The position numbers were made by a program, and so were the translations under genes. Source: an uncultured virus (IMG/VR IMGVR_UViG_3300033553_000790) (taxonomy: Duplodnaviria; Heunggongvirae; Uroviricota; Caudoviricetes). From it: a DNA stretch of 61,106 nt. The notes under the pieces are model-generated. The model ran no database searches. It was given only the letters and a program-made list of their open reading frames with translations, and was not told the origin of the DNA. Positions 1 to 61,106 of this stretch are shown in pieces. Location: the IMG/VR virus record IMGVR_UViG_3300033553_000790; one strand, given 5' to 3'. How positions within the stretch are numbered: position 1 is the first letter of the stretch; each line of letters opens with the position of its first letter.

Positions 1-2
1 TA

Positions 3-260
3 CGAATAGAGTTCATTAGGGAAACCGCACTAGTTAATCCCGAACACCCGCACACAAGCGCATTGGTTTTAGTTGAAGATGTTATCAAATACCTTAACTG
101 TATAGATGAAGATGTTGTTGCGGATAATATACTTGAGCCCTGGTGCCAATACATAGCTGATAGAAGAGCAAAAGAAGTTTCTCAATTAGCTAATATAGTC
201 CGCATGAGCCTTGCTTCCGGTAAGCATGCTGGATTCTTTCTAAACAATTACAGAACATAA
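3..260 (+). CDS. C-terminal fragment of probable NurA-like 5'-3' nuclease (runs off window start)
   Basis: Frame is open from nt 3 (RIEF...EPWCQYIADRRAK), resembling the NurA C-terminal R-x-E and P-x4-AD motifs; lies directly upstream of herA-mre11-rad50. Confidence 0.45.
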   Translation, partial: RIEFIRETALVNPEHPHTSALVLVEDVIKYLNCIDEDVVADNILEPWCQYIADRRAKEVSQLANIVRMSLASGKHAGFFLNNYRT

Positions 261-283
261 AATATGATATAATAGGATACACT

Positions 284-2374
284 ATGGAAAATAACTCAAA
301 CGATTTCGGCTACGTAAGCACCGGTTCATCATCATCCCTGATAAGAATAGTGGCAAAAGAAACTGCCTCTAAAACCCCTGTTGTCGGCAGGGCAATACTT
401 ATTGACATGGAAACCGAGAATGGCACATATCGAGCTTTAGGCACTGTATCTGACATTACGACTTTCAATGAAATGTACAAAGATAACCGCATGAAACAAG
501 TCTCGGCTAGTAAGAACGGCATCTCAGTAAGTGGAACAGATATAAGGGAAATAACTGTTAAAATTCAGGCTACCTACAGGAAAAACCAAGAATCGGGAGA
601 TTGGGAGAAAGCGTCCTCCGCTTTACCAACAAGCCCTCCAACCCGAACGCCCGTTCGACTTCTAGATGAAGAAAGTATGTTCGAACTTATTAAAGAAGAA
701 GACCACATAACGCACTTAGGTACAATGCGTGGTTTATCTGGCGTGGCCGCTCCGTTGACCGTTCCGGATTTCTCTTCCGCACGAGGGGCAGTACATTCGG
801 CTGTAATTGGTCGCTCCGGTTCTGGTAAAACCGCTTTCGCTACATACATGATTGCCAACCAGATGTCCTATCCGGCGCACGGAATCATCGTTGTTGATCC
901 ACAGGGACAATGGTCCAATGAGAACGGCTTTGTTTTCTCCCTGAAAACCTTCGCGTCGTCTTTAGGTAGGGAAGTAACTACTCTGCGTATCACTGAAGAT
1001 ATTAAGCTGCCCATGGATGAGGAAATACTTTCACAGCTATTCGAGCATTCTAATGTCTGGGCTAAGATGAAAAGAATGGCCCCAGAGAACAGGCGCATCT
1101 TCTCGGAAGAAGTAGTTTCCAAGATAGCATATAAAGATGGCGCAGCTGACCGGGACCCTCGGGAGCTTCTTACTGAAGTTTTCAAGCAGATATCGAAGTC
1201 CGACAGCACTTTAAATAGAATTTATGCTAGAGGTGAAGCTTTAGAAAATTTGAAGAGGGAGCTTAAGATCCTCGCTAATGAAGAAATCATTAATGAAGAG
1301 GGTGAAGTTGAAATAGTAACTGAAGATGATATGGAATCAGCTGAGCATAAATGGGATGCCATACTTTCTAAATTCACTCCTATAATTAACCTGTTCTCAA
1401 AGACTAACCTCCAGGGCGGCAGAAGGCATGCTCTTGGAGGAACTTCAGGTTTCCTATCTAACATCATGAAAGTTCGCGACGAAACGGAAACAGCTCCTTA
1501 CGTAATATTAGACATGTCAAATGACGTAACTACATCCGCTAAAGACATGTACGCTAAGAAAACTGGTCAACGCGATGTTTTGCTTTCTATGAAGAAAATG
1601 CTTGATAACGTTGACATTAAAGCTATCATAGTTTCAACTATCCTAGAGCAAATTAAAACCTCCTCAGAGGAAGCTTTCTCTGCGGGCGGCGGAAATCTCA
1701 ATACGCAGATTGTTTTCGATGAAGCTTGGAGATACGCACCTAATGTAAGTCGCGACGGCTCTACCAAGCCAATTGATTTGCTAAGCCAGCAGCTAGAGGG
1801 CTTCGCGTTAGATACTAGAAAATATGGTATAGGTTGGACATATATTTTACAGTCCCCAAGCGACCTCAATAAAGGAATTTGGAAGCAGCTATCGTTCGTT
1901 TATACCGGTTACGGAATTATCGGTTCTGACAAGAGAATTCTTGGTGAGCTCATGGATGAGAGTGACAGGCAGGCCCACATAGGTCTTTATGATCAGTTCT
2001 CTCCTCCAAGCTCAACTAACATTTACCCATTTATGATGAACGGCCCGATCTCTCCTCTTATCTTCACAAACACACCAATATTTGTTGACGTTTATAATAA
2101 CGTAGCTCAGTTCTTAGAGGACAACTCAAAGTGGATAGATGAGATATGCGAATCGAATGGAAAAGCTCCACTGTCTAAAAACCCTATTCTTCTAACCGAA
2201 GATAAAAGCAGAAAAAAGAAAGTAAAGCCTAAGAAGGTAGATGAGCAAACCAGCTTCAAAGTTTTCGGTAACAGTAGAGAACTATCCGTGGATGAGGAAA
2301 CAGCAACTTCCGATATAGTAGAAGAAGTTAGCGCTGAACCTGAAGACTCTCGGGTTGACAGACCAGCTTTTTAA
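284..2374 (+). CDS. herA: HerA-like hexameric ATPase/DNA translocase
   Basis: N-terminal barrel region, Walker A GRSGSGKT, DPQGQW, Walker B VFDEAW, RKYG arginine finger and Q motif. Confidence 0.8.
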   Translation: MENNSNDFGYVSTGSSSSLIRIVAKETASKTPVVGRAILIDMETENGTYRALGTVSDITTFNEMYKDNRMKQVSASKNGISVSGTDIREITVKIQATYRKNQESGDWEKASSALPTSPPTRTPVRLLDEESMFELIKEEDHITHLGTMRGLSGVAAPLTVPDFSSARGAVHSAVIGRSGSGKTAFATYMIANQMSYPAHGIIVVDPQGQWSNENGFVFSLKTFASSLGREVTTLRITEDIKLPMDEEILSQLFEHSNVWAKMKRMAPENRRIFSEEVVSKIAYKDGAADRDPRELLTEVFKQISKSDSTLNRIYARGEALENLKRELKILANEEIINEEGEVEIVTEDDMESAEHKWDAILSKFTPIINLFSKTNLQGGRRHALGGTSGFLSNIMKVRDETETAPYVILDMSNDVTTSAKDMYAKKTGQRDVLLSMKKMLDNVDIKAIIVSTILEQIKTSSEEAFSAGGGNLNTQIVFDEAWRYAPNVSRDGSTKPIDLLSQQLEGFALDTRKYGIGWTYILQSPSDLNKGIWKQLSFVYTGYGIIGSDKRILGELMDESDRQAHIGLYDQFSPPSSTNIYPFMMNGPISPLIFTNTPIFVDVYNNVAQFLEDNSKWIDEICESNGKAPLSKNPILLTEDKSRKKKVKPKKVDEQTSFKVFGNSRELSVDEETATSDIVEEVSAEPEDSRVDRPAF

Positions 2375-2405
2375 TAAAAACTTTCAATTACTAGTAGGGA
2401 CCTAA

Positions 2406-3668
2406 ATGGTATATCGCATAGCTTTGATAGCAGACGATCATCTCGACTATTCTTTTGGGAGTAGGACAGATAAAAGAGGTATAAACCTCAGAGCAATTGA
2501 TGGGTATAACGCTTTCCATCAGCGGCTCAGCAGCATCGTATCTCACGAACCTAAGGTAGATGCTGTATTCCATGCTGGGGATTTATTCCACACCCCGCAT
2601 CCGTCTGTAAGATCTGTAGCGACAGTACATCACTATTTCGAAGTTCTATTTAAAGAGAACATTGCCTGGTGGGGTGTGTCAGGTAACCACGACACGAGTG
2701 ACAATAGTGCTAATTTACCAGCAACAGCGCTCACTAATGACCCCCGAAGAAACATACACGCCTTATGGAAACCATACGACAAAGTTGAGGTTGCTGATGG
2801 GATAATACTACATGCTATAGGCCACCACGGTTTGAATGTGAATGAGGCCCCTGAAATAACCCCCGTTAAAGATTCTATAAACATAATGATGGCGCACGGA
2901 GCAGCTGTTGACCCCGCGAACGCAACTTTGATGAGATGTATGGATTCTCCCCGTGAGCAGATAATACCTCCAGATTTAATTATGTCTGACGCTTTTGATT
3001 TCAGAGCTTTAGGCCATTATCACTCTCGCTACGCGGTAGGTGGACCAGAAATGAAAACCTGGTATGCCGGATCGTCACTCAGAAGAGGGTTCAGCGACGC
3101 TGCTGGCAGACGAGGGTGGATATTAGTTACCATAGAAGATAACGGCGAAGTTACAGCTGAATCTTTCGACATTGAACAACGCCCACAATATGATTTAGAA
3201 ATAATAGATGCCAGCAAATACAAGATAGATGAAATCAAAGAGCTCCTAAGGGGGAACATCCATTCAACAAGGAGGGATGAAACAGCTACACAATTTGATG
3301 AGAAGAACGCCCCTATTGTTCGCCAAAAGATAATCAACGCTACAGGCGCTGTCCGTCAAGGATTAGATATGCAAAGCATAAAAGCTGCTACGGGACATAT
3401 GTTATACTGGGATCTGAAATTCCTTCCTCCAGAGTTCAACTTAATTAAAAAAGAAGAAAAAGATGATACTAAAAGCGGGGTTGATGAGCAAGGTTTCTCT
3501 ACAGCAAGAAAAGGTGGAATTAACATAGTCAGCGGTTTTAAAGAATGGTCAGAGACTAGCGACAAGGTTAAATATCTTCAGAAGGCCGAACGAGAAGTGG
3601 TTACTGTACATGCCACTAAATTCTTGGAAGAAGCACAGAATAAAGAGGAAGAGCTCAAGGAGACTTAG
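2406..3668 (+). CDS. sbcD: Mre11/SbcD-like metallophosphoesterase nuclease
   Basis: ADDHL, AGDLFH, GNHD, AHG, LGHYH and YAGS motifs; adjacent to SbcC. Confidence 0.9.
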   Translation: MVYRIALIADDHLDYSFGSRTDKRGINLRAIDGYNAFHQRLSSIVSHEPKVDAVFHAGDLFHTPHPSVRSVATVHHYFEVLFKENIAWWGVSGNHDTSDNSANLPATALTNDPRRNIHALWKPYDKVEVADGIILHAIGHHGLNVNEAPEITPVKDSINIMMAHGAAVDPANATLMRCMDSPREQIIPPDLIMSDAFDFRALGHYHSRYAVGGPEMKTWYAGSSLRRGFSDAAGRRGWILVTIEDNGEVTAESFDIEQRPQYDLEIIDASKYKIDEIKELLRGNIHSTRRDETATQFDEKNAPIVRQKIINATGAVRQGLDMQSIKAATGHMLYWDLKFLPPEFNLIKKEEKDDTKSGVDEQGFSTARKGGINIVSGFKEWSETSDKVKYLQKAEREVVTVHATKFLEEAQNKEEELKET

Positions 3669-3673
3669 AATAT

Positions 3674-6073
3674 ATGATTACTTTAGATAAACTCGTTGTA
3701 AAGAACTTCCGCTTAATCAATAACATCGTTATAGAGCCCGCCAACAAAGCAATAACGGGTATTATAGGGCAGAACGGTTCCGGTAAGTCATCCCTTCTTA
3801 TAGCCCTTAAGTGGTGCCTTTTCGGGGAGACCCCCGAGAACGTTAAACAAGGTGATTTACGCAGACAAGGGAGTAAAAGCGAAGACCCCTGCTCAGTAGA
3901 AGCAACTATCACTCATGATGGGCAGAAAGTAAAAATCAAACGTGAGATAAGAGGAAAGAACAACACTGCAACAGTAAATATTTGGGTGGACGGAACCATG
4001 CAGAGTAAAACCTCTGTGGGGACTGCAGACCGGTGGGTTAAGAAGCGTTTAGGTTTTGGTGTTGAAATGTTCAACACCATCTTTGTTATTGGTCAGAAAG
4101 AATTAGATAATTTAATCAAAGATAAGCCAGCGGCGCGGCGCGCACTTGTTGAAAGACTCACTGGAATAGAAAAGCTCTCTAAGGCTCTTGAAAGCGCAAG
4201 GGGTGAGCTGTCCTCATCTAAGAAGGGTCTTTCCGGACATGAGGTCACTGAGGCCACCGTTGATAATATAGAGAGCATAGTGGCCGACGCTCAGGAAACC
4301 CTGTCCATGACGGAGAAAGAAGCCGGTTCCCTAAAAGCGAATGTGGTACTCAAGGAAAAGCGTAGAGATGAAGCAAAAAATCAATATGATAGCGCTTTGA
4401 AAAAATATGAGGATAAAAAGAACCAAGAGAACACTATTAAACTCATTGAAGAGCACCAAGTCACTCTTGTTAACAACACCAAATATTTATCTGACACAGT
4501 TAATGAACAAGACATAGACGATAAGCACGTTGATGAAGACGACTTAGAGGGGCTAAAGAAATCCCTTGAGGACGCTGTATCTTTATTAGAGGCAGCGCGT
4601 TCATCATTAAATGACCTGTCCGTATCGGCGCACAATTCAAAAGAAACTATCGCGGTTAACAAAAAGCTTATTGAAGAGCACAGCGAAGCTATTGAAGAAG
4701 CATCGGATCAAGATGAAATGCGAGAAGAGCTCAAAACACTCACTAGCCAACATAACACTTTGGCTAAAGAAATCGCTAATGGGGAAGAAGACATAGCTAA
4801 AAAACGCGATATGGTCATTTCCTTGTCAACTAATCTTAAATCAACGCAAGATGTCCTTACGTCCATAGAAACTACTGAGCATGACTTAGCAAAATGCCCA
4901 ACCTGTGAATCTAAAATTGCTAATAAATCAGAATTCATTAAAAAGATAAACAAAAAAGTGGATGACGAGAAGGTACTTCTCCAGTTCGTAGAGCAAGATT
5001 TATCCGATGTCAGAGAGAAGAATTCTGAGAAGCAAAACGAACTCAATTCTCTCTTCAGCCAAATAGAGAATATACAGACTCAGCAAGAAGATTATATTAA
5101 CTCTGAGACCGCGTTGTCGAACGCCAAGAAAGAACTCATCGAAAGTGAAGCTAGCTACTCAAAACTAGAGTCTGAAATAAAAACCCTTCAAGAGAAGATA
5201 CTTACCCAGGATGAAGAGGTAAGTGAGTATAAAAAACTCGTTTATGATTTTGAAAACATTCTAAACAGGCAGAAATCACTTGAGAAGCTCAAAGAGAACC
5301 TCAAAAAAGCAAACGCTGAGCTGGACGAGAATTCTAAGAAACTAGTTGAAGCTAAAGAGAAGCTGGAAGACATTGATGCGCCGTCTTTAGAAGAAGGCCA
5401 CGATCTTAGAAAAGAATACGATGATGCTGACAAATTATTCAGAGAAGCAGCTGAGGAAGAGAATAAATACAAAACAAACATGGAATCCGCTAAAGTTATC
5501 CTAGCTGAGAACCGTGTACGTTTAGAAAACGCTAAAACGGCACTAAAAAAGAAACAAGAAGCCATACAGTATGTTTCTCACATAACAGCAGCTGTTGATC
5601 TGATAGCGTCATACCGTAAAGATTACCTTGCTAAATTAGCCCCAGAGCTATCAAGCGAAGCTACTATGTTAATTTCCCAGATGACGCAAGGTAAGTATAT
5701 AGAAATTATTTTAGATGAGAACTTCACCCCATCTGTTATGGACACAAACGGAACGATAAGGCCAGTGGCCTGGCTGTCCGGAGGGGAAGAGAGTATCGTT
5801 GCGCTTGCTTTAAGAATGGCAATCGGAGATATCGTTTCCCAAGGTTCAGGTGGCTTACTATGGCTTGATGAAGTACTCACAGCACAAGACGACGGAAGAC
5901 GAAGCGCCTTGCTAACTACTCTACGCGAGTACGGGCATGGTAGACAAGTAATTATTATAAACCATTCACCTGAATCTATAGATAGTGTTGATAACATAAT
6001 AGAAATTGAACCGACAGATGACGGCTCCTTCCTCAAGGAGAAAAACCGCGAGGATGAGCTTCCGGAAGAATAG
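3674..6073 (+). CDS. sbcC: Rad50/SbcC SMC-like ATPase
   Basis: Walker A GQNGSGKS, long coiled coil with CPTC zinc hook, LSGGE signature, LDE Walker B. Confidence 0.92.
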   Translation: MITLDKLVVKNFRLINNIVIEPANKAITGIIGQNGSGKSSLLIALKWCLFGETPENVKQGDLRRQGSKSEDPCSVEATITHDGQKVKIKREIRGKNNTATVNIWVDGTMQSKTSVGTADRWVKKRLGFGVEMFNTIFVIGQKELDNLIKDKPAARRALVERLTGIEKLSKALESARGELSSSKKGLSGHEVTEATVDNIESIVADAQETLSMTEKEAGSLKANVVLKEKRRDEAKNQYDSALKKYEDKKNQENTIKLIEEHQVTLVNNTKYLSDTVNEQDIDDKHVDEDDLEGLKKSLEDAVSLLEAARSSLNDLSVSAHNSKETIAVNKKLIEEHSEAIEEASDQDEMREELKTLTSQHNTLAKEIANGEEDIAKKRDMVISLSTNLKSTQDVLTSIETTEHDLAKCPTCESKIANKSEFIKKINKKVDDEKVLLQFVEQDLSDVREKNSEKQNELNSLFSQIENIQTQQEDYINSETALSNAKKELIESEASYSKLESEIKTLQEKILTQDEEVSEYKKLVYDFENILNRQKSLEKLKENLKKANAELDENSKKLVEAKEKLEDIDAPSLEEGHDLRKEYDDADKLFREAAEEENKYKTNMESAKVILAENRVRLENAKTALKKKQEAIQYVSHITAAVDLIASYRKDYLAKLAPELSSEATMLISQMTQGKYIEIILDENFTPSVMDTNGTIRPVAWLSGGEESIVALALRMAIGDIVSQGSGGLLWLDEVLTAQDDGRRSALLTTLREYGHGRQVIIINHSPESIDSVDNIIEIEPTDDGSFLKEKNREDELPEE

Positions 6074-6147
6074 TTGAGGATGAGTTTTGCGTCCTAAGAA
6101 AATATTATAATAGTTCCGATATATGATGAACAACCTTAAGGAAAAAA

Positions 6148-7191
6148 ATGTCTGATATACCTTTATTTAAGAGCACTCCTAATTCTACTGTTGTTTACCA
6201 GGAAGCAGCAACGGCAGTCAATAAACATTTAGACGCGATTGAGTATGACGGCGCTGAAGCAACTTTAGCTTCCCCTCCTTTAACATCAGACGAAGCTAAA
6301 GAAATAACAGAGTCAATAAAATCGGCTTCCGAGACGCTATATGTGCTTATCTACAGGGCACACGCCGGTAAAGCATGGGAGGCTTTAGGTTACCAAACAT
6401 TTGAAGATTATGTGAGAGAAGAATTTGACATTTCCAGGTCACGTGCTTATAGATTATTATCTCAAGCTAGCGTTATAAAAGAAATAGAAGCAGCCGCACC
6501 TCCAGGTTCAGTTATAAGGCTAAAAGAGAAAGACGCTTACCAGCTAAGAAACATGCTAGATCAGATATTACCTGAAGTTGAAAAATTAGCACAGCAAAGT
6601 AGCGAGGACGCAGACACTAACTTCATGATTGAAGAAATATTAAGGGAAGCTAAAGAAAAAAGCGAACAGACAGATCGGGATGAGCGAGAAAAAACGAACT
6701 CCCAACCGCATGTTTATTCAGGTTTAGAAAAAACAGAATCTGAGATGGCAGACGAATATTCTGAAGAAACAGAAGATCCGTCCCCTATTTTAAGATCCCC
6801 TAAGGCATCTTCTTCAGATGACGATGACTATAGTTACATAGACGATGATTTCATAGCTGACATAATGTCATCCTCCCCTGTCCGGGCTGAACCTAAGCGT
6901 AGTTTCCCTGAAGGGCATACCACTGAAACTACTCCCAGCGACAATGAGGAAAGCGAAATATCAGAAGAGCCGGAAGAACTATCTATAGGTGATGAGAAGA
7001 ATTTTGAATACTCGTATGCTCTTATGACTGCTGTTTCAAATCTGAAAGGATTACCGTCCCCAGGGGAACTTGTGAAGGTCATACCGGTTAATAACTTAGA
7101 GAAAATGAAAGAGATGGTACCTGGTGTTATTGAATGGCTAACTGCTTTTCAAGCAAAAATAGAGGAAGCAACTAGCGAATCTGAAGAATAG
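6148..7191 (+). CDS. Hypothetical protein with putative HTH-like N-terminal domain and acidic linker
   Basis: 347 aa ORF with RBS; motif WEALGYQTFEDYVREEFDISRSRAYRL typical of mobile-element DNA-binding proteins. Confidence 0.5.
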   Translation: MSDIPLFKSTPNSTVVYQEAATAVNKHLDAIEYDGAEATLASPPLTSDEAKEITESIKSASETLYVLIYRAHAGKAWEALGYQTFEDYVREEFDISRSRAYRLLSQASVIKEIEAAAPPGSVIRLKEKDAYQLRNMLDQILPEVEKLAQQSSEDADTNFMIEEILREAKEKSEQTDRDEREKTNSQPHVYSGLEKTESEMADEYSEETEDPSPILRSPKASSSDDDDYSYIDDDFIADIMSSSPVRAEPKRSFPEGHTTETTPSDNEESEISEEPEELSIGDEKNFEYSYALMTAVSNLKGLPSPGELVKVIPVNNLEKMKEMVPGVIEWLTAFQAKIEEATSESEE

Positions 7192-7279
7192 CACGTTAGA
7201 TAGGTAAATAATACGCCGATATAATATTTTGTAGGCTAATAACTACAACCTTTATAGACTATAAGTAGTGAGGAAAAAC

Positions 7280-7471
7280 ATGTTCTTAACAACACTCAGA
7301 AAGAAATTACGCAATGAAGAGGGCGTAGAAGCGATATCCTTTATAGGTCTTGCTATATTAGCTCTCGTGCTCATTGGTATAACTACCCAATTTATCGTAC
7401 CTGCATTCAAAGAAAAAGCTGAACAAGTCGGTGAATGTATCAACGATGTCGGTCAAACCACTGAATGCTAA
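7280..7471 (+). CDS. Flp-type (type IVb/c) prepilin
   Basis: Basic leader, EEG|VEA cleavage-like site, hydrophobic helix, short C-terminus with two Cys; GAGGA RBS before ATG 7280. Confidence 0.6.
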   Translation: MFLTTLRKKLRNEEGVEAISFIGLAILALVLIGITTQFIVPAFKEKAEQVGECINDVGQTTEC

Positions 7472-7502
7472 ATAACCACAGAGTTCATACCGTCGTATAA
7501 CA

Positions 7503-7543
7503 AAAAAATACGCACGTCGCTAAGTTAGCACGTGCGTATTTTT
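7503..7543. terminator. Bidirectional intrinsic terminator
   Basis: AAAAATACGCACGT...ACGTGCGTATTTTT inverted repeat between convergent genes. Confidence 0.8.
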
Positions 7544-7578
7544 GTACCTTCTTAAAGGTCGGCCACCTGACCTGAGCC

Positions 7579-8520
7579 TTAGAGGTCACCCTGAGTTACG
7601 TTAGTTTTCATAGTCATGTCCAACGGCTCATTAAGGCTAGAATTCCTTACTAGCTTTCTGTTAAGGGGTATTCCTCGCGCATTGGCTTCTTCTTCGGTTA
7701 TTTCTGGTTTACTGAAATCGTCGATGTTGAACATGCCGTCTTCGTCTTCTTCCACGTCCAAATCTAAGCCAGCAAATGGGTCATCAGAAAAATCATCAGC
7801 CCCTTCGTCTTGTTCATCCTCGAAAGAAAGATCTATTTGGAAATCCTCCTCGAAGCCACCCTCTTCCTCTTCTTCTGGGGCTTCAGCTAAATCGTCAGTT
7901 AAATTATCAAAGATATCTTCATCCGGTTCATCTGCCATTAACTCATCGCCATCTAAATCTAAACTGAAGTCCTCTTCCTCTTCACTATCTTCATCAGTGA
8001 TTTCAGAATCAAATAACGACTCTGTAACATTTTCTTCTTCAGGAGCTTCCTCTTGAACCGCTAACACTTCTTCAGGGTATTCTTCTTGAACCGCTAGCGT
8101 TTCTTCTTCAGGACTTTCTTCTTGAGCTTCCTGAAGAGCACGAACCTGCTCTTCTAAAGCTGCGATCTTATTTAAGGCAATATCGTAAGATGCCTTATCT
8201 ACGCTCTCGTTCTGTAATATCTGGTTATCTAAAGTGAGGTTAGAGTTCTGAACTAAGAGAGCAGCTGCTTCTTCAGCTATAGTAACTATGTTATTACTCT
8301 TCTTCTCTAATTCGCTATGGTAGAAATTTATGCTCGCACTTGCTTTGCGAATAAACTGATTAACGCTGTCAACGTTATAATGACCGGAGCGAGTTCTTGA
8401 AAGAAGCCTAGCGGCAATAATGTTTTCCCTTGTTAGTTCTTCAGGTGCCCAAACGTTTTCGGGTATCACAATATCTGGGCTGATCTTCAAGCTCTTCAGG
8501 ACATCCTCAGGATTAGTCAT
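7579..8520 (-). CDS. Coiled-coil, highly acidic protein with possible DivIVA-like N-terminal motif
   Basis: RSGHYNVDSVNQFI resembles DivIVA GY..EVD.FL, followed by coiled coil and D/E-rich tail. Confidence 0.45.
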   Translation of the reverse strand: MTNPEDVLKSLKISPDIVIPENVWAPEELTRENIIAARLLSRTRSGHYNVDSVNQFIRKASASINFYHSELEKKSNNIVTIAEEAAALLVQNSNLTLDNQILQNESVDKASYDIALNKIAALEEQVRALQEAQEESPEEETLAVQEEYPEEVLAVQEEAPEEENVTESLFDSEITDEDSEEEEDFSLDLDGDELMADEPDEDIFDNLTDDLAEAPEEEEEGGFEEDFQIDLSFEDEQDEGADDFSDDPFAGLDLDVEEDEDGMFNIDDFSKPEITEEEANARGIPLNRKLVRNSSLNEPLDMTMKTNVTQGDL

Positions 8521-8746
8521 ATTCTTCCTTACTTATTATAATTTAGACGCTACCTAATATCGGCTTTATATCAGAACAAATAACCGTAGAGGAATAAGGT
8601 GTGAGATATTACCGTTATTATAAACGCAAGCCTAATAAAAGGCGTATCCTTTTATAATGATGTTATCTTGTGTGTTATAATATATAGCATAGATAAGAAC
8701 ACGCATTTTTATAGAATGCGTATTGACACCTATTACAAAGGAAAAT

Positions 8747-9175
8747 ATGAGCTCTCAGATTATATATTATTCATTACACTGCAAAACAGAAGAGACTATT
8801 AAATTATACAATAATTTCACCGCACTGGCAGCCGGGGCTACGCCTATGCCCCTTCCAGTGTCCTTAGATGGGATATCTCAAAATAATTTTGGGGTTTCGC
8901 TTATTTTTGCCATACCAATGAATGGTAAAAAAAGCAGTCATCACTATAACATGGATCTCGTTAAGCACCTATCAGCGATAAGCCAACAGTTACATCATTA
9001 TTTCCCTTCTTTTCATGCGCCGCCTTTAGATGGTGAAATTCAGATGGCAAATAAATTCTTAGAGAGAAATAACCTTCAAAGGTTCGTTCCGTTCAAAGAG
9101 AAGCACCATGTTAGCACACAAGATTCTTATAAGCTGTTAGAAAACACCTTAGACATAGTGGGGGCAGAAAAATAA
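8747..9175 (+). CDS. Hypothetical protein upstream of sigma factor
   Basis: ORF with AAGGA RBS before ATG 8747; abuts the sigma gene. Confidence 0.5.
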   Translation: MSSQIIYYSLHCKTEETIKLYNNFTALAAGATPMPLPVSLDGISQNNFGVSLIFAIPMNGKKSSHHYNMDLVKHLSAISQQLHHYFPSFHAPPLDGEIQMANKFLERNNLQRFVPFKEKHHVSTQDSYKLLENTLDIVGAEK

Positions 9176-9176
9176 T

Positions 9177-10430
9177 ATGATAGTAAACATAAACAACTTT
9201 AGTTTTAACCAAGAGCCGCGCGACACAATCTTATCTAGGCTGTCTGACGGACAATGGCAAACTCGCAGCAAAATTTTGAAGCACATCACAGATGTTATTG
9301 ACATAACTGATGATGAACTGAAAGAAAGCTTAAGTTCTTTAGAGCAAGACGGCGTTCTCTTAGCGGGTACAAATTTCTCTTACAGAATGGTACTCCCCTA
9401 TTTATCCGACTTCAGAGAAGCTAAAGGGATGGTATCCACATATAAGAATGACTTATCTGCACCTCGTATATTCGGCGGTATATTAGAGGATGATGCTTGG
9501 GCTTTAGCTCCTTTAGAGGCTCGCGATTTCATAAACTTCAGAAGCAACGATAATGTCAAAGAAATAAGCGTGTGTATAAAAAAGATAGACCCTGACATTT
9601 CTGTAGAGAACGATAGTGGTCTAGTGCGCATCTACACAAATAAGGGAGATGAAGTCTACTCCCTCATAGCCACCACAGAAAAGTTCTCAGATAAAATAAA
9701 AGGGTTAAGAATAGAAAGAAACGTGAGACGCAGAGAGCTCAAAGATTTACCTCAGGATTTCTTCTATGAGTTCTGTGAGTTTTATGGGAAATTAGCTCCA
9801 ACTTTATTACGGGCTAAGACACTCTCGATAAGCTCATTCATAAAAGATGCTGATGATGTTAAACAACAGTCGTACCTTTGGATATTAGATGCCGTAAGGC
9901 GCTATGATGACAGTACCAGCATACCCTTCGCCGCTTATCTCCACGCTTGTCTGAACAAATGGGTTCACGATTTAGCTCGTAAAGAATATGGCCGAGCAGC
10001 AGCTGATATAGAGCTTCACACCTCAAAAATACGGGCTAGCTTCATGAAAGAGAATCTTAGGGAACCCACGGTTGATGAGATAGCTAAAGAAATGCAGCTA
10101 AACCCCAGCCAGATGAAAGACAAACTATCTCACATAGGGAATGTAGCAGCCATAAGGAACGCAGCAACAGTAAATAACGATGAAGCCCCAATAAATATCG
10201 TATCTACTGAAAATGTAGAAGATAACCTCGAATCGTTGGCTGTCAAAGCTACATTATCCTTAGCCCTTATGAACACTGTAATTTCTGGTGGAAAACACTC
10301 CGATATTGTTGCTCTGAACAAGATTTATAAAACAACTTGGGCGAGTAAGATAACGAAAAGTGAGGTTGGCAAAACAGTTGACACACAATTCATTAAACGC
10401 TTCAGGACAGAACTAAGTCATTTATCTTAA
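9177..10430 (+). CDS. Sigma-70 family factor, FliA/WhiG-like regions 2-3, with long N-terminal extension
   Basis: DDVKQQSYLWILDAVRRYDDSTSIPFAAY (region 2) and LREPTVDEIAKEM (region 3). Confidence 0.75.
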   Translation: MIVNINNFSFNQEPRDTILSRLSDGQWQTRSKILKHITDVIDITDDELKESLSSLEQDGVLLAGTNFSYRMVLPYLSDFREAKGMVSTYKNDLSAPRIFGGILEDDAWALAPLEARDFINFRSNDNVKEISVCIKKIDPDISVENDSGLVRIYTNKGDEVYSLIATTEKFSDKIKGLRIERNVRRRELKDLPQDFFYEFCEFYGKLAPTLLRAKTLSISSFIKDADDVKQQSYLWILDAVRRYDDSTSIPFAAYLHACLNKWVHDLARKEYGRAAADIELHTSKIRASFMKENLREPTVDEIAKEMQLNPSQMKDKLSHIGNVAAIRNAATVNNDEAPINIVSTENVEDNLESLAVKATLSLALMNTVISGGKHSDIVALNKIYKTTWASKITKSEVGKTVDTQFIKRFRTELSHLS

Positions 10431-10458
10431 AATTAAAAAATATTAGAAAGTAGAAAAA

Positions 10459-11349
10459 ATGGAATTCATACGTACAAATGCTGCTTTAATTGGAGTTCTA
10501 GTCACACTAGCAACTTTAGTTACACTACATTTAACAGCCTTAAATTTATCCAAAACTAAATGGTTAGAGCAAAAGAGAAGATTTGTGTATCTGCTCGGAG
10601 ATAAACCGGAGAGTAGAGAAGATACCGCTAAAGCTTTCTTCCGAAAGGTAATAATGTTATCTTCTGGAGCTTCCGTACTGGCTTACGCTGCGCTGTCGTT
10701 AATATTAGGAACATCTGGACTGAATAGCCTCATAGTGTCATCCTTATCTATATTAGCCTGGGTTTCCGTTTTTGGCTCAATGATAGATGTCAAGACAAAA
10801 CGAATTCCTTCTGAGCCTTTCAAGTACGCTTACTTAGGTGGAGCTCTACTAGGTATATTAGCCTCCTCCGTTTTCCTGGATATGGCAAATCTGGACATTC
10901 TCCTAGTCGGTATAACCTGGGGCGGGGTTCTGTTCATACTTTTTGCCCCTGCTCTTTTTGCTGTAGGCGGGATGAGCGATGTTAGGTTCCTGTTAGTAGC
11001 GGCATTACTTCTATGGTGGTGGATGCCTTACCAGTACGCCCTATTCGCTTTCTTCGGCGCTGCTGTAGTTGGCTTGTTGTCATTCGGATTAGCTAAACTT
11101 TCTGCCCCTAAAAGCAAAGGAAATAAAAGCAACAAATCATTCCTCAGTAGTATATCAGCAGGGGTTCTAAAGCCAGCGAATATCAAAATGATTGAGCAGC
11201 AGCTGGATGAAGGTAAAGCATCCGAAGCTGGCATTAGAGAGTGGCTTGCCCATACACGCTCAACAGCTACATCAGGTACGTTACCTTTTGTACCTTACCT
11301 AGCACCTGCTTACTTCATCGTCTCCTTAATTGCCCTCTACAGGGGTTAA
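10459..11349 (+). CDS. Prepilin peptidase (A24 family)
   Basis: Multi-TM protein with IDVKTKRIP, GGMSDVRF and C-terminal LPFVPYL motifs. Confidence 0.75.
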   Translation: MEFIRTNAALIGVLVTLATLVTLHLTALNLSKTKWLEQKRRFVYLLGDKPESREDTAKAFFRKVIMLSSGASVLAYAALSLILGTSGLNSLIVSSLSILAWVSVFGSMIDVKTKRIPSEPFKYAYLGGALLGILASSVFLDMANLDILLVGITWGGVLFILFAPALFAVGGMSDVRFLLVAALLLWWWMPYQYALFAFFGAAVVGLLSFGLAKLSAPKSKGNKSNKSFLSSISAGVLKPANIKMIEQQLDEGKASEAGIREWLAHTRSTATSGTLPFVPYLAPAYFIVSLIALYRG

Positions 11350-11370
11350 TAATCCGATATAGGAGATACT

Positions 11371-11982
11371 ATGAAGAAAAAACGAGCTATATACACTAAT
11401 GATGATGTGGAAGACGGCCCCAACGGGGACGCCATCTATGGCGCTAACGACACGGGTAAAGTAACCTCTGAAGAGGTTAGGGAGACCTTCACTCTAACTT
11501 TTAAAGTGATAATGAGCGTAGTTGTAGCGGCCATAATATCACTTGTTGCTCTTTACGCTTTCGCCTCAGGTACGGTAGCTTCCGCAGTACACCTCGGCGG
11601 TGGAGAGTTCGTGTGGACGGAAAGAGATGCTTGGGAAGGCGGCGTTCCGGCTACAGGCGATCAGGTAACCGCCACAATTGAGCGCCCCGCCGCGAATGAC
11701 TTTATCGGAAAAGTAATAGAGGGTGTCTATATCCCAACAGCAACTGGAGTGTTCGAGATAGTAGGGGGTCCTTTCGGGATTGTTACAGTAGATGAAGATA
11801 CTAACGAAATAATTTATAATAACGAACCCACTGGCCTCTACGGGAGCTTAGAACCAAGAGCATTGGAAAACGAGTATCTTACAATATGTGCCAAAGGGGA
11901 CTGTAAGGCGAACTCATACTATTATGTGTCAGAAGACTACATAATAGGTAAGGCTGAAAAGTATCTAGGTAAAGTTAGCTAA
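11371..11982 (+). CDS. Single-pass membrane protein, hypothetical
   Basis: 203 aa ORF, one TM helix, GGAG RBS. Confidence 0.55.
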   Translation: MKKKRAIYTNDDVEDGPNGDAIYGANDTGKVTSEEVRETFTLTFKVIMSVVVAAIISLVALYAFASGTVASAVHLGGGEFVWTERDAWEGGVPATGDQVTATIERPAANDFIGKVIEGVYIPTATGVFEIVGGPFGIVTVDEDTNEIIYNNEPTGLYGSLEPRALENEYLTICAKGDCKANSYYYVSEDYIIGKAEKYLGKVS

Positions 11983-12007
11983 TTTGTGACTACGATTTGT
12001 AAGAAAA

Positions 12008-12616
12008 GTGAGGTTGAAAAGTATCATGCCCTTATTTTTTGATGACAAATCACCTCGTGCCAAAAAGGAGGGTGAGTTAGAAGATGAACCTATTGAAGTT
12101 GATGAAATAGAAGAAGAGTATATTCAACTTGATGATACTGATGAATATAGCAGCGAGTATGATTCGGAGCCTGACTTCTCAAATGGCGCGGATGAATACA
12201 GTAGCGAGTACGATTCGGAGCCTGACTTCTCAGATGACGGTGATGAATACGAAGTGGCTGACCTTTTAGCTAAAGCGGAAAAGAAATACAATGTTTTTTC
12301 AAACACTGATGGGGTTGAAAAAGAAACCTTAGAGCGTATTGGCATAAAGTCGGAGGAAGAGAACCCCATACCTAAGTCCAGATTAGCGGAAGAATTTAAT
12401 CGCAGCCCTCAAGAATATATACAGCCCGGATTACATCAACGCGGTCCCAAGCCCATCATAACTAAGGCAGAGGCTTCCTCTAGAAAACAGGGGAAAGCTA
12501 AAGAAGTCTTTATGGTTTTCGCAGTTAAGGTAATGCCAATAATACTGGTAGTTGGTATATCGGCAGCGCTTATGGGCGGGCTTCTCTACGCAACCTACTC
12601 GCTGATCAGTCGCTAA
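12008..12616 (+). CDS. Acidic protein with C-terminal membrane anchor
   Basis: 202 aa ORF; C-terminal TM helix; internal repeat. Confidence 0.55.
   Translation: MRLKSIMPLFFDDKSPRAKKEGELEDEPIEVDEIEEEYIQLDDTDEYSSEYDSEPDFSNGADEYSSEYDSEPDFSDDGDEYEVADLLAKAEKKYNVFSNTDGVEKETLERIGIKSEEENPIPKSRLAEEFNRSPQEYIQPGLHQRGPKPIITKAEASSRKQGKAKEVFMVFAVKVMPIILVVGISAALMGGLLYATYSLISR
12140..12232 (+). repeat. 51-nt period in-frame tandem repeat (DEYSSEYDSEPDFS x2)
   Basis: Direct repeat seen in DNA and protein. Confidence 0.85.
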
Positions 12617-12645
12617 AAATAATCCGCGATACATTCCCAGGGGCA

Positions 12646-13320
12646 CTAGACCTGATGTATAGGGCACCAAGGGGAGTGGGAGGGGTGTTCTACTGTCCCA
12701 GCAAGGAAGCCCGCTGCGCCAGTACAGCCGGGGTCTTTACGGCCCCTTACAGTGCGGGATCTCCTGAAGTTCAAATTGACGAATTCTAACTTTATTGGTT
12801 CACCATTTATAGCCCTGATTTCAACAACTAAGTTGGGCGGTATTCTTAATGCAGGGCCACTAGAGGGTCTAAGTATAATTCGTTTACCAACTATATTAAG
12901 CTGTCCAACGTATCTTTTCCTGTCACCATCTTCAGTAGCTACTATTGAAACGGTTTGCCCCACTAAAGGCCCGAAATTTCTGAATGTACCGTCTGCTATA
13001 TAAAAACTTGTGCTTAATACGCCGCCGTATTTAAGATAACCTGCGGCCGCTGGATAGGACTTAGCTACTGTCTCACGCACAGCGTTTTCGGCTTCTTCGA
13101 ATTTGGCACTTGTTGAGCTAATCAGCTCACGCTCATGTGAGCGGGTTTTATCAATAACGCTATAAACGTAACGGCTGCCGTCTTCAAGCATCTTAGCATT
13201 GAAATGCCCCGTATTCCACTCCCATATGTTGAAACTGCCAGCACTTTCCGCTTTACTGTAGTCCCATGGAATTGGTTCCATTTTAGGTTCGCTATACTTA
13301 GCCATTAATTCCCCTAACAA
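12646..13320 (-). CDS. Hypothetical protein, C-terminal C/H cluster
   Basis: 224 aa ORF ending GCTG...H...WCPIH. Confidence 0.55.
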   Translation of the reverse strand: MLGELMAKYSEPKMEPIPWDYSKAESAGSFNIWEWNTGHFNAKMLEDGSRYVYSVIDKTRSHERELISSTSAKFEEAENAVRETVAKSYPAAAGYLKYGGVLSTSFYIADGTFRNFGPLVGQTVSIVATEDGDRKRYVGQLNIVGKRIILRPSSGPALRIPPNLVVEIRAINGEPIKLEFVNLNFRRSRTVRGRKDPGCTGAAGFLAGTVEHPSHSPWCPIHQV

Positions 13321-13461
13321 GAATGCGTTATCTCCTTTTCATATCGGCCTATGTTAACTAGTATTATATCTACAAAATATAAATATATTTTTCGAATATT
13401 TCACTGAATAATATTAACTGTGATATAATCGTATCTATAAGTTTGAAACAAATTATAAAGG

Positions 13462-14430
13462 ATGTGTAATCAAATCATGGCAGAAATCTTTGGAACGTCT
13501 GATGAGAATGGGAATGAAGTCATCATATATCGAGGCCAGGGTAGAATCTCTAGCCTGAATGACCATGAGAATGGTAAAGCCACCCACGTATTTATTCAAG
13601 ATTCTGATGATGGTATGCCATTGGAGGGATGGCTAAGAACTGAAGACCCTATCATGCCAGCTGTAAGGGCTTCCCATGAAGAGAGAGCTGAGGTATCTTA
13701 CCGTATTGAGAAAGTAGCTAAGGACCCCCAAGAAAGCGTTATGGACATTGTTTTAGCTGAGAAAACGGACCAGCTTAAAAGTTTCTTAAGCGCTATCAAC
13801 GGCGAAAGCTCCCCAACTAGTTTAACTGACATTGAAGAAGACGATGATGCTTACGAAATTAACTCTGTTGACCTTGGTGAAATTGAGAAGCAGAGATTAG
13901 CTTCTAAACCCGCTCCTAAAGAAACCACAATGTATGAGCTATATAATAGCGAAGGTGGCGTTAATTACTCTTCATCAGCTTTCATGGGCGCAGTGTCATT
14001 CGAAACTTTCTCACGAGATAGACTCCTTAAATATAACATCATCAACATTAAAGACGTATTCCACCCTAAAGGTGAAGCTGTTGTTCGTAAACACATGAAA
14101 GAGCTCATGAGATTATCAAACAGAGTTCAGCTAATGCTGTTTGATAACCGGCCAGGAGCTAAAGTAAACACCATTTCTAGCACCCACACTAGAATACGAG
14201 GGATGCTTTTTAGTACTTTAGATTTAGGTGTTAACCTTGATGAAGAAGAATATGAACCTCACTTCACTTTAATGGATAACCAAGGTGAAATATTAGATGA
14301 AGTTTCTCAGCGTCTAGAAGATATCGTTTATTCTCGCATGGTTCGTATTGGTGAATTGGCTGTAGATCAAGACCTAATGAACCCTGAAAAACTATTCCCA
14401 AAAGATGAAGATAACGAAGGAAATAATTAA
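13462..14430 (+). CDS. Hypothetical protein
   Basis: 322 aa ORF, no recognised motif. Confidence 0.55.
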   Translation: MCNQIMAEIFGTSDENGNEVIIYRGQGRISSLNDHENGKATHVFIQDSDDGMPLEGWLRTEDPIMPAVRASHEERAEVSYRIEKVAKDPQESVMDIVLAEKTDQLKSFLSAINGESSPTSLTDIEEDDDAYEINSVDLGEIEKQRLASKPAPKETTMYELYNSEGGVNYSSSAFMGAVSFETFSRDRLLKYNIINIKDVFHPKGEAVVRKHMKELMRLSNRVQLMLFDNRPGAKVNTISSTHTRIRGMLFSTLDLGVNLDEEEYEPHFTLMDNQGEILDEVSQRLEDIVYSRMVRIGELAVDQDLMNPEKLFPKDEDNEGNN

Positions 14431-14507
14431 TTTATTAAATTAATGTTGACAAATCACCTTTATAGTGTTATTGTTTAGAATGTAACCAAATAAAGGAGCT
14501 CTACATC

Positions 14508-15086
14508 ATGGCTAAAAAGATATCAAACGCTCGTAAGAAAGTTGAGCGTATCACGCCTTGGGATGAAACCCCTTATGGCAAGCCAACTGTAGGTATTGAC
14601 CCCGGCTCAAGAAACACAGGCTTCATTGTCATTCAAGGCGAAGCTGTACTTTATTCGGCTACCCTAAAGCGTGATGATGTCATGACTGCTGTCGAATACG
14701 GATATTACGTTGTTGATGAAGTAAAAGCAGTGATTAACACCTTAGATGCGCTCAAGGAAAATAAATTACGTATAGGTATTGAAGGTATCTCAGACCCGAA
14801 AGGGTTCCAGAACGGCAAACGTTCACCTATCAACCCTAAGGACATTATTCGAGCAGGAATTGTGGTGGGAGCAATATCAGTTGCTCTTAGGGAATACAGC
14901 CCCATCATCATTCCACCAGGCGGCAACGGGAGTAACCACGCTTCGCAGTACCCACCTTCGCTTCAGGGTCGCCGCCCCTCTGACTTACCTGGTTCTGGTG
15001 GCGGTTCCGGAACAAGAAACCATGAGCAGTCCGCATATGATGTAGCAGTAAAAGCAAACGAGCAGTTCAAACTTAAAGGAGAATAA
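14508..15086 (+). CDS. RuvC-like Holliday junction resolvase (RNase H fold)
   Basis: VGIDPGSRNTG strand-1 motif, IGIEG catalytic Glu, C-terminal helix; TTGACA promoter at 14446. Confidence 0.65.
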   Translation: MAKKISNARKKVERITPWDETPYGKPTVGIDPGSRNTGFIVIQGEAVLYSATLKRDDVMTAVEYGYYVVDEVKAVINTLDALKENKLRIGIEGISDPKGFQNGKRSPINPKDIIRAGIVVGAISVALREYSPIIIPPGGNGSNHASQYPPSLQGRRPSDLPGSGGGSGTRNHEQSAYDVAVKANEQFKLKGE

Positions 15087-15087
15087 A

Positions 15088-15738
15088 ATGAACACAAACG
15101 TTATAGAGAAAAACACCAACTTAGCGACCGAAACCACTGAGGACCTCCGAGGACTTTACGAGGATGCGCTAGCTGAGCTTGACGAGAAGTCAGTAGACGC
15201 TGAAATCTTCTGCGCAACTGAAGATGCGCAGCCTGTTTACGACAGCCCTTATCTCACTAACTTTTCCGCTAAGGAATACCGTACCGATAATTTCCCGACC
15301 GAAGAGGCAAAGATAACTACTCTGAAAGGTAAAATATCGTCAGCTAAAAAAGCTGGTCACACGTACGGAACTTATCAGGATGAGGTTACCAAGATCGAAA
15401 ACCGAATCTCTGCTGCTGTTGAAACAGCACGTGAAGAGCACAAAACTAGGGCTATGTACGCCACTGCTGCTGCCCGTATGGGATGCGGTAACTGCGCCCT
15501 ACAAGATACATGTATCAAAGTTGCGAAATACGCCACTGCTCTGAGCGGCGATGAGCGTTTCATATACGGTATGATTGGCGGCGTCAGTGAGCAGGAGCGA
15601 CGTAATGTTCTCCGGTTAGCTGAGCAGACCGGTAAGAGCGTAACAGAGGTATGGCCAGAGGACTTCGCTAACAGCGAACTTGCCGACCCGAACCGTAAAA
15701 TTGAGAATAAAATAAATAAATTTATTCCTAAAAGTTAG
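15088..15738 (+). CDS. WhiB-like Fe-S transcription regulator, divergent
   Basis: CGNCALQDTC (CxxCx5C) followed by YGMIGGVSEQERR (compare GVWGGxSExER). Confidence 0.65.
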   Translation: MNTNVIEKNTNLATETTEDLRGLYEDALAELDEKSVDAEIFCATEDAQPVYDSPYLTNFSAKEYRTDNFPTEEAKITTLKGKISSAKKAGHTYGTYQDEVTKIENRISAAVETAREEHKTRAMYATAAARMGCGNCALQDTCIKVAKYATALSGDERFIYGMIGGVSEQERRNVLRLAEQTGKSVTEVWPEDFANSELADPNRKIENKINKFIPKS

Positions 15739-15818
15739 TCAATAATGCCTATATAAGGCTTGAACGTTTTTTAATTACACATTATATAAACGTTCATAAT
15801 TAAAACTAACTAGATAAG

Positions 15819-16265
15819 GTGAAATATATAATGTCTCTTCAAACATACCAGGTCCCGTTTTTCGGCAACTTAACTCGCGATCCTGAGCTCAGGGTTTTAG
15901 ATAACTCTAACTATGTTGTGAATTTTGCGGTGGCAAACACTCCCAGATACCACAAAGACGGAGAGTGGAAGAACCACACTACGTTGTATCAAGAATGCAC
16001 TGCTTTTGGCAAGTTAGCTCAGCATATTGCTGACAGCCTAACTAAAGGAAGCCGCGTCGTTGGCATTGGTAACATGCGTTCACGCGAGTGGGAATCCAAT
16101 GGCGAGAAAAGGTCCGTTACTGAAATAGTTGTAGAGGACATCGGTCCTTCATTACTATTCAACAGCGTATCCGTTCACAAAAACGAGAATCGCGGTGGGG
16201 GATACAACGCTCCCTCTGAATATAAAGATGACTCAAGCTCATCAAAAAGCCCTTTTGATGACTAA
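15819..16265 (+). CDS. ssb: Single-stranded DNA-binding protein
   Basis: GNLTRDPELR, KGSRV, IGPSL actinobacterial-type OB fold and acidic PF tail. Confidence 0.92.
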   Translation: MKYIMSLQTYQVPFFGNLTRDPELRVLDNSNYVVNFAVANTPRYHKDGEWKNHTTLYQECTAFGKLAQHIADSLTKGSRVVGIGNMRSREWESNGEKRSVTEIVVEDIGPSLLFNSVSVHKNENRGGGYNAPSEYKDDSSSSKSPFDD

Positions 16266-16293
16266 GAAAGAAAATTCTTTACATTTTTAACCA

Positions 16294-16333
16294 AAAAAGC
16301 AAAATAGCCTAACAAAGGTTGTTTTGCTTTTTT
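16294..16333 (+). terminator. Intrinsic terminator after ssb
   Basis: AAAAAGCAAAATAGCCT...AGGTTGTTTTGCTTTTT hairpin. Confidence 0.7.
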
Positions 16334-16392
16334 GTATTATAGCAGCTAATAACACGTTAGTAAACGTTAACTAAGTAAAGGGAGCATTAGAA

Positions 16393-17217
16393 ATGTCGGA
16401 TAGCACAGATCAAAACGAAAGAATACAGGATCGGCTGCCAATAATGGCTGATTACCCAGGTTCAGAAGGTAAATCTTGGAATGAAATCCCATTAGGGGTA
16501 GGCGAGGATGGCGAAGTAACGTGGAACGTTAAGAATGATTCTCACATGCTTATTGCGGGACCAACAGGTTCAGGTAAGTCTGTCATTCAAAGGAACATTA
16601 TCGCTCATTGTGTACAGCATTCTGATATGTGGGAGTTCATAGGCGTTGACCTGAAACAAGTTGAGCTCAGCTCTTATGAAGATTACCCTGGGGTCAAGAG
16701 AATAGTTTTTGATAAGGAAGAAGGCGTTGATGCCCTTAAAATGGCTTCTTTTATAATGGACAAAAGATATGAGAAGCTTATGGCTGCCGGTTTGAACTCT
16801 TTTACTTCTTTGCCTGATGCGCCTAAAGCTATTATGATAATGGTAGATGAGGCTTTCGAATTTATGTCTCCATCTGCCGGTGAAGAAGCTTTAATTGAAG
16901 AGGCAAAATTCATTATAGGTAGAATAGCACGACTAGGGCGAGCAGCAGGTATACACATGGTCGTTGCTATGCAGCGCCCCGACGCCAAAGTTCTCTTCGG
17001 TGAGATTAAAAACAACTTCACAGCTCGTTACGCCGCTGGATATATGGGTGCCACTCCATCTTTTAGGCTGATGGACAGTGATGCCGCTACTGATGTAGAG
17101 GCTGACGTTAAAGGGCGGGGCGTAGTTAGTTTTAACGACGGGACGCACCACTTACAAGCCTACTTTACTTCTGTAAACTGGATAGACGAATGGCTCGCCA
17201 GCAAAGGAAACAAGTAA
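16393..17217 (+). CDS. FtsK/SpoIIIE-family ATPase domain protein
   Basis: HMLIAGPTGSGKS, MVDEAFE, RLGRAAGIH, MQRPD. Confidence 0.85.
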   Translation: MSDSTDQNERIQDRLPIMADYPGSEGKSWNEIPLGVGEDGEVTWNVKNDSHMLIAGPTGSGKSVIQRNIIAHCVQHSDMWEFIGVDLKQVELSSYEDYPGVKRIVFDKEEGVDALKMASFIMDKRYEKLMAAGLNSFTSLPDAPKAIMIMVDEAFEFMSPSAGEEALIEEAKFIIGRIARLGRAAGIHMVVAMQRPDAKVLFGEIKNNFTARYAAGYMGATPSFRLMDSDAATDVEADVKGRGVVSFNDGTHHLQAYFTSVNWIDEWLASKGNK

Positions 17218-17249
17218 CCTAAATTTTAGTATAGCGTGAGGAGAAATAT

Positions 17250-18041
17250 ATGTCAGATAACGTAACCCTGTATGAAGATCCGCTTCCGATAGCAGCTGAT
17301 TACCCAGGTTCAGAAAATAGACCCTGGAATAAAATACCGTTAGGAGTGAGCTCTGAAGCTGAGGTTTCCTGGGATGTTAACGAGGATACTAACATGTTCA
17401 TAGCGGGTAACGCTGGTTCAGGAAAATCTATTGTTCAAACGAATGTTATAGCTCATTGTATACAGCATTCTGACATGTGGGACCTCATTGTTATCGACCC
17501 AGAGCGACATGATTTCATTAAATATGAAGGTCGTCCTGGCGTAAAAACTGTCGCTACGAGTAGAGAGCAGGGTTTCGAATCCTTAAGGTTTGTAGAAGCC
17601 GAAATAGAGAAAAGATATAAAGAGATGGCGGAGTTTAATGTAAACAGTTTCACAGAGTTAATATCCACCCCTAAAGCTATCATGGTAGTGATAGATGACG
17701 CTAACATATTCATGCCGGAACGTAACGGAGAAAACCTGGCAACAGAGGATAGTTTGCTCATTGAGAGAATATCTCAACGAGGAGCAGCGGCAGGTATTCA
17801 CATTTCAGTTTCTACGCAAATGCCACGTATCAAGTGGGATAGTTTCACAGCCCGCTATGCTACTGGGTCGATGAAAGCTACGCCCTCTACAATACTTATG
17901 AACAGCGACATAGCCACTGAGGTAAAGCCAGAAATCAGAGGCCGGGGAGTTGTTATGTTAACATCAGGGGTACAGCACTTACAGGCATATTTTGCTTCTA
18001 GAAACTGGGTTGACGAATGGTTGGTTAGCAAGTCCAAATGA
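17250..18041 (+). CDS. FtsK/SpoIIIE-family ATPase domain protein, diverged paralog
   Basis: IAGNAGSGKS, VIDDAN (Walker B E replaced by D), GAAAGIH. Confidence 0.75.
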   Translation: MSDNVTLYEDPLPIAADYPGSENRPWNKIPLGVSSEAEVSWDVNEDTNMFIAGNAGSGKSIVQTNVIAHCIQHSDMWDLIVIDPERHDFIKYEGRPGVKTVATSREQGFESLRFVEAEIEKRYKEMAEFNVNSFTELISTPKAIMVVIDDANIFMPERNGENLATEDSLLIERISQRGAAAGIHISVSTQMPRIKWDSFTARYATGSMKATPSTILMNSDIATEVKPEIRGRGVVMLTSGVQHLQAYFASRNWVDEWLVSKSK

Positions 18042-18131
18042 TAAGGGTATCTAACACTAACGCTAAGGTAACAGCTGGAGCCCATCGCATCCGATATAGA
18101 TAACGTATCATATAAGATAGAAAAGGTTGAA

Positions 18132-21100
18132 ATGTTGAACAGAACTTATCTGCTGTTTTCCGCAGCTAACCAGGACGCTTCTAGCGCACCTGTAAGCTTT
18201 CACCTATCTCCTTTAGTTTCCCTTATTATACCGGTGCTTCTTACCATCCTAGCCGTAATTAGTTTCTATTATTTCTGGGAAAAAACACATCGACCTAAGC
18301 AGTTGAAGAATAAAACCCCAACACCCGGTTACAGCAACATTATCAGGCGGGCTCTTCGTTATTTATTTAGTGAAGATAAAAGCTATCTAGGAAGCTCAAA
18401 AGACAAGGGCGTAGTTCAATGGCGATATTTCAGCTACGGAGCTGTTATATTCAGTTATCTTTTCTTCCCCATGGCATCAATATTTGGCATACCCCTATGG
18501 GCTGCGCCTATCCCGCTCATTCTCACAGTTATAATATTAACTGGGCGTTTCAGAGCTATTTACGCCACTCAAGAGAATATTATTTCTAGGATATATCAGA
18601 TAGCTAAAACAAATTTCAAATACCCTAACACACAAGATATAGACCCTTGGTCATGTATTAAAGTAGAATCTTGGATTGATGAAGCTACTCCTAAAAGAGT
18701 TGTTATATCTTTGCCCCCTACTTTCAATGGTACGTTTTCAGGATCAACTGAAGGGTTCGAGGGGCATTTCAACTCAGCTACAAGTATAGATGCGGCGTAT
18801 CGTTACGAATGGAATTCTGCTGAAGGTCATGTTATTTGTGAGTATGCTGAGCCGATTCCGAAAATGGCTAATTATCCAGGCTCTGCGCATAGCCCCTGGA
18901 ATGAATTCCCGCTTGGGCTTGGTAGAGACGGTGAGGTAGTGTGGAACGTTAAGGATGACCCTCACATGCTTATTGCGGGACCAACAGGTTCCGGTAAGTC
19001 TGTCGCCCAAAGAAATGTTATTGTACATTGTGTACAGCATTCTGATATGTGGGAGTTCATAGGTATCGACGTTAAACGAGTTGAGCTCAGTCCTTATGAA
19101 GGTTACCCTGGGGTTAAAGGAATAGCTCTCGACAAAGAAGAAGGCGTTGAGGCTCTCAAAATGGTTTCTTCTATAATGGATAAAAGATATGAGCAGCTTA
19201 TGGCTGCTGGACTAAACTCTTTTACTTCTTTACCTGTTGTCCCTAAAGCTATTATGATAATGGTTGATGAGGCTTTCGAGTTCATGTCACCAGCCGCTGG
19301 TAAAACAGAAGAAGCTAAACAAGAAACAGCTTTAGCTGAAGAAGCGACTTTCCTTGTCGGTAGGATAGCGCGACTAGGGCGAGCAGCGGGCATACACATG
19401 GTCATTGCTATGCAGCGACCCGATGCCAAAGTTCTCTTCGGTGAGATTAAAAACAACTTCACAGCTCGTTACGCGGCGGGGCCGATGAAAGCCACCCCAT
19501 CCACTATGTTGATGGACAGCACTATCGCAACTGCCATACAGCCTGGTATTAAAGGTAGGGCAGTAGTTAGCTTCAACGGTGGGTCATATCATTTACAAAC
19601 GTATTACACTTCAGAGAACTGGATAGACGAATGGATGGCCAGTAAAGAAGCAGATAACGAAACAAACACAGAAGGCGCTTCTCATAAAGATAGCGGTTCT
19701 AGTATGTACCGAGATTTTCAACATGAGCAGGATGATAGTAACGACGCTGATGACGAGCCCGCCACTACTCATGTGGAGAAGAAAAAGGGGTTAAAAAACA
19801 TAATTAAAGCAGCATTAGCGGAGTTCAAAGACCCTGACGGAAAAGAAGATACGAACAGCGAGCCACCCAGAAAAAAGCCTGTAAATAAAACCCCTAAGGA
19901 ATCTTCTACCAATCCTAAACCAACGGAGTCTAGTTTAGATGAAAACGAAATAGTTGACTCGTATGTAGGTTGGGAAGAGGAATATAACGAATCTAAACAA
20001 AAATCTGGATTAGACAAGGAAGAAGCCCCCGAACCGGCAAAAGCAGAAAAACGACCAACCGTTCCCGCCAAAGAGGAAGAGGAAGAAGACGAAACTATAG
20101 AGCCGCTCATATATGACAACAGCAGCTTCTTCCAAGAAGAGGATGAAGATCCTCACGCAGATAATATATCTATTGATGAGAATGTCTCCGTCCCCGAAAC
20201 TAACGATGCGCATGACGAAGGCGGCAGCTCATCCGTTGGCACTAATTCGCACCCCCCAGAGCCACAGCCTATTCCCCATCAAGACTTCAACTACGATTAT
20301 GACGCAGAGGATGAGACCACCCCTGCTCTAATCAATCCCAAAGAGCAAAAATATGACGAATGGGATGATGATTTAGAGAAACTATTCGTGAACATTGAAC
20401 ATAACGTCCCTAAGAAGGTCGCTGAAGCTAAATACACCCCAAGTGAAAACTCTAAATTCTCACAAGCATATGAAGAACTATCTGATATTGACGAATCTCC
20501 CCCCGAAACTGAAGAGGATGAGATGATAATACCGGAAGCTGATTTCGCATATGAAGATCAGCCCACCTACAATACTCCAGTCTCTAAAACAGATGAGCGC
20601 GCGGCAACTAATTTTGATGGCGTCATAAACGAACTTGATAGCGAAGAACTTAGAGATAACACAATCGAAGATGAAGAGGAATTCGATAATCTTGCCCATC
20701 TGACTTCACTGTTCGAGGAAGAAGAGGAAGAGACTTCCCGAAAAGAGACTGCTCCTACTAGCAGCAGAACAGAAAAAGAAACTAACAGCGCAACTGAACT
20801 GTCCAGTAACTCACAAGCTGACAGTAACGCACGCGTTCCACGCGTTGAACCTAAAAAGGAAACACAAGATGCGGGCATAGTCCCTCCACGGCGACCAAAG
20901 AGCCGTCACTTATCCTCAAAAGCGGCAGCTGTACTACAGCAGGCCATGAAAGACAACAACCTAACTGATGAAACTTGGGAAGAGATAGACAAGATGGAAT
21001 CAGAGGAAAGCAAGTTAGAGGGCGACAAAGACGCCGATACTACAAAACATAGTGAAGACCACACGCCCCAGTCTTTGACTAACCAAATTGTAAGGCCACA

Positions 21101-21227
21101 GGTTAAGAGCAAAAAGATTGTTAGGCCAGAGTTTTCATCTAAGATGAAAGGTATGCTAGACGAGGAAAGCAATACTGATCAAGAAAAAGCGGACATTAAG
21201 AGACCAATTAAACGCCCTGGGCGTTGA
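18132..21227 (+). CDS. Membrane-anchored FtsK/SpoIIIE (TraB-like) translocase with long acidic disordered tail
   Basis: N-terminal TM helices, GPTGSGKS, DEAFE, RAAGIH, QRPD; about 500 aa acidic tail. Confidence 0.85.
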   Translation: MLNRTYLLFSAANQDASSAPVSFHLSPLVSLIIPVLLTILAVISFYYFWEKTHRPKQLKNKTPTPGYSNIIRRALRYLFSEDKSYLGSSKDKGVVQWRYFSYGAVIFSYLFFPMASIFGIPLWAAPIPLILTVIILTGRFRAIYATQENIISRIYQIAKTNFKYPNTQDIDPWSCIKVESWIDEATPKRVVISLPPTFNGTFSGSTEGFEGHFNSATSIDAAYRYEWNSAEGHVICEYAEPIPKMANYPGSAHSPWNEFPLGLGRDGEVVWNVKDDPHMLIAGPTGSGKSVAQRNVIVHCVQHSDMWEFIGIDVKRVELSPYEGYPGVKGIALDKEEGVEALKMVSSIMDKRYEQLMAAGLNSFTSLPVVPKAIMIMVDEAFEFMSPAAGKTEEAKQETALAEEATFLVGRIARLGRAAGIHMVIAMQRPDAKVLFGEIKNNFTARYAAGPMKATPSTMLMDSTIATAIQPGIKGRAVVSFNGGSYHLQTYYTSENWIDEWMASKEADNETNTEGASHKDSGSSMYRDFQHEQDDSNDADDEPATTHVEKKKGLKNIIKAALAEFKDPDGKEDTNSEPPRKKPVNKTPKESSTNPKPTESSLDENEIVDSYVGWEEEYNESKQKSGLDKEEAPEPAKAEKRPTVPAKEEEEEDETIEPLIYDNSSFFQEEDEDPHADNISIDENVSVPETNDAHDEGGSSSVGTNSHPPEPQPIPHQDFNYDYDAEDETTPALINPKEQKYDEWDDDLEKLFVNIEHNVPKKVAEAKYTPSENSKFSQAYEELSDIDESPPETEEDEMIIPEADFAYEDQPTYNTPVSKTDERAATNFDGVINELDSEELRDNTIEDEEEFDNLAHLTSLFEEEEEETSRKETAPTSSRTEKETNSATELSSNSQADSNARVPRVEPKKETQDAGIVPPRRPKSRHLSSKAAAVLQQAMKDNNLTDETWEEIDKMESEESKLEGDKDADTTKHSEDHTPQSLTNQIVRPQVKSKKIVRPEFSSKMKGMLDEESNTDQEKADIKRPIKRPGR

Positions 21228-21294
21228 CTTTAATGGCGAAATGCTATATAATTCCGATAGATAAATAACTAAATCCATATGAACATATTAGGAA

Positions 21295-22167
21295 ATGGCA
21301 ATGAGAAACGAAAATAAAATCACAATAGGACAAGTAGTCTCAGTTTTTGTCGCGGCAGTACTGGTTTTTTCCGTTGTTAAGATATTAGGCATAAGTAACG
21401 TCTGGGATATAAATGAATGGCGCGTGGCTCTCTCAGGGGCAGGTAAAAGCTTAGAGAACACAATCACTGATCCCCCAAAATTTCCTACAGGCTCTTCATC
21501 AAATGATAGTGGAACCACATCGACAGATACTGGCGGTAACGCTGACGCAAACACCGACTCAGCAAGCCCTGAAGCAAGCTCAGCCGCCGCTGAAGGCACC
21601 AACAGTACTAATGTCGAGACACTGCTTTCTTCCCTTGTAGTGGGCGAAGATCAGAACGTTAACTACAATCGTGACGAATGGCGTCATTGGGATGGATATG
21701 GCTCTTCCTGCTGGAGTATACGGGAAGAAGTATTGTACCGCCAAAGCGTCGAAGGCACGGTTGTTCTTGAGAATTCCGACCGTAACACAACTACAGACAA
21801 AAGCCAGGCATGTTACATAGCAAGTGGAAAATGGACTGACCCGTACACAAATGAAACATTCACAAACCCTAGCGACTTAGATGTGGATCACATGATACCG
21901 TTAGGGTATGCCGCTCAACACGGTGGGCAGGGATGGGCCTCTGATGTTAAAGCAGAATATGCTAACTCTTTGAATGCTAATCATCTTATAGCTGTGTCAG
22001 CGTCAGCCAATAGGCAAAAAGGTGCTAGAGGCCCCTCGGATTGGAAGCCCCAAGAATCTTTCCAATGTGATTATGCCAAAATTTGGATTGATATCTCTAC
22101 AACCTGGTCATTGACTACAGCGCAAAATGACTATAATGCTTTAGAAGATATGCTTAACAAATGCTAA
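21295..22167 (+). CDS. Secreted/membrane-anchored HNH nuclease (DUF1524-like)
   Basis: N-terminal TM, YNRDEW, LDVDHMIPL, NRQKGA motifs. Confidence 0.75.
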   Translation: MAMRNENKITIGQVVSVFVAAVLVFSVVKILGISNVWDINEWRVALSGAGKSLENTITDPPKFPTGSSSNDSGTTSTDTGGNADANTDSASPEASSAAAEGTNSTNVETLLSSLVVGEDQNVNYNRDEWRHWDGYGSSCWSIREEVLYRQSVEGTVVLENSDRNTTTDKSQACYIASGKWTDPYTNETFTNPSDLDVDHMIPLGYAAQHGGQGWASDVKAEYANSLNANHLIAVSASANRQKGARGPSDWKPQESFQCDYAKIWIDISTTWSLTTAQNDYNALEDMLNKC

Positions 22168-22223
22168 AAAGCCGATAGATAAAGAACACAATAATACGTC
22201 CCTTTACCCATCTTGGAGCTTAA

Positions 22224-23378
22224 ATGTGCAGACATAGACCTGGCCCGCGATGCTCAAACGCCGGAAGAATCCGCTATAGCAAAGCGTTAGAAAATTACCT
22301 GCGCCGTAAGAAACAATTCATTAACGAAGTGAAGAGCAGCAAAACACAGAAGCCAGGCTATAGAATTAACAGGCAATTCAGAACTGCTGAGCAGCGCCTA
22401 ATAGCCGCAGAAAGAGTTTTTGATTCAACTAACCTGGGTCAAAAAGAAATAGAGCAGCTGATTAAGAAGAAAACTAGAAAAATAAAGCAGATACAAGATA
22501 AGCCCTACCTGTCAAGAACCCAAGAAGAGCAGAAAAAGCTGATAGTTAACAGGGAAATTTCACGAAGATTAGGTTACAGGCTTGAAAAAGGTAAGAGCAG
22601 AAGAACAGAATCCAACCAGGATTTACAGGAGTTCGGTAGTATGCGCAGGTACCTAAGGGATATATCTAGAATGGCAGGCGGTGAGCAGGGAGCAAGAGGA
22701 AAATATGTTAACGACGTTAACGAACTTGCTAGACTAATAGCTTACACCCAATCGACCAGTGTCCAGGAGAGAGTTAAATATAAAGCAGATGATTTCTATA
22801 CTCCTGTTGATAAAGAGAAAGCGAAGCGCGCCAAAACCTGGGTTGAAGGAACATCAATTTTTATTAACAACAAGAATGTACGCCCTCCAAAATCTATCGC
22901 CGGTAAAAGCATAAGCCAGCAAAAAGTTAAGGACTCTAAATCTTGTTTCACCCGAATGAACATGCCAGACGGCACAGTAGTGGAGGGGCGAAAAGACATA
23001 CACTTAACTGGCGATGAGAATAGTTATTATGTTACTATGAGACTCTCATCTGTGTCTTCATGGGAAGATGTGTCGCCAATAGATGTAACTCAACAACCCA
23101 TGGGTCACCTTTTTAAAGATTCAGCTTCAGCTAACGGTAAGCCTTTGAACATAAGAGACAGAACATCAGTTAAAGTGTTTAGTAACTTAAACTCAGCGGA
23201 AAAGTATCTTAAAGAAATTGAGAAACAACAGTTCTCTCAGGATGATTTATCAGCTATGGCAGTATCCGCGTCGCATTCTATAGAGCAGAGGATCTCCAAG
23301 GAGCTTAGATTACAACAAAGAGGTAATATTACAACACAAAGGTATAATGATCTCCCTCGAACCCCTGTATCTGACTAA
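22224..23378 (+). CDS. Basic hypothetical protein
   Basis: 384 aa ORF starting MCRHRPGPRC, GGAG RBS. Confidence 0.55.
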   Translation: MCRHRPGPRCSNAGRIRYSKALENYLRRKKQFINEVKSSKTQKPGYRINRQFRTAEQRLIAAERVFDSTNLGQKEIEQLIKKKTRKIKQIQDKPYLSRTQEEQKKLIVNREISRRLGYRLEKGKSRRTESNQDLQEFGSMRRYLRDISRMAGGEQGARGKYVNDVNELARLIAYTQSTSVQERVKYKADDFYTPVDKEKAKRAKTWVEGTSIFINNKNVRPPKSIAGKSISQQKVKDSKSCFTRMNMPDGTVVEGRKDIHLTGDENSYYVTMRLSSVSSWEDVSPIDVTQQPMGHLFKDSASANGKPLNIRDRTSVKVFSNLNSAEKYLKEIEKQQFSQDDLSAMAVSASHSIEQRISKELRLQQRGNITTQRYNDLPRTPVSD

Positions 23379-23411
23379 ACGGTTCGATATAGAGATTAAC
23401 AAAAGAATGGG

Positions 23412-23849
23412 TTGGTTGGTATGACACTATATATTATACATCAGAGTTCATCAACTATAAGTGAACCCGAATCCCTAGTGATACCTTCATTAGATGAAGA
23501 GTTCATGGTTTCGCTTTTTGATGAGATGGTAACGCTGGATAGTGACATGTACCTGATGCACAGATTCCCTTTTATACAACTAACTGCTTTAGAATTTCCA
23601 GATAGTATAGATGAAGAGTTAACGGTAGCTGCGTATGATGAGAATCTTGATAGGCTGAGAGAAATAATCCTAAATGACTTTAACGGCTATGACTATAAAG
23701 TATTAAAGATATGGGGATATGGGTCTGACGGTGAGCTTGATGATTTGTTAGAATATGAAATTTCTGTACCTGATGATTATTCTCCACTTATTGAAATATC
23801 TGATGAGGGTAATGAATTCTCTGAGACCGTAGATTTTATTGTAGCTTAA
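23412..23849 (+). CDS. Acidic hypothetical protein
   Basis: 145 aa ORF. Confidence 0.5.
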   Translation: MVGMTLYIIHQSSSTISEPESLVIPSLDEEFMVSLFDEMVTLDSDMYLMHRFPFIQLTALEFPDSIDEELTVAAYDENLDRLREIILNDFNGYDYKVLKIWGYGSDGELDDLLEYEISVPDDYSPLIEISDEGNEFSETVDFIVA

Positions 23850-23985
23850 ACAAAAATATTTACTGGGACTAAAGACCTCCGTCTCATAGTGATATTACTC
23901 ACAATAAATGCCGATATTATATATATGAAGAGTTATATTTAGGATAAGCTAAAATATTACAGGAAATCAAGGATTTAGCAACAAT

Positions 23986-25473
23986 ATGGTAGAAACAATG
24001 CGGAAGCGAATACAAAGAGAAGACGGTTTCACTCTTGTCGAATTAATCGTTGTCATCGGAATCATAGGCATATTAGTAGCAATTGCCGCGCTGGTAAACA
24101 CTGGTCAAAAAGAAAAAGCCGCTGAAGCCGCTGTTATATCCGACCTCCGTAACATGGGTCAGTTAATGGAAGAATACGAAATTACTTTCTTACATTACCC
24201 AGAAATTCTACCTTCTATGCCAACCAGCGACGGCGTTGTTCTCACCCTCACAGAAGATGGCGCTTGTGTAGTCGGTAACGCGATAGGTTACACTCCAGAA
24301 GAGATAACATGGTATTATGATTCTGTTAGTAACAAAGTTACCGATGTTGGATGTAGCCCTGTTGTTGACACCGATCCTCTAGGTATAGTCGATGCAGCTA
24401 TTTATGCTGGTGCTTATTTCACAGCTACCAACGCATGGACTGTAGTGGGGCAGAGCGCTAACGTGTATGTGAACGGAGATTACACGTGTAACTCATTTGT
24501 TACCACCGCAGGCGACCTTATAGTCCAAGGCAATGTTCATATGATTGACGGATGTTACGTAGGAGGAAGCGTCAAAGCTACCGGATATGTTCAGATGCAA
24601 CAAAGCTCTCAGGTAGGGGGAGATGTAGTAGCAGAGGGATATGTCAAATTGAATAAAACCTGTGACGGAAGTGCAACAGACCCCTGTTCCCCAAGTAGCA
24701 TAGTAATTGGCGGCGACATTCGCACACTTTATAGCGACGGCCAGAACGGTATTACTAGTGTGGTCCAAATTGTAGGCGGAACGACTAGGGCTCGCTTAAA
24801 TGGGGAAACGGACCTCAGGCCTGACGGGGTAGAAGTACTCGGCGGGACAATAATTACAGGGGATTCTACTGTTGATATTCCTTACATACCATGGCCTCCA
24901 GTGCATTTCAACCCTAACCCCACCCCTAGAAACATAACGTGGAATACTTTCTTCAATGAGATCGCGGCAGATAATGGGTCTACTACTAAAACATCTTGTA
25001 CAATTTCTAACGCTAAATTCTCTGTGGATGGAAATATTACAGTAACAGAACCACTTGTTGTCAACGCTATGGGCGACTGCCCTAGTGGAGTAAAAATCAA
25101 CGGTCAAAATGGCGAACCAATGAGGGTGACGTTATTCGCGGACCTTACAATATATTCTAAGCAATTTGACTCGCAAACCGGTGGTATCACGTTCATATCA
25201 GGTGATGGCCTCAGACATAATGTGAGGTTAATATCACCACTTCCAACTGGTGTGATATCGCCTGATGATATGACAAATCAGGAGCTCAGTGAATACGGCA
25301 TAAGCTTTGGCGCTACTCCTGTGACAACAGATGATAAAGCAACATTACTACTTTATACGCCTGGGCCAATGAAATTCGGAAACGGAACAGATTTCAGAGG
25401 GCAGGGTGTCGGCGGCTCATTCTACACAAGCGGTTCAGTAACAGTTGACTATGTTCCTGTTCCTGAATGGTAA
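23986..25473 (+). CDS. Type IV pilin-like protein with large C-terminal beta-rich domain
   Basis: EDG|FTLVELIVVIGIIGIL N-methylation motif. Confidence 0.85.
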   Translation: MVETMRKRIQREDGFTLVELIVVIGIIGILVAIAALVNTGQKEKAAEAAVISDLRNMGQLMEEYEITFLHYPEILPSMPTSDGVVLTLTEDGACVVGNAIGYTPEEITWYYDSVSNKVTDVGCSPVVDTDPLGIVDAAIYAGAYFTATNAWTVVGQSANVYVNGDYTCNSFVTTAGDLIVQGNVHMIDGCYVGGSVKATGYVQMQQSSQVGGDVVAEGYVKLNKTCDGSATDPCSPSSIVIGGDIRTLYSDGQNGITSVVQIVGGTTRARLNGETDLRPDGVEVLGGTIITGDSTVDIPYIPWPPVHFNPNPTPRNITWNTFFNEIAADNGSTTKTSCTISNAKFSVDGNITVTEPLVVNAMGDCPSGVKINGQNGEPMRVTLFADLTIYSKQFDSQTGGITFISGDGLRHNVRLISPLPTGVISPDDMTNQELSEYGISFGATPVTTDDKATLLLYTPGPMKFGNGTDFRGQGVGGSFYTSGSVTVDYVPVPEW

Positions 25474-25551
25474 AAACAATGAAAAACCAGATTATTTCCG
25501 ATAGATAAAGTATTGTCCAAAACAAAACAATTTACAGTATTCGAGGGAAAA

Positions 25552-25728
25552 ATGCCAAAAAACATATTAAGCATGTTAGGTATAGCGGTGCTAGCTTTAG
25601 CGGTTTGGAAGATAACTGGCGGCGACATCGGCGGATTATTAAGTAACATACTGGCTTTCGTCCTTAATGTAGTCAACGTTGCCAGCGACTGGGTTGTTGA
25701 CATCTGGAACACCGCTAATAGCAACTAA
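25552..25728 (+). CDS. Small membrane protein (possible pilin/conjugation subunit)
   Basis: Two hydrophobic segments; GAGG RBS before ATG 25552. Confidence 0.45.
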   Translation: MPKNILSMLGIAVLALAVWKITGGDIGGLLSNILAFVLNVVNVASDWVVDIWNTANSN

Positions 25729-25804
25729 CCATCACATAAGGCAGTCAATAAAGCCGATAGCTATTGGGTATGATCAATAACTTTGTAGAACGGAGATACC
25801 CAAT

Positions 25805-26737
25805 ATGGTAATGGGACCTACTCACGCTATGTCCGGCGCTGCTGGCTGGCTAGCCGGAGCTGGAGCTGGTTTAACTATAACCGGTATCACTCTATCTGAG
25901 CCCTTTCCGTTAGTTCTGGGTACCTTAATCACAGCCGGAGCTGCGCTCGGCCCTGACATAGATTCACACTCATCAACAGTCGTTAACAGTTTTGGTGTTT
26001 TTGGTAGGGTGGCACACAGCCTAGTTAATGCGATAAGCGTTGGTGTCTACACTATGACTAAAACTAAGTACGATCCTGAGCGAACTAACGGCCACAGAAC
26101 ATTATTTCACACAACGTTCATGGCGATACTAATGGGTATGCTGGTATCCGTGGGGGCTTCCCTGCCCATGTCATCAGGTTTTGTACTCTTTGAGAAAGAC
26201 CTTCTTTGGGGTCAGATATTTGCCATACTAACCTTCTTTATCTTTTTCCATCTTTCCTTAGCGGGTTTGTTTGAAAAGTACTTCAAGAAGAATAAACGCA
26301 AATATGGTGCTTACGGAATGATGCTGTTTTCGTTAGGTATCACCCTGCTTATAGTTTACCTGTTCCCAGAAGGTAAGAACTACGCTTGGTTGGGATTAGC
26401 TGTTGGTGGTGGTTGGTTTATTCACCTGATAGGAGACATGATAACGAAGATGGGTGTTCCCATGGCGTGGCCTATCAAAATTAGGGGTCACAGATGGTGG
26501 GATGTCACCCTTCCCGCGCTTTTCAGGATAAGGGCTGACGGGTATTTCGAAAAGATAATTCTGCTACCTGCTTTGACTATAGCAACTATAGTCTTGGCTT
26601 TTGTAGCTGCTGATAACTTAACCGGTAACACAGTTAGTAATGGGGTTAAAGATACCGTGTCTGACATAGAAAGCACAGCGCCTGTGCCTACGGCTGAAGA
26701 AACGCCTGCTGTGGTACGCCCGATAGAAGAGGGTTAA
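25805..26737 (+). CDS. Membrane metal-dependent hydrolase (YdjM-like)
   Basis: TH..SG, PDIDS, HRTLFH, HLIGD motifs with multiple TM helices. Confidence 0.8.
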   Translation: MVMGPTHAMSGAAGWLAGAGAGLTITGITLSEPFPLVLGTLITAGAALGPDIDSHSSTVVNSFGVFGRVAHSLVNAISVGVYTMTKTKYDPERTNGHRTLFHTTFMAILMGMLVSVGASLPMSSGFVLFEKDLLWGQIFAILTFFIFFHLSLAGLFEKYFKKNKRKYGAYGMMLFSLGITLLIVYLFPEGKNYAWLGLAVGGGWFIHLIGDMITKMGVPMAWPIKIRGHRWWDVTLPALFRIRADGYFEKIILLPALTIATIVLAFVAADNLTGNTVSNGVKDTVSDIESTAPVPTAEETPAVVRPIEEG

Positions 26738-26751
26738 TTTTTAAGCTTATA

Positions 26752-27294
26752 TTATTGGATGGTCATTTGTGCGCGTAAGTTGTGGCTGATCTGAGTGATA
26801 ACATCAATACTTGCTCGCTGGGACTGTAGAACGCTCTTCAAATAGGCTTCGGCTTGTTTAGCAACAACAAGTTCGCTATACTCATCTTCACAAATAATGT
26901 CAGCCGCCGCGAGCCGAGATTTTTCGGTGCCACCTGAAACCGAAACAACTGCGCGTGAGTGCGCCATCCTGTATTTAGTGTCAGCTGCAGTCACTTTTTT
27001 GGAAGCCCCATGGAGAAGGTCAAGTATCTTGAATAATTGAATCCTACCTTCTTCTAGCCTCGTGTTGATGTCTTCCATGGTGAAACTATCAACAGTTGTC
27101 ATAACTTCAGCTAGTTTTTGAGGTCCAACGTCAATGCCGTAATCGCCATATCTGAGGGTTTTTTCCTTCGCCTCCGTTGGCTTATAAGCTTTCCCCTGAT
27201 AGGCTAATGAGTTACTGGAGCCTCTTGCCGAATCTCTTCCGGCAGCACTTTTGAAATCCGCAGGTTCATCGAAGTCGGGTTCATTAAAAGTCAC
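26752..27294 (-). CDS. Hypothetical helical protein
   Basis: 180 aa ORF, coiled-coil character. Confidence 0.5.
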   Translation of the reverse strand: MTFNEPDFDEPADFKSAAGRDSARGSSNSLAYQGKAYKPTEAKEKTLRYGDYGIDVGPQKLAEVMTTVDSFTMEDINTRLEEGRIQLFKILDLLHGASKKVTAADTKYRMAHSRAVVSVSGGTEKSRLAAADIICEDEYSELVVAKQAEAYLKSVLQSQRASIDVITQISHNLRAQMTIQ

Positions 27295-27400
27295 AGTATT
27301 CTCATTCCAATAGTTCTAGTAAAAATATTTACATTATGATTATACCATATATATCGAACAACCGATATATTATTAGCATCATTTTTGAAAGGAAAATAAC

Positions 27401-27919
27401 ATGTCGGGTAAAGGCTTCACCCATGAGAGCGCAAGGAATGAAAGCATAGAATGGTACACTCCTCCAGAGATTTTCGATAGTCTTAACATGGTGTTTGACT
27501 TGGACCCTTGCTCTTCCGGTAAAGGTAAAACTTTTGTTCCGGCTAAAAAATATTTAACAGTTGAGGATGACGGCTTGAACCAGGATTGGGTGGGGACAGC
27601 GTTTGTTAACCCTCCTTATGGGCCTCAGACTGAGAAGTGGATGAGGAAATTAGCTGAACATGGTGATGGTATGGGCCTTATATTCGCACGTACAGATGTG
27701 AAGTGGTTCCATGATGTAGGTATTAAAGCCGACCTGGTTTGTTTCGTTAAGGGAAGAATTAAATTCTATAAAGGCGGAATTGATAAGAGCAACATTGCGG
27801 GTACTCCGGGGGCTGGCTCTATGATTTTAGCTTACGGCGAAAAGTCAACTAAAGCTCTTCTTAAATCTGGACTAGGGGCCTGCTTCAAATATATTGAAGG
27901 GCCATCTGACGAAAGCTAA
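27401..27919 (+). CDS. Phage-type DNA N6-adenine methyltransferase (Dam family)
   Basis: EWYTP, FDLDPC, FVNPPY, ARTD motifs. Confidence 0.85.
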   Translation: MSGKGFTHESARNESIEWYTPPEIFDSLNMVFDLDPCSSGKGKTFVPAKKYLTVEDDGLNQDWVGTAFVNPPYGPQTEKWMRKLAEHGDGMGLIFARTDVKWFHDVGIKADLVCFVKGRIKFYKGGIDKSNIAGTPGAGSMILAYGEKSTKALLKSGLGACFKYIEGPSDES

Positions 27920-27921
27920 TC

Positions 27922-28683
27922 CTACTTGATGTTACGTAGAATATTGTCGTTCAGCTCACCTAACAAACTTAACTGTTCACTAGTTTTAGTTGGGAATATA
28001 CGCCCGTATTTGTTGAAATCACTATAGTCTTTAAGTAATCTTAAAGAATGGTTAATTTTCTTCTTCAACCTATTTTCAGCACCTAATAGGAAAAAAGATT
28101 TAGAAGCTGACATATACTTATGTGACATGCTTTGGGCACCTGGTGTTGAGCTAGAGATTAAAGTAGCTACCCCCTCATCAATAAAAGCCCTAGGGGAGAA
28201 CTTAGCTTCAAGAGCTTGGTGAGATCCTAAAGCTAATATATCTAAATATTGTTTTAATCCCAAGATCAGAACGTCGTCTCCGCCTTTAACGGTTTGTTTT
28301 GACTTAACAGAACCTGAAACAGTTATGTCATCTATGACTATGTACCTATCATCGTCGCTTCCGGCATGAGAGTTACCATAAAGCTGTGAACCGTGAACAG
28401 TGGCAAGAGCAACCGGCATCTCCTTATAATAAGACTTATCCGAATTCTTATTATAACTGAACCCAGGGTAATTCAACCAGTCTTTTTTCCAGTCGCCGTG
28501 TTGTATTTGTGATTGGGAGTTAGCTAACTTAGTTAGTGTAACCCCAAAGTTGTATCCGTTATCTAGAGTGTACATATCTTTGTCCAAACCACCGAACGTT
28601 GATCTGAAAATCTCGGGAATATTCTCATACCATTCGTCCGCAAGGACAGGGCCTGTTTTAGTCTTTATGTAACATGTATTCAT
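27922..28683 (-). CDS. Pol-beta superfamily nucleotidyltransferase
   Basis: HGSQLYG...SDDDRY (GS-x-DxD) motif. Confidence 0.7.
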   Translation of the reverse strand: MNTCYIKTKTGPVLADEWYENIPEIFRSTFGGLDKDMYTLDNGYNFGVTLTKLANSQSQIQHGDWKKDWLNYPGFSYNKNSDKSYYKEMPVALATVHGSQLYGNSHAGSDDDRYIVIDDITVSGSVKSKQTVKGGDDVLILGLKQYLDILALGSHQALEAKFSPRAFIDEGVATLISSSTPGAQSMSHKYMSASKSFFLLGAENRLKKKINHSLRLLKDYSDFNKYGRIFPTKTSEQLSLLGELNDNILRNIK

Positions 28684-28799
28684 AGGTCTTTAGCTAACGT
28701 AAAGATATGAAAATAAAAAAACTTGACATTTTTCTTAAAAATGTTATGATAGTGCCGATAGTTAACACATGTAGAGAGAACACATACTTAAAAAATGTT

Positions 28800-28828
28800 T
28801 TGACATTTATGAAAGTGTGTGCTATACT
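28800..28828 (+). promoter_or_regulatory. Housekeeping-sigma promoter at head of tRNA array
   Basis: TTGACA-17-TATACT with extended TG; second TTGACA-16-TATGAT at 28723-28750. Confidence 0.75.
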
Positions 28829-28905
28829 ACGAAACATAATTGAATAATAATTACATAAGAGAAAGTCTCTTAAAGAATTGAACTTGTTTTAGAAAAGGAG
28901 TGATT

Positions 28906-29043
28906 ATGAGCGCATCGTATATATGCCAGCCGAGTATTGAACTCGCACGCGCATTTACGCCCGCGCCCGCATTCTTGCATCTAGAGACCTCCGCACAATG
29001 GGGAAAAGAAAATAAGGATATTCGGAAGAGGATTATGAGTTAA
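28906..29043 (+). CDS. 45-aa leader peptide (MSASYICQPSIELARAFTPAPAFLHLETSAQWGKENKDIRKRIMS)
   Basis: AAAGGAG RBS, ATG 28906, TAA 29043; overlaps antiterminator arm. Confidence 0.65.
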   Translation: MSASYICQPSIELARAFTPAPAFLHLETSAQWGKENKDIRKRIMS

Positions 29044-29063
29044 AGCTCAAAAAGCTAAAACAT

Positions 29064-29097
29064 AAGCCTCCCGAATAAAAACCGGGAGGCTTTCTCT
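29064..29097 (+). terminator. Intrinsic terminator with competing antiterminator (attenuator)
   Basis: AAGCCTCCCG/CGGGAGGCTT stem then TCTCT; 5' arm can instead pair with 29021-29037. Confidence 0.7.
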
Positions 29098-29153
29098 ATG
29101 TAACAACAAAAAATGTAGTACAAAATATAATTAAAAAAAGATATATAAGCTAT

Positions 29154-29227
29154 AGGGGTATAGCTCAGTCCGGCCAGAGCAACGGTCTCCAAAACCGTGG
29201 TCGTGGGTTCGAATCCCTCTACCCCTG
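29154..29227 (+). tRNA. tRNA-Trp(CCA)
   Basis: Cloverleaf; ACGGT-CTCCAAA-ACCGT. Confidence 0.95.
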
Positions 29228-29438
29228 CTTTAACCTTTGGTGGTATTATTACATCATATCGGTTTTGTATATTGATAAATGAACAGTGAAATAGCCTTAG
29301 GGCAGAACTAGCAGCAGGTATGCTGTGTCATCTTGTTAGTTAGTTCTTTACAGAAAAAAATCATGAAGTGGCATGGCTATCAAGCTTGCTGCTAGTTCTG
29401 TCCTAATTACTTGTGAGCATACTATGTTCACAAGTTTT

Positions 29439-29512
29439 CGGGGTGTAGCTCAGCTTGGTAGAGCGCGCGGTTTGGGACCGTGAAGTCGCAGGTTCGAATC
29501 CTGTCACCCCGA
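29439..29512 (+). tRNA. tRNA-Pro(TGG)
   Basis: Cloverleaf; loop TTTGGGA. Confidence 0.95.
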
Positions 29513-29611
29513 CGTTATAATTATTAAAGAGCTGCCCTTTGTGCGGAGGTGGGGGTAGATGAACAATGGGGTCTTACCCAGTTACCTTATGTAAGACTAC
29601 GCGATTGTCAT

Positions 29612-29685
29612 GGCGGTGTAGTGTTAGCGGCTTAGCACATCAGTCTTCCAAACTGAGAGCACGGGTTCGAATCCCGTTACCGTCT
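29612..29685 (+). tRNA. tRNA-Gly(TCC)
   Basis: Cloverleaf; loop CTTCCAA. Confidence 0.93.
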
Positions 29686-29699
29686 CTTTAACTAAATAT

Positions 29700-29773
29700 C
29701 CGGGTGTAGCGCAGCTTGGTAGCGCATCTGCTTTGGGAGCAGAGGGCCGCAGGTTCAAATCCTGTCACCCGGA
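29700..29773 (+). tRNA. tRNA-Pro(TGG)
   Basis: Cloverleaf; loop TTTGGGA. Confidence 0.95.
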
Positions 29774-29954
29774 CGATAAAAATGAATTTTATTTTCCAAT
29801 AAAAAATAGGTCGGTATGAGGTAGGCTCTTATCTGTATCACCCCTATAAGACTGTATCCTTGGCACAGTCAGCTTGAAGTTAGCCTACAAGTGTTCATGG
29901 AAGTTCTTCTCCTTCTTCGTGATGAACAAGCCAAGATTTTTTATAAGTAAGAAT

Positions 29955-30036
29955 GCTCTTGTGGCGGAATTGGCAGACGCGCTTGATTCAAAATCAAGTA
30001 CTTTCTAGTGTGTGGGTTCAAGTCCCACCAGGAGCA
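29955..30036 (+). tRNA. tRNA-Leu(CAA)
   Basis: Type II cloverleaf; loop TTCAAAA. Confidence 0.95.
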
Positions 30037-30163
30037 CTTAGGATATTAAGTTGTTGTGACGATAAACTTAATGTTTCTAAAAGGACAGAATAGGTCACTC
30101 AATGCTGTCCTTCATGGCCCTATGGCCCAAAAGGTAGAGGCAATGTTTTTTACAAGATAAAAA

Positions 30164-30236
30164 CTGTGATTAGCTCAACTGGTAGAGCAACGGCCCTGTA
30201 AAGCTGTACGTGAAGGTTCAAATCCTTTGTCGCAGA
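30164..30236 (+). tRNA. Nested tRNA-like element 1 (8-nt loop CCTGTAAA, Tyr-GTA-like)
   Basis: CTGTGAT/GTCGCAG acceptor, GCTC/GAGC D stem, ACGGC/GCTGT stem, GAAGG-TTCAAAT-CCTTT T arm. Confidence 0.65.
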
Positions 30237-30246
30237 TATTGTAAAA

Positions 30247-30319
30247 ATATGGTTAGTTTAAAATAAAAGCGGTCGCCATTATGAGGCGGCAGATGAGAGT
30301 GAAAATCTCCCACCATATT
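30247..30319 (+). tRNA. Nested tRNA-like element 2 (TAT anticodon, atypical D and T loops)
   Basis: ATATGGT/ACCATAT acceptor, GTCGCC-ATTATGA-GGCGGC arm, GAGAG-TGAAAAT-CTCCC T-like arm. Confidence 0.55.
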
Positions 30320-30392
30320 AAATAAACAACATAGGTATTGGTTCGAATCCAATTAGGGCTACTATTGTTAACAAAACAATAACAAAATAAAG

Positions 30393-30755
30393 ATAAGAAA
30401 TCCGGGTAATCGCAACAGCTCAAAAAGTTGTTGAGGAAAGTCCGAGCTTCACAGAACAGAATAGTGGGTAACACCCACCCGTGGTGACACGCGGACAAGT
30501 GCAACAGAAAGTATACCGCCTACGCTCATGAGAATGAACCGGTGAGGCTGAAACGGTGGGGTAAGAGCCCACCAGTGTTCATAGTGATATGGGCAGCTAG
30601 GTAAACTCTATTCGAAGCAAGTCCAAAAAGAAACGTCAGTAGATTGTTCGTCAAGTTTCAGGTAGGGCGCTAGAGGTTTACGGTAACGTAAATTCGAGAT
30701 GGATGATTACCCAAATAGAAATATTTGACAAAACTCGGCTTATAGGGTATCTTAT
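30393..30755 (+). ncRNA. rnpB: RNase P RNA (bacterial type A)
   Basis: GAGGAAAGTCC, AGTGCAACAGAAA, AAACGG..GGTAAGAGC, GGTAAAC..GAAGCAA and ACAAAACTCGGCTTA conserved blocks. Confidence 0.95.
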
Positions 30756-30767
30756 ATTTTATTCAAT

Positions 30768-30841
30768 GGTGGCTGTAGCTCAATTGGTAGAGCGCCTGGT
30801 TGTGGTCCAGGATGTTGTGGGTTCGATTCCCATCAGTCACA
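30768..30841 (+). tRNA. tRNA-His(GTG)
   Basis: Cloverleaf with G-1; loop TTGTGGT. Confidence 0.93.
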
Positions 30842-30842
30842 C

Positions 30843-30927
30843 GTAACAGTAACCCGCTGGGTTTGCGGAGCGGCCTATGGAGGCCGTGGGAGTCGCACTT
30901 CCGAGGTTCAAGTCCTCGCTGATTACC
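30843..30927 (+). ncRNA. Non-canonical type II tRNA-like RNA (bulged acceptor, 8-nt loop CTATGGAG)
   Basis: GTAACAG/CTGATTAC, CCGC/GCGG, GCGGC/GCCGT, variable arm, CGAGG-TTCAAGT-CCTCG. Confidence 0.65.
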
Positions 30928-31019
30928 TACTACGCGCAGTCTGTGAGAGCTGTGGTCCGAGTTATAGAGGTTTCCAAGGAACGTTCACCAGCGTATGCGA
31001 AGAACTCCTGTCTCACAAT

Positions 31020-31093
31020 CGCTTGGTAGCTCAGTTGGTTAGAGCACTTGATTGTCAATCAAGAGGTCGCGGGTTCAAGTCCCGTCCAGGTGG
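31020..31093 (+). tRNA. tRNA-Asp(GTC)
   Basis: Cloverleaf; loop TTGTCAA. Confidence 0.9.
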
Positions 31094-31250
31094 CAAAACA
31101 TTACTGTAATATGTGGTTACAATAATGGACATTAGATAAAAAAGATATAGGGGTTTGTCGCCCTTTAGCCTCCGTTAGGGGGTTTAGTTCAAATGGTAAC
31201 ATGAGGATCACATACCTGATGTAGAGAACACTTTTATCTGAGATTTCAAT

Positions 31251-31324
31251 GGTGATTGTAGCTTAATTGGTAGAGCGCCTGGTTGTGGTCCAGGTCGTTG
31301 CGGGTTCGAGTCCCGTCAGTCACC
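31251..31324 (+). tRNA. tRNA-His(GTG)
   Basis: Cloverleaf with G-1:C73. Confidence 0.95.
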
Positions 31325-31330
31325 CTCGGA

Positions 31331-31404
31331 CGCGTGGTAGGGCAATTCGGTAGCCCGTCAGCCTCATAAGCTGAAGGTTGTAGGTTCAAATCCTACCCAC
31401 GCTA
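31331..31404 (+). tRNA. tRNA-Met(CAT), initiator-like, copy 1
   Basis: C1:T72 mismatch, loop CTCATAA. Confidence 0.9.
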
Positions 31405-31429
31405 CTATCTTTACAGTATTAAAAATAAT

Positions 31430-31503
31430 GGCCCCGTAGCTCAGTTGGTTAGAGCATCTGCTTGTCACGCAGAAGGTCGCCGGTTCAAGTCCGGTCGGGG
31501 TCG
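31430..31503 (+). tRNA. tRNA-Asp(GTC)
   Basis: Cloverleaf; loop TTGTCAC. Confidence 0.95.
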
Positions 31504-31626
31504 CACAAAAGTAATAATAAACATACAAGTCATAAGTTGACTTTCAATAAACAGTATGCTATTATCTACCTTGTAAGTGAATCACAACAGGACGCGCCTA
31601 TAAAGTTCGATAGGGAAAGGGTGCGT

Positions 31627-31700
31627 GCCCCCATAGAGTAGCGGCCTATCTCATCTGACTTTCACTCAGAAGAACGCGGGTTCGAATCCCGCTGGGGGTA
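31627..31700 (+). tRNA. tRNA-Glu(TTC)
   Basis: Cloverleaf; loop CTTTCAC. Confidence 0.95.
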
Positions 31701-31861
31701 CTCTCACACGAGAACCTTATTTTAACCTCCCCAGGTACGAAAGTAAGCAAGGAATAAAATAAGTTTGAATATTTTTGACAAATTTATTCATGTATGATAC
31801 GATATTACATGTATCAACAAATAAAAAGTGGTAAGTAGTAAAAACGAATTTATTATCCTGA

Positions 31862-31934
31862 TCCTTCATAGCTCAATTGGCAGAGCGCGGAGCTGTTAAC
31901 TCTGAGGTTCCTGGTTCGAGTCCAGGTGGGGGAG
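31862..31934 (+). tRNA. tRNA-Asn(GTT)
   Basis: Cloverleaf; loop CTGTTAA. Confidence 0.95.
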
Positions 31935-31944
31935 CGTAAATTTT

Positions 31945-32020
31945 GGCTGTGTAGCTCAGCGGTTAGAGCGTCCGCCTGTCACGTGGAAGGTCGCGGGTTC
32001 GAACCCCGTCAAGGTCGCCA
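31945..32020 (+). tRNA. tRNA-Asp(GTC), CCA encoded
   Basis: Cloverleaf; loop CTGTCAC. Confidence 0.92.
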
Positions 32021-32042
32021 AATTCGCTTAGTAAACATCTAA

Positions 32043-32116
32043 GCTCCTGTAGAGTAATCGGTTATCTCGTCACCCTCTCAAGGTGAAGGTTGCGGGTTCA
32101 AATCCCGTCAGGAGTA
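32043..32116 (+). tRNA. tRNA-Glu(CTC)
   Basis: Cloverleaf; loop CTCTCAA. Confidence 0.95.
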
Positions 32117-32137
32117 CATAAGTAAAATAAGTTCGGA

Positions 32138-32211
32138 CGCGTGGTAGAGCAATTCGGTAGCTCGTCAGCCTCATAAGCTGAAGGTTGTAGGTTCAAATCC
32201 TGCCCACGCTA
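32138..32211 (+). tRNA. tRNA-Met(CAT), initiator-like, copy 2
   Basis: C1:T72 mismatch, loop CTCATAA. Confidence 0.9.
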
Positions 32212-32348
32212 CTATAGGTAAGGTCGTTGAAAACTGCCGGAGTTGAAAAAGACTCCTTCGAGCCCCAGTTAGAGGCACCCTATGAGGTTGAGGAATTTTC
32301 GGCTCTCACGGTGAATACCAAACATGAAAGTTCACCATTATTTTCGGA

Positions 32349-32422
32349 CGCGTGGTAGGGCAATTCGGTAGCCCGTCAGCCTCATAAGCTGAAGGTTGTA
32401 GGTTCAAATCCTGCCCACGCTA
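32349..32422 (+). tRNA. tRNA-Met(CAT), initiator-like, copy 3
   Basis: C1:T72 mismatch, loop CTCATAA. Confidence 0.9.
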
Positions 32423-32480
32423 CTAAACTCCTGTTAGATGCCTAAAAAGGGGAATACAAAAAGATAGAGAAACACACCAT

Positions 32481-32565
32481 GCGGGTGTGGCGGAATTGGC
32501 AGACGCGCTAGGTTTAGGCCCTAGTGTCCGGTTAGGACGTGGAGGTTCAAATCCTCTTACCCGCA
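32481..32565 (+). tRNA. tRNA-Leu(TAG)
   Basis: Type II cloverleaf; loop TTTAGGC. Confidence 0.95.
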
Positions 32566-32674
32566 CGATTATTACGGTACGGAACCTCTCTGCGAAGAGA
32601 TAGTTCCGTACCACATAACTTCATTCGTTTGCTTGTAAAGCCTGCGTGAATGACGTATTCACCGCCGATATAAG

Positions 32675-32865
32675 TTGCACATCAGCGAACCTTACTACCG
32701 GGGAGTTAAATGAAAAAATTGCTCTTATTTGGTATTAAAACACTAAATAATACAGCATACATAAAAAAGTAAACCCTCTATAGGAGGGCTTAGGGGTATT
32801 ATAGTTATACCGCAGAAGCTGAAATTTAGTTTCTGAAACATAAAACACAGGTTTTATGGAACTAT
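32675..32865 (+). repeat. About 190-nt multi-hairpin repeat, copy 1
   Basis: Similar to 33512-33700. Confidence 0.85.
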
Positions 32866-32906
32866 TCTCGGAATGGTTTAATAAATAAACAAAAAGCCAT
32901 TCGCGT

Positions 32907-32979
32907 GGGCCTCTAGCTCAGTTGGTAGAGCAGCGGACTTTTAATCCTCGGGTCGTGGGTTCGAGCCCCACGGGGCCTA
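32907..32979 (+). tRNA. tRNA-Lys(TTT)
   Basis: Cloverleaf; loop CTTTTAA. Confidence 0.93.
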
Positions 32980-33120
32980 CATATAACCACTCGGTGTCCC
33001 TGATATCTCTTTTTGTAAGAGGTATCAACACTCCGGGTTTTCAGATATAGTACACAAAGAACATCGCTTACAGCACTGAAGGACGCTTCAGGGCTCAGAT
33101 GAAACAAAAACTATATCAAC

Positions 33121-33193
33121 GGGCCTCTAGCTCAGTTGGTAGAGCTACGGACTTTTAATCCGCAGGTCGTGGGTTCGAGCCCCACGGGGCCCA
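33121..33193 (+). tRNA. tRNA-Lys(TTT)
   Basis: Cloverleaf; loop CTTTTAA. Confidence 0.93.
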
Positions 33194-33253
33194 CTTGACA
33201 AACATACTGTTCGTATGGTATGGTTTTAACAAATAGATGAGTAATCATCATTT

Positions 33254-33326
33254 GCCTCTGTAGCTCAGTTGGTAGAGCAGACGACTCTTAATCGTCGGGT
33301 CGTGGGTTCGAGTCCCACCGGGGGTA
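33254..33326 (+). tRNA. tRNA-Lys(CTT)
   Basis: Cloverleaf; loop CTCTTAA. Confidence 0.95.
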
Positions 33327-33377
33327 CTAGTATGACGACTGATATCATATAACATCACTGTTTACTGAACAGTGAAT

Positions 33378-33450
33378 GGGCTTGTGGCGCAACTGGTAGC
33401 GCAGGACCTTTGCAAGGTCAAGGTTAGGGGTTCGAGTCCCCTCAGGTCCA
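33378..33450 (+). tRNA. tRNA-Ala(TGC)
   Basis: Cloverleaf; G3:U70; loop TTTGCAA. Confidence 0.95.
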
Positions 33451-33511
33451 CAACTATACAATAGTTAAAATCGCATGAGAAATAACTCCTCTAGTGTTCT
33501 ATTTATATAGT

Positions 33512-33700
33512 TTGCACATGGGCGAGCCTTACTAGGTGAGTTACATGAAAAACATTGCTCTTATTTGGCGCTAAAAACACTAAATAATACGGCATACATA
33601 TAAAGTAAACCCTCTATAAGGGGCTTAGAGGTATCATAGCTATACCACAGAGACTAAAATTTAGTTTCTGAAACATAAAACACAGGTTTTATGGAACTAT
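33512..33700 (+). repeat. About 190-nt multi-hairpin repeat, copy 2
   Basis: Similar to 32675-32865. Confidence 0.85.
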
Positions 33701-33863
33701 GTAGAAATATATGCCGCTGTTTTACCTGATGAAGAAAGAATTAACAGAGCGTATGAAAGTATGTCAACGGATGAGACTTTCGAATTAGGTGACTTTATCA
33801 GACAGTTGTCTGATAAATAAAAATAGTGTACTTAAGTTTAACCGCTTAGGTACATTATTTGAT

Positions 33864-33936
33864 GGGGATTTAGCTCAGTTGGTAGAGCGTTTGAATGGCA
33901 TTCAAAAGGTCGCCGGTTCGACCCCGGTAATCTCCA
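33864..33936 (+). tRNA. tRNA-Ala(GGC)
   Basis: Cloverleaf; G3:U70; loop ATGGCAT. Confidence 0.95.
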
Positions 33937-33952
33937 CTTTGTTTTTTCCTAT

Positions 33953-34023
33953 TCCCTGGTAGTGTAATGGCAGCATAACTGACTTTGGATCAGTTGGTCG
34001 AGGTTCGAACCCTCGCCGGGGAG
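33953..34023 (+). tRNA. tRNA-Gln(TTG)
   Basis: Cloverleaf; loop CTTTGGA. Confidence 0.93.
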
Positions 34024-34065
34024 CATAATATGTCGATATATACTATAACCAAAGGTTGTGAGCAT

Positions 34066-36030
34066 ATGAGAACATCCGCTAAGCTGTCTGATATGACATT
34101 AGCTAATGAGCTGCACCCAACCTTAAATGATAATAGTTTAGATATAGTGAAACTAACCGCTGGAAGTCATAAAAAACTTTGGTGGGAATGTTCAAAGAAC
34201 GAAGAGCACGAACCGTGGTTCACTTCTGTTAGGGTTAGAGTACAAGGAGCTGGTTGCCCAACTTGTGCCGGTAAGATAGTTGAGCGAACAAAATCTATAG
34301 AATACACCCACCCAGTTATAGCTGAACAGCTCGATAGTATCAACCAGGTGTCAGCTTCATCAGTTACAGCCGGTAGCAACAAAACGTATGTTTGGTCAAA
34401 CAAAGAATGCGGTCACGTTTGGGAACAAAAAGTTTATGACAGAACTAAGCAAGGGCCGGAATGCCCAGTATGTCAGTCTAACATCATAATAGAGGGAGTG
34501 AACAGCCTTTTCGATAAGCGCCCTGATTTAAAAACCTTTTGGAGTGAAAATAATATTTTAGATTTTACGAAACTAAGTTTAGGAAGCCATAAAGAAGTAG
34601 AGTGGGTTTGTTCAGAAGGCCATATTTACAAAGAGAAGGTTGTTGTTCGAGTTAAACGTAAAACATGCCCGGTTTGCGCTGGTCGCCTATTCCAGGAAGG
34701 TATTAACGATTTAGTTACCATTTACCCTTCAATAGAAGAAGTTTGGTCTGATAATAACAAGGAAACAGCTAACCAAGTTGTTTTCAACACTAAAGACGAA
34801 GCAGTATGGAATGAAAAATGTGGGCACACATATAGCGCCCCAGTTAAGATGAGAGTGAAGCATGAAGGGTGCCTGATTTGTAAAAACATTATTGTTGTCA
34901 AAGGTATCAACGATTTACTTACAACACACAGCGAGTTAGCTCAAACCTGGGGTGACAATAACGAAAAAGCTCCTTACGAAGTTTCAGCTGGTAGTGCATA
35001 CAGAGCTGAATGGGAATGCGGCAAAGGTCATGAATGGGAAGCTTTCGTTTACTCCCGTACAAGAGGTAGCGGATGTCCACAATGTAACGCCGTAAATTTC
35101 GTTTCTAAAGGTGAGCAAGAACTGTTGGATATAGTTTCTATATTAGCTGAAGGTAAAACAATAGAACAGTCGAACCGAAAAGTTCTTCAAGGCCAAGAGC
35201 TTGACATTCTCATCCCAGAAATCAACTTAGCTGTTGAGTTCAACGGTTTATACTGGCATAATGAGAATAGTGGGAAAGATAACAGATATCATCAAAATAA
35301 AATGTTGAACGCCAACAAAGCTGGTATAAAACTTATCCAAGTCTGGGAAGATGAATGGGTAGAGAAGAAAGCAATCGTAATAAGAATGTTAGCTTCAAAA
35401 ATGAACGCCAGCGTAGAAGTATTAACTGAAGCGTTAAAAAGCATAGGGACTGATGAAGAAGACATAGTGAACATGATTTCAAAACATGGAGCCAGAGAAT
35501 GCGTAACAGAAGAAATTACGTATGAAGAAGCAACCGCTTTCCTGAATGACAACCACATACAAGGTCCCGCTAAAGGAACCCTCTACACCGCGCTGAAAGA
35601 CAAACAAGGTACAGTAAGGGCCGTAATGGTTTCCCTCAAAAAAGGTGAAACCTGGGAAATAGTCAGATATGCAACATTCGGACATATACCTGGTGGTTTC
35701 ACTAAACTAATATCAAACGTTGAGAAAAAACATGGTGTTAAAAAATGGGTTACTTTCTCTGACGGGATAATATCAGAAGGGAGCCTATACAAAAACAACG
35801 GTTTCGTAAAAGATAAAACTATAGACCCGGACTACAAGTACATTGTAAACGGCGAAAGGGTGCATAAGTTTAATTACAGGTTGAAGAGATTTCGTAATGA
35901 CCCGACCCTACAATATGTTGAAGGGCACACGGAACGTCAACTGGCTGAGCTTAATGGTATCCCCCGGATATGGGATGCCGGTAAAATAAGATGGTTAAAG
36001 ATAACAGCTAAAGGAGGGCCTGATGAATAA
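34066..36030 (+). CDS. Zinc-ribbon repeat protein with Vsr/Hef-like endonuclease domain (putative homing endonuclease)
   Basis: Repeated GSxKxxWxC..H.W..R...CPxC units; ELDILIP..LAVEFNGLYWH..IQVWEDEW; NHIQG..RIWDAGK tail; start moved past tRNA-Gln. Confidence 0.8.
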   Translation: MRTSAKLSDMTLANELHPTLNDNSLDIVKLTAGSHKKLWWECSKNEEHEPWFTSVRVRVQGAGCPTCAGKIVERTKSIEYTHPVIAEQLDSINQVSASSVTAGSNKTYVWSNKECGHVWEQKVYDRTKQGPECPVCQSNIIIEGVNSLFDKRPDLKTFWSENNILDFTKLSLGSHKEVEWVCSEGHIYKEKVVVRVKRKTCPVCAGRLFQEGINDLVTIYPSIEEVWSDNNKETANQVVFNTKDEAVWNEKCGHTYSAPVKMRVKHEGCLICKNIIVVKGINDLLTTHSELAQTWGDNNEKAPYEVSAGSAYRAEWECGKGHEWEAFVYSRTRGSGCPQCNAVNFVSKGEQELLDIVSILAEGKTIEQSNRKVLQGQELDILIPEINLAVEFNGLYWHNENSGKDNRYHQNKMLNANKAGIKLIQVWEDEWVEKKAIVIRMLASKMNASVEVLTEALKSIGTDEEDIVNMISKHGARECVTEEITYEEATAFLNDNHIQGPAKGTLYTALKDKQGTVRAVMVSLKKGETWEIVRYATFGHIPGGFTKLISNVEKKHGVKKWVTFSDGIISEGSLYKNNGFVKDKTIDPDYKYIVNGERVHKFNYRLKRFRNDPTLQYVEGHTERQLAELNGIPRIWDAGKIRWLKITAKGGPDE

Positions 36031-37711
36031 TAAAGAAACGATAAATGTCACGCACTCCTACCTAGTTCAGGAATGGGTGGATGAAAAGAACATCCCGTTA
36101 TTACCTTCAGATGTTACTGCAGGTTCACATAAAAAAGTTTGGTGGAGATGCTCCGAGGGGCATGAGTGGAAAGCCCAGGTCAGTTCCCGCTGCTTATATA
36201 GTTCGGGTTGCCCTAGGTGCTCTGAGATAAAAAACTCGGTACGCACAGTTAGGAAACCCTTAGCCACCCTTTATCCTGAAATTTTTAATGAACTTAAGGA
36301 CAAGGAAATCACTGTTGTTGGTGCGGGATCACATAAAGAATTAGCATGGGTATGCGCTGAAGGCCACGAAGAAAAAGAGAAAGTTTTTGCACGGGTTAAA
36401 AGAGGCGGCTGCTCAGAGTGTAGAGGTAATGGCACATCCAAGTATAATAAAGGAGCGAAGCCCCTGCCTAAAACCATCGCGGACCAGTGGCACCCAACAA
36501 AGAATTTACCATTAACTTTAGATAAAGTTTCTTACGGTTCAACTAAAAGAGTTTGGTGGCTATGTGACAAAGGGCATGAATGGGAAGGCCGAATTAACGC
36601 AAGGAAATCTGACACTTGTTTTGAGTGCTATAAAGCAAAAACTCTAGTATTCGAAAATAGTTTCGCGAGCAGAAAAGAACAGCTTGTAGAATGGGGCGAC
36701 AATAAGCTACCAGAAGAAGTGAGTTTAGGCTCCAAGAAAAGAATAATGTGGAAATGTTCAAATAACCCTGAGCACACATGGTCAACTTTTGCTTATCAGC
36801 GTGGTAAAATAAATCCAAGCGGATGTCCGGAATGTTCGAACAACATTTTTACTTCAAAAGCAGAAGATGAGATAGCGAACCATATTCTAAGTTTAGGTGA
36901 AAACATAGAAATAATCCGTAATGATAGAAAAATTCTTGACGGAGAGTATGAGCTTGACATCTATTTACCAGAATATAAATTAGCTATTGAATATAATGGT
37001 TTGTATTGGCATAATGAAAGTCATCGGAAAGATAAAAACTATCACTATAACAAGTATAAAGCTTGCGCCGATAAAGGCATCCAACTTATCCAAATCTGGG
37101 AAGATGACTGGACAGGCAAATCTTCTATTGTAATGAAAATGATTTCGCATAAATTATCGCTATCTAAAGGCAATAAGACAATGGCTAGAAAAACAAGCAT
37201 TTCTGAAATAAGTTACAATGAAGCTTCTGCTTTCTTAGATAACAACCATATTCAGGGTGCCTCTAAGGGAAGCAAATATTGTGCTCTCGTTAATACTGAA
37301 GGTAAAAAAGTCGCAGTTTTAGTTGCCGTAAAGCGAACATCCGAAGAATGGGAGATTGCTCGTTATGCTACTGAAATAATTGTTGCTGGTGGGTTCACAA
37401 AGATGTTAAAGTATTTAGAAAGAACCAACCCGGAGATAAAAAGATGGGTTACCTTCTCAGATAACTGTATAAGCAACGGAGCCCTTTATGTGAACAATGG
37501 GTTTACTGTAGACAGACGCCTCAGATGTGACTACAGTTATGTTATCAATCAGAAGCGCATACATAAATTCAATTATAGGTTAAAGATGTTCAAAGACAAT
37601 CCTGACCTACTATTTGATGACAACTACACGGAAACCCAACTGGCTGAGCTTAACGGTATCCCCCGGATATGGGATGCCGGTAAAATAAGATGGTTAAAGA
37701 TAATACAATAA
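36023..37711 (+). CDS. Paralogous zinc-ribbon repeat Hef-like endonuclease
   Basis: Same architecture with fewer repeats; ELDIYLP..AIEYNGLYWH..IQIWEDDW. Confidence 0.8.
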   Translation: MNNKETINVTHSYLVQEWVDEKNIPLLPSDVTAGSHKKVWWRCSEGHEWKAQVSSRCLYSSGCPRCSEIKNSVRTVRKPLATLYPEIFNELKDKEITVVGAGSHKELAWVCAEGHEEKEKVFARVKRGGCSECRGNGTSKYNKGAKPLPKTIADQWHPTKNLPLTLDKVSYGSTKRVWWLCDKGHEWEGRINARKSDTCFECYKAKTLVFENSFASRKEQLVEWGDNKLPEEVSLGSKKRIMWKCSNNPEHTWSTFAYQRGKINPSGCPECSNNIFTSKAEDEIANHILSLGENIEIIRNDRKILDGEYELDIYLPEYKLAIEYNGLYWHNESHRKDKNYHYNKYKACADKGIQLIQIWEDDWTGKSSIVMKMISHKLSLSKGNKTMARKTSISEISYNEASAFLDNNHIQGASKGSKYCALVNTEGKKVAVLVAVKRTSEEWEIARYATEIIVAGGFTKMLKYLERTNPEIKRWVTFSDNCISNGALYVNNGFTVDRRLRCDYSYVINQKRIHKFNYRLKMFKDNPDLLFDDNYTETQLAELNGIPRIWDAGKIRWLKIIQ

Positions 37712-37739
37712 GTAAGCACACTGTTATCAGCTGTGCTAT

Positions 37740-37811
37740 TGCCTCATAGTGTAACTGGCAGCACTAGTGACTCTGAATCACTCAGTCTAGGTTCGAATCC
37801 TGGTGAGGCAG
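37740..37811 (+). tRNA. tRNA-Gln(CTG)
   Basis: Cloverleaf; loop CTCTGAA. Confidence 0.95.
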
Positions 37812-37877
37812 CGCATTAAAATAAATAAAACTTGACAAATATAGAATACTAGTGTAGTGTTCATATTGAAAGTTCAG

Positions 37878-37958
37878 GGGAGATTGTCCGAGCGGCCAAA
37901 GGAAGCGGTCTGTAAAACCGTTGCAACAGCTACGTGGGTTCGAATCCCTCATCTCCCA
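37878..37958 (+). tRNA. tRNA-Tyr(GTA)
   Basis: Type II cloverleaf; loop CTGTAAA. Confidence 0.93.
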
Positions 37959-38027
37959 CTTTAGTTCAAGGGTTAGTCACCCTTGGGCTAGACACTACCT
38001 TCAGGTAAGACTAACCTGCTGGCGGTG

Positions 38028-38098
38028 AGTTCAATAGCTCAATGGATAAGAGCACCACCGCCCTGGTGGGGATACCAGTTCGATTCTGGTTTGGACAC
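38028..38098 (+). ncRNA. tRNA-like RNA with 5-nt anticodon loop
   Basis: GCTC/GAGC D stem, CCACC-GCCCT-GGTGG, ACCAG-TTCGATT-CTGGT. Confidence 0.7.
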
Positions 38099-38099
38099 A

Positions 38100-38170
38100 G
38101 ATTAGTATAGCTTAACGGCAAAGCACCAGCCGACGCTGGTTAGTTTAGGTTCGAATCCTAATGCTTATCG
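38100..38170 (+). ncRNA. tRNA-like RNA with 4-nt anticodon loop
   Basis: GCTT/AAGC D stem, CCAGC-CGAC-GCTGG, TTAGG-TTCGAAT-CCTAA. Confidence 0.7.
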
Positions 38171-38282
38171 AGTGAGAACTATGTTGCTAGTATAATTTAA
38201 GCATGCGTACATAAGTAACGAAGTTCTTGCGGAGTGTGAGTGGTGCGTTGATTATGCATGGTTGACGTATTGTTTACACTAT

Positions 38283-38355
38283 GGCTCTGTAGCTCAGTTG
38301 GTAGAGCGTTCGCCTGAAGAGCGAAAGGTCACCGGTTCGATCCCGGTTGGAGCCA
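38283..38355 (+). tRNA. tRNA-Phe(GAA)
   Basis: Cloverleaf; loop CTGAAGA. Confidence 0.95.
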
Positions 38356-38370
38356 CTTCAGATCAGTTTT

Positions 38371-38871
38371 TTAGTTAATTTCCCAGAGTTCAAGGATTTT
38401 ATCCTCGTCAATGTCCCAGTTTAGAACATCAATACCACTTAGGCTAAGTTCTTTAACGGGGGAGTAGCTACGGTCTCTGAGTTGAATATTCTCAACTACT
38501 CCCGATACCAGATAATCGTCGTTACCTTCTCCCCTCATCATGACCGTTACCCATTGGCCGGTTTTCAACATCTTAGGGTCAATTTTGGTGAAGGTTTTCC
38601 CTTTAGTTGATATTAGGTTGTCTTTGTTAACTGAGGGTACTTCAGTTATTGTGCTTGTGAAATTTGTGATTAGGCAACCGGAGGGCGTGTAGGGGGTGTC
38701 ACTAACGTCTGTGGTTTGGGCAACTTTTGCTAGGAACTCTCCTGTTCTTGGTTTGAAATCATTGTCGCTTGATGTTATGATGGTTCCTTTTTCAATTACA
38801 GCGATTTCTATAGAGATTTTCTTTCCAGCGGGGATTTTCTTAGAATCATTGTAAAAATCAATTATGCTCAT
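38371..38871 (-). CDS. Hypothetical protein, paralog of 39032-39529
   Basis: Shares IEKGTI..F.PR.GE and L.STKGKTFT.ID motifs. Confidence 0.7.
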   Translation of the reverse strand: MSIIDFYNDSKKIPAGKKISIEIAVIEKGTIITSSDNDFKPRTGEFLAKVAQTTDVSDTPYTPSGCLITNFTSTITEVPSVNKDNLISTKGKTFTKIDPKMLKTGQWVTVMMRGEGNDDYLVSGVVENIQLRDRSYSPVKELSLSGIDVLNWDIDEDKILELWEIN

Positions 38872-38946
38872 CTGTTTTCTCCTGGTTTTTATAAGTTTTA
38901 TTTATCTAACGGTATTTTTGATGATACAATCCAAAGGTAAGGCTTC

Positions 38947-39021
<75 letters not shown>

Positions 39022-39031
39022 GGAAAAGTTA

Positions 39032-39529
39032 TTAACTTATAGTCCAGACATCAAGTATTGTATCTGGGTCCGTGATGTCTCGTGAGAAAATATCAATACC
39101 GCTGATAGTTAGTTGCGGGTAAAACCTATCGGGTACGAAATCCTCATCAACTGTTCCAGCGACTATACGGTAATCTTTACCTTTCATTGATTTCAGGGAG
39201 AGGGCAACCCAGTATCTTTTGTCTAACATTTCGGTATCAATATGTGTAAATGTTTTTCCTTTAGTTGATAACAAGTTCCTTTTATCTATAGATGAAACTT
39301 CTGCGATGTAAGATTCTGGACTTGTGAGTTGGAACCCAGATTCGGTTTGAGCGGGGGAACCGGGGCTTGTTGAGTAACCAATTTTCCCTATTATCTCCCC
39401 TGATCTGGGGCTGAAAGCACTATCGCTTGCTGTTACGATAGTTCCTTTTTCAATGGCGCTATTTTTTATATGTATTTTAGTTCCTACGGATACTTTCTTC
39501 AAATCGTTGTTAGCGTCACGTATGCTCAT
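39032..39529 (-). CDS. Hypothetical protein, paralog of 38371-38871
   Basis: Same length and motifs as paralog. Confidence 0.7.
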   Translation of the reverse strand: MSIRDANNDLKKVSVGTKIHIKNSAIEKGTIVTASDSAFSPRSGEIIGKIGYSTSPGSPAQTESGFQLTSPESYIAEVSSIDKRNLLSTKGKTFTHIDTEMLDKRYWVALSLKSMKGKDYRIVAGTVDEDFVPDRFYPQLTISGIDIFSRDITDPDTILDVWTIS

Positions 39530-39621
39530 TGGTTTCCCCTTAGTTTCTGTAAAGATGCTTCGTTGTGATGTTTTCCTAACGGTAAAAAGGGGAGGGTTGG
39601 AGTTAACAGTTAATTTTTCAT

Positions 39622-39705
39622 GTCATTGTGGCGGAACGGTAGACGCGCTAGCTTGAGGTGCTAGTGCCTGTAACAGGCGTGTGGGTTCGACTCCCATCAG
39701 TGACA
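39622..39705 (+). tRNA. tRNA-Leu(GAG)
   Basis: Type II cloverleaf; loop TTGAGGT. Confidence 0.95.
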
Positions 39706-39796
39706 CGGATAATAAATAATGACAGCAGTTATTTATGGCATACATTTAGTTTACTACTTGTATGTTTCTACCCTGGTCAAAACAGGTTGCTGTATT

Positions 39797-39869
39797 GCGG
39801 TGGTAGCTCAGTTGGTAGAGCATAACCTTGCCAAGGTTAAGGTCGCGGGTTCGAACCCCGTCCACCGCT
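39797..39869 (+). tRNA. tRNA-Gly(GCC)
   Basis: Cloverleaf; loop TTGCCAA. Confidence 0.95.
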
Positions 39870-39949
39870 CCTTTAGAATATTTAATGTACCTCACGTTAG
39901 GATATTCTGTAATGATTACCTGGTTAGATGACAAGGAGATTGGTTAAGG

Positions 39950-40183
39950 ATGGATAAAAATTTAATAACTTTTTGTCTTATAGAAGTTGAAACAAATTAT
40001 TCTGGGGTGGGTCGCTACACTAGGAAACATCAAGAGCTTTTTGATAAAATATTTGTTAATCTTGACCTTTCTGGTTTTAACGAATACAGGGATCATGTTA
40101 TTGAAATAGAGAACTTACTAAAGAGCCGTCAGCAGCATCAAGATGTGTCTGAAAGCATTAGCGAGTTTATGGATATAATTTAA
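39950..40183 (+). CDS. Small hypothetical protein
   Basis: 77 aa ORF with AAGGAG RBS. Confidence 0.5.
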   Translation: MDKNLITFCLIEVETNYSGVGRYTRKHQELFDKIFVNLDLSGFNEYRDHVIEIENLLKSRQQHQDVSESISEFMDII

Positions 40184-40189
40184 CACATT

Positions 40190-40260
40190 GCGGATGTAGC
40201 TCAACGGTAGAGCCTCAGTCTTCCAAACTGATGGTGCGGGTTCGATCCCCGTCATCCGCT
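40190..40260 (+). tRNA. tRNA-Gly(TCC)
   Basis: Cloverleaf; loop CTTCCAA. Confidence 0.95.
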
Positions 40261-40303
40261 CACAGTAACGGTTTCAACTAAACACGCCGTTAGATTAGGA
40301 ATT

Positions 40304-40819
40304 ATGAAAAATATAAATGATAAAGAAAAGTTAGCATATGAATTTGCTAAAAAAGCACACGGCTCACAGACACAAGGCCCAAGACCTTATATTGAACACC
40401 CTGAACAGGTTGTTGGTGTATTAAAAGAACATGGGTTCGGTAATGATGAGAACCTTATTCTCGCAGGATGGCTTCATGACACTATAGAAGATACAGATGT
40501 AACTTTTGAAATGGTAGAAGAAGCTTTCGGCACTGATGTAGCAGAGTTAGTTGACTATGTTTCCCAGCGGCCTGGCTCTAACCGTAAGGAAAGGATTAAA
40601 GCAACTTATCCTCACACAAGGAAGTCTTCCAGAGCTGTTGCTTTGAAACTATCTGACCGTATCGCTAATGTACGATACTCGGTTAACCCGAATGAAACGA
40701 ACAGGAGTTTCTTCTTAATGTATGCGAAAGAACATCCTGGTTTCACAGAAGGCCTGTTTTTACCTGGTGAGCATGTTAAACTTTGGGAGACGCTTAACTG
40801 GGAAGTAAAGAACGGATAA
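40304..40819 (+). CDS. HD-domain small alarmone hydrolase-like protein (RelA/SpoT hydrolase, Mesh1-like)
   Basis: AHGSQ, PYIEHP, AGWLHDTIEDT, KLSDRIAN motifs. Confidence 0.85.
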   Translation: MKNINDKEKLAYEFAKKAHGSQTQGPRPYIEHPEQVVGVLKEHGFGNDENLILAGWLHDTIEDTDVTFEMVEEAFGTDVAELVDYVSQRPGSNRKERIKATYPHTRKSSRAVALKLSDRIANVRYSVNPNETNRSFFLMYAKEHPGFTEGLFLPGEHVKLWETLNWEVKNG

Positions 40820-40827
40820 GAAATATT

Positions 40828-40912
40828 GTCGTTATGGCGGAATTGGCAGACGCGCTAGCCTCAGAAGTTAGTGTCCTTAACGGACGTGCGGGTTCAACTC
40901 CCGCTAACGACA
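40828..40912 (+). tRNA. tRNA-Leu(CAG)
   Basis: Type II cloverleaf; loop CTCAGAA. Confidence 0.95.
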
Positions 40913-40926
40913 CGCAAACACAATTT

Positions 40927-40999
40927 GTCCTTATAGCTCAGTGGATAGAGCAGCTGGCTTCGAACCAGCGTGTCGGGGGTTCGAATCCCTCTAAGGGCG
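40927..40999 (+). tRNA. tRNA-Arg(TCG)
   Basis: Cloverleaf; loop CTTCGAA. Confidence 0.93.
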
Positions 41000-41071
41000 C
41001 TTTACGGGCCTGTGGCAGCAGGTTTAGCGGTAGCTTACAGTTATTCTGAACAATAACTGCGGTTACTTTAT

Positions 41072-41146
41072 CGGGGCGTAGCTCAGCTTGGCCAGAGCGC
41101 GCGGTCAGGGGCCGTGAAGTCGCAGGTTCGAATCCTGTCACCCCGA
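41072..41146 (+). tRNA. tRNA-Pro(AGG), A34 and C33
   Basis: Pro body CGGGGCG/CACCCCG-A; CGCGG-TCAGGGG-CCGTG. Confidence 0.85.
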
Positions 41147-41174
41147 CTTCAAAAACAAAGTCTTATGACTTTAT

Positions 41175-41247
41175 TCTCCCATAGCTCAGTTGGCAGAGCA
41201 ATGGATTGTTAATCCATGTGTCGCTGGTTCGAGCCCAGCTGGGAGAG
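41175..41247 (+). tRNA. tRNA-Asn(GTT)
   Basis: Cloverleaf; loop TTGTTAA. Confidence 0.95.
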
Positions 41248-41340
41248 CTTTATCTTAGGATAATGTGAGAAGGTCCGTTAGAATATTACTTAGAGATTTA
41301 GAGCAAGATGTTTTATAAACTTCCAGACAAAGGATAAAAA

Positions 41341-41805
41341 TTGGCTACCAAATATTGTAATACATGCGAAAATAATAAAGATGTTAGTGAGTTCGGGAAA
41401 AACTCTTCCAAGAAAGATGGTCTACAGTCAAACTGTACATCATGTAGATCCGGTATGACTAAAGACTGGTATAAGAAGAACACTAGAAAACAAGTTGAGC
41501 GTGTAGCTAAAACAAAACAAGACATAGCTGAGATGTTGTATGCTTATAAATCAGAAAACCCTTACTGCCAGGGGCCTTGCGGGAACCAATATCCCCCTGA
41601 GGTTCTCCAGTTCGATCATATAGACCCTTCCACTAAGAAATTCAATCTTGGTGATGCCGCTAGAACTCAAGGTAGGTTAAAAGTTATAGAAGAAATGGAA
41701 AAATGTGTTCTTCTGTGCGCTAACTGCCACGCTTTACGTACCGCTAAACAATTCAACTGGTACGTTAATGACAAGAACCGCATCGTAGCGGAAATAGATA
41801 GCTAA
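41341..41805 (+). CDS. HNH endonuclease with N-terminal zinc finger
   Basis: CNTC..CTSC, LQFDHIDP, LCANCH. Confidence 0.85.
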   Translation: MATKYCNTCENNKDVSEFGKNSSKKDGLQSNCTSCRSGMTKDWYKKNTRKQVERVAKTKQDIAEMLYAYKSENPYCQGPCGNQYPPEVLQFDHIDPSTKKFNLGDAARTQGRLKVIEEMEKCVLLCANCHALRTAKQFNWYVNDKNRIVAEIDS

Positions 41806-41817
41806 AAACACGAACTT

Positions 41818-41904
41818 GGATAGTTGGCTGAGCGGCCTAAGGCGCTGGTCTTGAAAACCAGAGATGGGGAAACTCATCCGGGGGTTCAAATCCCTCACTA
41901 TCCG
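41818..41904 (+). tRNA. tRNA-Ser(TGA)
   Basis: Type II cloverleaf; loop CTTGAAA. Confidence 0.95.
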
Positions 41905-41936
41905 CCCATATAGGTTTCTGACAGAAACCTATTAAA

Positions 41937-42010
41937 GATCCTATAGCTCAGTTGGTTAGAGCGCTACCTCGACACGGTAGAGGTCACTGGTTCGAGTCCA
42001 GTTAGGATCA
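41937..42010 (+). tRNA. tRNA-Val(GAC)
   Basis: Cloverleaf; loop TCGACAC. Confidence 0.92.
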
Positions 42011-42100
42011 CTCCACATTTAAGATATATTAAGGATGGATATAAGATGAAGGATTTTAAGACATAGCCCCTTCAGTGCGAACTGAAGGAGGTGAAAACCA

Positions 42101-42280
42101 ATGAAGAAAGTAAAATATGATGGCACTGATTTCTCCAAAAACTGGAGGGTGAGTGATTACAGCGGTAAAACGTTAACCATCACGGAAAAAGGTAGAACCC
42201 GCAAACTAGCGGGGTTCTCCAACTTCAACGACGTTGCGGCATATGCCGCAATAGCGGGTGGAGTTCCAGTTAGGGAGTAA
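42101..42280 (+). CDS. 59-aa small protein absent from the ORF track (MKKVKYDGTDFSKNW...GVPVRE)
   Basis: Perfect AAGGAGGTGA SD, ATG 42101, TAA 42280. Confidence 0.65.
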   Translation: MKKVKYDGTDFSKNWRVSDYSGKTLTITEKGRTRKLAGFSNFNDVAAYAAIAGGVPVRE

Positions 42281-42318
42281 GACCCTTCGGTTTACGGTCA
42301 ACCATTAAAACCGTTTCA

Positions 42319-42391
42319 GCGCCTGTAGCTCAACGGATAGAGCATTTGACTACGAATCAAAAGGCTGCTGGTTCGAATCCAGTCAGGCGCA
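42319..42391 (+). tRNA. tRNA-Arg(ACG)
   Basis: Cloverleaf; loop CTACGAA. Confidence 0.95.
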
Positions 42392-42402
42392 CAATAATTT
42401 TT

Positions 42403-42479
42403 GGGGGCATAGCTCAGTTGGTTAGAGCGCTTCGCTGATAACGAAGAGGTCGCTAGTTCAACCCTAGCTGTCCCTACCA
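42403..42479 (+). tRNA. tRNA-Ile(GAT), CCA encoded
   Basis: Cloverleaf; loop CTGATAA. Confidence 0.95.
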
Positions 42480-42525
42480 AGCCGATATGGTTATCACAAT
42501 CACCCATATTGGAAGGTTAGACAAA

Positions 42526-43092
42526 ATGAACGGTAGACAGGAACCCCTCGTCCTTAAAGGAACTAACAAAACCCTTTACATAGAAGGACAAATGCTGCGC
42601 TTCAAATATGGTGTTAAAGACTTATTCTTCGGCTCTAAAGAGCTTAGAGGTTCAAAAGAGTTTCACCTGAGTGATGTAACTTCAGTACAGCATAAAAAGT
42701 CTGACCTCACAGGTTCCGGGTTCATACAATTCACCTTAGATGGTGGCCGCGATTTAGTAAGCAGTAGGGACGGCGCTAAAGAAGATGAGAACACTATTGT
42801 TTATATCAGTCCTTTCAAGAATGACCTTGCTGAAGAAATTGTAAATTACATTAGAAACTTTAAGAACGACAGCCATAACGGTAATTATAATAACAACTAC
42901 GGTAGGGAAAACGGTGATCGTTCACCAGAGGCACAAGAGCATACTTTGCGAGAAGAAGCCGCAGCTTTAGATTTCAAAAAGGAAGAAACTAAAAAGAAGA
43001 ACCCTCAAATTGAGATTTTGAATAAACAATTCAGCGAAGGTAACATAACTGAAGAGGAATTCATAAGAATGCTTAAAGTCTTTACTGACTAA
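42526..43092 (+). CDS. DUF4429-like PH-fold protein with C-terminal SHOCT domain
   Basis: GSKEFHLSDVTSVQ..GFIQF; C-terminal GNITEEEF. Confidence 0.65.
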   Translation: MNGRQEPLVLKGTNKTLYIEGQMLRFKYGVKDLFFGSKELRGSKEFHLSDVTSVQHKKSDLTGSGFIQFTLDGGRDLVSSRDGAKEDENTIVYISPFKNDLAEEIVNYIRNFKNDSHNGNYNNNYGRENGDRSPEAQEHTLREEAAALDFKKEETKKKNPQIEILNKQFSEGNITEEEFIRMLKVFTD

Positions 43093-43151
43093 ACTTATTT
43101 TTCTTCCGCCTTGACTTCAATGCTGTATGTATGCTATAGTAATAAAACAAT

Positions 43152-43247
43152 GGAGAGGTACCCAAGTCAGGCTCAAGGGGACTCACTGCTAATGAGTTAG
43201 GCCGGGTGAAACCCGGCGCGAGGGTTCGAATCCCTTCCTCTCCGCCA
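43152..43247 (+). tRNA. tRNA-Ser(GCT), CCA encoded
   Basis: Type II cloverleaf; loop CTGCTAA; TTGACT..TATAGT promoter just upstream. Confidence 0.95.
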
Positions 43248-43292
43248 AGTGCTTACATGGCCTGGGTTTAAGTCCCGCGTGTGAGTTCTGTT

Positions 43293-43364
43293 GCCTCAAT
43301 AGCTCAGTGGTAGAGCACTTTCTTGGTAAGAAAGAGGTCACGGGTTCGACCCCCGTTTGAGGCT
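43293..43364 (+). tRNA. tRNA-Thr(GGT)
   Basis: Cloverleaf; loop TTGGTAA. Confidence 0.95.
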
Positions 43365-43570
43365 CTGTATCTCGTACTAATTACTGTACGAGGTTCAAAT
43401 AGAAGCTGTGAATGGTATGCACCAACGGATACTGTAACGCCAAGTATCTAAATGCCAGGAGCACCCTCTAGTTCTACGCTTTATGTAGAAGGGCGAAATG
43501 CGAAAGCAGTTTCGTTAGTGACATGGGCACCAGTGGAAAAGGCTATCCGCTGATCTGAAATGTCACACCC

Positions 43571-43643
43571 GCCTCGTTAGCTCAGTCGGTAGAGCGTTCC
43601 ACTCGTAATGGAAAGGTCGCCGGTTCGATCCCGGCATGAGGCT
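43571..43643 (+). tRNA. tRNA-Thr(CGT)
   Basis: Cloverleaf; loop CTCGTAA. Confidence 0.95.
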
Positions 43644-43657
43644 CTTAAAAAAATATT

Positions 43658-43745
43658 GGAAGCGTGGCTGAGTGGCTTAAGGCGCTTGCTTGGAAAGCAA
43701 GTGAACATCTAGTGTGTTCCGCAGGTTCAAATCCTGTCGCTTCCG
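43658..43745 (+). tRNA. tRNA-Ser(GGA)
   Basis: Type II cloverleaf; loop TTGGAAA. Confidence 0.95.
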
Positions 43746-43776
43746 CTAGGAATGAGAAAAAGCTAGGGGAAGTAAC

Positions 43777-44208
43777 ATGAGAGATAAGAACATTCATGAT
43801 GCGTCGGCTTACCTGTTATCTAAGTTCGATAGGCCAGTTGCGACATCTAAACTGCAATTACTTATGTATTTAGCTCAAGGCTGGCATCTTGCTCTTGACG
43901 GTGAGCCTCTGTTTGATAACGAATATACCGCTGGGAAGTTAGGGCCATTCTCTCAAGAGTTGCGTTCATCATTCAGAGAAGAAGATCAGGCAGTAAGCTC
44001 ATGGAAATTAGGGAATGAGATACGCTTAACTAGAGAAAACAAAATTATTTTAGATTCAATAGCACGGCAATATGGAGCTTTGACTAGTTTAGAGATTAGA
44101 AGTATAGGCAATAAAAACAAATCAGTAATTCCTTGGGTCGGTACAGGTGATATAATTGATAAGAGCGAAATAAAGTCAGGCTTTAAGAAATTCTTAGATG
44201 TAAAATAA
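43777..44208 (+). CDS. Panacea (DUF4065/SocA-like) antitoxin-domain protein
   Basis: KLQLLMYLAQGWHL..EPLF..AGKLGP..YG..PW motifs. Confidence 0.75.
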   Translation: MRDKNIHDASAYLLSKFDRPVATSKLQLLMYLAQGWHLALDGEPLFDNEYTAGKLGPFSQELRSSFREEDQAVSSWKLGNEIRLTRENKIILDSIARQYGALTSLEIRSIGNKNKSVIPWVGTGDIIDKSEIKSGFKKFLDVK

Positions 44209-44222
44209 CGAGAGGTAATTAG

Positions 44223-44468
44223 ATGAGTTCAGATAACTACTATTATGTCGATTATGATGGTGAAGATTTTTTCCTTTATCACATGTTCTATTCAGATGAG
44301 GGATCGCCTGCGGAGAAGTACAAAGATATGAACAAAGAGCCTCTAAGGGTTGAAGGCGTATCGAAGCTGTATGCCATCTTAAGTGACCCTAATGACTATA
44401 CAGAGTACCCGCCGGTTTACTCCGCGAGCGCTAAGGCTCTTCTTATGAAAAGAATCCTCAGAGATTAA
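44223..44468 (+). CDS. Small hypothetical protein downstream of Panacea gene
   Basis: 81 aa ORF with GAGG RBS. Confidence 0.5.
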   Translation: MSSDNYYYVDYDGEDFFLYHMFYSDEGSPAEKYKDMNKEPLRVEGVSKLYAILSDPNDYTEYPPVYSASAKALLMKRILRD

Positions 44469-44524
44469 TTTGTATAAATAGTTTTTGTATGCTATAATTT
44501 ACCTATATAGTGAAAGATACAAAT

Positions 44525-44598
44525 GGGCGTGTAGCTCAGCTGGTTAGAGCAGCGGTTTTACACACCGCAGGTCGTGGGTTCGAATCCCACCGCGCCCA
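44525..44598 (+). tRNA. tRNA-Val(TAC)
   Basis: Cloverleaf; loop TTTACAC. Confidence 0.95.
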
Positions 44599-44629
44599 CG
44601 ATTTACAATAAAATAGAGTATATTTTTTT

Positions 44630-44711
44630 GCCCCTGTGGTGGAATTGGCAGACACGCTTGACTTAAAATCAAGTGTCTTCGGACGTGTGGGTTCAAGTCC
44701 CACCGGGGGTA
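44630..44711 (+). tRNA. tRNA-Leu(TAA)
   Basis: Type II cloverleaf; loop CTTAAAA. Confidence 0.95.
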
Positions 44712-44793
44712 CTATATCAAATCTTCTTTAGGATTTGACATGTATGATAAACCATGGTAACGTACATTATATAACTTAATAAAGAATGTCGTT

Positions 44794-44866
44794 GCCCTTG
44801 TAGCTCAGGGGATAGAGCAGCTGGTTTCTACCCAGCGTGTCGGGGGTTCGAATCCCTCCAAGGGTG
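44794..44866 (+). tRNA. tRNA-Arg(TCT)
   Basis: Cloverleaf; loop TTTCTAC. Confidence 0.93.
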
Positions 44867-44932
44867 CTTTACAGTAAAAATGCTACAAAACTGTAAAAGG
44901 TTTTCAATATTTACCTTAACAAATATTGGTTT

Positions 44933-45010
44933 GCCTCGTTAGCTCAGTCCGGCCAGAGCACTCGCCTTGTAAGCGAGCGGTCGTGGGTTCGAATCCCACA
45001 CGGGGCTCCA
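44933..45010 (+). tRNA. tRNA-Thr(TGT), CCA encoded
   Basis: Cloverleaf; loop CTTGTAA. Confidence 0.95.
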
Positions 45011-45015
45011 TTTAT

Positions 45016-45086
45016 GCGAATGTAGTTCAATGGTAGAATGTCTGCTTCCCAAGTAGATTATGCGGGTTCGATTCCCTCCATTCGCT
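45016..45086 (+). tRNA. tRNA-Gly(CCC)
   Basis: Cloverleaf; loop TTCCCAA; T-stem mismatches. Confidence 0.85.
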
Positions 45087-45100
45087 CTAAAAGATATTAT

Positions 45101-45189
45101 GGAAGCGTGGCAGAGCCCGGCTTATCGCGCTAGTTTCGAAAACTAGTAAACTGTAAAAAGTTTCGCAGGTTCAAATCCTGTCGCTTCCG
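45101..45189 (+). tRNA. tRNA-Ser(CGA)
   Basis: Type II cloverleaf; loop TTCGAAA. Confidence 0.93.
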
Positions 45190-45360
45190 CATAATTTTCA
45201 TTCATTCAGTTGCTTTTTATATTAACCTGTGCTAGGATACGTAAATATAGTCGAATTGAACTTTGAAAAAAGAATAGAAACACAAAAACTTATAATCTCA
45301 CTAAAACGTGGGGACGGTTCAGGATGACACCTCGCCAGCTAACGAGGGTGGAATCCTATG

Positions 45361-45434
45361 GGGCCTATAGCTCAGTTGGTTAGAGCGCTTCGCTGATAAC
45401 GAAGAGGTCACTGGTTCAAATCCAGTTAGGCCCA
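45361..45434 (+). tRNA. tRNA-Ile(GAT)
   Basis: Cloverleaf; loop CTGATAA. Confidence 0.95.
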
Positions 45435-45483
45435 CGACTCCCCGGTGAATATGGCTTCAAGCTGTTCATCGGGTTGTCACCAA

Positions 45484-45554
45484 GGTGGTGTGTCCGAGTG
45501 GCTAGGTCACGGTCTGCAAAACCGTTCACACGGGTTCGAATCCCGTTACCACCT
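45484..45554 (+). tRNA. tRNA-Cys(GCA)
   Basis: Cloverleaf; loop CTGCAAA; U73. Confidence 0.95.
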
Positions 45555-45631
45555 CTTTATATTTTGTACATTTTAAAAGATGTGCTATAATATATTTAAG
45601 TACAACAATTGGTCAAATGAAAGGGCTGAAA

Positions 45632-45796
45632 ATGACATCATCCGAACGTAGCGCAGAAAACCGACGTAAGCGTATTCATGCTGAAAAAGCATATGATCGC
45701 GGGTTGGTAAGGAAGTACAACACTGCTAAACGTGAGTTCCGCGATATCGCTAAGAGTATCCGGAGCGCAAGTCTCAAAGATAAGAAAGATAAGTAA
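45632..45796 (+). CDS. 54-aa basic small protein absent from the ORF track
   Basis: GAAAGGG RBS, upstream TGCTATAAT -10, MTSSERSAENRRKR...KDK. Confidence 0.5.
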   Translation: MTSSERSAENRRKRIHAEKAYDRGLVRKYNTAKREFRDIAKSIRSASLKDKKDK

Positions 45797-45854
45797 ATAA
45801 AGGCTTAGGTTAGGGTAACCGCTGTCATTTTGAAGAGGTCGCCCTAACCTATAT

Positions 45855-45926
45855 GGCGCTGTAGTTCAGGGGTAGAACACTCCTCTCATACGGGAGATGT
45901 CGGTGGTTCAAATCCACCCAGCGCTA
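45855..45926 (+). tRNA. tRNA-Met(CAT), elongator
   Basis: Cloverleaf; loop CTCATAC. Confidence 0.9.
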
Positions 45927-46007
45927 CTACCTAAAAACTGGTTTGTTGTAAGGTTTGACAAAACTAGTTTTTAGGTTTATAGTAATAAAATAAGTTAATA
46001 ACAGTAG

Positions 46008-46081
46008 GGGCCTTTAGCTCAGTTGGTTAGAGCAGTTCACTCATAATGAACCGGTCGTGGGTTCGAGTCCCACAAGGCCCA
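46008..46081 (+). tRNA. tRNA-Ile2/Met(CAT), probably lysidine-type Ile2
   Basis: GGGCCTT acceptor like Ile tRNAs; loop CTCATAA. Confidence 0.85.
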
Positions 46082-46126
46082 CTGTGAGCATTTTTTATAG
46101 CTCACTACAAATAAAAAAATAAGCAT

Positions 46127-46499
46127 GGGGATGTCACTGGTTTCGACTGGTGTTAGTACATAGCCCAATGCACGTCGAGTGAATCTTGTTAAGCTCGTAA
46201 AAATAAATAAGAAAAAACAAATGCAAACCGTAATACGTTCGCACTAGCCGCTTAGCGGCTGTCAGGATTACTTAGGTATTTTTCTTTTCCGCTCCATATA
46301 GTCCTGGCTCATCTTAAAAGGAGAAGGCTTGAATTGTTGATTAGTGTTTTAAACAATTTGAGTATTATAAACACAAAGCGAATTCTATGAATGTTGATGT
46401 AAAAGAGTTCATTTCGCTTTAAGGAGAATATGTCATCTAAACGTGTACACATTGGATTATTAAAATATCAGGACGGGGGTTCGAATCCCCCCATCTCCA
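46127..46499 (+). ncRNA. ssrA: tmRNA; tag peptide (A)ANRNTFALAA at 46223-46255
   Basis: GGGGATG..GGTTTCGAC 5' end, G3:U70, tag ending ALAA-stop, GGACGGGGGTTCGAATCCCCCCATCTCCA 3' end. Confidence 0.95.
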
Positions 46500-46518
46500 C
46501 TAATAGTAACTGTATAAG

Positions 46519-46893
46519 TTACCTATCCCCGAAAGGTATTTTCTTTGGGGTTCCCTCATCAAGGTTCATGGCTGTTACTTGACCTTCGGAATAGAATTCA
46601 ACTCTTGAAAGAATACTCTCATCATAATAATATGTTGCGTAAGGGTTAACCGTATCATCAAGATAATGGATTTCTTTTAATAGATTACCACTATAAAAAT
46701 ATTGTTTAGAAGCTAAAGAGCCATTATAGCGGTATTTACCATATTCGGTAATGAGATATTTCTCAGGTACCCTGAATAACGTTAAAATGATTTTGTTATA
46801 AAATTTAGAAACCCTATTCTGAGAGTAATCAGATGATAAAGGTACAGCTAATAACCCTATGGTAAACGTCGCTACGATAATATCAAAAAACAT
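46519..46893 (-). CDS. Hypothetical protein with N-terminal hydrophobic segment
   Basis: 124 aa ORF. Confidence 0.45.
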   Translation of the reverse strand: MFFDIIVATFTIGLLAVPLSSDYSQNRVSKFYNKIILTLFRVPEKYLITEYGKYRYNGSLASKQYFYSGNLLKEIHYLDDTVNPYATYYYDESILSRVEFYSEGQVTAMNLDEGTPKKIPFGDR

Positions 46894-47000
46894 TCTTTAT
46901 TCACTACCTTGGGAATAGTTCTATAATTATATATCTGTATATTATTGGGTTGCGTTTCACGTTAGAGTATGGTAGTATTAAAAAACAAGTTTAACAACTT

Positions 47001-47128
47001 GGGAGGTTGGCAGAGTCAGGTTTATTGCGAGCTCATTTGTCTTGTTGTGACAAATACTTCTCATTGATTTGAGAGTTAAAAGAGCTAGGGGCCCTATCCC
47101 CTCGAAGGTTCAAATCCTTTACCTCCCA
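47001..47128 (+). ncRNA. Type II tRNA scaffold with anticodon loop replaced by two hairpins
   Basis: GGGAGGT/ACCTCCC-A, AGCTC/GAGCT stem enclosing 47 nt, AGGGG/CCCCT variable arm, GAAGG-TTCAAAT-CCTTT. Confidence 0.75.
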
Positions 47129-47162
47129 CTATTTTTAACGACTATTTTAAGGAGCTATAAAA

Positions 47163-47441
47163 ATGAGTACAAAAAGGAACGAGTATGAAATGATTACCCT
47201 TGCCAACGGTAAAAGAGAATCCATTCTTGATCTTCTGGAAAAACGCGGTAAGGATGCTACTATAAGTATCATCAATCCTGTTAATGGTAAGAAAATGAAT
47301 ATACAACTAGGGGCTATTTCACTGGTCGTCTTCGAGTTGAAATGCGGCTGCCAGGGTAAAGGCATTGCAGTCACCTCAACAGATACACTGTTTTGTAACA
47401 AGCACCAATCATTACAGCGCGTATCAAGAATAATTTCATAA
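47163..47441 (+). CDS. Small hypothetical protein (CGC...FCxxH)
   Basis: 92 aa ORF with AAGGAG RBS. Confidence 0.55.
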   Translation: MSTKRNEYEMITLANGKRESILDLLEKRGKDATISIINPVNGKKMNIQLGAISLVVFELKCGCQGKGIAVTSTDTLFCNKHQSLQRVSRIIS

Positions 47442-47503
47442 AAACAATAAGTGAATGAATGCAACTAATTCACAACTAGACAAGAAAAGGAGCGTGAGGA
47501 CTT

Positions 47504-48088
47504 ATGCATTCTACATTAGTACTTAACGCTACTTTTGAACCTATAAACATTTCTAGTTCAAGAAAAGCTGTGAAGAACATCATCCTTGGTAAGGCTGTTT
47601 CTGTTCTTGATAGCGAAGATAAGATCATGCATTCAAGTGACTACGAAATTGCTGTACCTTATGTTGTTCTGCTCACCAAGCAGGTTAGCTACTACCCTTA
47701 CAGCCGAAAGAGGAAAAACCGACCTTTCTCATTGAAGGGTGTCCTTGTTAGGGACGGTAAAACTTGTGTTTACTGTAGTAAAAGCGCTAACACAGTTGAC
47801 CACGTGTGGCCTAAAGATAAGGGCGGTAAAAGCACTTGGGAGAACTGCGTTGCCGCTTGCTCTAAATGTAACTCTGATAAGAGTAACAAAACTCTTGATG
47901 AGCTAGGTTGGGTATTGCCTTTCACACCAGGGGAGCCTAACCCTTGGTCTATGGGCTCACCGTATGTTGCGCTAGCGCGCAAAGCCCCTAACAGGAAGCT
48001 TCTGGATATATGGTTACCCTACATTGAGCGGTTTGACTCTAAAGTTATAACCGATGAGAGAATCGCTCGTATGCTCAAGATATCATAA
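47504..48088 (+). CDS. HNH endonuclease (McrA-like)
   Basis: LVLNATFEP, RDGKTCVYC, TVDHVWP..GG..WENCVAACSKCN. Confidence 0.9.
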   Translation: MHSTLVLNATFEPINISSSRKAVKNIILGKAVSVLDSEDKIMHSSDYEIAVPYVVLLTKQVSYYPYSRKRKNRPFSLKGVLVRDGKTCVYCSKSANTVDHVWPKDKGGKSTWENCVAACSKCNSDKSNKTLDELGWVLPFTPGEPNPWSMGSPYVALARKAPNRKLLDIWLPYIERFDSKVITDERIARMLKIS

Positions 48089-48253
48089 AGATGATACGCG
48101 CAGGGGAGAGAATAGTACATCTCCTCTGCGCGTATCTCTATTTATAAATAAGTAGGAATGACAGAGGTACATAAGAAATATGTTATAATTAGAAGAGATT
48201 TTGCCTATAGATATAGTACCTAAAAATGTTAAATTATTAGAATGAGTTTGTAA

Positions 48254-50455
48254 ATGGCCAATAACAATCAATCAGTTGTTCCGCACGAGTACTATGACCT
48301 GCCTTCAGAGCAAGCTGTCATAGCTAGTTTGCTGGCGGCAGATGAATCCACCGTGTATATAGAGGTCGGTAAAGTAGTGGAGATACTTCTAGCTGAAGAT
48401 TTCTATGGTGAAGCCAATAAGATAATTTACGATGAAATTGTGCGCCGGTTTGAATCCGGACAATCCATCAGCCCGATGTCGATTCTAGAATCGATACGAG
48501 CTAACGGCGATATGAACAAAATAGGCGGCGTGGAATATGTTAAGTCTATTCTAGACCCCAGCAACCTGTATTACTACCATGATGACGTAGAAACTTACGC
48601 TAGAATTGTTCTAGATGAATCTAAAAGAAGAAAACTATGGCGCATGGCCTTAGATATCCAAGCATCATCCCACCCTGACAGCGGTATTGGCGTTGGCGAG
48701 TCTATAACTCTAGCCGAAAGTACCATAAGAAGATTAGCTGATGACACAATCAAGACTGATGCTGTAAAGGTTAGTGAAATAACTGACGCAATGATGGAGC
48801 AGATAGAGCTTAGGAAAGACATCCCTGTTGGTGCCACAATTGGAATCCCCTCAGGCTTCATTGACTTAGACAGGAAAACTTCTGGGTGGAAACCAGGCCA
48901 GTTCATAATTGTTGCTGCTCGCCCCGGTATGGGTAAAGCTTTAGCTCTAGACACAGAAATTCCAACCCCTACCGGGTGGAGAACAATGGCGAAAATGAGG
49001 GAAGGCGATACGGTTTATTCCCCTAGTGGCTACCCTATTAAAGTTACACACGTAACGGAAGTTATGGAAGACCACGAATGTTTCGAAGTTGCGTTTTCTG
49101 ATGGCACAACTATAAAAGCAGATGCTGAGCACGAATGGGGAATTGGTAACGGTGATTTAGTTGAGGTATCTAACACTAAAGAGCTTTACTTGTCGTTACA
49201 AACAAACCCAAGAGCTCAACTTAGCATACCGCCTCACACGGCAACAACAGTTGATATAGCAGCCCTAACCCCCGAACAGCCCATAACGGTTGAAGTGGAC
49301 GTATATACAAGCATAAGCTGTGGAGATATACCCGAAATAAAGAACCCGTGGATTTTACCCTTAGGGTTAAGAAATTCTATGCTAAAAGACGCTAAAGATG
49401 CGCTTAAAGAATACGAAAATAACGCAACTTTCAACCCACAGGATGCCATGAAAGTTGAAGGGTGGATAAAAAACCTAGAAACATCAATGGGTATGCACAC
49501 TAAACGTTACATAACAGAAATTAGAAAAATAGATAGCGTACCTGTTAAATGTATACAAGTAGAATCAGAAGACCACTTCTACTTAGCAGGCAACTTCATA
49601 CCTACTCACAACTCAACCATTGCTTTGGACTTTGCTAGAGCAGCATCAATGCTAGCCCATAAAACAGTTGTTCTTTTCTCACTAGAGATGGGAAAAGAAG
49701 AGATACTTGAGAAAATAATTTCAGCAGAATCGCGCGTAGCGGCAGAGAACATAAAAACCGGTAACCTACTACCTGAACAGTGGAGAGACATACTTGAAGC
49801 TAAAGAGAAACTTGATAAAAGCAACCTTATCATTGACGATTCAGCAAACAGTGTTACATTAAGCCATATTAGAACCGTTCTTCAGAGGCAAAAATCAAGC
49901 CCTGAAGGTTTAGATATGGCTATCATAGACTACATCCAGCTGATGACAGGTGCCACTAGCCGCCAAGGGGAGAACAGACAGCAAGAAGTTTCAGAGCTCT
50001 CACGTGGCATTAAACTCTTAGCAAAAGAGCTACAAATACCAATATTTGGCCTAGCACAGCTAAACCGTGGACCTATGCAAAGAACAGATAAGCGACCGAT
50101 GGTCTCCGACCTTAGAGAATCTGGTTCTTTGGAGCAGGATGCTGACATGGTTCTTCTTATACACCGCCCTGAAGTTTACGATCCGAATGAGAGTGTAGGG
50201 ATAGCACTACTTGATGTAGCTAAACACAGAAATGGCTCGACAGGTGTTATACAGTTGAACAGCTTACTACATATCTCTAAATTCTCAAACGCCACAGGTA
50301 CTGTTGAGCAAAGAAACTTTGTTGAAGAAAAAGAGAAGACAATACAGGATAAAGCTGAGAAAGAAGAGAACTCTGACACTGAGGAAGAATATAGCGAAGA
50401 AGACATACCGCCTAAATATACTGCTCCACCTGAAAGCGGAGAACAAGCCTGGTAA
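48254..50455 (+). CDS. dnaB: Replicative DNA helicase DnaB, intein-containing
   Basis: EQAVI, AARPGMGK|S, FSLEM, IDYIQL, AQLNR, SDLRESGSLEQDAD, KHRNG. Confidence 0.95.
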   Translation: MANNNQSVVPHEYYDLPSEQAVIASLLAADESTVYIEVGKVVEILLAEDFYGEANKIIYDEIVRRFESGQSISPMSILESIRANGDMNKIGGVEYVKSILDPSNLYYYHDDVETYARIVLDESKRRKLWRMALDIQASSHPDSGIGVGESITLAESTIRRLADDTIKTDAVKVSEITDAMMEQIELRKDIPVGATIGIPSGFIDLDRKTSGWKPGQFIIVAARPGMGKALALDTEIPTPTGWRTMAKMREGDTVYSPSGYPIKVTHVTEVMEDHECFEVAFSDGTTIKADAEHEWGIGNGDLVEVSNTKELYLSLQTNPRAQLSIPPHTATTVDIAALTPEQPITVEVDVYTSISCGDIPEIKNPWILPLGLRNSMLKDAKDALKEYENNATFNPQDAMKVEGWIKNLETSMGMHTKRYITEIRKIDSVPVKCIQVESEDHFYLAGNFIPTHNSTIALDFARAASMLAHKTVVLFSLEMGKEEILEKIISAESRVAAENIKTGNLLPEQWRDILEAKEKLDKSNLIIDDSANSVTLSHIRTVLQRQKSSPEGLDMAIIDYIQLMTGATSRQGENRQQEVSELSRGIKLLAKELQIPIFGLAQLNRGPMQRTDKRPMVSDLRESGSLEQDADMVLLIHRPEVYDPNESVGIALLDVAKHRNGSTGVIQLNSLLHISKFSNATGTVEQRNFVEEKEKTIQDKAEKEENSDTEEEYSEEDIPPKYTAPPESGEQAW
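48938..49612 (+). mobile_element. 225-aa class 3 mini-intein in the DnaB P-loop
   Basis: Starts ALALDT after GK, block B HEW, block F VKCIQV, ends PTHN before Ser; no recognisable endonuclease. Confidence 0.9.
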
Positions 50456-50472
50456 GGGTTTATCTGAATAAC

Positions 50473-51657
50473 ATGAACCAATCAATCAAAGTAGACAGAA
50501 ACCACCGGTACACTGTGCAGGCTCTAGCTCTGTGCTTATCTGAAAATATACCAGTTGTTCTGTGGGGCTCACCCGGCACAGGCAAAACAACAACAATTAA
50601 CAAAATAGCTAAATCGCACAACCTTCATTTAGAAACCGTTATTGCTTCCATAAGGGAACCATCTGATTTCTTTGGGCTGCCTTATTTCGAAAACGGGTAC
50701 ACCCGGTCAGCTGCCCCTATCTGGGTTGGTAATGTATTAGGTAAGAAAAACGATGAAAATATAAACAGCATAGTATTCTATGATGAAATATCAACTGCCC
50801 CTCCCGCCACTCAAGCCGCGCTCCTCCGCCCAATTCTAGAAGGATATGTTGGGGATACAAAACTTCCTGATGGAACGCGAACAGTCGCAGCAGCCAACCC
50901 TCCTAACATAGCAGCTGATGGTTGGGAAATGTCGCCTCCAGCGGCTAACCGTTTTGTACACCTCGAATGGGAGCCCTCCCCACAAGATATAAGTAGGGGC
51001 TTCCTGGAGGGCTGGGAGAACGTAAGGATACCAGCTCCCGGCAATAAGGAATCTAGAATTAGAGCTTTAAAACTAGCAAAAAGAAGCGTGGGTGAATTTT
51101 TAGCGCGTAAACCAAAATATGCTTTACAGCTACCTAATGACACTAACTTATCTGAAGATGATTTCTCAGCATACGATTATGCGTTCCCCACCCCAAGAAG
51201 CTGGGAGATGGCAGCTAGACTTTATGCCGCATCAATGACCTCATATATTCAGTTAGACGAAGGCCAGAAGCAAGGTATAAATCAATCGGTTTTCATTACT
51301 TTGCTTAATGGATGCGTCGGGACTGACGCCGCTTTTGAATTCATAACATACCTGAGGGAATTAGATATCATGAGCCCCGATGAGGTTCTAAAAGACCCAT
51401 ATAATTGCGACATCCCAGACAGGGGTGATAAGCTAGAAGCACTTATCTCTGCCTTAGACGCACAAGTAAAATATAAGAACACTGACGAATATGATGCTGT
51501 TGCTATCTTCGTTTCTAGACTGATTGAGAAAGGGAAGGGCGAAGCTTCAATTATTTTACTACAGAAACTAGTTAATGAGAGGCCGAAAAACCATCTATGG
51601 CCCACGGAAGCTCATGATATTCTATCCGGATTCGCTAAGAAGATCCAGTTACTCTAA
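50473..51657 (+). CDS. MoxR-like AAA+ ATPase
   Basis: WGSPGTGKT, FYDEI, AAANP, NRFVH, PTPRSW. Confidence 0.88.
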   Translation: MNQSIKVDRNHRYTVQALALCLSENIPVVLWGSPGTGKTTTINKIAKSHNLHLETVIASIREPSDFFGLPYFENGYTRSAAPIWVGNVLGKKNDENINSIVFYDEISTAPPATQAALLRPILEGYVGDTKLPDGTRTVAAANPPNIAADGWEMSPPAANRFVHLEWEPSPQDISRGFLEGWENVRIPAPGNKESRIRALKLAKRSVGEFLARKPKYALQLPNDTNLSEDDFSAYDYAFPTPRSWEMAARLYAASMTSYIQLDEGQKQGINQSVFITLLNGCVGTDAAFEFITYLRELDIMSPDEVLKDPYNCDIPDRGDKLEALISALDAQVKYKNTDEYDAVAIFVSRLIEKGKGEASIILLQKLVNERPKNHLWPTEAHDILSGFAKKIQLL

Positions 51658-51672
51658 AATAGGCGGTGAATC

Positions 51673-53241
51673 GTGGATACACAGGAGAAAATATTTCTCG
51701 CTAAAATATTAGCTTTGAAAGAACAACCTTACCTCAGAAGTATAGTATCATCTATGAAAGCCGTTATGATAGATGATTTCCCAGGGCTTACTATATCTGT
51801 AGACGTAGACTGGAACTTAAATTATAACCCTGATTTCATAGATTCTTTAGAGGTATATGAATGTGCTTCCCTTATCCTCCATGAAGCTTACCACATAGTG
51901 TATAACCACTCTGAGAGGTTCTTGAATTATAAGCTACCAACCACCTCACACATGCTGTGGAACGAAGCTGGCGACGCTGTAATAAATGCTGAGCTTATAG
52001 ACTCAGGCGTAGATTTCGGGTCTTTATCGCCTATAGTTGCTGGCGAATATAGTAAATACCCCCACTGGCAGAAAGGGCAAGCTACTGAAGAGATGTTCTT
52101 CTCTGTTTATTCTAATGGTAACGGAAATAAAGAAGGCGGAGGAGAAGAGAGCGGTGATGAGAGCGGAGAGGAAAACAAGTCCGAATCTGAACAGAACGAG
52201 GGTGGTGGCAATAAACAAAATGACAGCCAGGACAGCGAAAGTAGCGCAAAGTCTTCTGACGAATCGGATGAAAACAACGAAAATAATGAAGGTCAACAGG
52301 GATCTGGCGGAGAGCAAAAATCTGACGGCGATCAAAAAGAAAGCGAAAAGCAGAGATCTGAAGGCAACCAACAGGGCTCTGACGGAGAGCAAAATCCTGA
52401 AGGCAGCCAAAAAGAAGATAAAAAGCAGCGCAATAGCCCAAGCGATGGCGAATGCGGTAGTATAGCCGATGGGGTAAAGAGGGAATGGGAAGGCACTTCT
52501 GAGGAGCAACAAAAACTTGAAGAGTATGATAAAACTTTAACTATAAATAAATTAACTAAAGATGTAATCGAGGCGGAGAGGCATAACCCCGGAACTGTTC
52601 CCGGAGGCATGTTTGAACAGCTTAACTTGATTAACAAGTCAACCATAAACTGGCGGAAAATTCTAGAACATAAAATACGCACTAAAATTGCAACTGTCTC
52701 AGGGGCGAGAAACTACACATATTCACGTCCGTCTAGAAGGTCTACAGCAGCTATGAGTATTTCCGATAAAAAGATTTTTATGCCAGCGATAAGAGGCTAC
52801 AAGAATCCGTCAATAGCTTTTGTCCTTGACACCTCAGGCTCTATGGATAAAAAAGATCTAGCTCAAGCTTTAGGTGAGATAGATAAAGTAGTGAAAGATT
52901 TGAGAATCAGGGCTGTCAACGTTGTCCAGTGCGACACTGCTGCTCATGTTTATAAGAATGTGAAATCAGTAAAGGATTTAATACCTCATGGTCGTGGGGG
53001 GACTAACATGGCTGAAGGTATAAAAGCTGTAGCGGAGAGTATTAAACCAACCCCAGATATAATTGTCATAGTAACAGATGGATACACTCCGTGGCCTAAA
53101 AAACCTTACCCTGTTTTGCGAAATACTGTTCATATTGCCTGTATCGTCACCCCTAAGAGCAAAACCGTCTTAAGCGCTTCCGATATAACATCTAGAATAA
53201 AAGCGCCGAATTATATAACCATAATTCCGGTAATTTTCTAG
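51673..53241 (+). CDS. DUF2201-like metallopeptidase plus vWA domain protein
   Basis: HEAYH..H, WN.AGD..IN, DTSGSM MIDAS, GRGGT, TDG. Confidence 0.88.
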   Translation: MDTQEKIFLAKILALKEQPYLRSIVSSMKAVMIDDFPGLTISVDVDWNLNYNPDFIDSLEVYECASLILHEAYHIVYNHSERFLNYKLPTTSHMLWNEAGDAVINAELIDSGVDFGSLSPIVAGEYSKYPHWQKGQATEEMFFSVYSNGNGNKEGGGEESGDESGEENKSESEQNEGGGNKQNDSQDSESSAKSSDESDENNENNEGQQGSGGEQKSDGDQKESEKQRSEGNQQGSDGEQNPEGSQKEDKKQRNSPSDGECGSIADGVKREWEGTSEEQQKLEEYDKTLTINKLTKDVIEAERHNPGTVPGGMFEQLNLINKSTINWRKILEHKIRTKIATVSGARNYTYSRPSRRSTAAMSISDKKIFMPAIRGYKNPSIAFVLDTSGSMDKKDLAQALGEIDKVVKDLRIRAVNVVQCDTAAHVYKNVKSVKDLIPHGRGGTNMAEGIKAVAESIKPTPDIIVIVTDGYTPWPKKPYPVLRNTVHIACIVTPKSKTVLSASDITSRIKAPNYITIIPVIF

Positions 53242-53253
53242 GAGCTGGTTAAT

Positions 53254-54234
53254 TTGTTTTCTGCCGAAGTATTATTAGATAGTATCAACTCAACAGGCCG
53301 TCGTGTAACAACGTTTCGGTTAGAGTACCCAAGAGTTATTAACGTAGAACTATTCTCGCACAGGGTTTTCTCCAGAAATACAAAATCAACTAGGGAAATG
53401 CCCGTCAAAGAAGTAATATTGCGCGCCGTTGATGACCCCTACATACCTCAGCCTTTTGGAAGAAACCAAGCAGATATGCCAGGCTACGCTATAATCCCCG
53501 AAGATGACCAACACATTGAAGAGATACTTCGGAACAAAAAAGAAAGAATAAACTATGTTGTTATCAGCTGCGCCAGCGATCTTGTAGGTAGAAAGGCAAC
53601 ATCTCATTTGAGGGAATATTTCAAAGATAATGACGGCGAATTAGATGAAGAGTACCTCTCTAACTTATTGGATGGCTATCAACACAGGTTAGATTACGAT
53701 AGTTTTTCTGATACTGACATAAACTTACACCGCCAACTAATAAATCGTGACTTAGAACCTTACTTATGGGCAAACACTATACTCACTGGAGATGATTTCG
53801 ACAACTTCTTTGCCTTGAGAAACGATTACGAGGCCGATCCAGCTATACAGGTTTTAGCAGCAAAGATGCAAGAAGCATATAACGACTCTTCCCCTGAGAA
53901 ACTAGCTAAAGGTGTATGGCATCTGCCTCTTCTAACCCAAGAGGAAAAAGAGGATTCGGTTATGATGGGTCCGGACAGCACTTATTGGGCGATGGTAAGC
54001 GCCGGAAGATGTGACTTACAGCCAAAAGACATAACTGTTGATTATAAAGACCCTGACGAATATCACCAGAGAGCTGAGCACATAGCCCACATAGGGCATT
54101 TATCTCCCCTAGAACATCCATGCCAGAACCTCGATAATGATAAAACCGTAGGCAATCTCCGAGGCTGGAAACAAGTCAGGAAATTCATTAAAGATGAAGA
54201 CAACTTTGCTTTAGCATCTCAAAAAATACTATAG
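53254..54234 (+). CDS. ThyX-like (FAD-dependent thymidylate synthase family) protein, phage type
   Basis: TTFRLEYPR..EL.SHRVFSRN, NR.LEP, NFFALR, H.SP.EH motifs. Confidence 0.7.
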   Translation: MFSAEVLLDSINSTGRRVTTFRLEYPRVINVELFSHRVFSRNTKSTREMPVKEVILRAVDDPYIPQPFGRNQADMPGYAIIPEDDQHIEEILRNKKERINYVVISCASDLVGRKATSHLREYFKDNDGELDEEYLSNLLDGYQHRLDYDSFSDTDINLHRQLINRDLEPYLWANTILTGDDFDNFFALRNDYEADPAIQVLAAKMQEAYNDSSPEKLAKGVWHLPLLTQEEKEDSVMMGPDSTYWAMVSAGRCDLQPKDITVDYKDPDEYHQRAEHIAHIGHLSPLEHPCQNLDNDKTVGNLRGWKQVRKFIKDEDNFALASQKIL

Positions 54235-54257
54235 AAATTTAAGGTTAACAATAAAAA

Positions 54258-55955
54258 ATGACTCAGTTGCGTAAATGGCAGGTTGAAGCTCTAGAAACAT
54301 ACAGAACAAAAAATAGTAGAGATTTTCTGTTAGTTGCCACCCCCGGAGCGGGGAAAACAACGTTCGCCCTCACTGTAGCGCGTAAATTAATGAACGTGGG
54401 AGCTGTTACTTCCATAATTATTGTTGCCCCAACAGATCATTTAAGGAACCAGTGGGCTGACGCGGCTATAGAGTTCAACATTTTTATTGATTCTACATTA
54501 AAGAACTCTGAGGGTTTACTTAACGATGAATATGACGGCTACGTGTGTACGTACGCACAGGTAGCGTCAGCTCCAGCTGTACATGCTAAAAGAGCTAACT
54601 TAAATCCAAGTAGAACTTTAGTAATCTTTGATGAGATACACCACGCCGGAGATGGCCAAACGTGGGGTGAGGCTGTTAAGGTTTCTTTCGAAGGTGTATC
54701 CAGAAGGCTTTGTCTAACAGGAACCCCTTTTCGAACATCTGACGCTTCTGCCATACCGTTTATTAAATATGAACCGTCAAGAGATGACGATAAGCTTTTA
54801 GAATGTAAACCTGATTACGAATATGGGTACAAGCACGCACTTAAAGATGGAGTTGTTAGGCCAGTTACATTTGCTGCTTACAGTGGTATATCAACCTGGA
54901 CTAACAGCGCCGGAGAAGCCTTCAGCGCCTCCCTGAGTAACGAAGATGATGATAATGGTGAGCTGGAACGCCAAGCGTGGTTAACTGCCTTAAACCCTAG
55001 AGGGCAGTGGCTACCTAACGTGATAGGGGCTGCCGATAAAAGGCTGGAACGTATTAAAGTGTACAAGCCAGAAGCAGCAGGCATGATCTTAGCATCTGAT
55101 CAAGACAGCGCTAAAGCTTACGCTAAAATATTAAAAGCAGTTACCGGTAAAACAGCTACTTTAGTGCTCAGTGAAGACAGTAAAGCTTCAGATAAGATAA
55201 GCTACTTCAAGGATTCTAAAGACCCTAAAGACGACTGGCTGGTTGCCGTGAGAATGGTTTCCGAAGGTGTTGACGTACCAAGGCTAGCGGTTGGCGTTTG
55301 GGCAACCAACTATAGGACACCATTATTTTTCGCTCAAGCAATAGGTAGATTCGTACGTATTCAAAATAAACATGAAATAGCTACTATATTCATTCCCGCC
55401 GTTAAGCCTATTCTTGCCTTAGCTTCAGACATGGAATATGAACGCCGCCATGTACTTTCCCCACAGCAGGAAAAAGAGCTTGAAGAAGGGTCTTTTGAAA
55501 TCACCGAAGACGAGGATGATGAACGCAACTATGACCTTAACAAAATCAACCCTATTGATTCTGAAGCTGAGTTCACCGCTGTTATACAAGATGGGAAGTT
55601 TGTTCCAATTTATGAGTTTGATGGGTTAACAGAAGCTGAACAGAATTTCTTAGGGTTCACCGGAATACTGAATGAGCAGCAAGCAAAAGGGCTCCTGAGC
55701 CAGTACCGCAAGAAGCATCCGAGAGCAGATGCCGCGCCTAAAGAAAAAGGGAAGAGCAAATGGGTTTCACCTAAAGAAAGATTACAACTCAGAAGAGACA
55801 TAAGTAAGCTAGTTAACAAAATAGCAGCGCGCACAGCAAAAACTCATGCTGAAATACATAAAGCTCTCATATCATCAATTCCCGGCCCACCCAGCCCTAA
55901 GGCTAATCCAAACACTCTACATAAGAGAATTGAATGGCTTGAGAACAATAGTTAA
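54258..55955 (+). CDS. Superfamily 2 (DEAD/DEAH-like) helicase, actinobacterial type
   Basis: ATPGAGKT, DEIHH, TGTPFR, SEGVDVPR, QAIGRFVR. Confidence 0.9.
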   Translation: MTQLRKWQVEALETYRTKNSRDFLLVATPGAGKTTFALTVARKLMNVGAVTSIIIVAPTDHLRNQWADAAIEFNIFIDSTLKNSEGLLNDEYDGYVCTYAQVASAPAVHAKRANLNPSRTLVIFDEIHHAGDGQTWGEAVKVSFEGVSRRLCLTGTPFRTSDASAIPFIKYEPSRDDDKLLECKPDYEYGYKHALKDGVVRPVTFAAYSGISTWTNSAGEAFSASLSNEDDDNGELERQAWLTALNPRGQWLPNVIGAADKRLERIKVYKPEAAGMILASDQDSAKAYAKILKAVTGKTATLVLSEDSKASDKISYFKDSKDPKDDWLVAVRMVSEGVDVPRLAVGVWATNYRTPLFFAQAIGRFVRIQNKHEIATIFIPAVKPILALASDMEYERRHVLSPQQEKELEEGSFEITEDEDDERNYDLNKINPIDSEAEFTAVIQDGKFVPIYEFDGLTEAEQNFLGFTGILNEQQAKGLLSQYRKKHPRADAAPKEKGKSKWVSPKERLQLRRDISKLVNKIAARTAKTHAEIHKALISSIPGPPSPKANPNTLHKRIEWLENNS

Positions 55956-55974
55956 GCCGATATTTGTTATCAAT

Positions 55975-57867
55975 ATGAAATCACTTAAAATACGTTCACG
56001 ATACGCAGTTACAGCGATCACATCAGCAATAATTCTAGCGTCAAGCTTCTCTAATGCTGCCGCTGATGTGAGCGTTAGCGCCCCCACATTAAGAACCCTC
56101 GCTAACGATTACTTTAATTCATCAGTTCTAGTCTGGCAGCAACAAACTAACCTGATACAATCAAGCCAAGCTATAAAACAGAAAAGACTTGATTTGAATG
56201 TATCTGAGAATATTTATTCGGACGTGACAAGCAAAATCGCTGTACAAAAAGAATACTTAGATGAACTGCAGTCAGGTTATTCTGAGCTTGCCCGTGAAGC
56301 TTACCGGAACGGATATTACAACAAGAACGAAAGTGTTAACATTTTCGAAGCCTTCGGCAAAGGGCCTAACGAATATGTGAGATATTCGGAAGGTAAAAAC
56401 GCCCTTGCGCAGGCCACATCAGCGACTTTAGGGGATTATGACAAAGCGTCTAAAATATATGATGAGCTTAAAATAAAACAGTCAGTGAGCTTAAATAATG
56501 TCAACACATTTAGAAAAGAGCTGAATCTAGCGGAAGAAAAATATATCTCTGACACATCTAACTTAGATGCTATGAAAAACGATGAGTTAATATCTTTTAT
56601 CAGCATGAGCTCAGAACGAAATGAAACTCTAACTTATAGTGACATACAGAACGGGCAAGCCAAAGTACCTGATGATGTAGACGCAATATTCAAAAACATA
56701 ATCAATATATCTGCTGGCAACGTTAAACATGTAAAAGATTTAGGCTCAAGCTACAAAGATAACAGCTGCTCAACTTTTGATGAAAAAAATATTTTAGCAA
56801 CAACAAATACTGATGTTACACTAAAAGTAAACACTAATATTTTCTCAGCATCACCTGGAGATACCGTATATTTTCTTAACCGCAATAAAGATACTATAAC
56901 TTCTGTGGGTGAGTATGCGGGGTACGGTTGGGCTATCACATCTTCCCCAAGGAGCGGTATAGTTTCGTTCGCCAGAACCCAGCCTGATTATGTTCTAATT
57001 AGTAGTTCCGATGATGAGCTCAACTCAAAGGAAGTAAAATTAACCCAAAACATTTCCTGTACTGTTGACCCGTGGTTATTACAGTATGATTTATTCGAAA
57101 CGGTAGATGCGTCATCTCTTGAGCAAATAAATGATAGCAGCTACGCATATGCCGCCACAGTAAACGTTGCCTCCGAAATAGAAAGCCCCATTAGCGGCGC
57201 TGTAATAAACACAGAAAATAACAGACTAGTTATACAAGGCATATTATCTCCTTATAAAATAACATATGAGAACATTACAACCCCTTACAAAGTAGGGGAT
57301 TATTTAGAGAAGGGAAGTGCGCTCAAAATCTACCCTGCAACATTATCAGATGATAATCAGTCAGCGGCCACAGTGAGCCTCCAGCTTGATAGTATAATAA
57401 CCCAAAGGGCGTCAATACAAAAGAGGGCATCGTTAAAGGATACTTTACAGCGCAATTACTTCGCACTCCACAATGAAGCAATATATAGTAACGGTATGCT
57501 TCCGGATGACTACTTATGTGACTACGATCAATTCAAACTAAGATGTGATGCTAGTATTATGTTAAAAGAGTTAAATATTGCTTATAAAAAACAATTTGGG
57601 AGCGATATACCTGTAGGCAACACTTACCGTACTTATGAAGGCCAAGTTATTTGTCAAGCAGAAAAAGGAAGGATGTGCGCCACTCCCGGAGAATCTAAAC
57701 ACGGTTTAGGCCTTGCTGTAGATTTCTCGCCCCCTCTCAACGTATATAACTCCGCTGAACATAACTGGATGCTGGCGAATGCTAGCAAATATGGTTGGGA
57801 ACTTCCGGAATGGGCTCAACTAGGTGGAGTAAAAGAAGAGCCATGGCATTGGGAATTCGTATGGTAA
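55975..57867 (+). CDS. Secreted cell-wall hydrolase with C-terminal M15/VanY-like peptidase
   Basis: Signal peptide from ATG 55975, coiled coil, YRTY, PGESKHGLGLAVD, EPWHWEF. Confidence 0.8.
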   Translation: MKSLKIRSRYAVTAITSAIILASSFSNAAADVSVSAPTLRTLANDYFNSSVLVWQQQTNLIQSSQAIKQKRLDLNVSENIYSDVTSKIAVQKEYLDELQSGYSELAREAYRNGYYNKNESVNIFEAFGKGPNEYVRYSEGKNALAQATSATLGDYDKASKIYDELKIKQSVSLNNVNTFRKELNLAEEKYISDTSNLDAMKNDELISFISMSSERNETLTYSDIQNGQAKVPDDVDAIFKNIINISAGNVKHVKDLGSSYKDNSCSTFDEKNILATTNTDVTLKVNTNIFSASPGDTVYFLNRNKDTITSVGEYAGYGWAITSSPRSGIVSFARTQPDYVLISSSDDELNSKEVKLTQNISCTVDPWLLQYDLFETVDASSLEQINDSSYAYAATVNVASEIESPISGAVINTENNRLVIQGILSPYKITYENITTPYKVGDYLEKGSALKIYPATLSDDNQSAATVSLQLDSIITQRASIQKRASLKDTLQRNYFALHNEAIYSNGMLPDDYLCDYDQFKLRCDASIMLKELNIAYKKQFGSDIPVGNTYRTYEGQVICQAEKGRMCATPGESKHGLGLAVDFSPPLNVYNSAEHNWMLANASKYGWELPEWAQLGGVKEEPWHWEFVW

Positions 57868-57894
57868 AACGCGATTTAAGATTTGAGGAAAAAT

Positions 57895-58890
57895 ATGAAA
57901 AGAATATTTAACGCTTGGGGTCCGAAAATACCTGTTGACGTTAATGATGGGCTGACTGAAGCCGGGCAACCCGTTTCGGCTGTAAAAGATGCTGATCTGA
58001 TGAACAGGGAGAATTTATTCTCTGAGAACGGTTATAGCCCAGAGAGTAACACGAATGTTCCCCTTCAAGGTAAAGCAGTCCTACCTCCAACAATTAAAAT
58101 AACCTATGGCCTCCGACAAGTCGTTTTGGGTTTCGCTTTGATGATTGTATTCAACATAGCAGTTGCGATAGGCTTTATTGGATGGGAACTAAAAGACAAC
58201 CTTCAAGAAGCAATTAATGACCCGTCAGTAATTGATGATGCGCTTAACTCTGTTATAAGTAACCCGATGCTAGTTGTTCTTTCATCTTTAACCATGTACC
58301 TTTCATGGCTTTTAGCTATCTCCCATGCGGCTAAAAGAGGCTTCCAGAAGATATCTAAAACCTTCCGGGTTTATTTCAAATGGAAAGATGTCGCCCTTGG
58401 TTTATTGATAGCTGCCGCTTTAAGGTTAACGGAAATTGTTGCCCAAGCCCCTTTCCAGCATGTTTTCGAAAATCAAGAAAGTAACGCTCAACAAATAACT
58501 TCTTATCAAGGAATTTGGTATGTAACTAACGCAATCATTATAGCAACAATATTAGCCCCTATTTTTGAAGAGCTGTTCTTCAGAGGGCTGTTCTTAAGCG
58601 CAATATTAAGGAAATTCACTAACTGGCGTAAACATAATCACGGTAAAGTTGATTGGATTTACAAGTCAAGGTATTTCGTTGCCGTATTAGTGTCTTCTGT
58701 TGCTTTTGGTAGTTTACACTACCCTGGTGGTTCAATCGGGATGATAACCCTGGTGTTGGTTGAAACGTCGTTACTGGGTGTCCTGTTCGCTATAATGACC
58801 ATTAAAACTAAAAGGCTCGGACTTCCGATCTTTACCCATATCTTCTTCAATATGTCAGGGGTAATATTAGCTACCTTAGCTAGTAGATAA
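57895..58890 (+). CDS. CPBP (Abi/CAAX) intramembrane metalloprotease
   Basis: EELFFRG, FGSLH, HIFFN motifs. Confidence 0.9.
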   Translation: MKRIFNAWGPKIPVDVNDGLTEAGQPVSAVKDADLMNRENLFSENGYSPESNTNVPLQGKAVLPPTIKITYGLRQVVLGFALMIVFNIAVAIGFIGWELKDNLQEAINDPSVIDDALNSVISNPMLVVLSSLTMYLSWLLAISHAAKRGFQKISKTFRVYFKWKDVALGLLIAAALRLTEIVAQAPFQHVFENQESNAQQITSYQGIWYVTNAIIIATILAPIFEELFFRGLFLSAILRKFTNWRKHNHGKVDWIYKSRYFVAVLVSSVAFGSLHYPGGSIGMITLVLVETSLLGVLFAIMTIKTKRLGLPIFTHIFFNMSGVILATLASR

Positions 58891-58906
58891 AAACAACAGT
58901 AAACAT

Positions 58907-58948
58907 AAAAGTAGGGCAGACCTTATAGTCAAGGTCCGCCCTACTTTT
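58907..58948. terminator. Bidirectional intrinsic terminator
   Basis: AAAAGTAGGGC...GCCCTACTTTT between convergent genes. Confidence 0.85.
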
Positions 58949-58965
58949 GTTTGTTATACTACTTT

Positions 58966-60084
58966 TTACTCATCCTCAGCTTCGAAAGGCGGCTCTTCAA
59001 CAGATGCTTTCTTAGCTGAAGCCTTAGCTGGAGTTTCATCACCCTCAGGGGATAGCGGGATAGCTTCAGGCAGAAGTATCGCCCTAAGCCTAGCATCTAT
59101 ATCATCGGCCAAAGCCGTATCCCTAAGGAACTCTTCACGGGACTTCTCTTTACCCTGGCCTATTTGAACACCATCTACAGTGGAGTACCACGCTCCGGCT
59201 TTCTTAATCAGGCCATGCTTAACGCCGAGATCAATCAGGTCACCTTCTCGCGAGAAGCCAGCCCTAGTTCCGTTCACGCCATACATGATTTCAGGTTCGG
59301 CTTCTTTGAAAGGCGGCGCGACTTTGTTCTTAACAACCTTAACCTTAACCTTGTTTCCGATGAGGTCTTCACCGATCTTAAGGCCCTCTTTCTTCCTGAT
59401 GTCCATTCGGATTGAAGCGTAGAACTTAAGCGCTTTACCACCAGTTGTTGTTTCAGGGCTACCGAACATAACGCCAATCTTTTCACGCAACTGGTTAATG
59501 AATATGACACTAGTGTTGTTCTTAGTTGTAGAAGCCGTTATCTTACGCAACGCCTGAGACATAAGGCGAGCCTGAAGACCAACGTGAGAATCTCCCATCT
59601 CGCCTTCTAGCTCTTTCCTAGGCACAAGTGCTGCCACGGAGTCAACAATGATAAGGTCTATAGCGCCAGAGTTAACTAGATAATCAACTTCCTGTAGTCC
59701 CTGCTCGCCATTGTCCGGCTGGCTTAAGACTAACTTGTCGATGTTAACACCAATCTTAGCTGCCCATGAAGGGTCAAGGGCGTGCTCAGCGTCAATGAAA
59801 GCAACTACTCCGCCTGCGGCCTGTACGTTACGGGCAATAGATAGGCTGAGGGTTGTTTTACCGGATGATTCCGGGCCATAAATTTCGATTACTCTTCCTT
59901 GGGGAATGCCGCCGACGCCAAGGGCAACATCTAAGGAAAGGGAACCCGTAGAGTAAACAGGGATTTTCACTATAGGCGCATCGCCCATTTCGAAGATGCT
60001 GTTCTTTCCGAATTCCTTATTGATTTTGTCCAGAACATTCTGGAGAGCTTTGTCTCTGTTCTCACCTGGTTGTAAAATCGCCAT
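58966..60084 (-). CDS. recA: Recombinase RecA
   Basis: [43 protein letters not shown]; likely start ATG 60084. Confidence 0.97.
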
Positions 60085-60255
60085 TATATATTTAACCTTC
60101 TTATCTCTTATTTGAACTATGGACACATGTTATATCGGTTAATAACTAACGCCCATGCTTTTGCTACTTAGACTTATTATACCACGCTATAAGTATTAAA
60201 AATATATTATTAAACATTATGCTATAATTATGAAACAACTAACCCAGAGGGAAAT

Positions 60256-60615
60256 ATGAGCTTAAACGAAGATAGAATTAAATACGTTTGGACACCCGTT
60301 GTTATAATAGGAGTGCTGCTAATTGCCATATCGCCCCTAATTTTATTGAAGTCAGCCCCGAGGGATGACAGCGGAAAGATAATTCCCATCCTAGCAACAA
60401 CTGAAACAACCCCCTCCCCCTCGCCTGACGTTATAGTAGATTCAGCGCCCGTTACCGGAATAATAACCGATAAACGTATTGATGAGACTTCAAATAAATA
60501 CTATCTCACTATAGATGACAGAATAAGTGGGGAAGAGCAAACGCGCGAGGTTTCAAAAAGCGTTTATCTGACAGTACAAGTTGGGCTCATGTTCACAATT
60601 ACCGACAGCGCTTAG
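60256..60615 (+). CDS. Membrane-anchored hypothetical protein
   Basis: 119 aa ORF, N-terminal TM. Confidence 0.55.
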   Translation: MSLNEDRIKYVWTPVVIIGVLLIAISPLILLKSAPRDDSGKIIPILATTETTPSPSPDVIVDSAPVTGIITDKRIDETSNKYYLTIDDRISGEEQTREVSKSVYLTVQVGLMFTITDSA

Positions 60616-60626
60616 ATTACTACTCT

Positions 60627-61106
60627 TTAATATAAATAATCTATTTTATTTGCGATCTGTCTAACTGATGTAGGAAGGTAGCGCGACTTCTTATTACTAC
60701 CAACACCTAAATCATTAAGTATACCTACGATATGGCCTAAATTCGATGAGGATACCATAGGAGGTACATCCAAAGTATCGTTAATAAGGCCATTAAATAT
60801 TATAGCCCAGTCCTGAACAGTAGCTTGAACCCCGTTGTTCTCTACTTTTCCGTTAAACTCATAAGCTAATGTCTTAGAATAATGCGAATTGATTAACTCT
60901 CGCTCTACAATCATAGGTAACGCAATGACCTTTTTGCCGTGTAAACTTTTAAACAAACTGTCCAGTTGGCTTCGAACCTTGTCCCTCTCAGCGTTACTTA
61001 AAGAGAAAGCATCAGCAACTATAGCATATATTGATGAATAGAGAGCATTGACGACCTCGGTAGGGTCGTATTTATTTAAATAAGTTTTTTCTTCAGAATA
61101 TGTCAT
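60627..61106 (-). CDS. Hypothetical protein
   Basis: 159 aa ORF at window end. Confidence 0.5.
   Translation of the reverse strand: MTYSEEKTYLNKYDPTEVVNALYSSIYAIVADAFSLSNAERDKVRSQLDSLFKSLHGKKVIALPMIVERELINSHYSKTLAYEFNGKVENNGVQATVQDWAIIFNGLINDTLDVPPMVSSSNLGHIVGILNDLGVGSNKKSRYLPTSVRQIANKIDYLY

Follow-up and report, generated by a model that had tools for sequence, protein, structure and literature searches.

What decides whether a tRNA array carried by a mobile element is transcribed? Arrays of this kind on phages and plasmids are currently regarded as a response to mismatched codons and to host defences that cleave tRNAs, and to our knowledge the control of their expression has hardly been studied. 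Limited full-text searches returned no published leader-peptide control of tRNA arrays, which is a weak negative; in them, 'tRNA operon' and 'leader peptide' occurred together for pheL only, and titles and abstracts that otherwise name tRNA arrays deal with engineered arrays and genome-engineering methods. The window, by which we mean the whole analysed stretch of 61,106 nucleotides, belongs to a large mobile element, which may be either a jumbo phage or a megaplasmid. The neighbour protein P0001 is recorded on a contig of 229,613 nt, and Pfam and PHROG scans of the window reveal phage-like and plasmid-like genes side by side, with HerA-type and FtsK-type ATPases, Dam and DnaB, as well as a RecA/UvsX-like recombinase, HNH endonucleases and a VanY-domain protein. 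The array extends from 29154 to 46502 with all RNA genes on the plus strand; its tRNA genes number 55 and are accompanied by a tmRNA and a class-A RNase P RNA (30394-30758, 289 bits). Directly in front of it lies a leader that we regard, tentatively, as the regulated head of the element's tRNA/RNase P/tmRNA array. Its features, and the unit that follows, are these:

28723..28750, plus strand: promoter P1, TTGACA-16-TATGAT, TG-extended, 11/12 consensus matches
28800..28828, plus strand: promoter P2, TTGACA-17-TATACT, TG-extended, 11/12 consensus matches
28851..28871, plus strand: 5' UTR segment A, folded locally into a small hairpin or else paired with the terminator's 3' arm and tail
28894..28900, plus strand: Shine-Dalgarno sequence AAAGGAG, 5 nt before the ATG at 28906
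28906..29043, plus strand: leader ORF of 45 codons, MSASYICQPS...KRIMS, rich in rare codons
29019..29037, plus strand: 5' strand of the antiterminator (segment B), within the last ORF codons
29061..29077, plus strand: 3' strand of the antiterminator, the terminator's 5' arm plus flank
29064..29092, plus strand: terminator-like hairpin, 10-bp GC-rich stem, 9-nt loop, -17.8 kcal/mol
29093..29105, plus strand: imperfect U-tract and distal strand, UCUCUAUGUAA, pairing with the 5' UTR
29126..29131, plus strand: possible weak bypass promoter, a perfect TATAAT with a poor -35, below the scan listing
29154..31504, plus strand: first downstream unit, tRNA-Trp to tRNA-Asp (in order tRNA-Trp, Pro, Gly, Pro, Leu, odd tRNA-like genes, RNase P RNA, His, Asp, His, Met, Asp), with the next strong promoter at 31537

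The leader begins with strong promoters directly upstream, an arrangement that counts in favour of an attenuator. A preliminary description of this DNA had placed P2 in front of the ORF, where it is indeed present; P1 was absent from that description and equals P2 in strength by consensus scan. Together with a site at 45955, the two rank as the top three among 52 promoter-like sites between 27500 and 47000, and transcripts starting from them would have a leader of about 265-345 nt.

The ribosome-binding site proposed earlier is likewise found, at the spacing given above. Of the 13 copies of AAAGGAG on the two strands of the window, six are followed by a start codon 4-10 nt downstream; they head three long genes, the leader ORF and two short ORFs. 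The same combination of AAAGGAG, five nucleotides and ATG is thus used by three long genes, a further point for an attenuator. The ORF itself has the previously reported composition, with 19 amino acids (no Val) and 34 distinct codons. This diversity had been put forward as a special feature, and in that respect the earlier reading is not supported, as both counts lie within random expectation: at least 19 amino acids are used by 4.4% of the 45-codon windows in the element's genes and by 11% of random-composition ORFs, and at least 34 codons by 2.5% and 16%, respectively.

Codon usage sets the ORF apart from the element's genes. Its log-likelihood ratio of -0.058 bits/codon is lower than that of 99.5% of in-frame gene windows and higher than that of 98% of +1-frame windows, and its CAI-like value is 0.572 compared with 0.731 +/- 0.049 in gene windows, where 0/5000 are as low. 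Values as low are reached by 3.9% of random ORFs of window composition and 0.2% of those of leader composition, by 6.0% of 383 off-frame windows and by 2.6% of 544 stop-free windows from the RNA-gene region. Such a low value would suit a leader kept poor in common codons on purpose, a property shown to matter for bmrB of Bacillus subtilis (PMC4191407), and equally a frame shaped by RNA structure. The codon usage is unlike that of the genes, and a structured RNA could contain this frame by chance, which speaks against an attenuator; its poverty in common codons, comparable to the rare codons that tune bmrB attenuation, speaks for one. CGG, the rarest codon of the ORF (2.4 per 1000), is located in the antiterminator strand. 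The tRNAs of the first unit read 8 of the 45 leader codons versus 16.4% in the element's genes, which is no enrichment, and the whole array reads 44/45 versus 96.5%. For the peptide, a word-indexed search of 5.8 billion clusters revealed no homologue, and phmmer against 1.84 billion representatives gave just three matches, all weak and partial, to proteins of 796-1350 aa. Those libraries lack the window's own ORF, so gene callers skipped it, and the lack of a relative's copy is uninformative. A designed hairpin within the ORF that sequesters the Shine-Dalgarno sequence was considered and rejected, the local structure being not unusual (z -1.45).

The second element of the leader is the hairpin behind the ORF. 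As had been described, a GC-rich hairpin is present about 60 nt before the first tRNA; we measure 61 nt from its end to tRNA-Trp at 29154. A custom scan of the plus strand between 28700 and 47000 identifies it as the strongest compact hairpin with a T-rich tail and found no comparable one; the next hairpins outside RNA genes reach -14.2 kcal/mol (inside a coding region) and -13.6 kcal/mol (30103-30142). A consensus terminator scanner lists 29064-29092 on the minus strand alone (tail ATGTTTTAGC), the plus-strand tail, TCTCTATG, being the weaker U-tract. The imperfect plus-strand U-tract UUUCUCUAU and the scanner call restricted to the minus strand weigh against an attenuator. The distance of 20 nt from the stop codon of the ORF to the stem must also be considered. 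In E. coli, a terminating ribosome can repress a nearby terminator, with efficiencies of 0.12-0.8 at 17-18 bp and a maximum when the stop-to-hairpin distance exceeds 30 bp (PMC4824070). The gap here falls into that range of ribosome repression, so a terminating ribosome may hinder the hairpin, contrary to the logic proposed below.

Both arms of the hairpin have a competing partner upstream. Complementarity between the ORF tail and the terminator's 5' arm had been reported before, and it is borne out here as the pairing of 29019-29037 with 29061-29077. The 5' strand of this antiterminator takes up the final 7-8 codons, with its end 4 nt short of the stop codon, and the fold of 29015-29080 has -18.6 kcal/mol (z -4.49), with 0/200 shuffles equally stable. 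Dinucleotide shuffles match the pairing with the 5' arm in 8/1000 cases when the upstream 98 nt are shuffled and in 6/1000 for the whole leader. When the last 11 codons are recoded synonymously, -17.9 kcal/mol is reached by 0/3000 usage-weighted and 7/3000 uniform recodings; since recodings almost never attain the observed pairing, it is not a by-product of the peptide sequence. The complementarity between terminator and antiterminator exceeds chance, and the two folds are mutually exclusive.

A second long-range pairing, absent from the preliminary description, joins 28851-28871 to 29083-29105 in a 21-bp helix. The duplex formed by segment A (with 29081-29110) has -25.4 kcal/mol, a value matched by 0/1000 shuffles of the 5' UTR and by 4/1000 when the entire upstream sequence is shuffled. 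The antiterminator and the segment A helix coexist in the minimum-energy fold of the P2 leader (28835-29153; -76.3 kcal/mol, z -4.55, 0/100 shuffles). As both terminator arms have a competitor upstream, the leader is bistable. The segment A pairing has no role in the classical ribosome model, and this counts against an attenuator. In a scan of 28650-29440 with Rfam 15, tRNA alone passes; the best other match (E 0.25) is a chance hit of a miRNA model on the neighbouring hairpin. A T-box or other Rfam cis-regulatory element was rejected for lack of a covariance-model match. The stretch 28865-28877 bears what we take to be a weak resemblance to boxA; a boxA-like antitermination was set aside. No internal paralogue of the leader occurs in 28600-47000. 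The next spacer contains an extreme hairpin of its own (z -7.9).

Could the position of a ribosome select between the two folds? We modelled the ensemble at several transcript lengths, with the ribosome represented as a masked footprint at the start, in mid-ORF or at the stop. Before the 3' arm is made, the antiterminator is predicted with P = 0.95. For RNA extending to 29092 without a ribosome, the equilibrium P(terminator) is 1.0 in the model, so antitermination would need kinetic trapping, as in classical attenuators. From 29100 onward, again without a ribosome, the double-antiterminator fold is predicted to be preferred, with P of about 0.9 (about 0.91 for the full leader). A ribosome at the stop codon gives a modelled P(terminator) of 0.95-1.0 at every length. 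This agrees with the earlier proposal that such a ribosome covers the antiterminator, as masking its footprint flips the predicted fold to the terminator. With the ribosome at the start or in mid-ORF, the full leader yields a predicted P(antiterminator) of 0.76-0.87. The related claim that a stall at almost any codon frees the antiterminator is supported by the model for the start and mid-ORF positions and has to be narrowed otherwise: a stall leaves the strand fully free in codons 1-33 only, where 16 amino acids are represented. Lys, Asn and Asp are confined to the masked ORF tail, and Val is absent from the ORF. A general sensor of the tRNA pool, the role first suggested for this ORF, is not upheld, given a codon diversity at the level of chance, the 16 amino acids and the lack of enrichment for codons of the tRNAs that follow (8/45 vs 16.4%). 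The "pan-tRNA sensor" reading is weak.

As the most likely of the explanations considered we postulate, tentatively, a ribosome-dependent transcription attenuator of the bmrB type that gates the first tRNA/RNase P transcription unit; this is a possible reading that may well prove incorrect. In one fold, the hairpin 29064-29092 would stop RNA polymerase. In the other, the last ORF codons (29019-29037) would sequester the 5' arm of the hairpin, and the 5' UTR segment 28851-28871 its 3' arm and U-tract, allowing read-through into tRNA-Trp, the RNase P RNA and beyond. Most probably it is the ribosome that picks the fold. If it keeps pace with the polymerase and arrives at the end of the ORF, it would cover the antiterminator strand and let the terminator form; if it is absent, or delayed in codons 1-33, the antiterminator would form first and lead to read-through. 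The outcome would be a negative feedback from translation capacity onto the supply of tRNAs and RNase P. We infer translation of the ORF, termination at the hairpin and a choice of outcome by ribosome position.

One relative of the region was found, a 2,040-nt contig from run X3, a sediment metagenome of a study distinct from that of the likely source runs X1 and X2. It aligns in one piece to 28716-29437 (722 nt) with 67 mismatches and 32 gap letters, about 87-91%; the aligned part of the contig, its positions 1216-1963, counts 748 letters, a net surplus of about 26. The kept block starts at 28716, 7 nt before the -35 of P1, and spans both promoters, the leader, tRNA-Trp and the next spacer. 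On the same contig, the neighbour protein is 64% identical and its gene aligns in fragments at an 80% threshold, and the Dam part has 55 mismatches in 272 nt. Further X3 contigs cover 29873-30523, 30556-30744 and 30782-31000 at 88-97%, which indicates that the order is shared through the RNase P RNA. Judged from these alignments, the leader region is conserved like RNA genes and unlike protein genes in this one relative, and its conservation could reflect recent exchange of the whole RNA block. From the source study itself, the one metatranscriptome, X4, contains RNase P-like pieces at 30433-30606 only, and these are diverged.

Wider searches returned the following. The NTase-like neighbour (253 aa) has zero relatives in viral_contigs or genome_contigs, and its alignment with its 64% relative, used as query, has zero matches in metagenome_contigs; the ATPase at 50473-51657 has zero relatives in viral_contigs. 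The hairpin pattern is found 0 times in viral_contigs, and a 22-mer of the best-conserved spacer 0 times in both genome_contigs and viral_contigs. Dam leads to 44 loci in metagenome_contigs, of which the best 11 of 44 hold 0 tRNAs, and RecA to 54 IMG/VR loci, with the neighbour protein in 0/5 checked records and RNase P RNA in 0/4. Among 98 loci we found no leader-like sequence (best blastn E 0.015; nothing by nhmmer), and blastn against phages and plasmids matched tRNAs and Dam, nothing else.

Other explanations of the leader need to be weighed against an attenuator. It is unlikely, in our view, that the two folds are set without translation, by temperature, a protein, an RNA or folding kinetics, or that the leader acts as a processing or stability panhandle, the ORF being incidental in either case. 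In the panhandle variant, the 21-bp helix would be an RNase III-type stem or a pairing of 5' and 3' ends that frees or protects the leader after RNase P cuts at tRNA-Trp. Such a leader would account for the fact that the untranslated pairing is stronger than any other single one (-25.4 kcal/mol, 0/1000), that the entire leader is unusually structured (z -4.55) and that codon usage is non-genic in an ORF whose peptide has no homologue; the hairpin of the next spacer (z -7.9) further suggests that structured spacers are a habit of the array. It does not account for a strong Shine-Dalgarno sequence at ideal spacing before the longest open frame, with a stop codon 4 nt past the antiterminator strand, a combination improbable by chance. 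Also against it, no Rfam family including T-box matches (best non-tRNA E 0.25), and the hairpin internal to the ORF is not unusual at z -1.45. We likewise judge it improbable that the leader is simply an ordinary small gene for a 45-residue protein with a leaky terminator; read-through and promoters within the array would then feed it, and the complementarity close to the end of the ORF would be fortuitous or serve mRNA stability. Small early genes are common in phages, and promoter, Shine-Dalgarno sequence, ORF and hairpin do make up a complete gene; at least five further array promoters of the same type stand leaderless directly before tRNAs, and the TATAAT at 29126-29131 fits as well. However, two separate complementarities, one for each terminator arm, and a codon choice in the ORF tail that is tuned to pairing (0/3000), are not expected of such a gene; the codon usage is moreover worse than in all gene windows sampled (0/5000). 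PHROG scan, word search and phmmer revealed no protein family, and the nucleotides of the region are far better kept than those of the neighbouring protein gene, unlike a fast-evolving gene.

Least plausible to us, and very unlikely, is factor-dependent processive antitermination resembling lambda PR'-tR' and Q, in which a strong constitutive promoter would yield a short terminated leader RNA until a factor from the element or the host modifies the polymerase, which would then read through the hairpin and the 17-kb array. The general arrangement would suit it, with a leader of about 265 nt behind a strong promoter and, past the terminator, a very long operon of structured RNAs, as would a sigma-factor-like protein nearby (9177-10430, phrog_351, E 6.8e-05), yet antitermination of this kind leaves both RNA complementarities and the Shine-Dalgarno sequence with its ORF unexplained. 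Rfam and the Pfam/PHROG scans of neighbours identified no antiterminator protein and no nut/put/boxA-type element.

Among known systems, bmrB from the bmrBCD operon in B. subtilis appears functionally closest to the leader, by analogy and without sequence similarity. The two have in common a promoter-proximal ORF of about 50 codons (53 in bmrB, 45 here), a terminator, putative in our case, against which an antiterminator competes, and a ribosome that, here by proposal, senses the general pace of translation and not a single amino acid; rare leader codons raise read-through in bmrB (PMC4191407). It differs in having its terminator within the ORF and a predicted anti-antiterminator, whereas the hairpin here lies 20 nt past the stop codon, with an untranslated stretch of the 5' UTR as additional partner; the cargo of bmrB is a drug exporter, in contrast to tRNAs and RNase P RNA on a mobile element (PMC4191407). 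The trpL, hisL and pheL leaders of amino-acid operons are similar in their short ORF, their alternative 2:3 and 3:4 hairpins and a stop-codon ribosome that masks segment 2 (PMC4191407). Unlike them, the present leader has no regulatory codon runs, its segment 1 is untranslated, the predicted untranslated default is read-through and not termination, and the products are RNA genes. The lambda PR'-tR' leader (6S RNA) works by Q protein antitermination and is not known to need a leader ORF or an antiterminator RNA. It resembles our locus in its strong promoter, short terminated leader and very long downstream operon on a mobile element, and differs in needing a protein factor, of which none was identified here. 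In pyrBI-type attenuation, the terminator also follows shortly behind the stop codon and ribosome-polymerase coupling sets its efficiency, but there a close ribosome suppresses termination, which at 20 nt could oppose the logic proposed for our leader (PMC4824070). The megaplasmid pMP7017 offers a parallel on the side of the array, with 20 tRNAs in three transcription units plus a tmRNA; the available part of that report describes no leader ORF or attenuator, and the present array differs further in its RNase P RNA (PMC10832533).

Is a leader of this layout found at other arrays? We surveyed 11 other tRNA-array heads, taken from IMG/VR records chosen through RecA similarity, blind to leaders, and from two cultured phages. 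In 2/11 (L099 and L103), the head tRNA has a strong compact terminator no more than 100 nt away. The remaining 9/11 have no such leader, with mostly a coding gene up to the tRNA or loose structures only; the Atuin leader has a terminator-like hairpin with a 24-nt loop and a U-tract, outside the loop limit of the scan. L099 is a high-GC contig of 148.9 kb with 33 tRNAs, headed by tRNA-Trp. Its head consists of a TTGACA promoter, an AAGGA Shine-Dalgarno sequence, a 35-codon ORF, 19 nt, a terminator (-23.3 kcal/mol, with UUUUU), 20 nt and tRNA-Trp. The last ORF codons include AAGGCGGT, a copy of the terminator's 3' arm, a complementarity that is not significant in the GC-rich context (81/1000), and neither 'phages' nor viral_contigs contains relatives of this leader. 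In L103, a promoter and a 26-codon frame without a Shine-Dalgarno sequence precede a terminator of -27.4 kcal/mol, 23 nt before tRNA-Leu, and the antiterminator complementarity is again not significant (84/1000). As L099 was found without selection for leaders, it is an architectural analogue and counts for an attenuator; the 9/11 leaderless heads and the two non-significant complementarities count against it. The layout of leader ORF and terminator at array heads is suggestive of a recurring design.

How far would the proposed gate reach? No promoter meets the scanner threshold between the hairpin and tRNA-Trp, which counts for the attenuator, as does the lack of a comparable hairpin elsewhere on the plus strand of the array. 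The internal TTGACA-type promoters listed in the preliminary description are present at 31537, 31775, 33195 and 43111, and the one at 37832 proves to be a TTGACA with a weak -10. Those at 31537, 31775, 33195, 43111 and 45955 have an extended -10 motif in common with P2, and at least five more promoters of the P2 type sit directly before tRNAs without leaders. Given the TATAAT at 29126-29131 and the internal promoters, at least five in number, the gate could be bypassed, which is a point against the attenuator. The gate would mainly control tRNA-Trp through tRNA-Asp (31504), RNase P RNA included, and add to transcription beyond.

In a broader sense, the leader may be a general translation-capacity sensor that couples ribosome speed to the element's own tRNAs and RNase P, and may belong to a recurrent convergent class that includes the unrelated L099, a reading that we consider doubtful as a whole. 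If it is true, the feedback loop would turn on when host defences or starvation deplete tRNAs, and tRNA supply would be self-regulating, sensing the very process that it feeds. Leader-peptide attenuation would thereby be extended from protein operons to RNA genes.

The plus-strand array opens with tRNA-Trp(cca), Pro(tgg) and Gly(tcc) at window positions 29154-29686, an order identical to that at the head of the array in Arthrobacter phage Atuin (L112 1504-1926). The clusters of Streptomyces phage JustBecause and of L099, a 148.9-kb IMG/VR contig, are likewise headed by tRNA-Trp. The features described here are as follows.

L099 2178-2358: leader with a promoter, a Shine-Dalgarno sequence and 35-codon ORF, and a canonical terminator
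Window 29229-29438: spacer between tRNA-Trp and tRNA-Pro, with two hairpins
Window 30164-30236, 30247-30319, 38100-38170 and 30843-30935: irregular tRNA-like features
Window 30394-30758: complete class A RNase P RNA (289 bits, model positions 1-367)
Window 33985-37711, 40304-40819, 41341-41805 and 43777-44208: protein genes interrupting the array
Window 46127-46502: tmRNA gene with the tag ANRNTFALAA, last gene of the array
Window 48254-50455: DnaB-type helicase of 733 amino acids, with a split C-terminal domain match
Window 58907-58948: bidirectional terminator whose 19-bp stem has A- and T-tracts on its flanks
Window 28800, 31537, 31775, 33195 and 43111, and also 28723 and 45955: array promoters sharing an extended -10

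L099 is a high-GC phage unrelated to the window. Its terminator lies 20 nt upstream of the head tRNA-Trp, and the 3' arm of this terminator is repeated at the end of the 35-codon ORF.

The spacer following tRNA-Trp contains a hairpin of approximately 110 nt, whose arms (29297-29316 and 29387-29406) are 95% complementary; together with the second hairpin, it reaches -77.3 kcal/mol (z -7.9). The spacer may serve as an RNase III-type processing site or represent an unknown RNA. It is also part of the block conserved in run X3, a sediment metagenome from another study.

Within the array, the irregular features include tRNA-like genes whose anticodon loops are abnormal ('???' in the ARAGORN output), a weak tRNA match of 31.3 bits, and a T-arm-like stretch called by no tool. 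Among the inserted protein genes are two large ORFs that carry DUF4379 zinc-finger repeats and an MTES_1575-like nuclease region; the others encode a protein with an HD domain, an HNH endonuclease, and a protein with a SocA/Panacea antitoxin domain. The RNase P RNA gene sits within the tRNA array of the mobile element; the scanned ORFs revealed no gene for an RNase P protein. The tmRNA gene is preceded by its own strong promoter (45955-45983) and a tRNA-Met.

Elsewhere, the helicase may harbor an intein or another insertion, as the match to its C-terminal domain is split into two stretches. The terminator at 58907-58948 separates convergent genes and is the sole textbook bidirectional terminator in the window, where canonical terminators are otherwise rare.

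The extended -10 TATGCTATAnT is the form common to the array promoters. This shared motif points to one dedicated promoter class.

What the first reader, a model, noticed from the sequence alone, without database searches (positions are those of the whole stretch)
30116..30361. Nested tRNA: two tRNA-like genes inside the anticodon loop of a third
Seen: a tRNA 5' half (GGCCCTA acceptor, D arm, ATGTT) and its matching 3' half (AACAT, AGGT, ATTGG-TTCGAAT-CCAAT, TAGGGCT-A) lie 180 nt apart. The gap holds two complete cloverleaves. One (30164-30236) has an 8-nt loop CCTGTAAA and is bracketed by a TTTTACAA/TTGTAAAA stem. The other (30247-30319) has a perfect 7-bp acceptor, a TAT anticodon and atypical D/T loops. 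No group I intron core is recognisable, and the RNase P RNA gene starts about 30 nt downstream. Inference: either a single three-elbow RNA (decoy or scaffold), or a precursor from which the inner tRNAs are excised, leaving a split outer tRNA that could be ligated. I am not aware of a described bacterial equivalent.
Basis: partly seen in the sequence, partly recalled or inferred. Interest (0 to 1): 0.87.

Follow-up and report, generated by a model that had tools for sequence, protein, structure and literature searches.

The report
Two tRNA genes nested inside a third
In the big tRNA gene cluster of a large phage-like DNA element, one tRNA gene is split in its anticodon loop by 180 bases that carry two further tRNA-type genes, most likely through DNA insertion rather than a new kind of RNA splicing.

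Summary
ARAGORN in intron mode calls 30116-30362 as one tRNA with a 173-nt insert. It made no intron calls in 5 shuffles or the reversed window. Rfam scores the inner units as tRNA at 48.5 and 31.3 bits and finds no intron or ribozyme.

Contigs from another study hold a roughly 90% identical relative with the same nesting, so this is not an assembly artefact.

- **Inner tRNA 1 (30164-30236):** a selected gene. It has 3 two-sided compensatory pairs, 5 G-U/Watson-Crick switches, 0 broken pairs of 21, and an invariant 8-nt loop.
- **Outer tRNA:** no compensatory change. Its anticodon stem is hit three times in five bases, or kept only by a register shift. The flanking spacers change from 16 to 22 nt and from 8 to 5 nt.
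- **Bracket:** a 12-nt inverted repeat (11/12) that decays in the relative.

Best reading (0.55): a DNA-level insertion, probably an inverted-repeat tRNA cassette. RNase P and 3' processing would then free the inner tRNAs and leave the outer halves unjoined. Scaffold and true-splicing readings remain possible. I found no published equivalent.

The parts
30045..30072 (+). Spacer hairpin (8-bp stem, 12-nt loop) between tRNA-Leu(CAA) and the nested unit. It serves as an internal positive control for RNA-level selection.
   Evidence: Inverted repeat I4. Against the relative it shows 3 two-sided compensatory pairs, 2 A-T to G-T changes and 0 broken pairs of 8.
30081..30112 (+). Leader hairpin directly upstream of the outer tRNA
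   Evidence: Inverted repeat I2, 11-nt arms, 91% complementary. 0 of 42 bases differ from the relative across 30074-30115.
30116..30147 (+). Outer tRNA 5' half: acceptor 5' strand, D arm and the 5' strand of the anticodon stem
   Evidence: ARAGORN intron mode and the pair list. 1 of 32 bases differs in the relative, changing A-T to G-T in the acceptor stem.
30147..30158 (+). Left arm of the 12-nt inverted repeat bracketing inner tRNA 1. It starts at the last base of the outer anticodon stem.
   Evidence: I1, 92% complementary. No further copy in the window beyond the two arms. In the relative it has a 4-nt insertion and one substitution.
30164..30236 (+). Inner tRNA 1: class I cloverleaf with C1-G72, discriminator A and the 8-nt anticodon loop CCTGTAAA. 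It could be read as GUA or UGU.
   Evidence: Rfam tRNA 48.5 bits. ARAGORN labels it tRNA-???. There are 14 substitutions and 1 deletion against the relative. These give 3 two-sided compensatory pairs, 5 G-U/Watson-Crick switches and 0 broken pairs of 21. The anticodon arm is invariant.
30236..30247 (+). Right arm of the inverted repeat. It begins at the discriminator of inner tRNA 1 and ends on the first base of inner unit 2.
   Evidence: In the relative it has one deletion and one uncompensated T>C change.
30247..30319 (+). Inner unit 2: a tRNA-like cloverleaf with anticodon TAT, a perfect 7-bp acceptor stem and no canonical D-loop/T-loop elbow bases
   Evidence: Rfam tRNA 31.3 bits against a threshold of 29. 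ARAGORN's default mode does not call it. Against the relative there are 4 substitutions and 1 deletion: one A-T to G-T, one broken 7:66 pair, and position 37 G>T. No similar sequence in 50,697 phage records.
30320..30327 (+). A-rich 8-nt tail between inner unit 2 and the 3' strand of the outer anticodon stem
   Evidence: Read directly from the sequence. One substitution in the relative, or 3 nt shorter under the alternative alignment.
30328..30361 (+). Outer tRNA 3' half: 3' strand of the anticodon stem, 4-nt variable loop, canonical T arm, acceptor 3' strand and discriminator A. No CCA is encoded.
   Evidence: ARAGORN intron mode. Against the relative there are 3 substitutions and 1 deletion, three of them within the five bases AACAT. 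The T-arm plus acceptor 20-mer matches only 4 tRNA-Gln(CTG) genes in genome contigs.
30363..30381 (+). Trailer hairpin (7-bp stem) just after the outer tRNA
   Evidence: Inverted repeat I7. 0 of 36 listed differences across 30362-30397.
30394..30758 (+). Bacterial class A RNase P RNA gene, 32 nt downstream on the same strand
   Evidence: Rfam RF00010, 289.2 bits, model positions 1-367 of 367.

Best explanation
**DNA level (inferred)**
- A resident class I tRNA gene in the element's tRNA array was split inside its anticodon loop by 180 bp of inserted DNA.
- The insert has three parts. The first is a unit bounded by a 12-nt inverted repeat that carries inner tRNA 1. The second is tRNA-like unit 2. 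The third is an 8-nt A-rich tail.
- The mechanism is inferred from the inverted repeat. It is probably a small cassette-type insertion, or endonuclease-triggered gene conversion of the kind known in phage tRNA clusters.

**RNA level (inferred from textbook tRNA maturation)**
- The locus is transcribed as part of the polycistronic array.
- RNase P cuts at the 5' ends of the inner tRNAs.
- RNase Z or exonucleases make their 3' ends, and CCA is added afterwards.
- These cuts separate the outer halves. The halves are not re-joined into a decoding tRNA.

**What is shown and what is inferred**
- Shown: the architecture, the inverted repeat, the conservation of the nesting in a second lineage, and selection on the cloverleaf of inner tRNA 1 and its unusual 8-nt loop.
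- Inferred: the insertion event, the processing steps, and the lack of function of the outer gene as a decoder.
For: **Selection falls on the payload, not the shell**
- Inner tRNA 1 differs from the relative at 14 substitutions plus 1 deletion. It keeps 21 of 21 pairs, with 3 two-sided compensatory pairs and an invariant anticodon arm.
- The outer tRNA has no two-sided change. In fixed register its anticodon stem keeps only 3 of 5 pairs. Otherwise it is kept only by a register shift that lengthens the variable loop from 4 to 6 nt and puts a pyrimidine at position 37.

**No conserved junction**
- The spacers change from 16 to 22 nt and from 8 to 5 nt.
- Joining the ends that RNase P and RNase Z would leave gives a loop of 24 nt in the window and 27 nt in the relative, not 7 nt.

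**The bracket behaves like DNA-level repeats, not a selected RNA stem**
- A 12-nt inverted repeat (11/12) exactly brackets inner tRNA 1.
- In the relative it gains an uncompensated mismatch and a 4-nt bulge.
- The spacer hairpin at 30045-30072, in the same alignment, covaries at 3 pairs.

**The bracketed segment has its own history**
- It has 16 substitutions in 95 nt plus 5 indel events. The rest of 30074-30397 has 9 substitutions in 229 nt (Fisher p=0.0003).

**No self-splicing core**
- No Rfam family other than tRNA matches above noise at E<=10.

**Anticodon-loop insertions recur in this element**
- A second tRNA-like gene (47001-47128) carries a 47-nt insert in its anticodon loop, with a hairpin and a 6-nt direct repeat.
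- HNH and restriction-endonuclease-like ORFs lie inside the array.

**Precedent and leads**
- As leads only: unchecked earlier notes of this scan read similar tRNA-in-tRNA loci as insertion cassettes.
Against: - All 20 outer pairs are intact in the window.
- The outer acceptor, D and T arms stay fully paired in the relative, with 2 changes, both A-T to G-T. The outer halves are also less diverged than inner tRNA 1. RNA-level constraint on the outer fold is therefore not excluded.
- No empty site (an uninterrupted outer tRNA in a related element) was found.
- No second copy of the cassette or of its repeat arms was found, and no target-site duplication was recognised. Mobility is therefore not shown.
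- The inner tRNAs (GUA or UGU, and UAU) do not look cognate to the outer anticodon remnant, which allows only UAA or UUA if the junction is intact. This differs from the 'replacement cassette' pattern in the earlier notes.
- Only one relative, about 90% identical, was available.
- Its sequence was rebuilt from a difference table that omits 2 of 39 substitutions and up to 4 of 15 gap letters of the X3 contig.
Confidence: 0.55

Rival explanations
1. RNA-level scaffold. The outer halves are kept because their acceptor, D and T arms close the precursor into a tRNA-shaped clamp. The clamp would recruit RNase P, 3'-processing enzymes or modification enzymes, or protect the two unusual inner tRNAs until they are cut out. 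The outer tRNA is never a decoder.
For: - All 20 outer pairs are intact.
- In the relative the acceptor, D and T arms have only 2 changes, both preserving pairing.
- The outer elbow bases (GG in the D loop, TTCGAAT in the T loop) are canonical.
- The leader and trailer hairpins flanking the unit show 0 of 42 and 0 of 36 differences.
- The MFE fold closes the unit with the outer acceptor stem.
- The architecture equals the engineered 'tRNA scaffold' for expressing RNAs inside an anticodon arm (recalled, not checked here).
Against: - There are no two-sided compensatory changes in the outer stems.
- Two pairing-preserving transitions out of two has about a 1 in 4 chance under neutrality, given the transition bias.
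- The outer anticodon stem is hit three times in five bases.
- The other 50-odd tRNAs of the array manage without such a clamp.
- The fold z-scores are weak, at -1.7 and -1.8.
Confidence: 0.2
2. True splicing. The inner tRNAs act as excision signals, the outer halves are trimmed and ligated, and a mature outer tRNA results, with anticodon UAA or UUA if the junction is direct.
For: - ARAGORN reconstructs a complete outer cloverleaf in both the window and the rebuilt relative.
- By established enzymology (recalled), RNase P leaves a 3'-OH on the upstream piece and RNase Z a 5'-phosphate on the downstream piece. These are the ends an ATP-dependent RNA ligase joins.
- A nucleotidyltransferase-like ORF borders the array. 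Its only distant relative carries the RNA-repair-associated domain PF10127.
Against: - Direct joining would give 24- and 27-nt loops. The spacer lengths and the bases next to the stem differ between the two relatives.
- In the relative every 7-nt junction puts T at position 37, or else the stem is broken.
- TAA is the stop codon of 33 of 44 ORFs, so a UUA reader would be harmful.
- A UAA reader on a class I body does not fit bacterial tRNA-Leu, which is class II (recalled).
- No ligase gene lies in the window.
Confidence: 0.06
3. A single stable three-elbow RNA that is not cut. It would act as a decoy or sponge for tRNA-binding enzymes or tRNA-targeting defence nucleases.
For: - Phage tRNAs are known counter-measures to tRNA-cleaving defences (PMC10264068 and PMC11464382, search listing and abstract start; PMC11555353, abstract).
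- The array holds several further aberrant tRNA-like genes with 6-nt, 8-nt and 47-nt loops.
- Inner tRNA 1 carries a Tyr-type loop with one extra base.
Against: - Inner tRNA 1 has an accessible single-stranded A-rich leader and a standard acceptor stem, so RNase P should cut it.
- Its covariation pattern is that of an ordinary tRNA.
- An RNase P RNA gene sits 32 nt downstream.
- The bracket stem, which would hold the three-way shape, is not maintained.
Confidence: 0.05
4. Chance resemblance or assembly artefact.
For: - The spacers are low in complexity and A/T-rich.
- The fold z-score is only -1.7.
- Inner unit 2 is only 2 bits above the Rfam threshold.
Against: - 0 intron-type calls in 6 control sequences of 61 kb, and 1 minor call in 365 kb of viral loci.
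- The nesting is present in contigs from two runs of an independent study, with about 10% divergence.
Confidence: 0.02

Closest known systems
Group I intron-containing bacterial tRNA genes (tRNA-Leu(UAA), tRNA-fMet and others; review PMC4033280, passages read)
   Same: A bacterial-type tRNA gene is interrupted inside its anticodon loop by an insert of about 170-250 nt. ARAGORN even places the break after U34 of a 'UAA' anticodon.
   Different: No group I core is detected (no Rfam hit at E<=10). The insert is fully accounted for by two cloverleaves and short spacers. There is no G among the last 8 insert bases, so no terminal guanosine.
Archaeal intron-containing and split tRNAs (bulge-helix-bulge splicing, Nanoarchaeum halves; PMC4033280 passages; PMC3218864, PMC3491384 and PMC4390854 as search listings with abstract starts only)
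   Same: Two tRNA halves can pair through the acceptor and anticodon stems, with intervening sequence in the anticodon loop.
   Different: No bulge-helix-bulge motif appears in the folds. The same array encodes bacterial class A RNase P RNA and tmRNA. The halves lie on one transcript.
Homing-endonuclease-driven exchange of phage tRNA gene regions (T4 SegB; PMC2330249, abstract read)
   Same: A phage tRNA cluster acts as an arena for mobile DNA. Nuclease genes (HNH, DUF4379 with a restriction-endonuclease-like domain) are interspersed in this array. The bracketed segment has its own divergence history.
   Different: No endonuclease gene lies in or next to the insert. SegB targets the T-arm sequence, not the anticodon loop. 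Nothing here shows cleavage or homing.
tRNA-in-tRNA 'replacement cassettes' noted earlier in this scan for Patescibacteria genomes (unpublished, unchecked AI notes)
   Same: A complete tRNA bracketed by an inverted repeat sits in the anticodon loop of a still foldable outer tRNA gene. Thr(UGU)-type and Ile(UAU) payloads also occur in those notes.
   Different: Here the host is a large phage-like element's tRNA array. The insert carries two payloads. The payloads do not appear cognate to the outer gene. No other copy of the repeat was found.
tRNA punctuation of polycistronic transcripts and the engineered tRNA scaffold (both recalled, not checked here)
   Same: tRNA-shaped units serve as RNase P and RNase Z cutting marks inside a longer RNA. 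An RNA placed in the anticodon arm of a carrier tRNA is the design of the scaffold method.
   Different: In this natural case the inserted RNAs are tRNAs themselves, so processing should destroy the carrier.

Membership tests
tRNA (Rfam RF00005 / ARAGORN cloverleaf) | Cloverleaf score above the curated threshold | tested here: met
   Inner 1 scores 48.5 bits and inner 2 scores 31.3 bits against a threshold of 29. Inner 2 is marginal and ARAGORN's default mode does not call it. The outer tRNA is called only with introns allowed.
tRNA (Rfam RF00005 / ARAGORN cloverleaf) | 7-nt anticodon loop with U33 and a purine at position 37 | tested here: not met
   Inner 1 has an 8-nt loop, conserved in the relative. 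Inner 2 meets the feature in the window, but position 37 is T in the relative. The outer loop is interrupted by 180 nt.
tRNA (Rfam RF00005 / ARAGORN cloverleaf) | Stems maintained by compensatory change between relatives | tested here: inconclusive
   Met for inner 1: 3 two-sided pairs and 0 broken of 21. Not shown for inner 2: 1 wobble change and 1 broken pair. Not shown for the outer tRNA: 0 two-sided changes and an altered anticodon stem. Only one relative was available.
Group I intron in a tRNA anticodon loop | Conserved catalytic core recognised by the Rfam group I model | tested here: not met
   No group I hit at E<=10 in 30050-30420 on either strand.
Group I intron in a tRNA anticodon loop | Terminal guanosine at the 3' end of the intron | tested here: not met
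   The last 8 bases before the 3' strand of the outer stem are AAATAAAC, with no G.
Archaeal/eukaryal enzymatically spliced tRNA intron | Bulge-helix-bulge motif at the exon-intron junctions | tested here: not met
   MFE and centroid folds show no such motif. The context is bacterial, with RNase P class A and tmRNA.
Inverted-repeat insertion cassette (MITE/MIC-like; earlier notes of this scan) | Terminal inverted repeats flanking the payload | tested here: met
   12-nt arms, 92% complementary, exactly bracketing inner tRNA 1.
Inverted-repeat insertion cassette (MITE/MIC-like; earlier notes of this scan) | Several copies or other evidence of mobility (empty site, copy elsewhere) | tested here: not met
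   There is no other copy of the arm in the window. The five exact patterns from the nested unit found nothing in the collection each was run in. The only relative is also filled.
Inverted-repeat insertion cassette (MITE/MIC-like; earlier notes of this scan) | Target-site duplication | tested here: not met
   No convincing direct repeat at either junction. The 21-nt, 71% repeat D1 lies upstream and not at the junction.
Inverted-repeat insertion cassette (MITE/MIC-like; earlier notes of this scan) | Payload tRNA cognate to the split resident tRNA | tested here: inconclusive
   The outer junction allows only UAA or UUA for a 7-nt loop, against GUA/UGU and UAU for the payloads. The outer body is closest to the window's tRNA-Ile(GAU) (69%). 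Its T arm and acceptor match tRNA-Gln(CTG) genes. The isotype is unresolved.

The most novel reading that the evidence does not exclude
This would be a tRNA-punctuated splicing pathway. The two inner tRNAs would be the intron and also its excision signal. RNase P would leave a 3'-OH on the outer 5' half and RNase Z a 5'-phosphate on the outer 3' half. After trimming, an ATP-dependent RNA ligase would seal the halves into a working tRNA. One locus would then yield three tRNAs without a splicing endonuclease or a ribozyme. The outer tRNA's production would depend on RNase P, whose RNA is encoded 32 nt downstream.
Probability: 0.05. Interest if true: 0.9.

Novelty: new variant of a known kind. 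Interest (0 to 1): 0.6.

Why it matters
**Against what is in print**
- A 2014 review states that bacterial tRNA genes are structurally uniform and are interrupted only by group I or II introns (PMC4033280, passages read).
- This locus is a bacterial-type tRNA gene interrupted by other tRNA genes, and the layout is conserved in two lineages of a large phage-like element.
- Five full-text searches found no published equivalent.

**If the insertion reading is right**
- tRNA genes can themselves be the cargo of small insertions aimed at anticodon loops.
- Phage tRNA arrays would then be built partly in this way.
- Standard tRNA finders report only the inner gene and miss the shell.

**Inner tRNA 1**
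- It is a naturally selected tRNA with an 8-nt anticodon loop and the C1-G72 plus A73 pattern. I recall that pattern as the archaeal/eukaryal tyrosine identity set.
- It is a concrete candidate for unusual decoding, or for escape from tRNA-cleaving defences.

**If the minority splicing reading were right**
- It would be a new route of RNA splicing.

Tried and rejected
**Ribozyme or intron families**
- Rfam at E<=10 on 30050-30420 found only tRNA hits and noise.

**Search for homologues**
- blastn against phages and plasmids found only generic tRNA-Leu and RNase P matches.
- Exact patterns found nothing:
  - outer 3' 20-mer in viral contigs
  - outer 5' 22-mer in metagenome contigs
  - inner-2 22-mer in viral contigs
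  - inner-1 23-mer in genome contigs
  - inner-1 22-mer in metagenome contigs
- A looser inner-1 pattern gave 13 viral loci. ARAGORN called tRNA-Thr(TGT) in 9 of them, an odd-loop 'tRNA-???' in 1 and no tRNA in 3. None was nested.
- 48 viral loci carry the RNase P motif. None resembles the nested region or holds a nested tRNA.

**Relatives through proteins**
- The neighbouring nucleotidyltransferase-like ORF has no relative in viral contigs.
- It has only 2 besides itself among 5.8 billion proteins.
- 54 RecA-like loci were found. The five highest-ranked of these records did not share the element's SbcC-like protein, and the five largest RNase P-bearing records did not share its FtsK-like protein.

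**Whole genome and RNA evidence**
- No genome is held for this window.
- No RNA holder is listed. The one small metatranscriptome of the source study gave only contigs over the conserved RNase P core at under 95% likeness, probably from other organisms.

**Isotype of the outer tRNA**
- Unresolved.
- Its T arm and acceptor match 4 tRNA-Gln(CTG) genes.
- The best in-window match is tRNA-Ile(GAU) at 69%.
- Phage blastn of the halves gave Arg, Leu and Met, or chance hits.

**Other checks**
- Target-site duplication and further copies of the inverted repeat: none found.
- A GIY-YIG nuclease of the kind named in earlier notes: none among the ORFs scanned.
- Recoding of TAA: rejected, because TAA ends 33 of 44 ORFs.
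- A covariance model of the whole 246-nt unit was planned but not built, because with a single sequence it would mostly rediscover ordinary tRNAs.
Full report
**Context**

The window holds a plus-strand array of 55 ARAGORN tRNA genes (29154-46082). The same array carries a full-length bacterial class A RNase P RNA (30394-30758, 289 bits) and a tmRNA (46127-46502).

Flanking ORFs look like replication and recombination genes of a large phage-like or other extrachromosomal element. They include SbcCD-like, FtsK-like, DnaB-like, RecA/UvsX-like and HNH proteins. No virion genes lie in the window.

No genome is held for the window. A neighbouring protein is recorded on a contig of 229,613 nt. The source appears to be a cold-spring metagenome.

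Two strong sigma-70-like consensus matches (11 of 12 positions) lie at 28723-28828, upstream of the array. These are consensus scans only. A polycistronic transcript is therefore plausible but not shown.

**The observation**

- All 20 outer pairs form.
- The same search made no intron call in 5 shuffles or in the reversed window.
- In 115 viral loci (365 kb, 154 tRNAs) it made one minor call, an 11-nt intron.
- The insert holds inner tRNA 1 (30164-30236, Rfam 48.5 bits, 8-nt loop CCTGTAAA).
- It also holds inner unit 2 (30247-30319, 31.3 bits against a threshold of 29). Unit 2 has anticodon TAT, a perfect acceptor stem and no canonical elbow bases.
- The bracket is a 12-nt inverted repeat with one mismatch. 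It runs from the last base of the outer anticodon stem (30147) to the first base of unit 2 (30247).
- Rfam finds no intron or ribozyme at E<=10.
- None of the three units encodes CCA. By a loose string check, 14 of the 55 array tRNAs do.

**A relative**

The index of sequencing runs shows the stretch in two runs of the probable source study. It shows parts of it in runs of two other studies.

I laid four runs on the stretch at 80% likeness. Contigs of X3 and X5, both from one sediment study, cover 29950-30397 and 29950-30523. They have 39 and 46 substitutions and 15 and 16 gap letters. The whole nested arrangement is present, with no joints.

This rules out an assembly artefact and gives one comparison at about 90% identity.

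I rebuilt the variant in a script from the printed differences. For the X3 contig, the table omits 2 of 39 substitutions and up to 4 of 15 gap letters. Single positions could therefore be missing.

**What the comparison says**

| Part | Changes against the relative | Effect on pairing |
|---|---|---|
| Inner tRNA 1 | 14 substitutions, 1 D-loop deletion | 21 of 21 pairs kept; 3 two-sided compensatory pairs; 5 G-U/Watson-Crick switches; anticodon arm and 8-nt loop invariant |
| Spacer hairpin 30045-30072 | Changes on both arms | 3 two-sided compensatory pairs; 0 broken of 8 |
| Outer acceptor, D and T arms | 2 changes | Both A-T to G-T; no two-sided change |
| Outer anticodon stem, 3' strand | 1 deletion, 2 substitutions in five bases | 3 of 5 pairs in fixed register |
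| Bracket | Changes on both arms | 1 uncompensated A-C mismatch; 4-nt bulge |
| Inner unit 2 | 4 substitutions, 1 deletion | 1 pairing-preserving change; 1 broken 7:66 pair; position 37 G to T |

- The spacer hairpin shows that the alignment can reveal RNA-level selection where it exists.
- ARAGORN still finds a 5-bp outer anticodon stem in the relative. It does so only by shifting the register. The variable loop then grows from 4 to 6 nt, and T sits at position 37 in every possible 7-nt junction.
- The spacers next to the outer stem change from 16 to 22 nt and from 8 to 5 nt.
- Divergence is uneven. The bracketed segment has 16 substitutions in 95 nt and 5 indel events. The rest of 30074-30397 has 9 substitutions in 229 nt (Fisher p=0.0003). 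This points to a separate history for that segment.

**Mechanism**

The most economical reading is a DNA-level insertion into the anticodon loop of a resident tRNA gene. Ordinary maturation of the inner tRNAs would follow.

By textbook enzymology, RNase P and RNase Z cuts at the inner tRNAs would sever the outer halves. Joining the resulting ends directly would give 24- or 27-nt loops. I see no conserved junction that could yield a 7-nt anticodon loop.

If the junction is taken at face value, the outer anticodon could only be UAA or UUA.
- UAA does not fit, because bacterial tRNA-Leu is class II (recalled).
- UUA does not fit, because TAA ends 33 of 44 ORFs.

Insertion into anticodon loops seems to recur in this element.
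- Rfam with permissive filters finds a class II tRNA-like gene at 47001-47128 (32.5 bits) with 47 nt in place of its anticodon loop.
- Those 47 nt fold into two hairpins. A 6-nt direct repeat, CTCATT, lies within them.
- This gene shares a 17-nt T-arm string with inner tRNA 1.

Nuclease ORFs lie in the array. Two carry DUF4379 with a restriction-endonuclease-like domain, and one is an HNH protein. T4 SegB is a precedent for endonuclease-driven exchange of phage tRNA regions (PMC2330249, abstract).

**Earlier notes of this scan**

These unchecked notes list many tRNA-in-tRNA loci in Patescibacteria. They read them as inverted-repeat cassettes that carry a replacement tRNA. The notes raised my odds for insertion.

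Testing their features here gave a mixed result.
- Met: the inverted repeat and the anticodon-loop site.
- Not met: extra copies, a target-site duplication and a GIY-YIG nuclease.
- Not shown: cognate payloads.

**What stays open**

The outer cloverleaf is fully intact in the window. Its acceptor, D and T arms are intact in the relative. With one close relative I cannot exclude selection on the outer fold as a processing clamp, which I rate at 0.2. True splicing (0.06) and an uncut three-elbow decoy (0.05) are less likely, for the reasons above.

The isotype of the outer gene is unresolved.
- The 20-mer spanning its T arm and acceptor 3' strand (one IUPAC R allowed) occurs in genome contigs only in 4 tRNA-Gln(CTG) genes of Bacilli-type MAGs.
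- Its closest in-window relative is tRNA-Ile(GAU) at 69%.

Inner unit 2 may be a real AUA reader. ATA is the commonest isoleucine codon of the window's ORFs (525 of 1,064), and no other TAT tRNA is present. Against this, its score is marginal and the position-37 change in the relative is a warning sign.

Inner tRNA 1 combines C1-G72, A73, a short variable loop and a Tyr-type loop with one extra C. I recall C1-G72 with A73 as the archaeal/eukaryal tyrosine identity set. I did not test charging.

**Literature**

Five full-text searches found no description of tRNA genes nested in a bacterial or phage tRNA gene.

- A 2014 review states that bacterial tRNA genes are interrupted only by group I or II introns (PMC4033280, passages read).
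- For work on phage tRNAs as counter-defence, I read one abstract (PMC11555353). The others I saw only as search listings with abstract starts (PMC10264068, PMC11464382).
- Papers outside the held library were not searched.

**Verdict**

This is a real, conserved and apparently undescribed gene arrangement. The most likely origin is ordinary: insertion, followed by standard tRNA processing. The interesting parts are the nested layout itself, a selected tRNA with an 8-nt anticodon loop, and an array unusually rich in aberrant tRNA-like genes.

Noticed in passing
window 47001-47129: A class II tRNA-like gene has 47 nt in place of its anticodon loop (Rfam tRNA 32.5 bits, found only with permissive filters). 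The 47 nt fold into two hairpins. A 6-nt direct repeat, CTCATT, lies within them. The gene shares a 17-nt T-arm string with inner tRNA 1 (30212-30228 = 47104-47120)..
   Followed up: partly
window 30394-30758; loci L009-L012, L014, L016, L019, L024, L034, L036, L041, L045, L046: An RNase P RNA gene is embedded in a tRNA array. Of 48 IMG/VR loci holding the conserved RNase P motif, 13 have 4-19 tRNA genes within 1.2 kb, so this pairing recurs in viral contigs. My searches found no paper linking RNase P RNA with jumbo phages.
   Followed up: partly
window 30843-30926: A tRNA-like element lies directly after tRNA-His, with a perfect T arm (CGAGG-TTCAAGT-CCTCG), a 6-bp anticodon-type stem and a 6-nt loop. 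ARAGORN does not call it. Its only Rfam match is a weak tRNA-Sec-like hit (18.7 bits against a threshold of 47)..
   Followed up: partly
window 38027-38170: Two tRNA-type genes abut with no spacer. Both are drawn with 8-pair acceptor stems. The second has a 6-nt anticodon loop and is labelled 'tRNA-???'.
   Followed up: no
window 30045-30072: A spacer hairpin between tRNA-Leu(CAA) and the nested unit shows 3 two-sided compensatory pairs against the relative, although 12 of 34 bases differ across 30040-30073. It is a selected RNA or DNA hairpin of unknown role.
   Followed up: partly
window 33985-37711, 43777-44208, 47504-48088: Protein genes are interspersed in the tRNA array. Two large ORFs carry repeated DUF4379 zinc fingers and a weak restriction-endonuclease-like domain. 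There is also a SocA/Panacea antitoxin-domain ORF and an HNH endonuclease.
   Followed up: no
window, 44 long ORFs: Codon use is strongly A/T-biased. ATA is the commonest isoleucine codon (525 of 1,064). TAA ends 33 of 44 ORFs, TAG 9 and TGA 2.
   Followed up: partly
window 48254-50455: The DnaB-like helicase has about 330 residues between its N-terminal (13-120) and C-terminal (454-679) domains. Part of this stretch (218-307) matches families named terminase large subunit, so it may be an intein or another inserted domain.
   Followed up: no
window 27922-28683 (minus strand): A nucleotidyltransferase-like ORF borders the array. It has only two relatives among 5.8 billion proteins. One is 64% identical, and one is weak and carries PF10127, an RNA-repair-associated nucleotidyltransferase family.
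   Followed up: partly
locus L111 384-457: A viral-contig tRNA is 81% identical to inner tRNA 1. It also has an oversized anticodon loop containing CCTGTAAA, and ARAGORN labels it 'tRNA-???(gtaa)'. It is not nested.
   Followed up: partly

Follow-up and report, generated by a model that had tools for sequence, protein, structure and literature searches.

The tRNA-like gene at positions 47001-47128 of the 61,106-nt stretch of viral DNA analysed here (the whole of which is referred to as the window) is best read as a tRNA(UAA) gene that carries a 40-nt mini-intron composed of two hairpins, which would be excised by cutting and re-joining of the RNA, a reading to which we attach a probability of about 0.45. 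Central to this reading is that the two hairpins interrupt the anticodon loop and do not replace it, as the letters left over at their junction reconstitute a canonical loop and the products of a hypothetical excision are called as tRNAs. The first-pass annotation of this DNA had placed the hairpins in the stead of the anticodon loop, which is not so: the loop CUUAAAA is still there in split form.

Anatomy of the gene and its split anticodon loop

The Rfam tRNA model RF00005, for which the gathering score is 29 bits, spans exactly positions 47001-47128 with a score of 32.5 bits (E 1.1e-4), and its alignment places 47 nt at the site of the normal 7-nt anticodon loop; as encoded, the gene is without a 7-nt anticodon loop. 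The features of the gene and of its immediate surroundings are collected in Table 1. Around the insert the signs of pseudogene-type decay are absent from the tRNA body, in that every stem is paired and none of the T loop, G18G19, U8 and A14 has been lost, which bears out the intact body with a long variable arm that had been described at first pass. The discriminator is the A at 47128 and CCA is not encoded. Over a stretch of 17 nt the T arm has exactly the same sequence as that of the tRNA-like gene at 30164-30236.

Table 1. Positions of the tRNA-like gene, its parts and selected neighbouring features in the window.
Feature	Position	Strand	Basis or remark
Whole tRNA-like gene, 128 nt	47001..47128	+	Rfam RF00005, ARAGORN intron mode
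Acceptor stem, 5' strand	47001..47007	+	7/7 pairs with 47121-47127
D arm, serine type (GGCAGAGT..GGTTTATTGCG)	47010..47028	+	D-arm motif marks tRNA-Ser in IMG/VR
Anticodon stem, 5' strand AGCTC	47030..47034	+	pairs with GAGCT; Rfam and serine-type model R1 alignments
Insert, 47 nt, between anticodon-stem strands	47035..47081	+	
Hairpin 1, ATTTGTC-TTGTTGT-GACAAAT: 7-bp stem, 7-nt loop, 21 nt	47035..47055	+	minimum-energy fold
Unpaired AC between hairpins; C 47057 read as position 32	47056..47057	+	fold
Hairpin 2, TTCTCA-TTGATT-TGAGAG: 6-bp stem, 6-nt loop, 18 nt	47058..47075	+	minimum-energy fold
Unpaired TTAAAA, read as 33-38 (U33, anticodon UAA, A37, A38)	47076..47081	+	fold
Anticodon stem, 3' strand GAGCT	47082..47086	+	Rfam alignment, fold
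Long variable arm, 5-bp stem, 6-nt loop	47087..47103	+	Rfam alignment, fold
T arm GAAGG-TTCAAAT-CCTTT	47104..47120	+	Rfam alignment, fold
tmRNA	46127-46500		
Promoter-like site TTCACT, 16-nt spacer, TATAAT, 10/12	46900..46927	+	73 nt upstream of the tRNA-like gene
92-aa open frame with AAGGAG ribosome-binding site	47163..47441	+	35 nt past the tRNA-like gene
HNH endonuclease gene	47504..48088	+	about 380 nt downstream; PF01844 E 5.5e-12, phrog_16726 E 5e-25
Class A RNase P RNA	30394-30758	+	289 bits, model positions 1-367 of 367

The gene is absent from the default ARAGORN list for the whole window, which comprises 56 genes (55 tRNAs and the tmRNA), and is called in intron mode only. The intron-mode call itself, a tRNA-Lys(UUU) with a 31-nt intron, an anticodon stem AGCTC/GAGTT and a 26-nt variable region, was rejected, since both Rfam and R1, a covariance model built for this serine-type family, chose AGCTC/GAGCT, R1 taking AGCUC/GAGCU for the anticodon stem and placing 44 inserted nucleotides in the loop.

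In the minimum-energy fold hairpins 1 and 2 branch from a three-way junction at the end of the stem AGCUC/GAGCU, and hairpin 1 stacks immediately on the anticodon stem with zero unpaired bases between the two. This fold is the arrangement drawn in the first-pass annotation, a stem enclosing 47 nt with two hairpins, and the stem of hairpin 1 is as given there, but hairpin 2 has six pairs rather than four. Pair probabilities amount to 0.77-0.86 in the anticodon stem, 0.81-1.0 in hairpin 1 and 0.37-1.0 in hairpin 2. Compared with shuffled sequences, the whole 128-nt RNA gives a z of -2.81 (3 of 200 shuffles were equally good) and the 57-nt anticodon arm a z of -2.49 (5 of 200); the stability of both is only moderately above chance. 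Within the 61-kb window there is no second copy of either hairpin or of the insert (for hairpin 1 at up to 3 mismatches), so that the multiple copies by which a miniature hairpin insertion element is recognised are missing in these 61 kb.

It had also been proposed that the hairpin loops resemble anticodon loops, a likeness that turns out to be weak, as only loop 1 is 7 nt long, with U as its second base, and loop 2 comprises 6 nt. Hairpin 1 and the commonest IMG/VR tRNA-Ser(UGA) arm have TTTGTCTTG and ACAAAT in common. That hairpin 1 was copied from a tRNA-Ser(UGA) arm was considered and rejected, since its best local score, 9, was equalled in 177 of 2000 random hairpins built alike.

What, then, remains of the anticodon loop? 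With the anticodon stem closed, the sole unpaired letters of the insert are AC and UUAAAA, and the last seven letters at the junction, CUUAAAA, constitute the canonical loop C32-U33-U34-A35-A36-A37-A38 with the anticodon UAA, a loop identical to that of the tRNA-Leu(UAA) of the array at 44630-44712. The frequency of such a pattern was gauged by shuffling the 47-nt insert 5000 times and inspecting the junction letters of the folds: 207 shuffles were as stable, 325 had 7-8 junction letters, 47 had a canonical Y-U-NNN-R-N loop, 5 had a Leu, Ser or Tyr anticodon, as found in long-arm tRNAs, and 3 had a Leu anticodon, figures that are indicative rather than a true probability because the test was devised after the pattern was seen.

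Hairpin 1 (21-22 nt) occupies the junction of stem and loop, at positions 31/32, and hairpin 2 (18 nt) lies between position 32 and the anticodon, where its own junction may be 32/33, 33/34 or 34/35, an ambiguity due to the repeated U. Hypothetical excision products were built by script and 10/10 were called as tRNAs by default ARAGORN, with the anticodon UAA in five, UUG in three and UUA in one, the remaining product having an 8-nt loop. A clean CUUAAAA requires the removal of two pieces, 22 nt at 31/32 and 18 nt from between position 32 and the anticodon; if 40 nt are excised in one piece, the outcome is AUUAAAA, with an unusual A32.

Serine-type body and leucine anticodon

The body of the gene is, going by its sequence, of the serine type. 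Its 5' half matches annotated tRNA-Ser of cultured phages in 16 of 25 cases among the matches listed, with no other isotype named, and its D-arm motif is found in at least 115 IMG/VR loci. Among the matches listed for that motif, ARAGORN identifies 113 of 115 as tRNA-Ser, one is a serine-type body with the anticodon CCA and one is an incomplete tRNA copy; none of these 115 same-D-arm loci carries an insert in the anticodon loop. The IMG/VR locus L284:241-329 (-) combines a serine-type body and a long variable arm with discriminator G and the anticodon CCA. With R1 the gene scores 30.6 bits, against 47-82 bits for the four tRNA-Ser genes of the array. The five tRNA-Leu genes of the array have a Leu-type D arm, whereas the D arm here is serine-type and the discriminator is A.

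Two features depart from the serine family. The anticodon is UGA in 107 of the 115 same-D-arm loci among the matches listed, from which the UAA of the present gene differs in the middle base, and among 49 distinct same-D-arm IMG/VR tRNAs the discriminator, assigned by a crude end rule, is G in 38, T in 11 and A in none. A73 is a leucine identity mark for LeuRS, and both SerRS and LeuRS ignore the anticodon. By these identity rules the discriminator A and the hidden UAA are read as pointing to leucine. UUA is moreover the most used leucine codon (305 of 928) in 25 frames of the window. The resulting conflict of identity, with a leucine anticodon on a serine-type body, is hard to reconcile with faithful decoding. 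One of the 8 single-cut placements would give the anticodon UUA and hence an ochre suppressor, which is unlikely because TAA ends 18 of the 25 counted frames and the standard code suits the window well.

Genomic setting and relatives

The tRNA array of the window is large, with 55 ARAGORN tRNAs between 29154 and 46500 and low-scoring tRNA-like genes besides; the Rfam tRNA model has 57 matches in the window. The gene under study lies about 500 nt past the tmRNA and is set apart from the main array by a minus-strand open frame at 46519-46893, a position after the tmRNA that confirms its earlier description as the last RNA of the array. Other genes of the window include Dam methylase, SbcCD-like, SSB, FtsK-like, WhiB, DnaB and RecA genes, and no structural gene was found in the window with Pfam or PHROG. 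The element looks like a jumbo phage or a megaplasmid, and its source is likely a jumbo phage. In addition to its class A RNase P RNA there is, inside the array at 31699-31786 (+), a weak match to the bacterial small SRP RNA of 30.5 bits, for which the threshold is 40. The available text of a huge-phage paper (PMC7162821) contains the term "RNase P RNA" 0 times.

Immediately around the gene, promoter-like sites number 5 in the region against 4.3 expected in shuffles, which is not above chance. As there is no terminator-like site between the tRNA gene and the 92-aa frame that follows it, for which no Pfam or PHROG family was found, the two are likely to be co-transcribed. There are four endonuclease genes of the HNH or homing type within or beside the array, at 33985-37711, 41341-41805 and 47504-48088 (+), and two of the four encode large proteins with treble-clef zinc-finger repeats. 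Further downstream, the DnaB gene at 48254-50455 (+) encodes 733 aa, with the C-terminal domain matched in two stretches and, in the alignment with relatives, an inserted segment ending in HNS that is intein-like; many DnaB relatives have an intein endonuclease domain. A single cold-spring study, from which the window may come, has two DNA sequencing runs in which the 47001-47128 stretch is unchanged; no RNA runs containing it are listed, and the one metatranscriptome of that study yielded nothing.

Several other tRNA-like genes of the array are aberrant. At 30116-30362 (+) an outer tRNA gene, with a possible anticodon of UAA or UUA, has its anticodon loop split by 173-180 nt, and this insert consists of two tRNA-like genes, one at 30164-30236 with a 7-bp inverted repeat around it and one at 30247-30319. 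The first-pass annotation had attributed the same design to this nested gene and to the one at 47001. The resemblance lies in an outer tRNA whose anticodon may be UAA and whose anticodon loop contains an insert, but does not extend to the length of 173-180 nt, the tRNA-like genes within, or the junction letters, which at 30116 are U and AAAUAAAC and give no clean 7-nt loop. The 30116 insert starts with TACAAG, as do several of the Lak tRNA introns in the part of Table S6 consulted (PMC6784885). Acceptor stems of 8 bp are drawn for 38027-38099, 38100-38170 and 30247-30319, anticodon loops of 6 nt are seen in 30164-30236 and 38100-38170, and 38027-38099 is without U33. The presence of these other aberrant tRNA-like genes implies that decay or non-decoding roles do occur in the array.

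The homologue search that had been suggested at first pass found no relative of the gene or of its insert in cultured phages, IMG/VR or GTDB genome contigs. With blastn of positions 46000-48500 against cultured phages, the tRNA-Met part was the only match; exact searches with a 30-mer and a 25-mer gave 0 matches in IMG/VR, and a 22-mer and 21-mer had 0 matches in GTDB genome contigs. On present data the insert is unique. Single neighbouring proteins, searched against IMG/VR and genome contigs, led to no related locus: the nearest DnaB relative is 61% identical, and the DnaB alignment returned 80 generic DnaB loci from metagenomes and 80 generic loci from IMG/VR at an identity of at most 47%. 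None of the 80 metagenome loci has a tRNA array, and a single tRNA is found in 5 of the 80.

A survey of IMG/VR for oversize tRNAs of serine type gave 119 loci, 10 of them with 7/7 acceptor pairs, which were set aside as heterogeneous and unrelated to the 47001-47128 gene, ARAGORN intron calls on such sequences being unreliable. Also numerous in IMG/VR (L395-L512, for instance L485:293-395 and L407:290-389) are tRNA scaffolds of the Leu type, 97-128 nt long, with 7/7 acceptor pairs in 93 of 121 pattern matches, in which 34 distinct sequences have a common acceptor, AGTCAGG, and one T arm, together with unrelated middles of 55-85 nt. Of ten scaffolds tested, five match the Rfam tRNA model with an E of at most 0.01, and the L485 scaffold, used as the one query, had no match in cultured phages.

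Proposed mini-intron, rival readings and known systems

If the insert is a mini-intron, the gene would be transcribed together with the downstream operon, and the 5' and 3' ends of the transcript would be trimmed by RNase P and a 3' nuclease, with CCA then being added; the element's own RNase P RNA could serve in the end trimming. A protein endonuclease would cleave at the bases of the hairpins and, following their removal, an RNA ligase would re-seal the anticodon loop, such that the product would be an additional tRNA for UUA, which is the leucine codon that the element uses most. The first-pass annotation had offered two readings, a scaffold or decoy and a tRNA with a small non-self-splicing intron, of which the latter fits better, because the junction letters give CUUAAAA and the discriminator A agrees with a leucine anticodon. 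What speaks against the mini-intron reading is a lack of known excision machinery: there is no bulge-helix-bulge on the anticodon stem (a relaxed scan gave 27 candidates, 0 of which use 47030-47034/47082-47086), positions 46500-47600 have no Rfam match to an intron family, group I included, at E up to 10, and a Pfam scan of 47 open frames found no RNA ligase or splicing endonuclease domain. The two excisions needed for a clean loop, the conflict of identity, the other aberrant genes of the array and the lack of an insert in the 115 same-D-arm loci listed also weigh against it. A more far-reaching form of the mini-intron reading holds that both hairpins are genuine mini-introns at the RNA level, which a yet undescribed bacterial or phage cut-and-rejoin pathway removes, maybe with the help of the RNase P RNA and an RNA ligase, and that the product, a serine-type tRNA with A73 and UAA, supplies or switches on UUA decoding in a host poor in that tRNA. 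This we regard as quite unlikely; if it were true and the product were charged with serine, the gene would encode a masked mistranslating tRNA.

The main rival to the mini-intron reading, and one that we consider possible though rather unlikely, is that the insert is an unspliced scar, in which a DNA-level event placed 40 hairpin-forming nucleotides in a working tRNA gene, so that RNA is made and cannot decode. Repair after an HNH homing-type cut, slippage or duplication in the anticodon arm, and a small hairpin insertion element have been considered as sources, and the outcome would be a recent pseudogene or a gene retained only since the insert shields the DNA site from the endonuclease. An HNH gene does lie about 380 nt downstream, with three more in the array, the 5' strand of hairpin 2 repeats the CTCATT of the outer stem and loop, and there are further defective-looking tRNA genes in the array; the insert is also unique, with 0 of the 115 same-D-arm tRNAs among the matches listed having one, and neither excision machinery nor an excision motif was found with Rfam or in the bulge-helix-bulge scan. 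A scar is harder to square with the intactness of the stems, the conserved tertiary positions and the seven split loop letters, which fits selection or a very recent event, with a target-site duplication no longer than 1-2 nt and with the lack of another copy of the insert in 61 kb, and A together with UAA looks like a coherent identity rather than decay.

The remaining alternatives take the RNA as it stands. The full 128 nt could be the product, a non-decoding tRNA-like RNA in which the hairpins are the working part, for example as anticodon-nuclease bait or as a site at which a phage or host protein binds, and which is processed and perhaps charged like a tRNA, as SerRS and LeuRS pay no heed to the anticodon. 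Its body is intact and its branched arm stable, the 7-nt loop of hairpin 1 has U second and a purine sixth, the stable RNAs of T4 with tRNA-like ends provide a precedent, and there are the many IMG/VR Leu-type scaffolds with conserved ends and unrelated middles; in addition, phage tRNAs have been proposed, in the part of the source consulted, to counter tRNA-cutting defences (PMC10264068). Junction letters that make up a canonical loop matching the discriminator would, however, be superfluous in a pure scaffold, the loop of hairpin 2 has 6 nt, and hairpin 1 is not significantly similar to a genuine anticodon arm (177/2000), so that the earlier suggestion of a decoy for anticodon nucleases or synthetases is left with no positive support and the reading as a whole appears decidedly improbable. 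Hardly credible is the further possibility that hairpin 1 lengthens the 5-bp stem to an arm of 12 bp, in which UUGUUGU would act as the anticodon loop with GUU (Asn) as its anticodon, hairpin 2 branching off sideways: coaxial stacking is possible, given that there is no unpaired base between the stem and hairpin 1, and the loop fits U33 and a purine at 37, but the arm is 7 bp too long for the decoding site in normal tRNA geometry, the body is serine-type and not Asn, and the array already has two tRNA-Asn(GUU) genes.

Why does the distinction matter? Short tRNA inserts that are unable to self-splice recur in huge phages, and in the literature searched no paper reports that they are spliced or shows how they are removed, nor is protein-dependent tRNA splicing reported in bacteria or their viruses in the literature surveyed. 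If such inserts are removed, phages have a route of tRNA maturation unknown in bacteria; if they stay, tRNA genes of phage arrays that look intact can be silent shells, which bears on the counting and the interpretation of phage tRNA sets.

Among known systems, bacterial and plastid tRNA-Leu(UAA) genes are known for a group I intron that splits their anticodon loop, classically at U34/A35. The present gene resembles these in having the same anticodon and an insert inside the loop, with U34/A35 among the allowed placements, and differs from them in that 40 nt are too small for a group I core, in the lack of an Rfam match and in its serine-type body. With the bulge-helix-bulge introns of archaea and eukaryotes the gene would have in common a short intron and removal by an endonuclease and a ligase; unlike them, it has no bulge-helix-bulge and no splicing endonuclease in the 47 frames scanned, and it stands in a bacterial RNA context, with a class A RNase P RNA and a tmRNA. 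In phage T4, Pnkp and Rnl1 reseal tRNA-Lys that has been cut 5' of the wobble base by PrrC, a phage pathway that re-joins an anticodon loop at 33/34, which is a junction allowed in the present gene; in T4, however, a single cut is mended and no sequence is removed, and a ligase gene is not seen in this window. The species 1 and 2 RNAs of T4 are tRNA-like stable RNAs, and these, as well as tRNA pseudogenes, are similar in combining tRNA-shaped ends with a non-tRNA middle within a tRNA cluster, whereas the gene at 47001-47128 has kept a complete, split canonical anticodon loop.

The closest likeness is to the short inserts in the tRNA genes of huge phages. Lak megaphage tRNAs have been described, in the sections of the paper available, as carrying introns that are "enigmatic" and highly conserved, and among which one is itself a possible tRNA gene (Devoto 2019, PMC6784885). 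The part of its Table S6 consulted has 15 "possible intron" entries of 23-141 nt in tRNAs of Lak and other huge phages, three of them in tRNAs with a UAA anticodon, and includes a Leu-type body of a JGI huge phage in which a 23-nt insert leaves, by eye, CU and UAAAA (PMC6784885). A 2026 survey, as far as its accessible text goes, adds intronic tRNA sequences in 262 alternatively coded jumbo phages (PMC13037316). As presented in those parts of the sources, these introns and the present insert (23-141 nt there, 40-47 nt here) are alike in being short, non-ribozyme insertions in the anticodon loop of an intact tRNA gene, in occurring within large phage-type tRNA sets, in having UAA-anticodon tRNAs among their hosts and in not being group I. 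They differ in build, the Lak introns having a small hairpin and a miniature tRNA with a T-loop motif, which is lacking here, where there are two plain hairpins; in the genetic code, which is alternative in Lak phages whereas the standard code reads well here; and in distribution, the Lak introns being conserved across relatives and the present insert being known from one element. The insert of the 47001-47128 gene thus belongs with the short, non-self-splicing "enigmatic" introns of huge-phage tRNA genes as so far described, and represents an already described kind rather than a new type of RNA.
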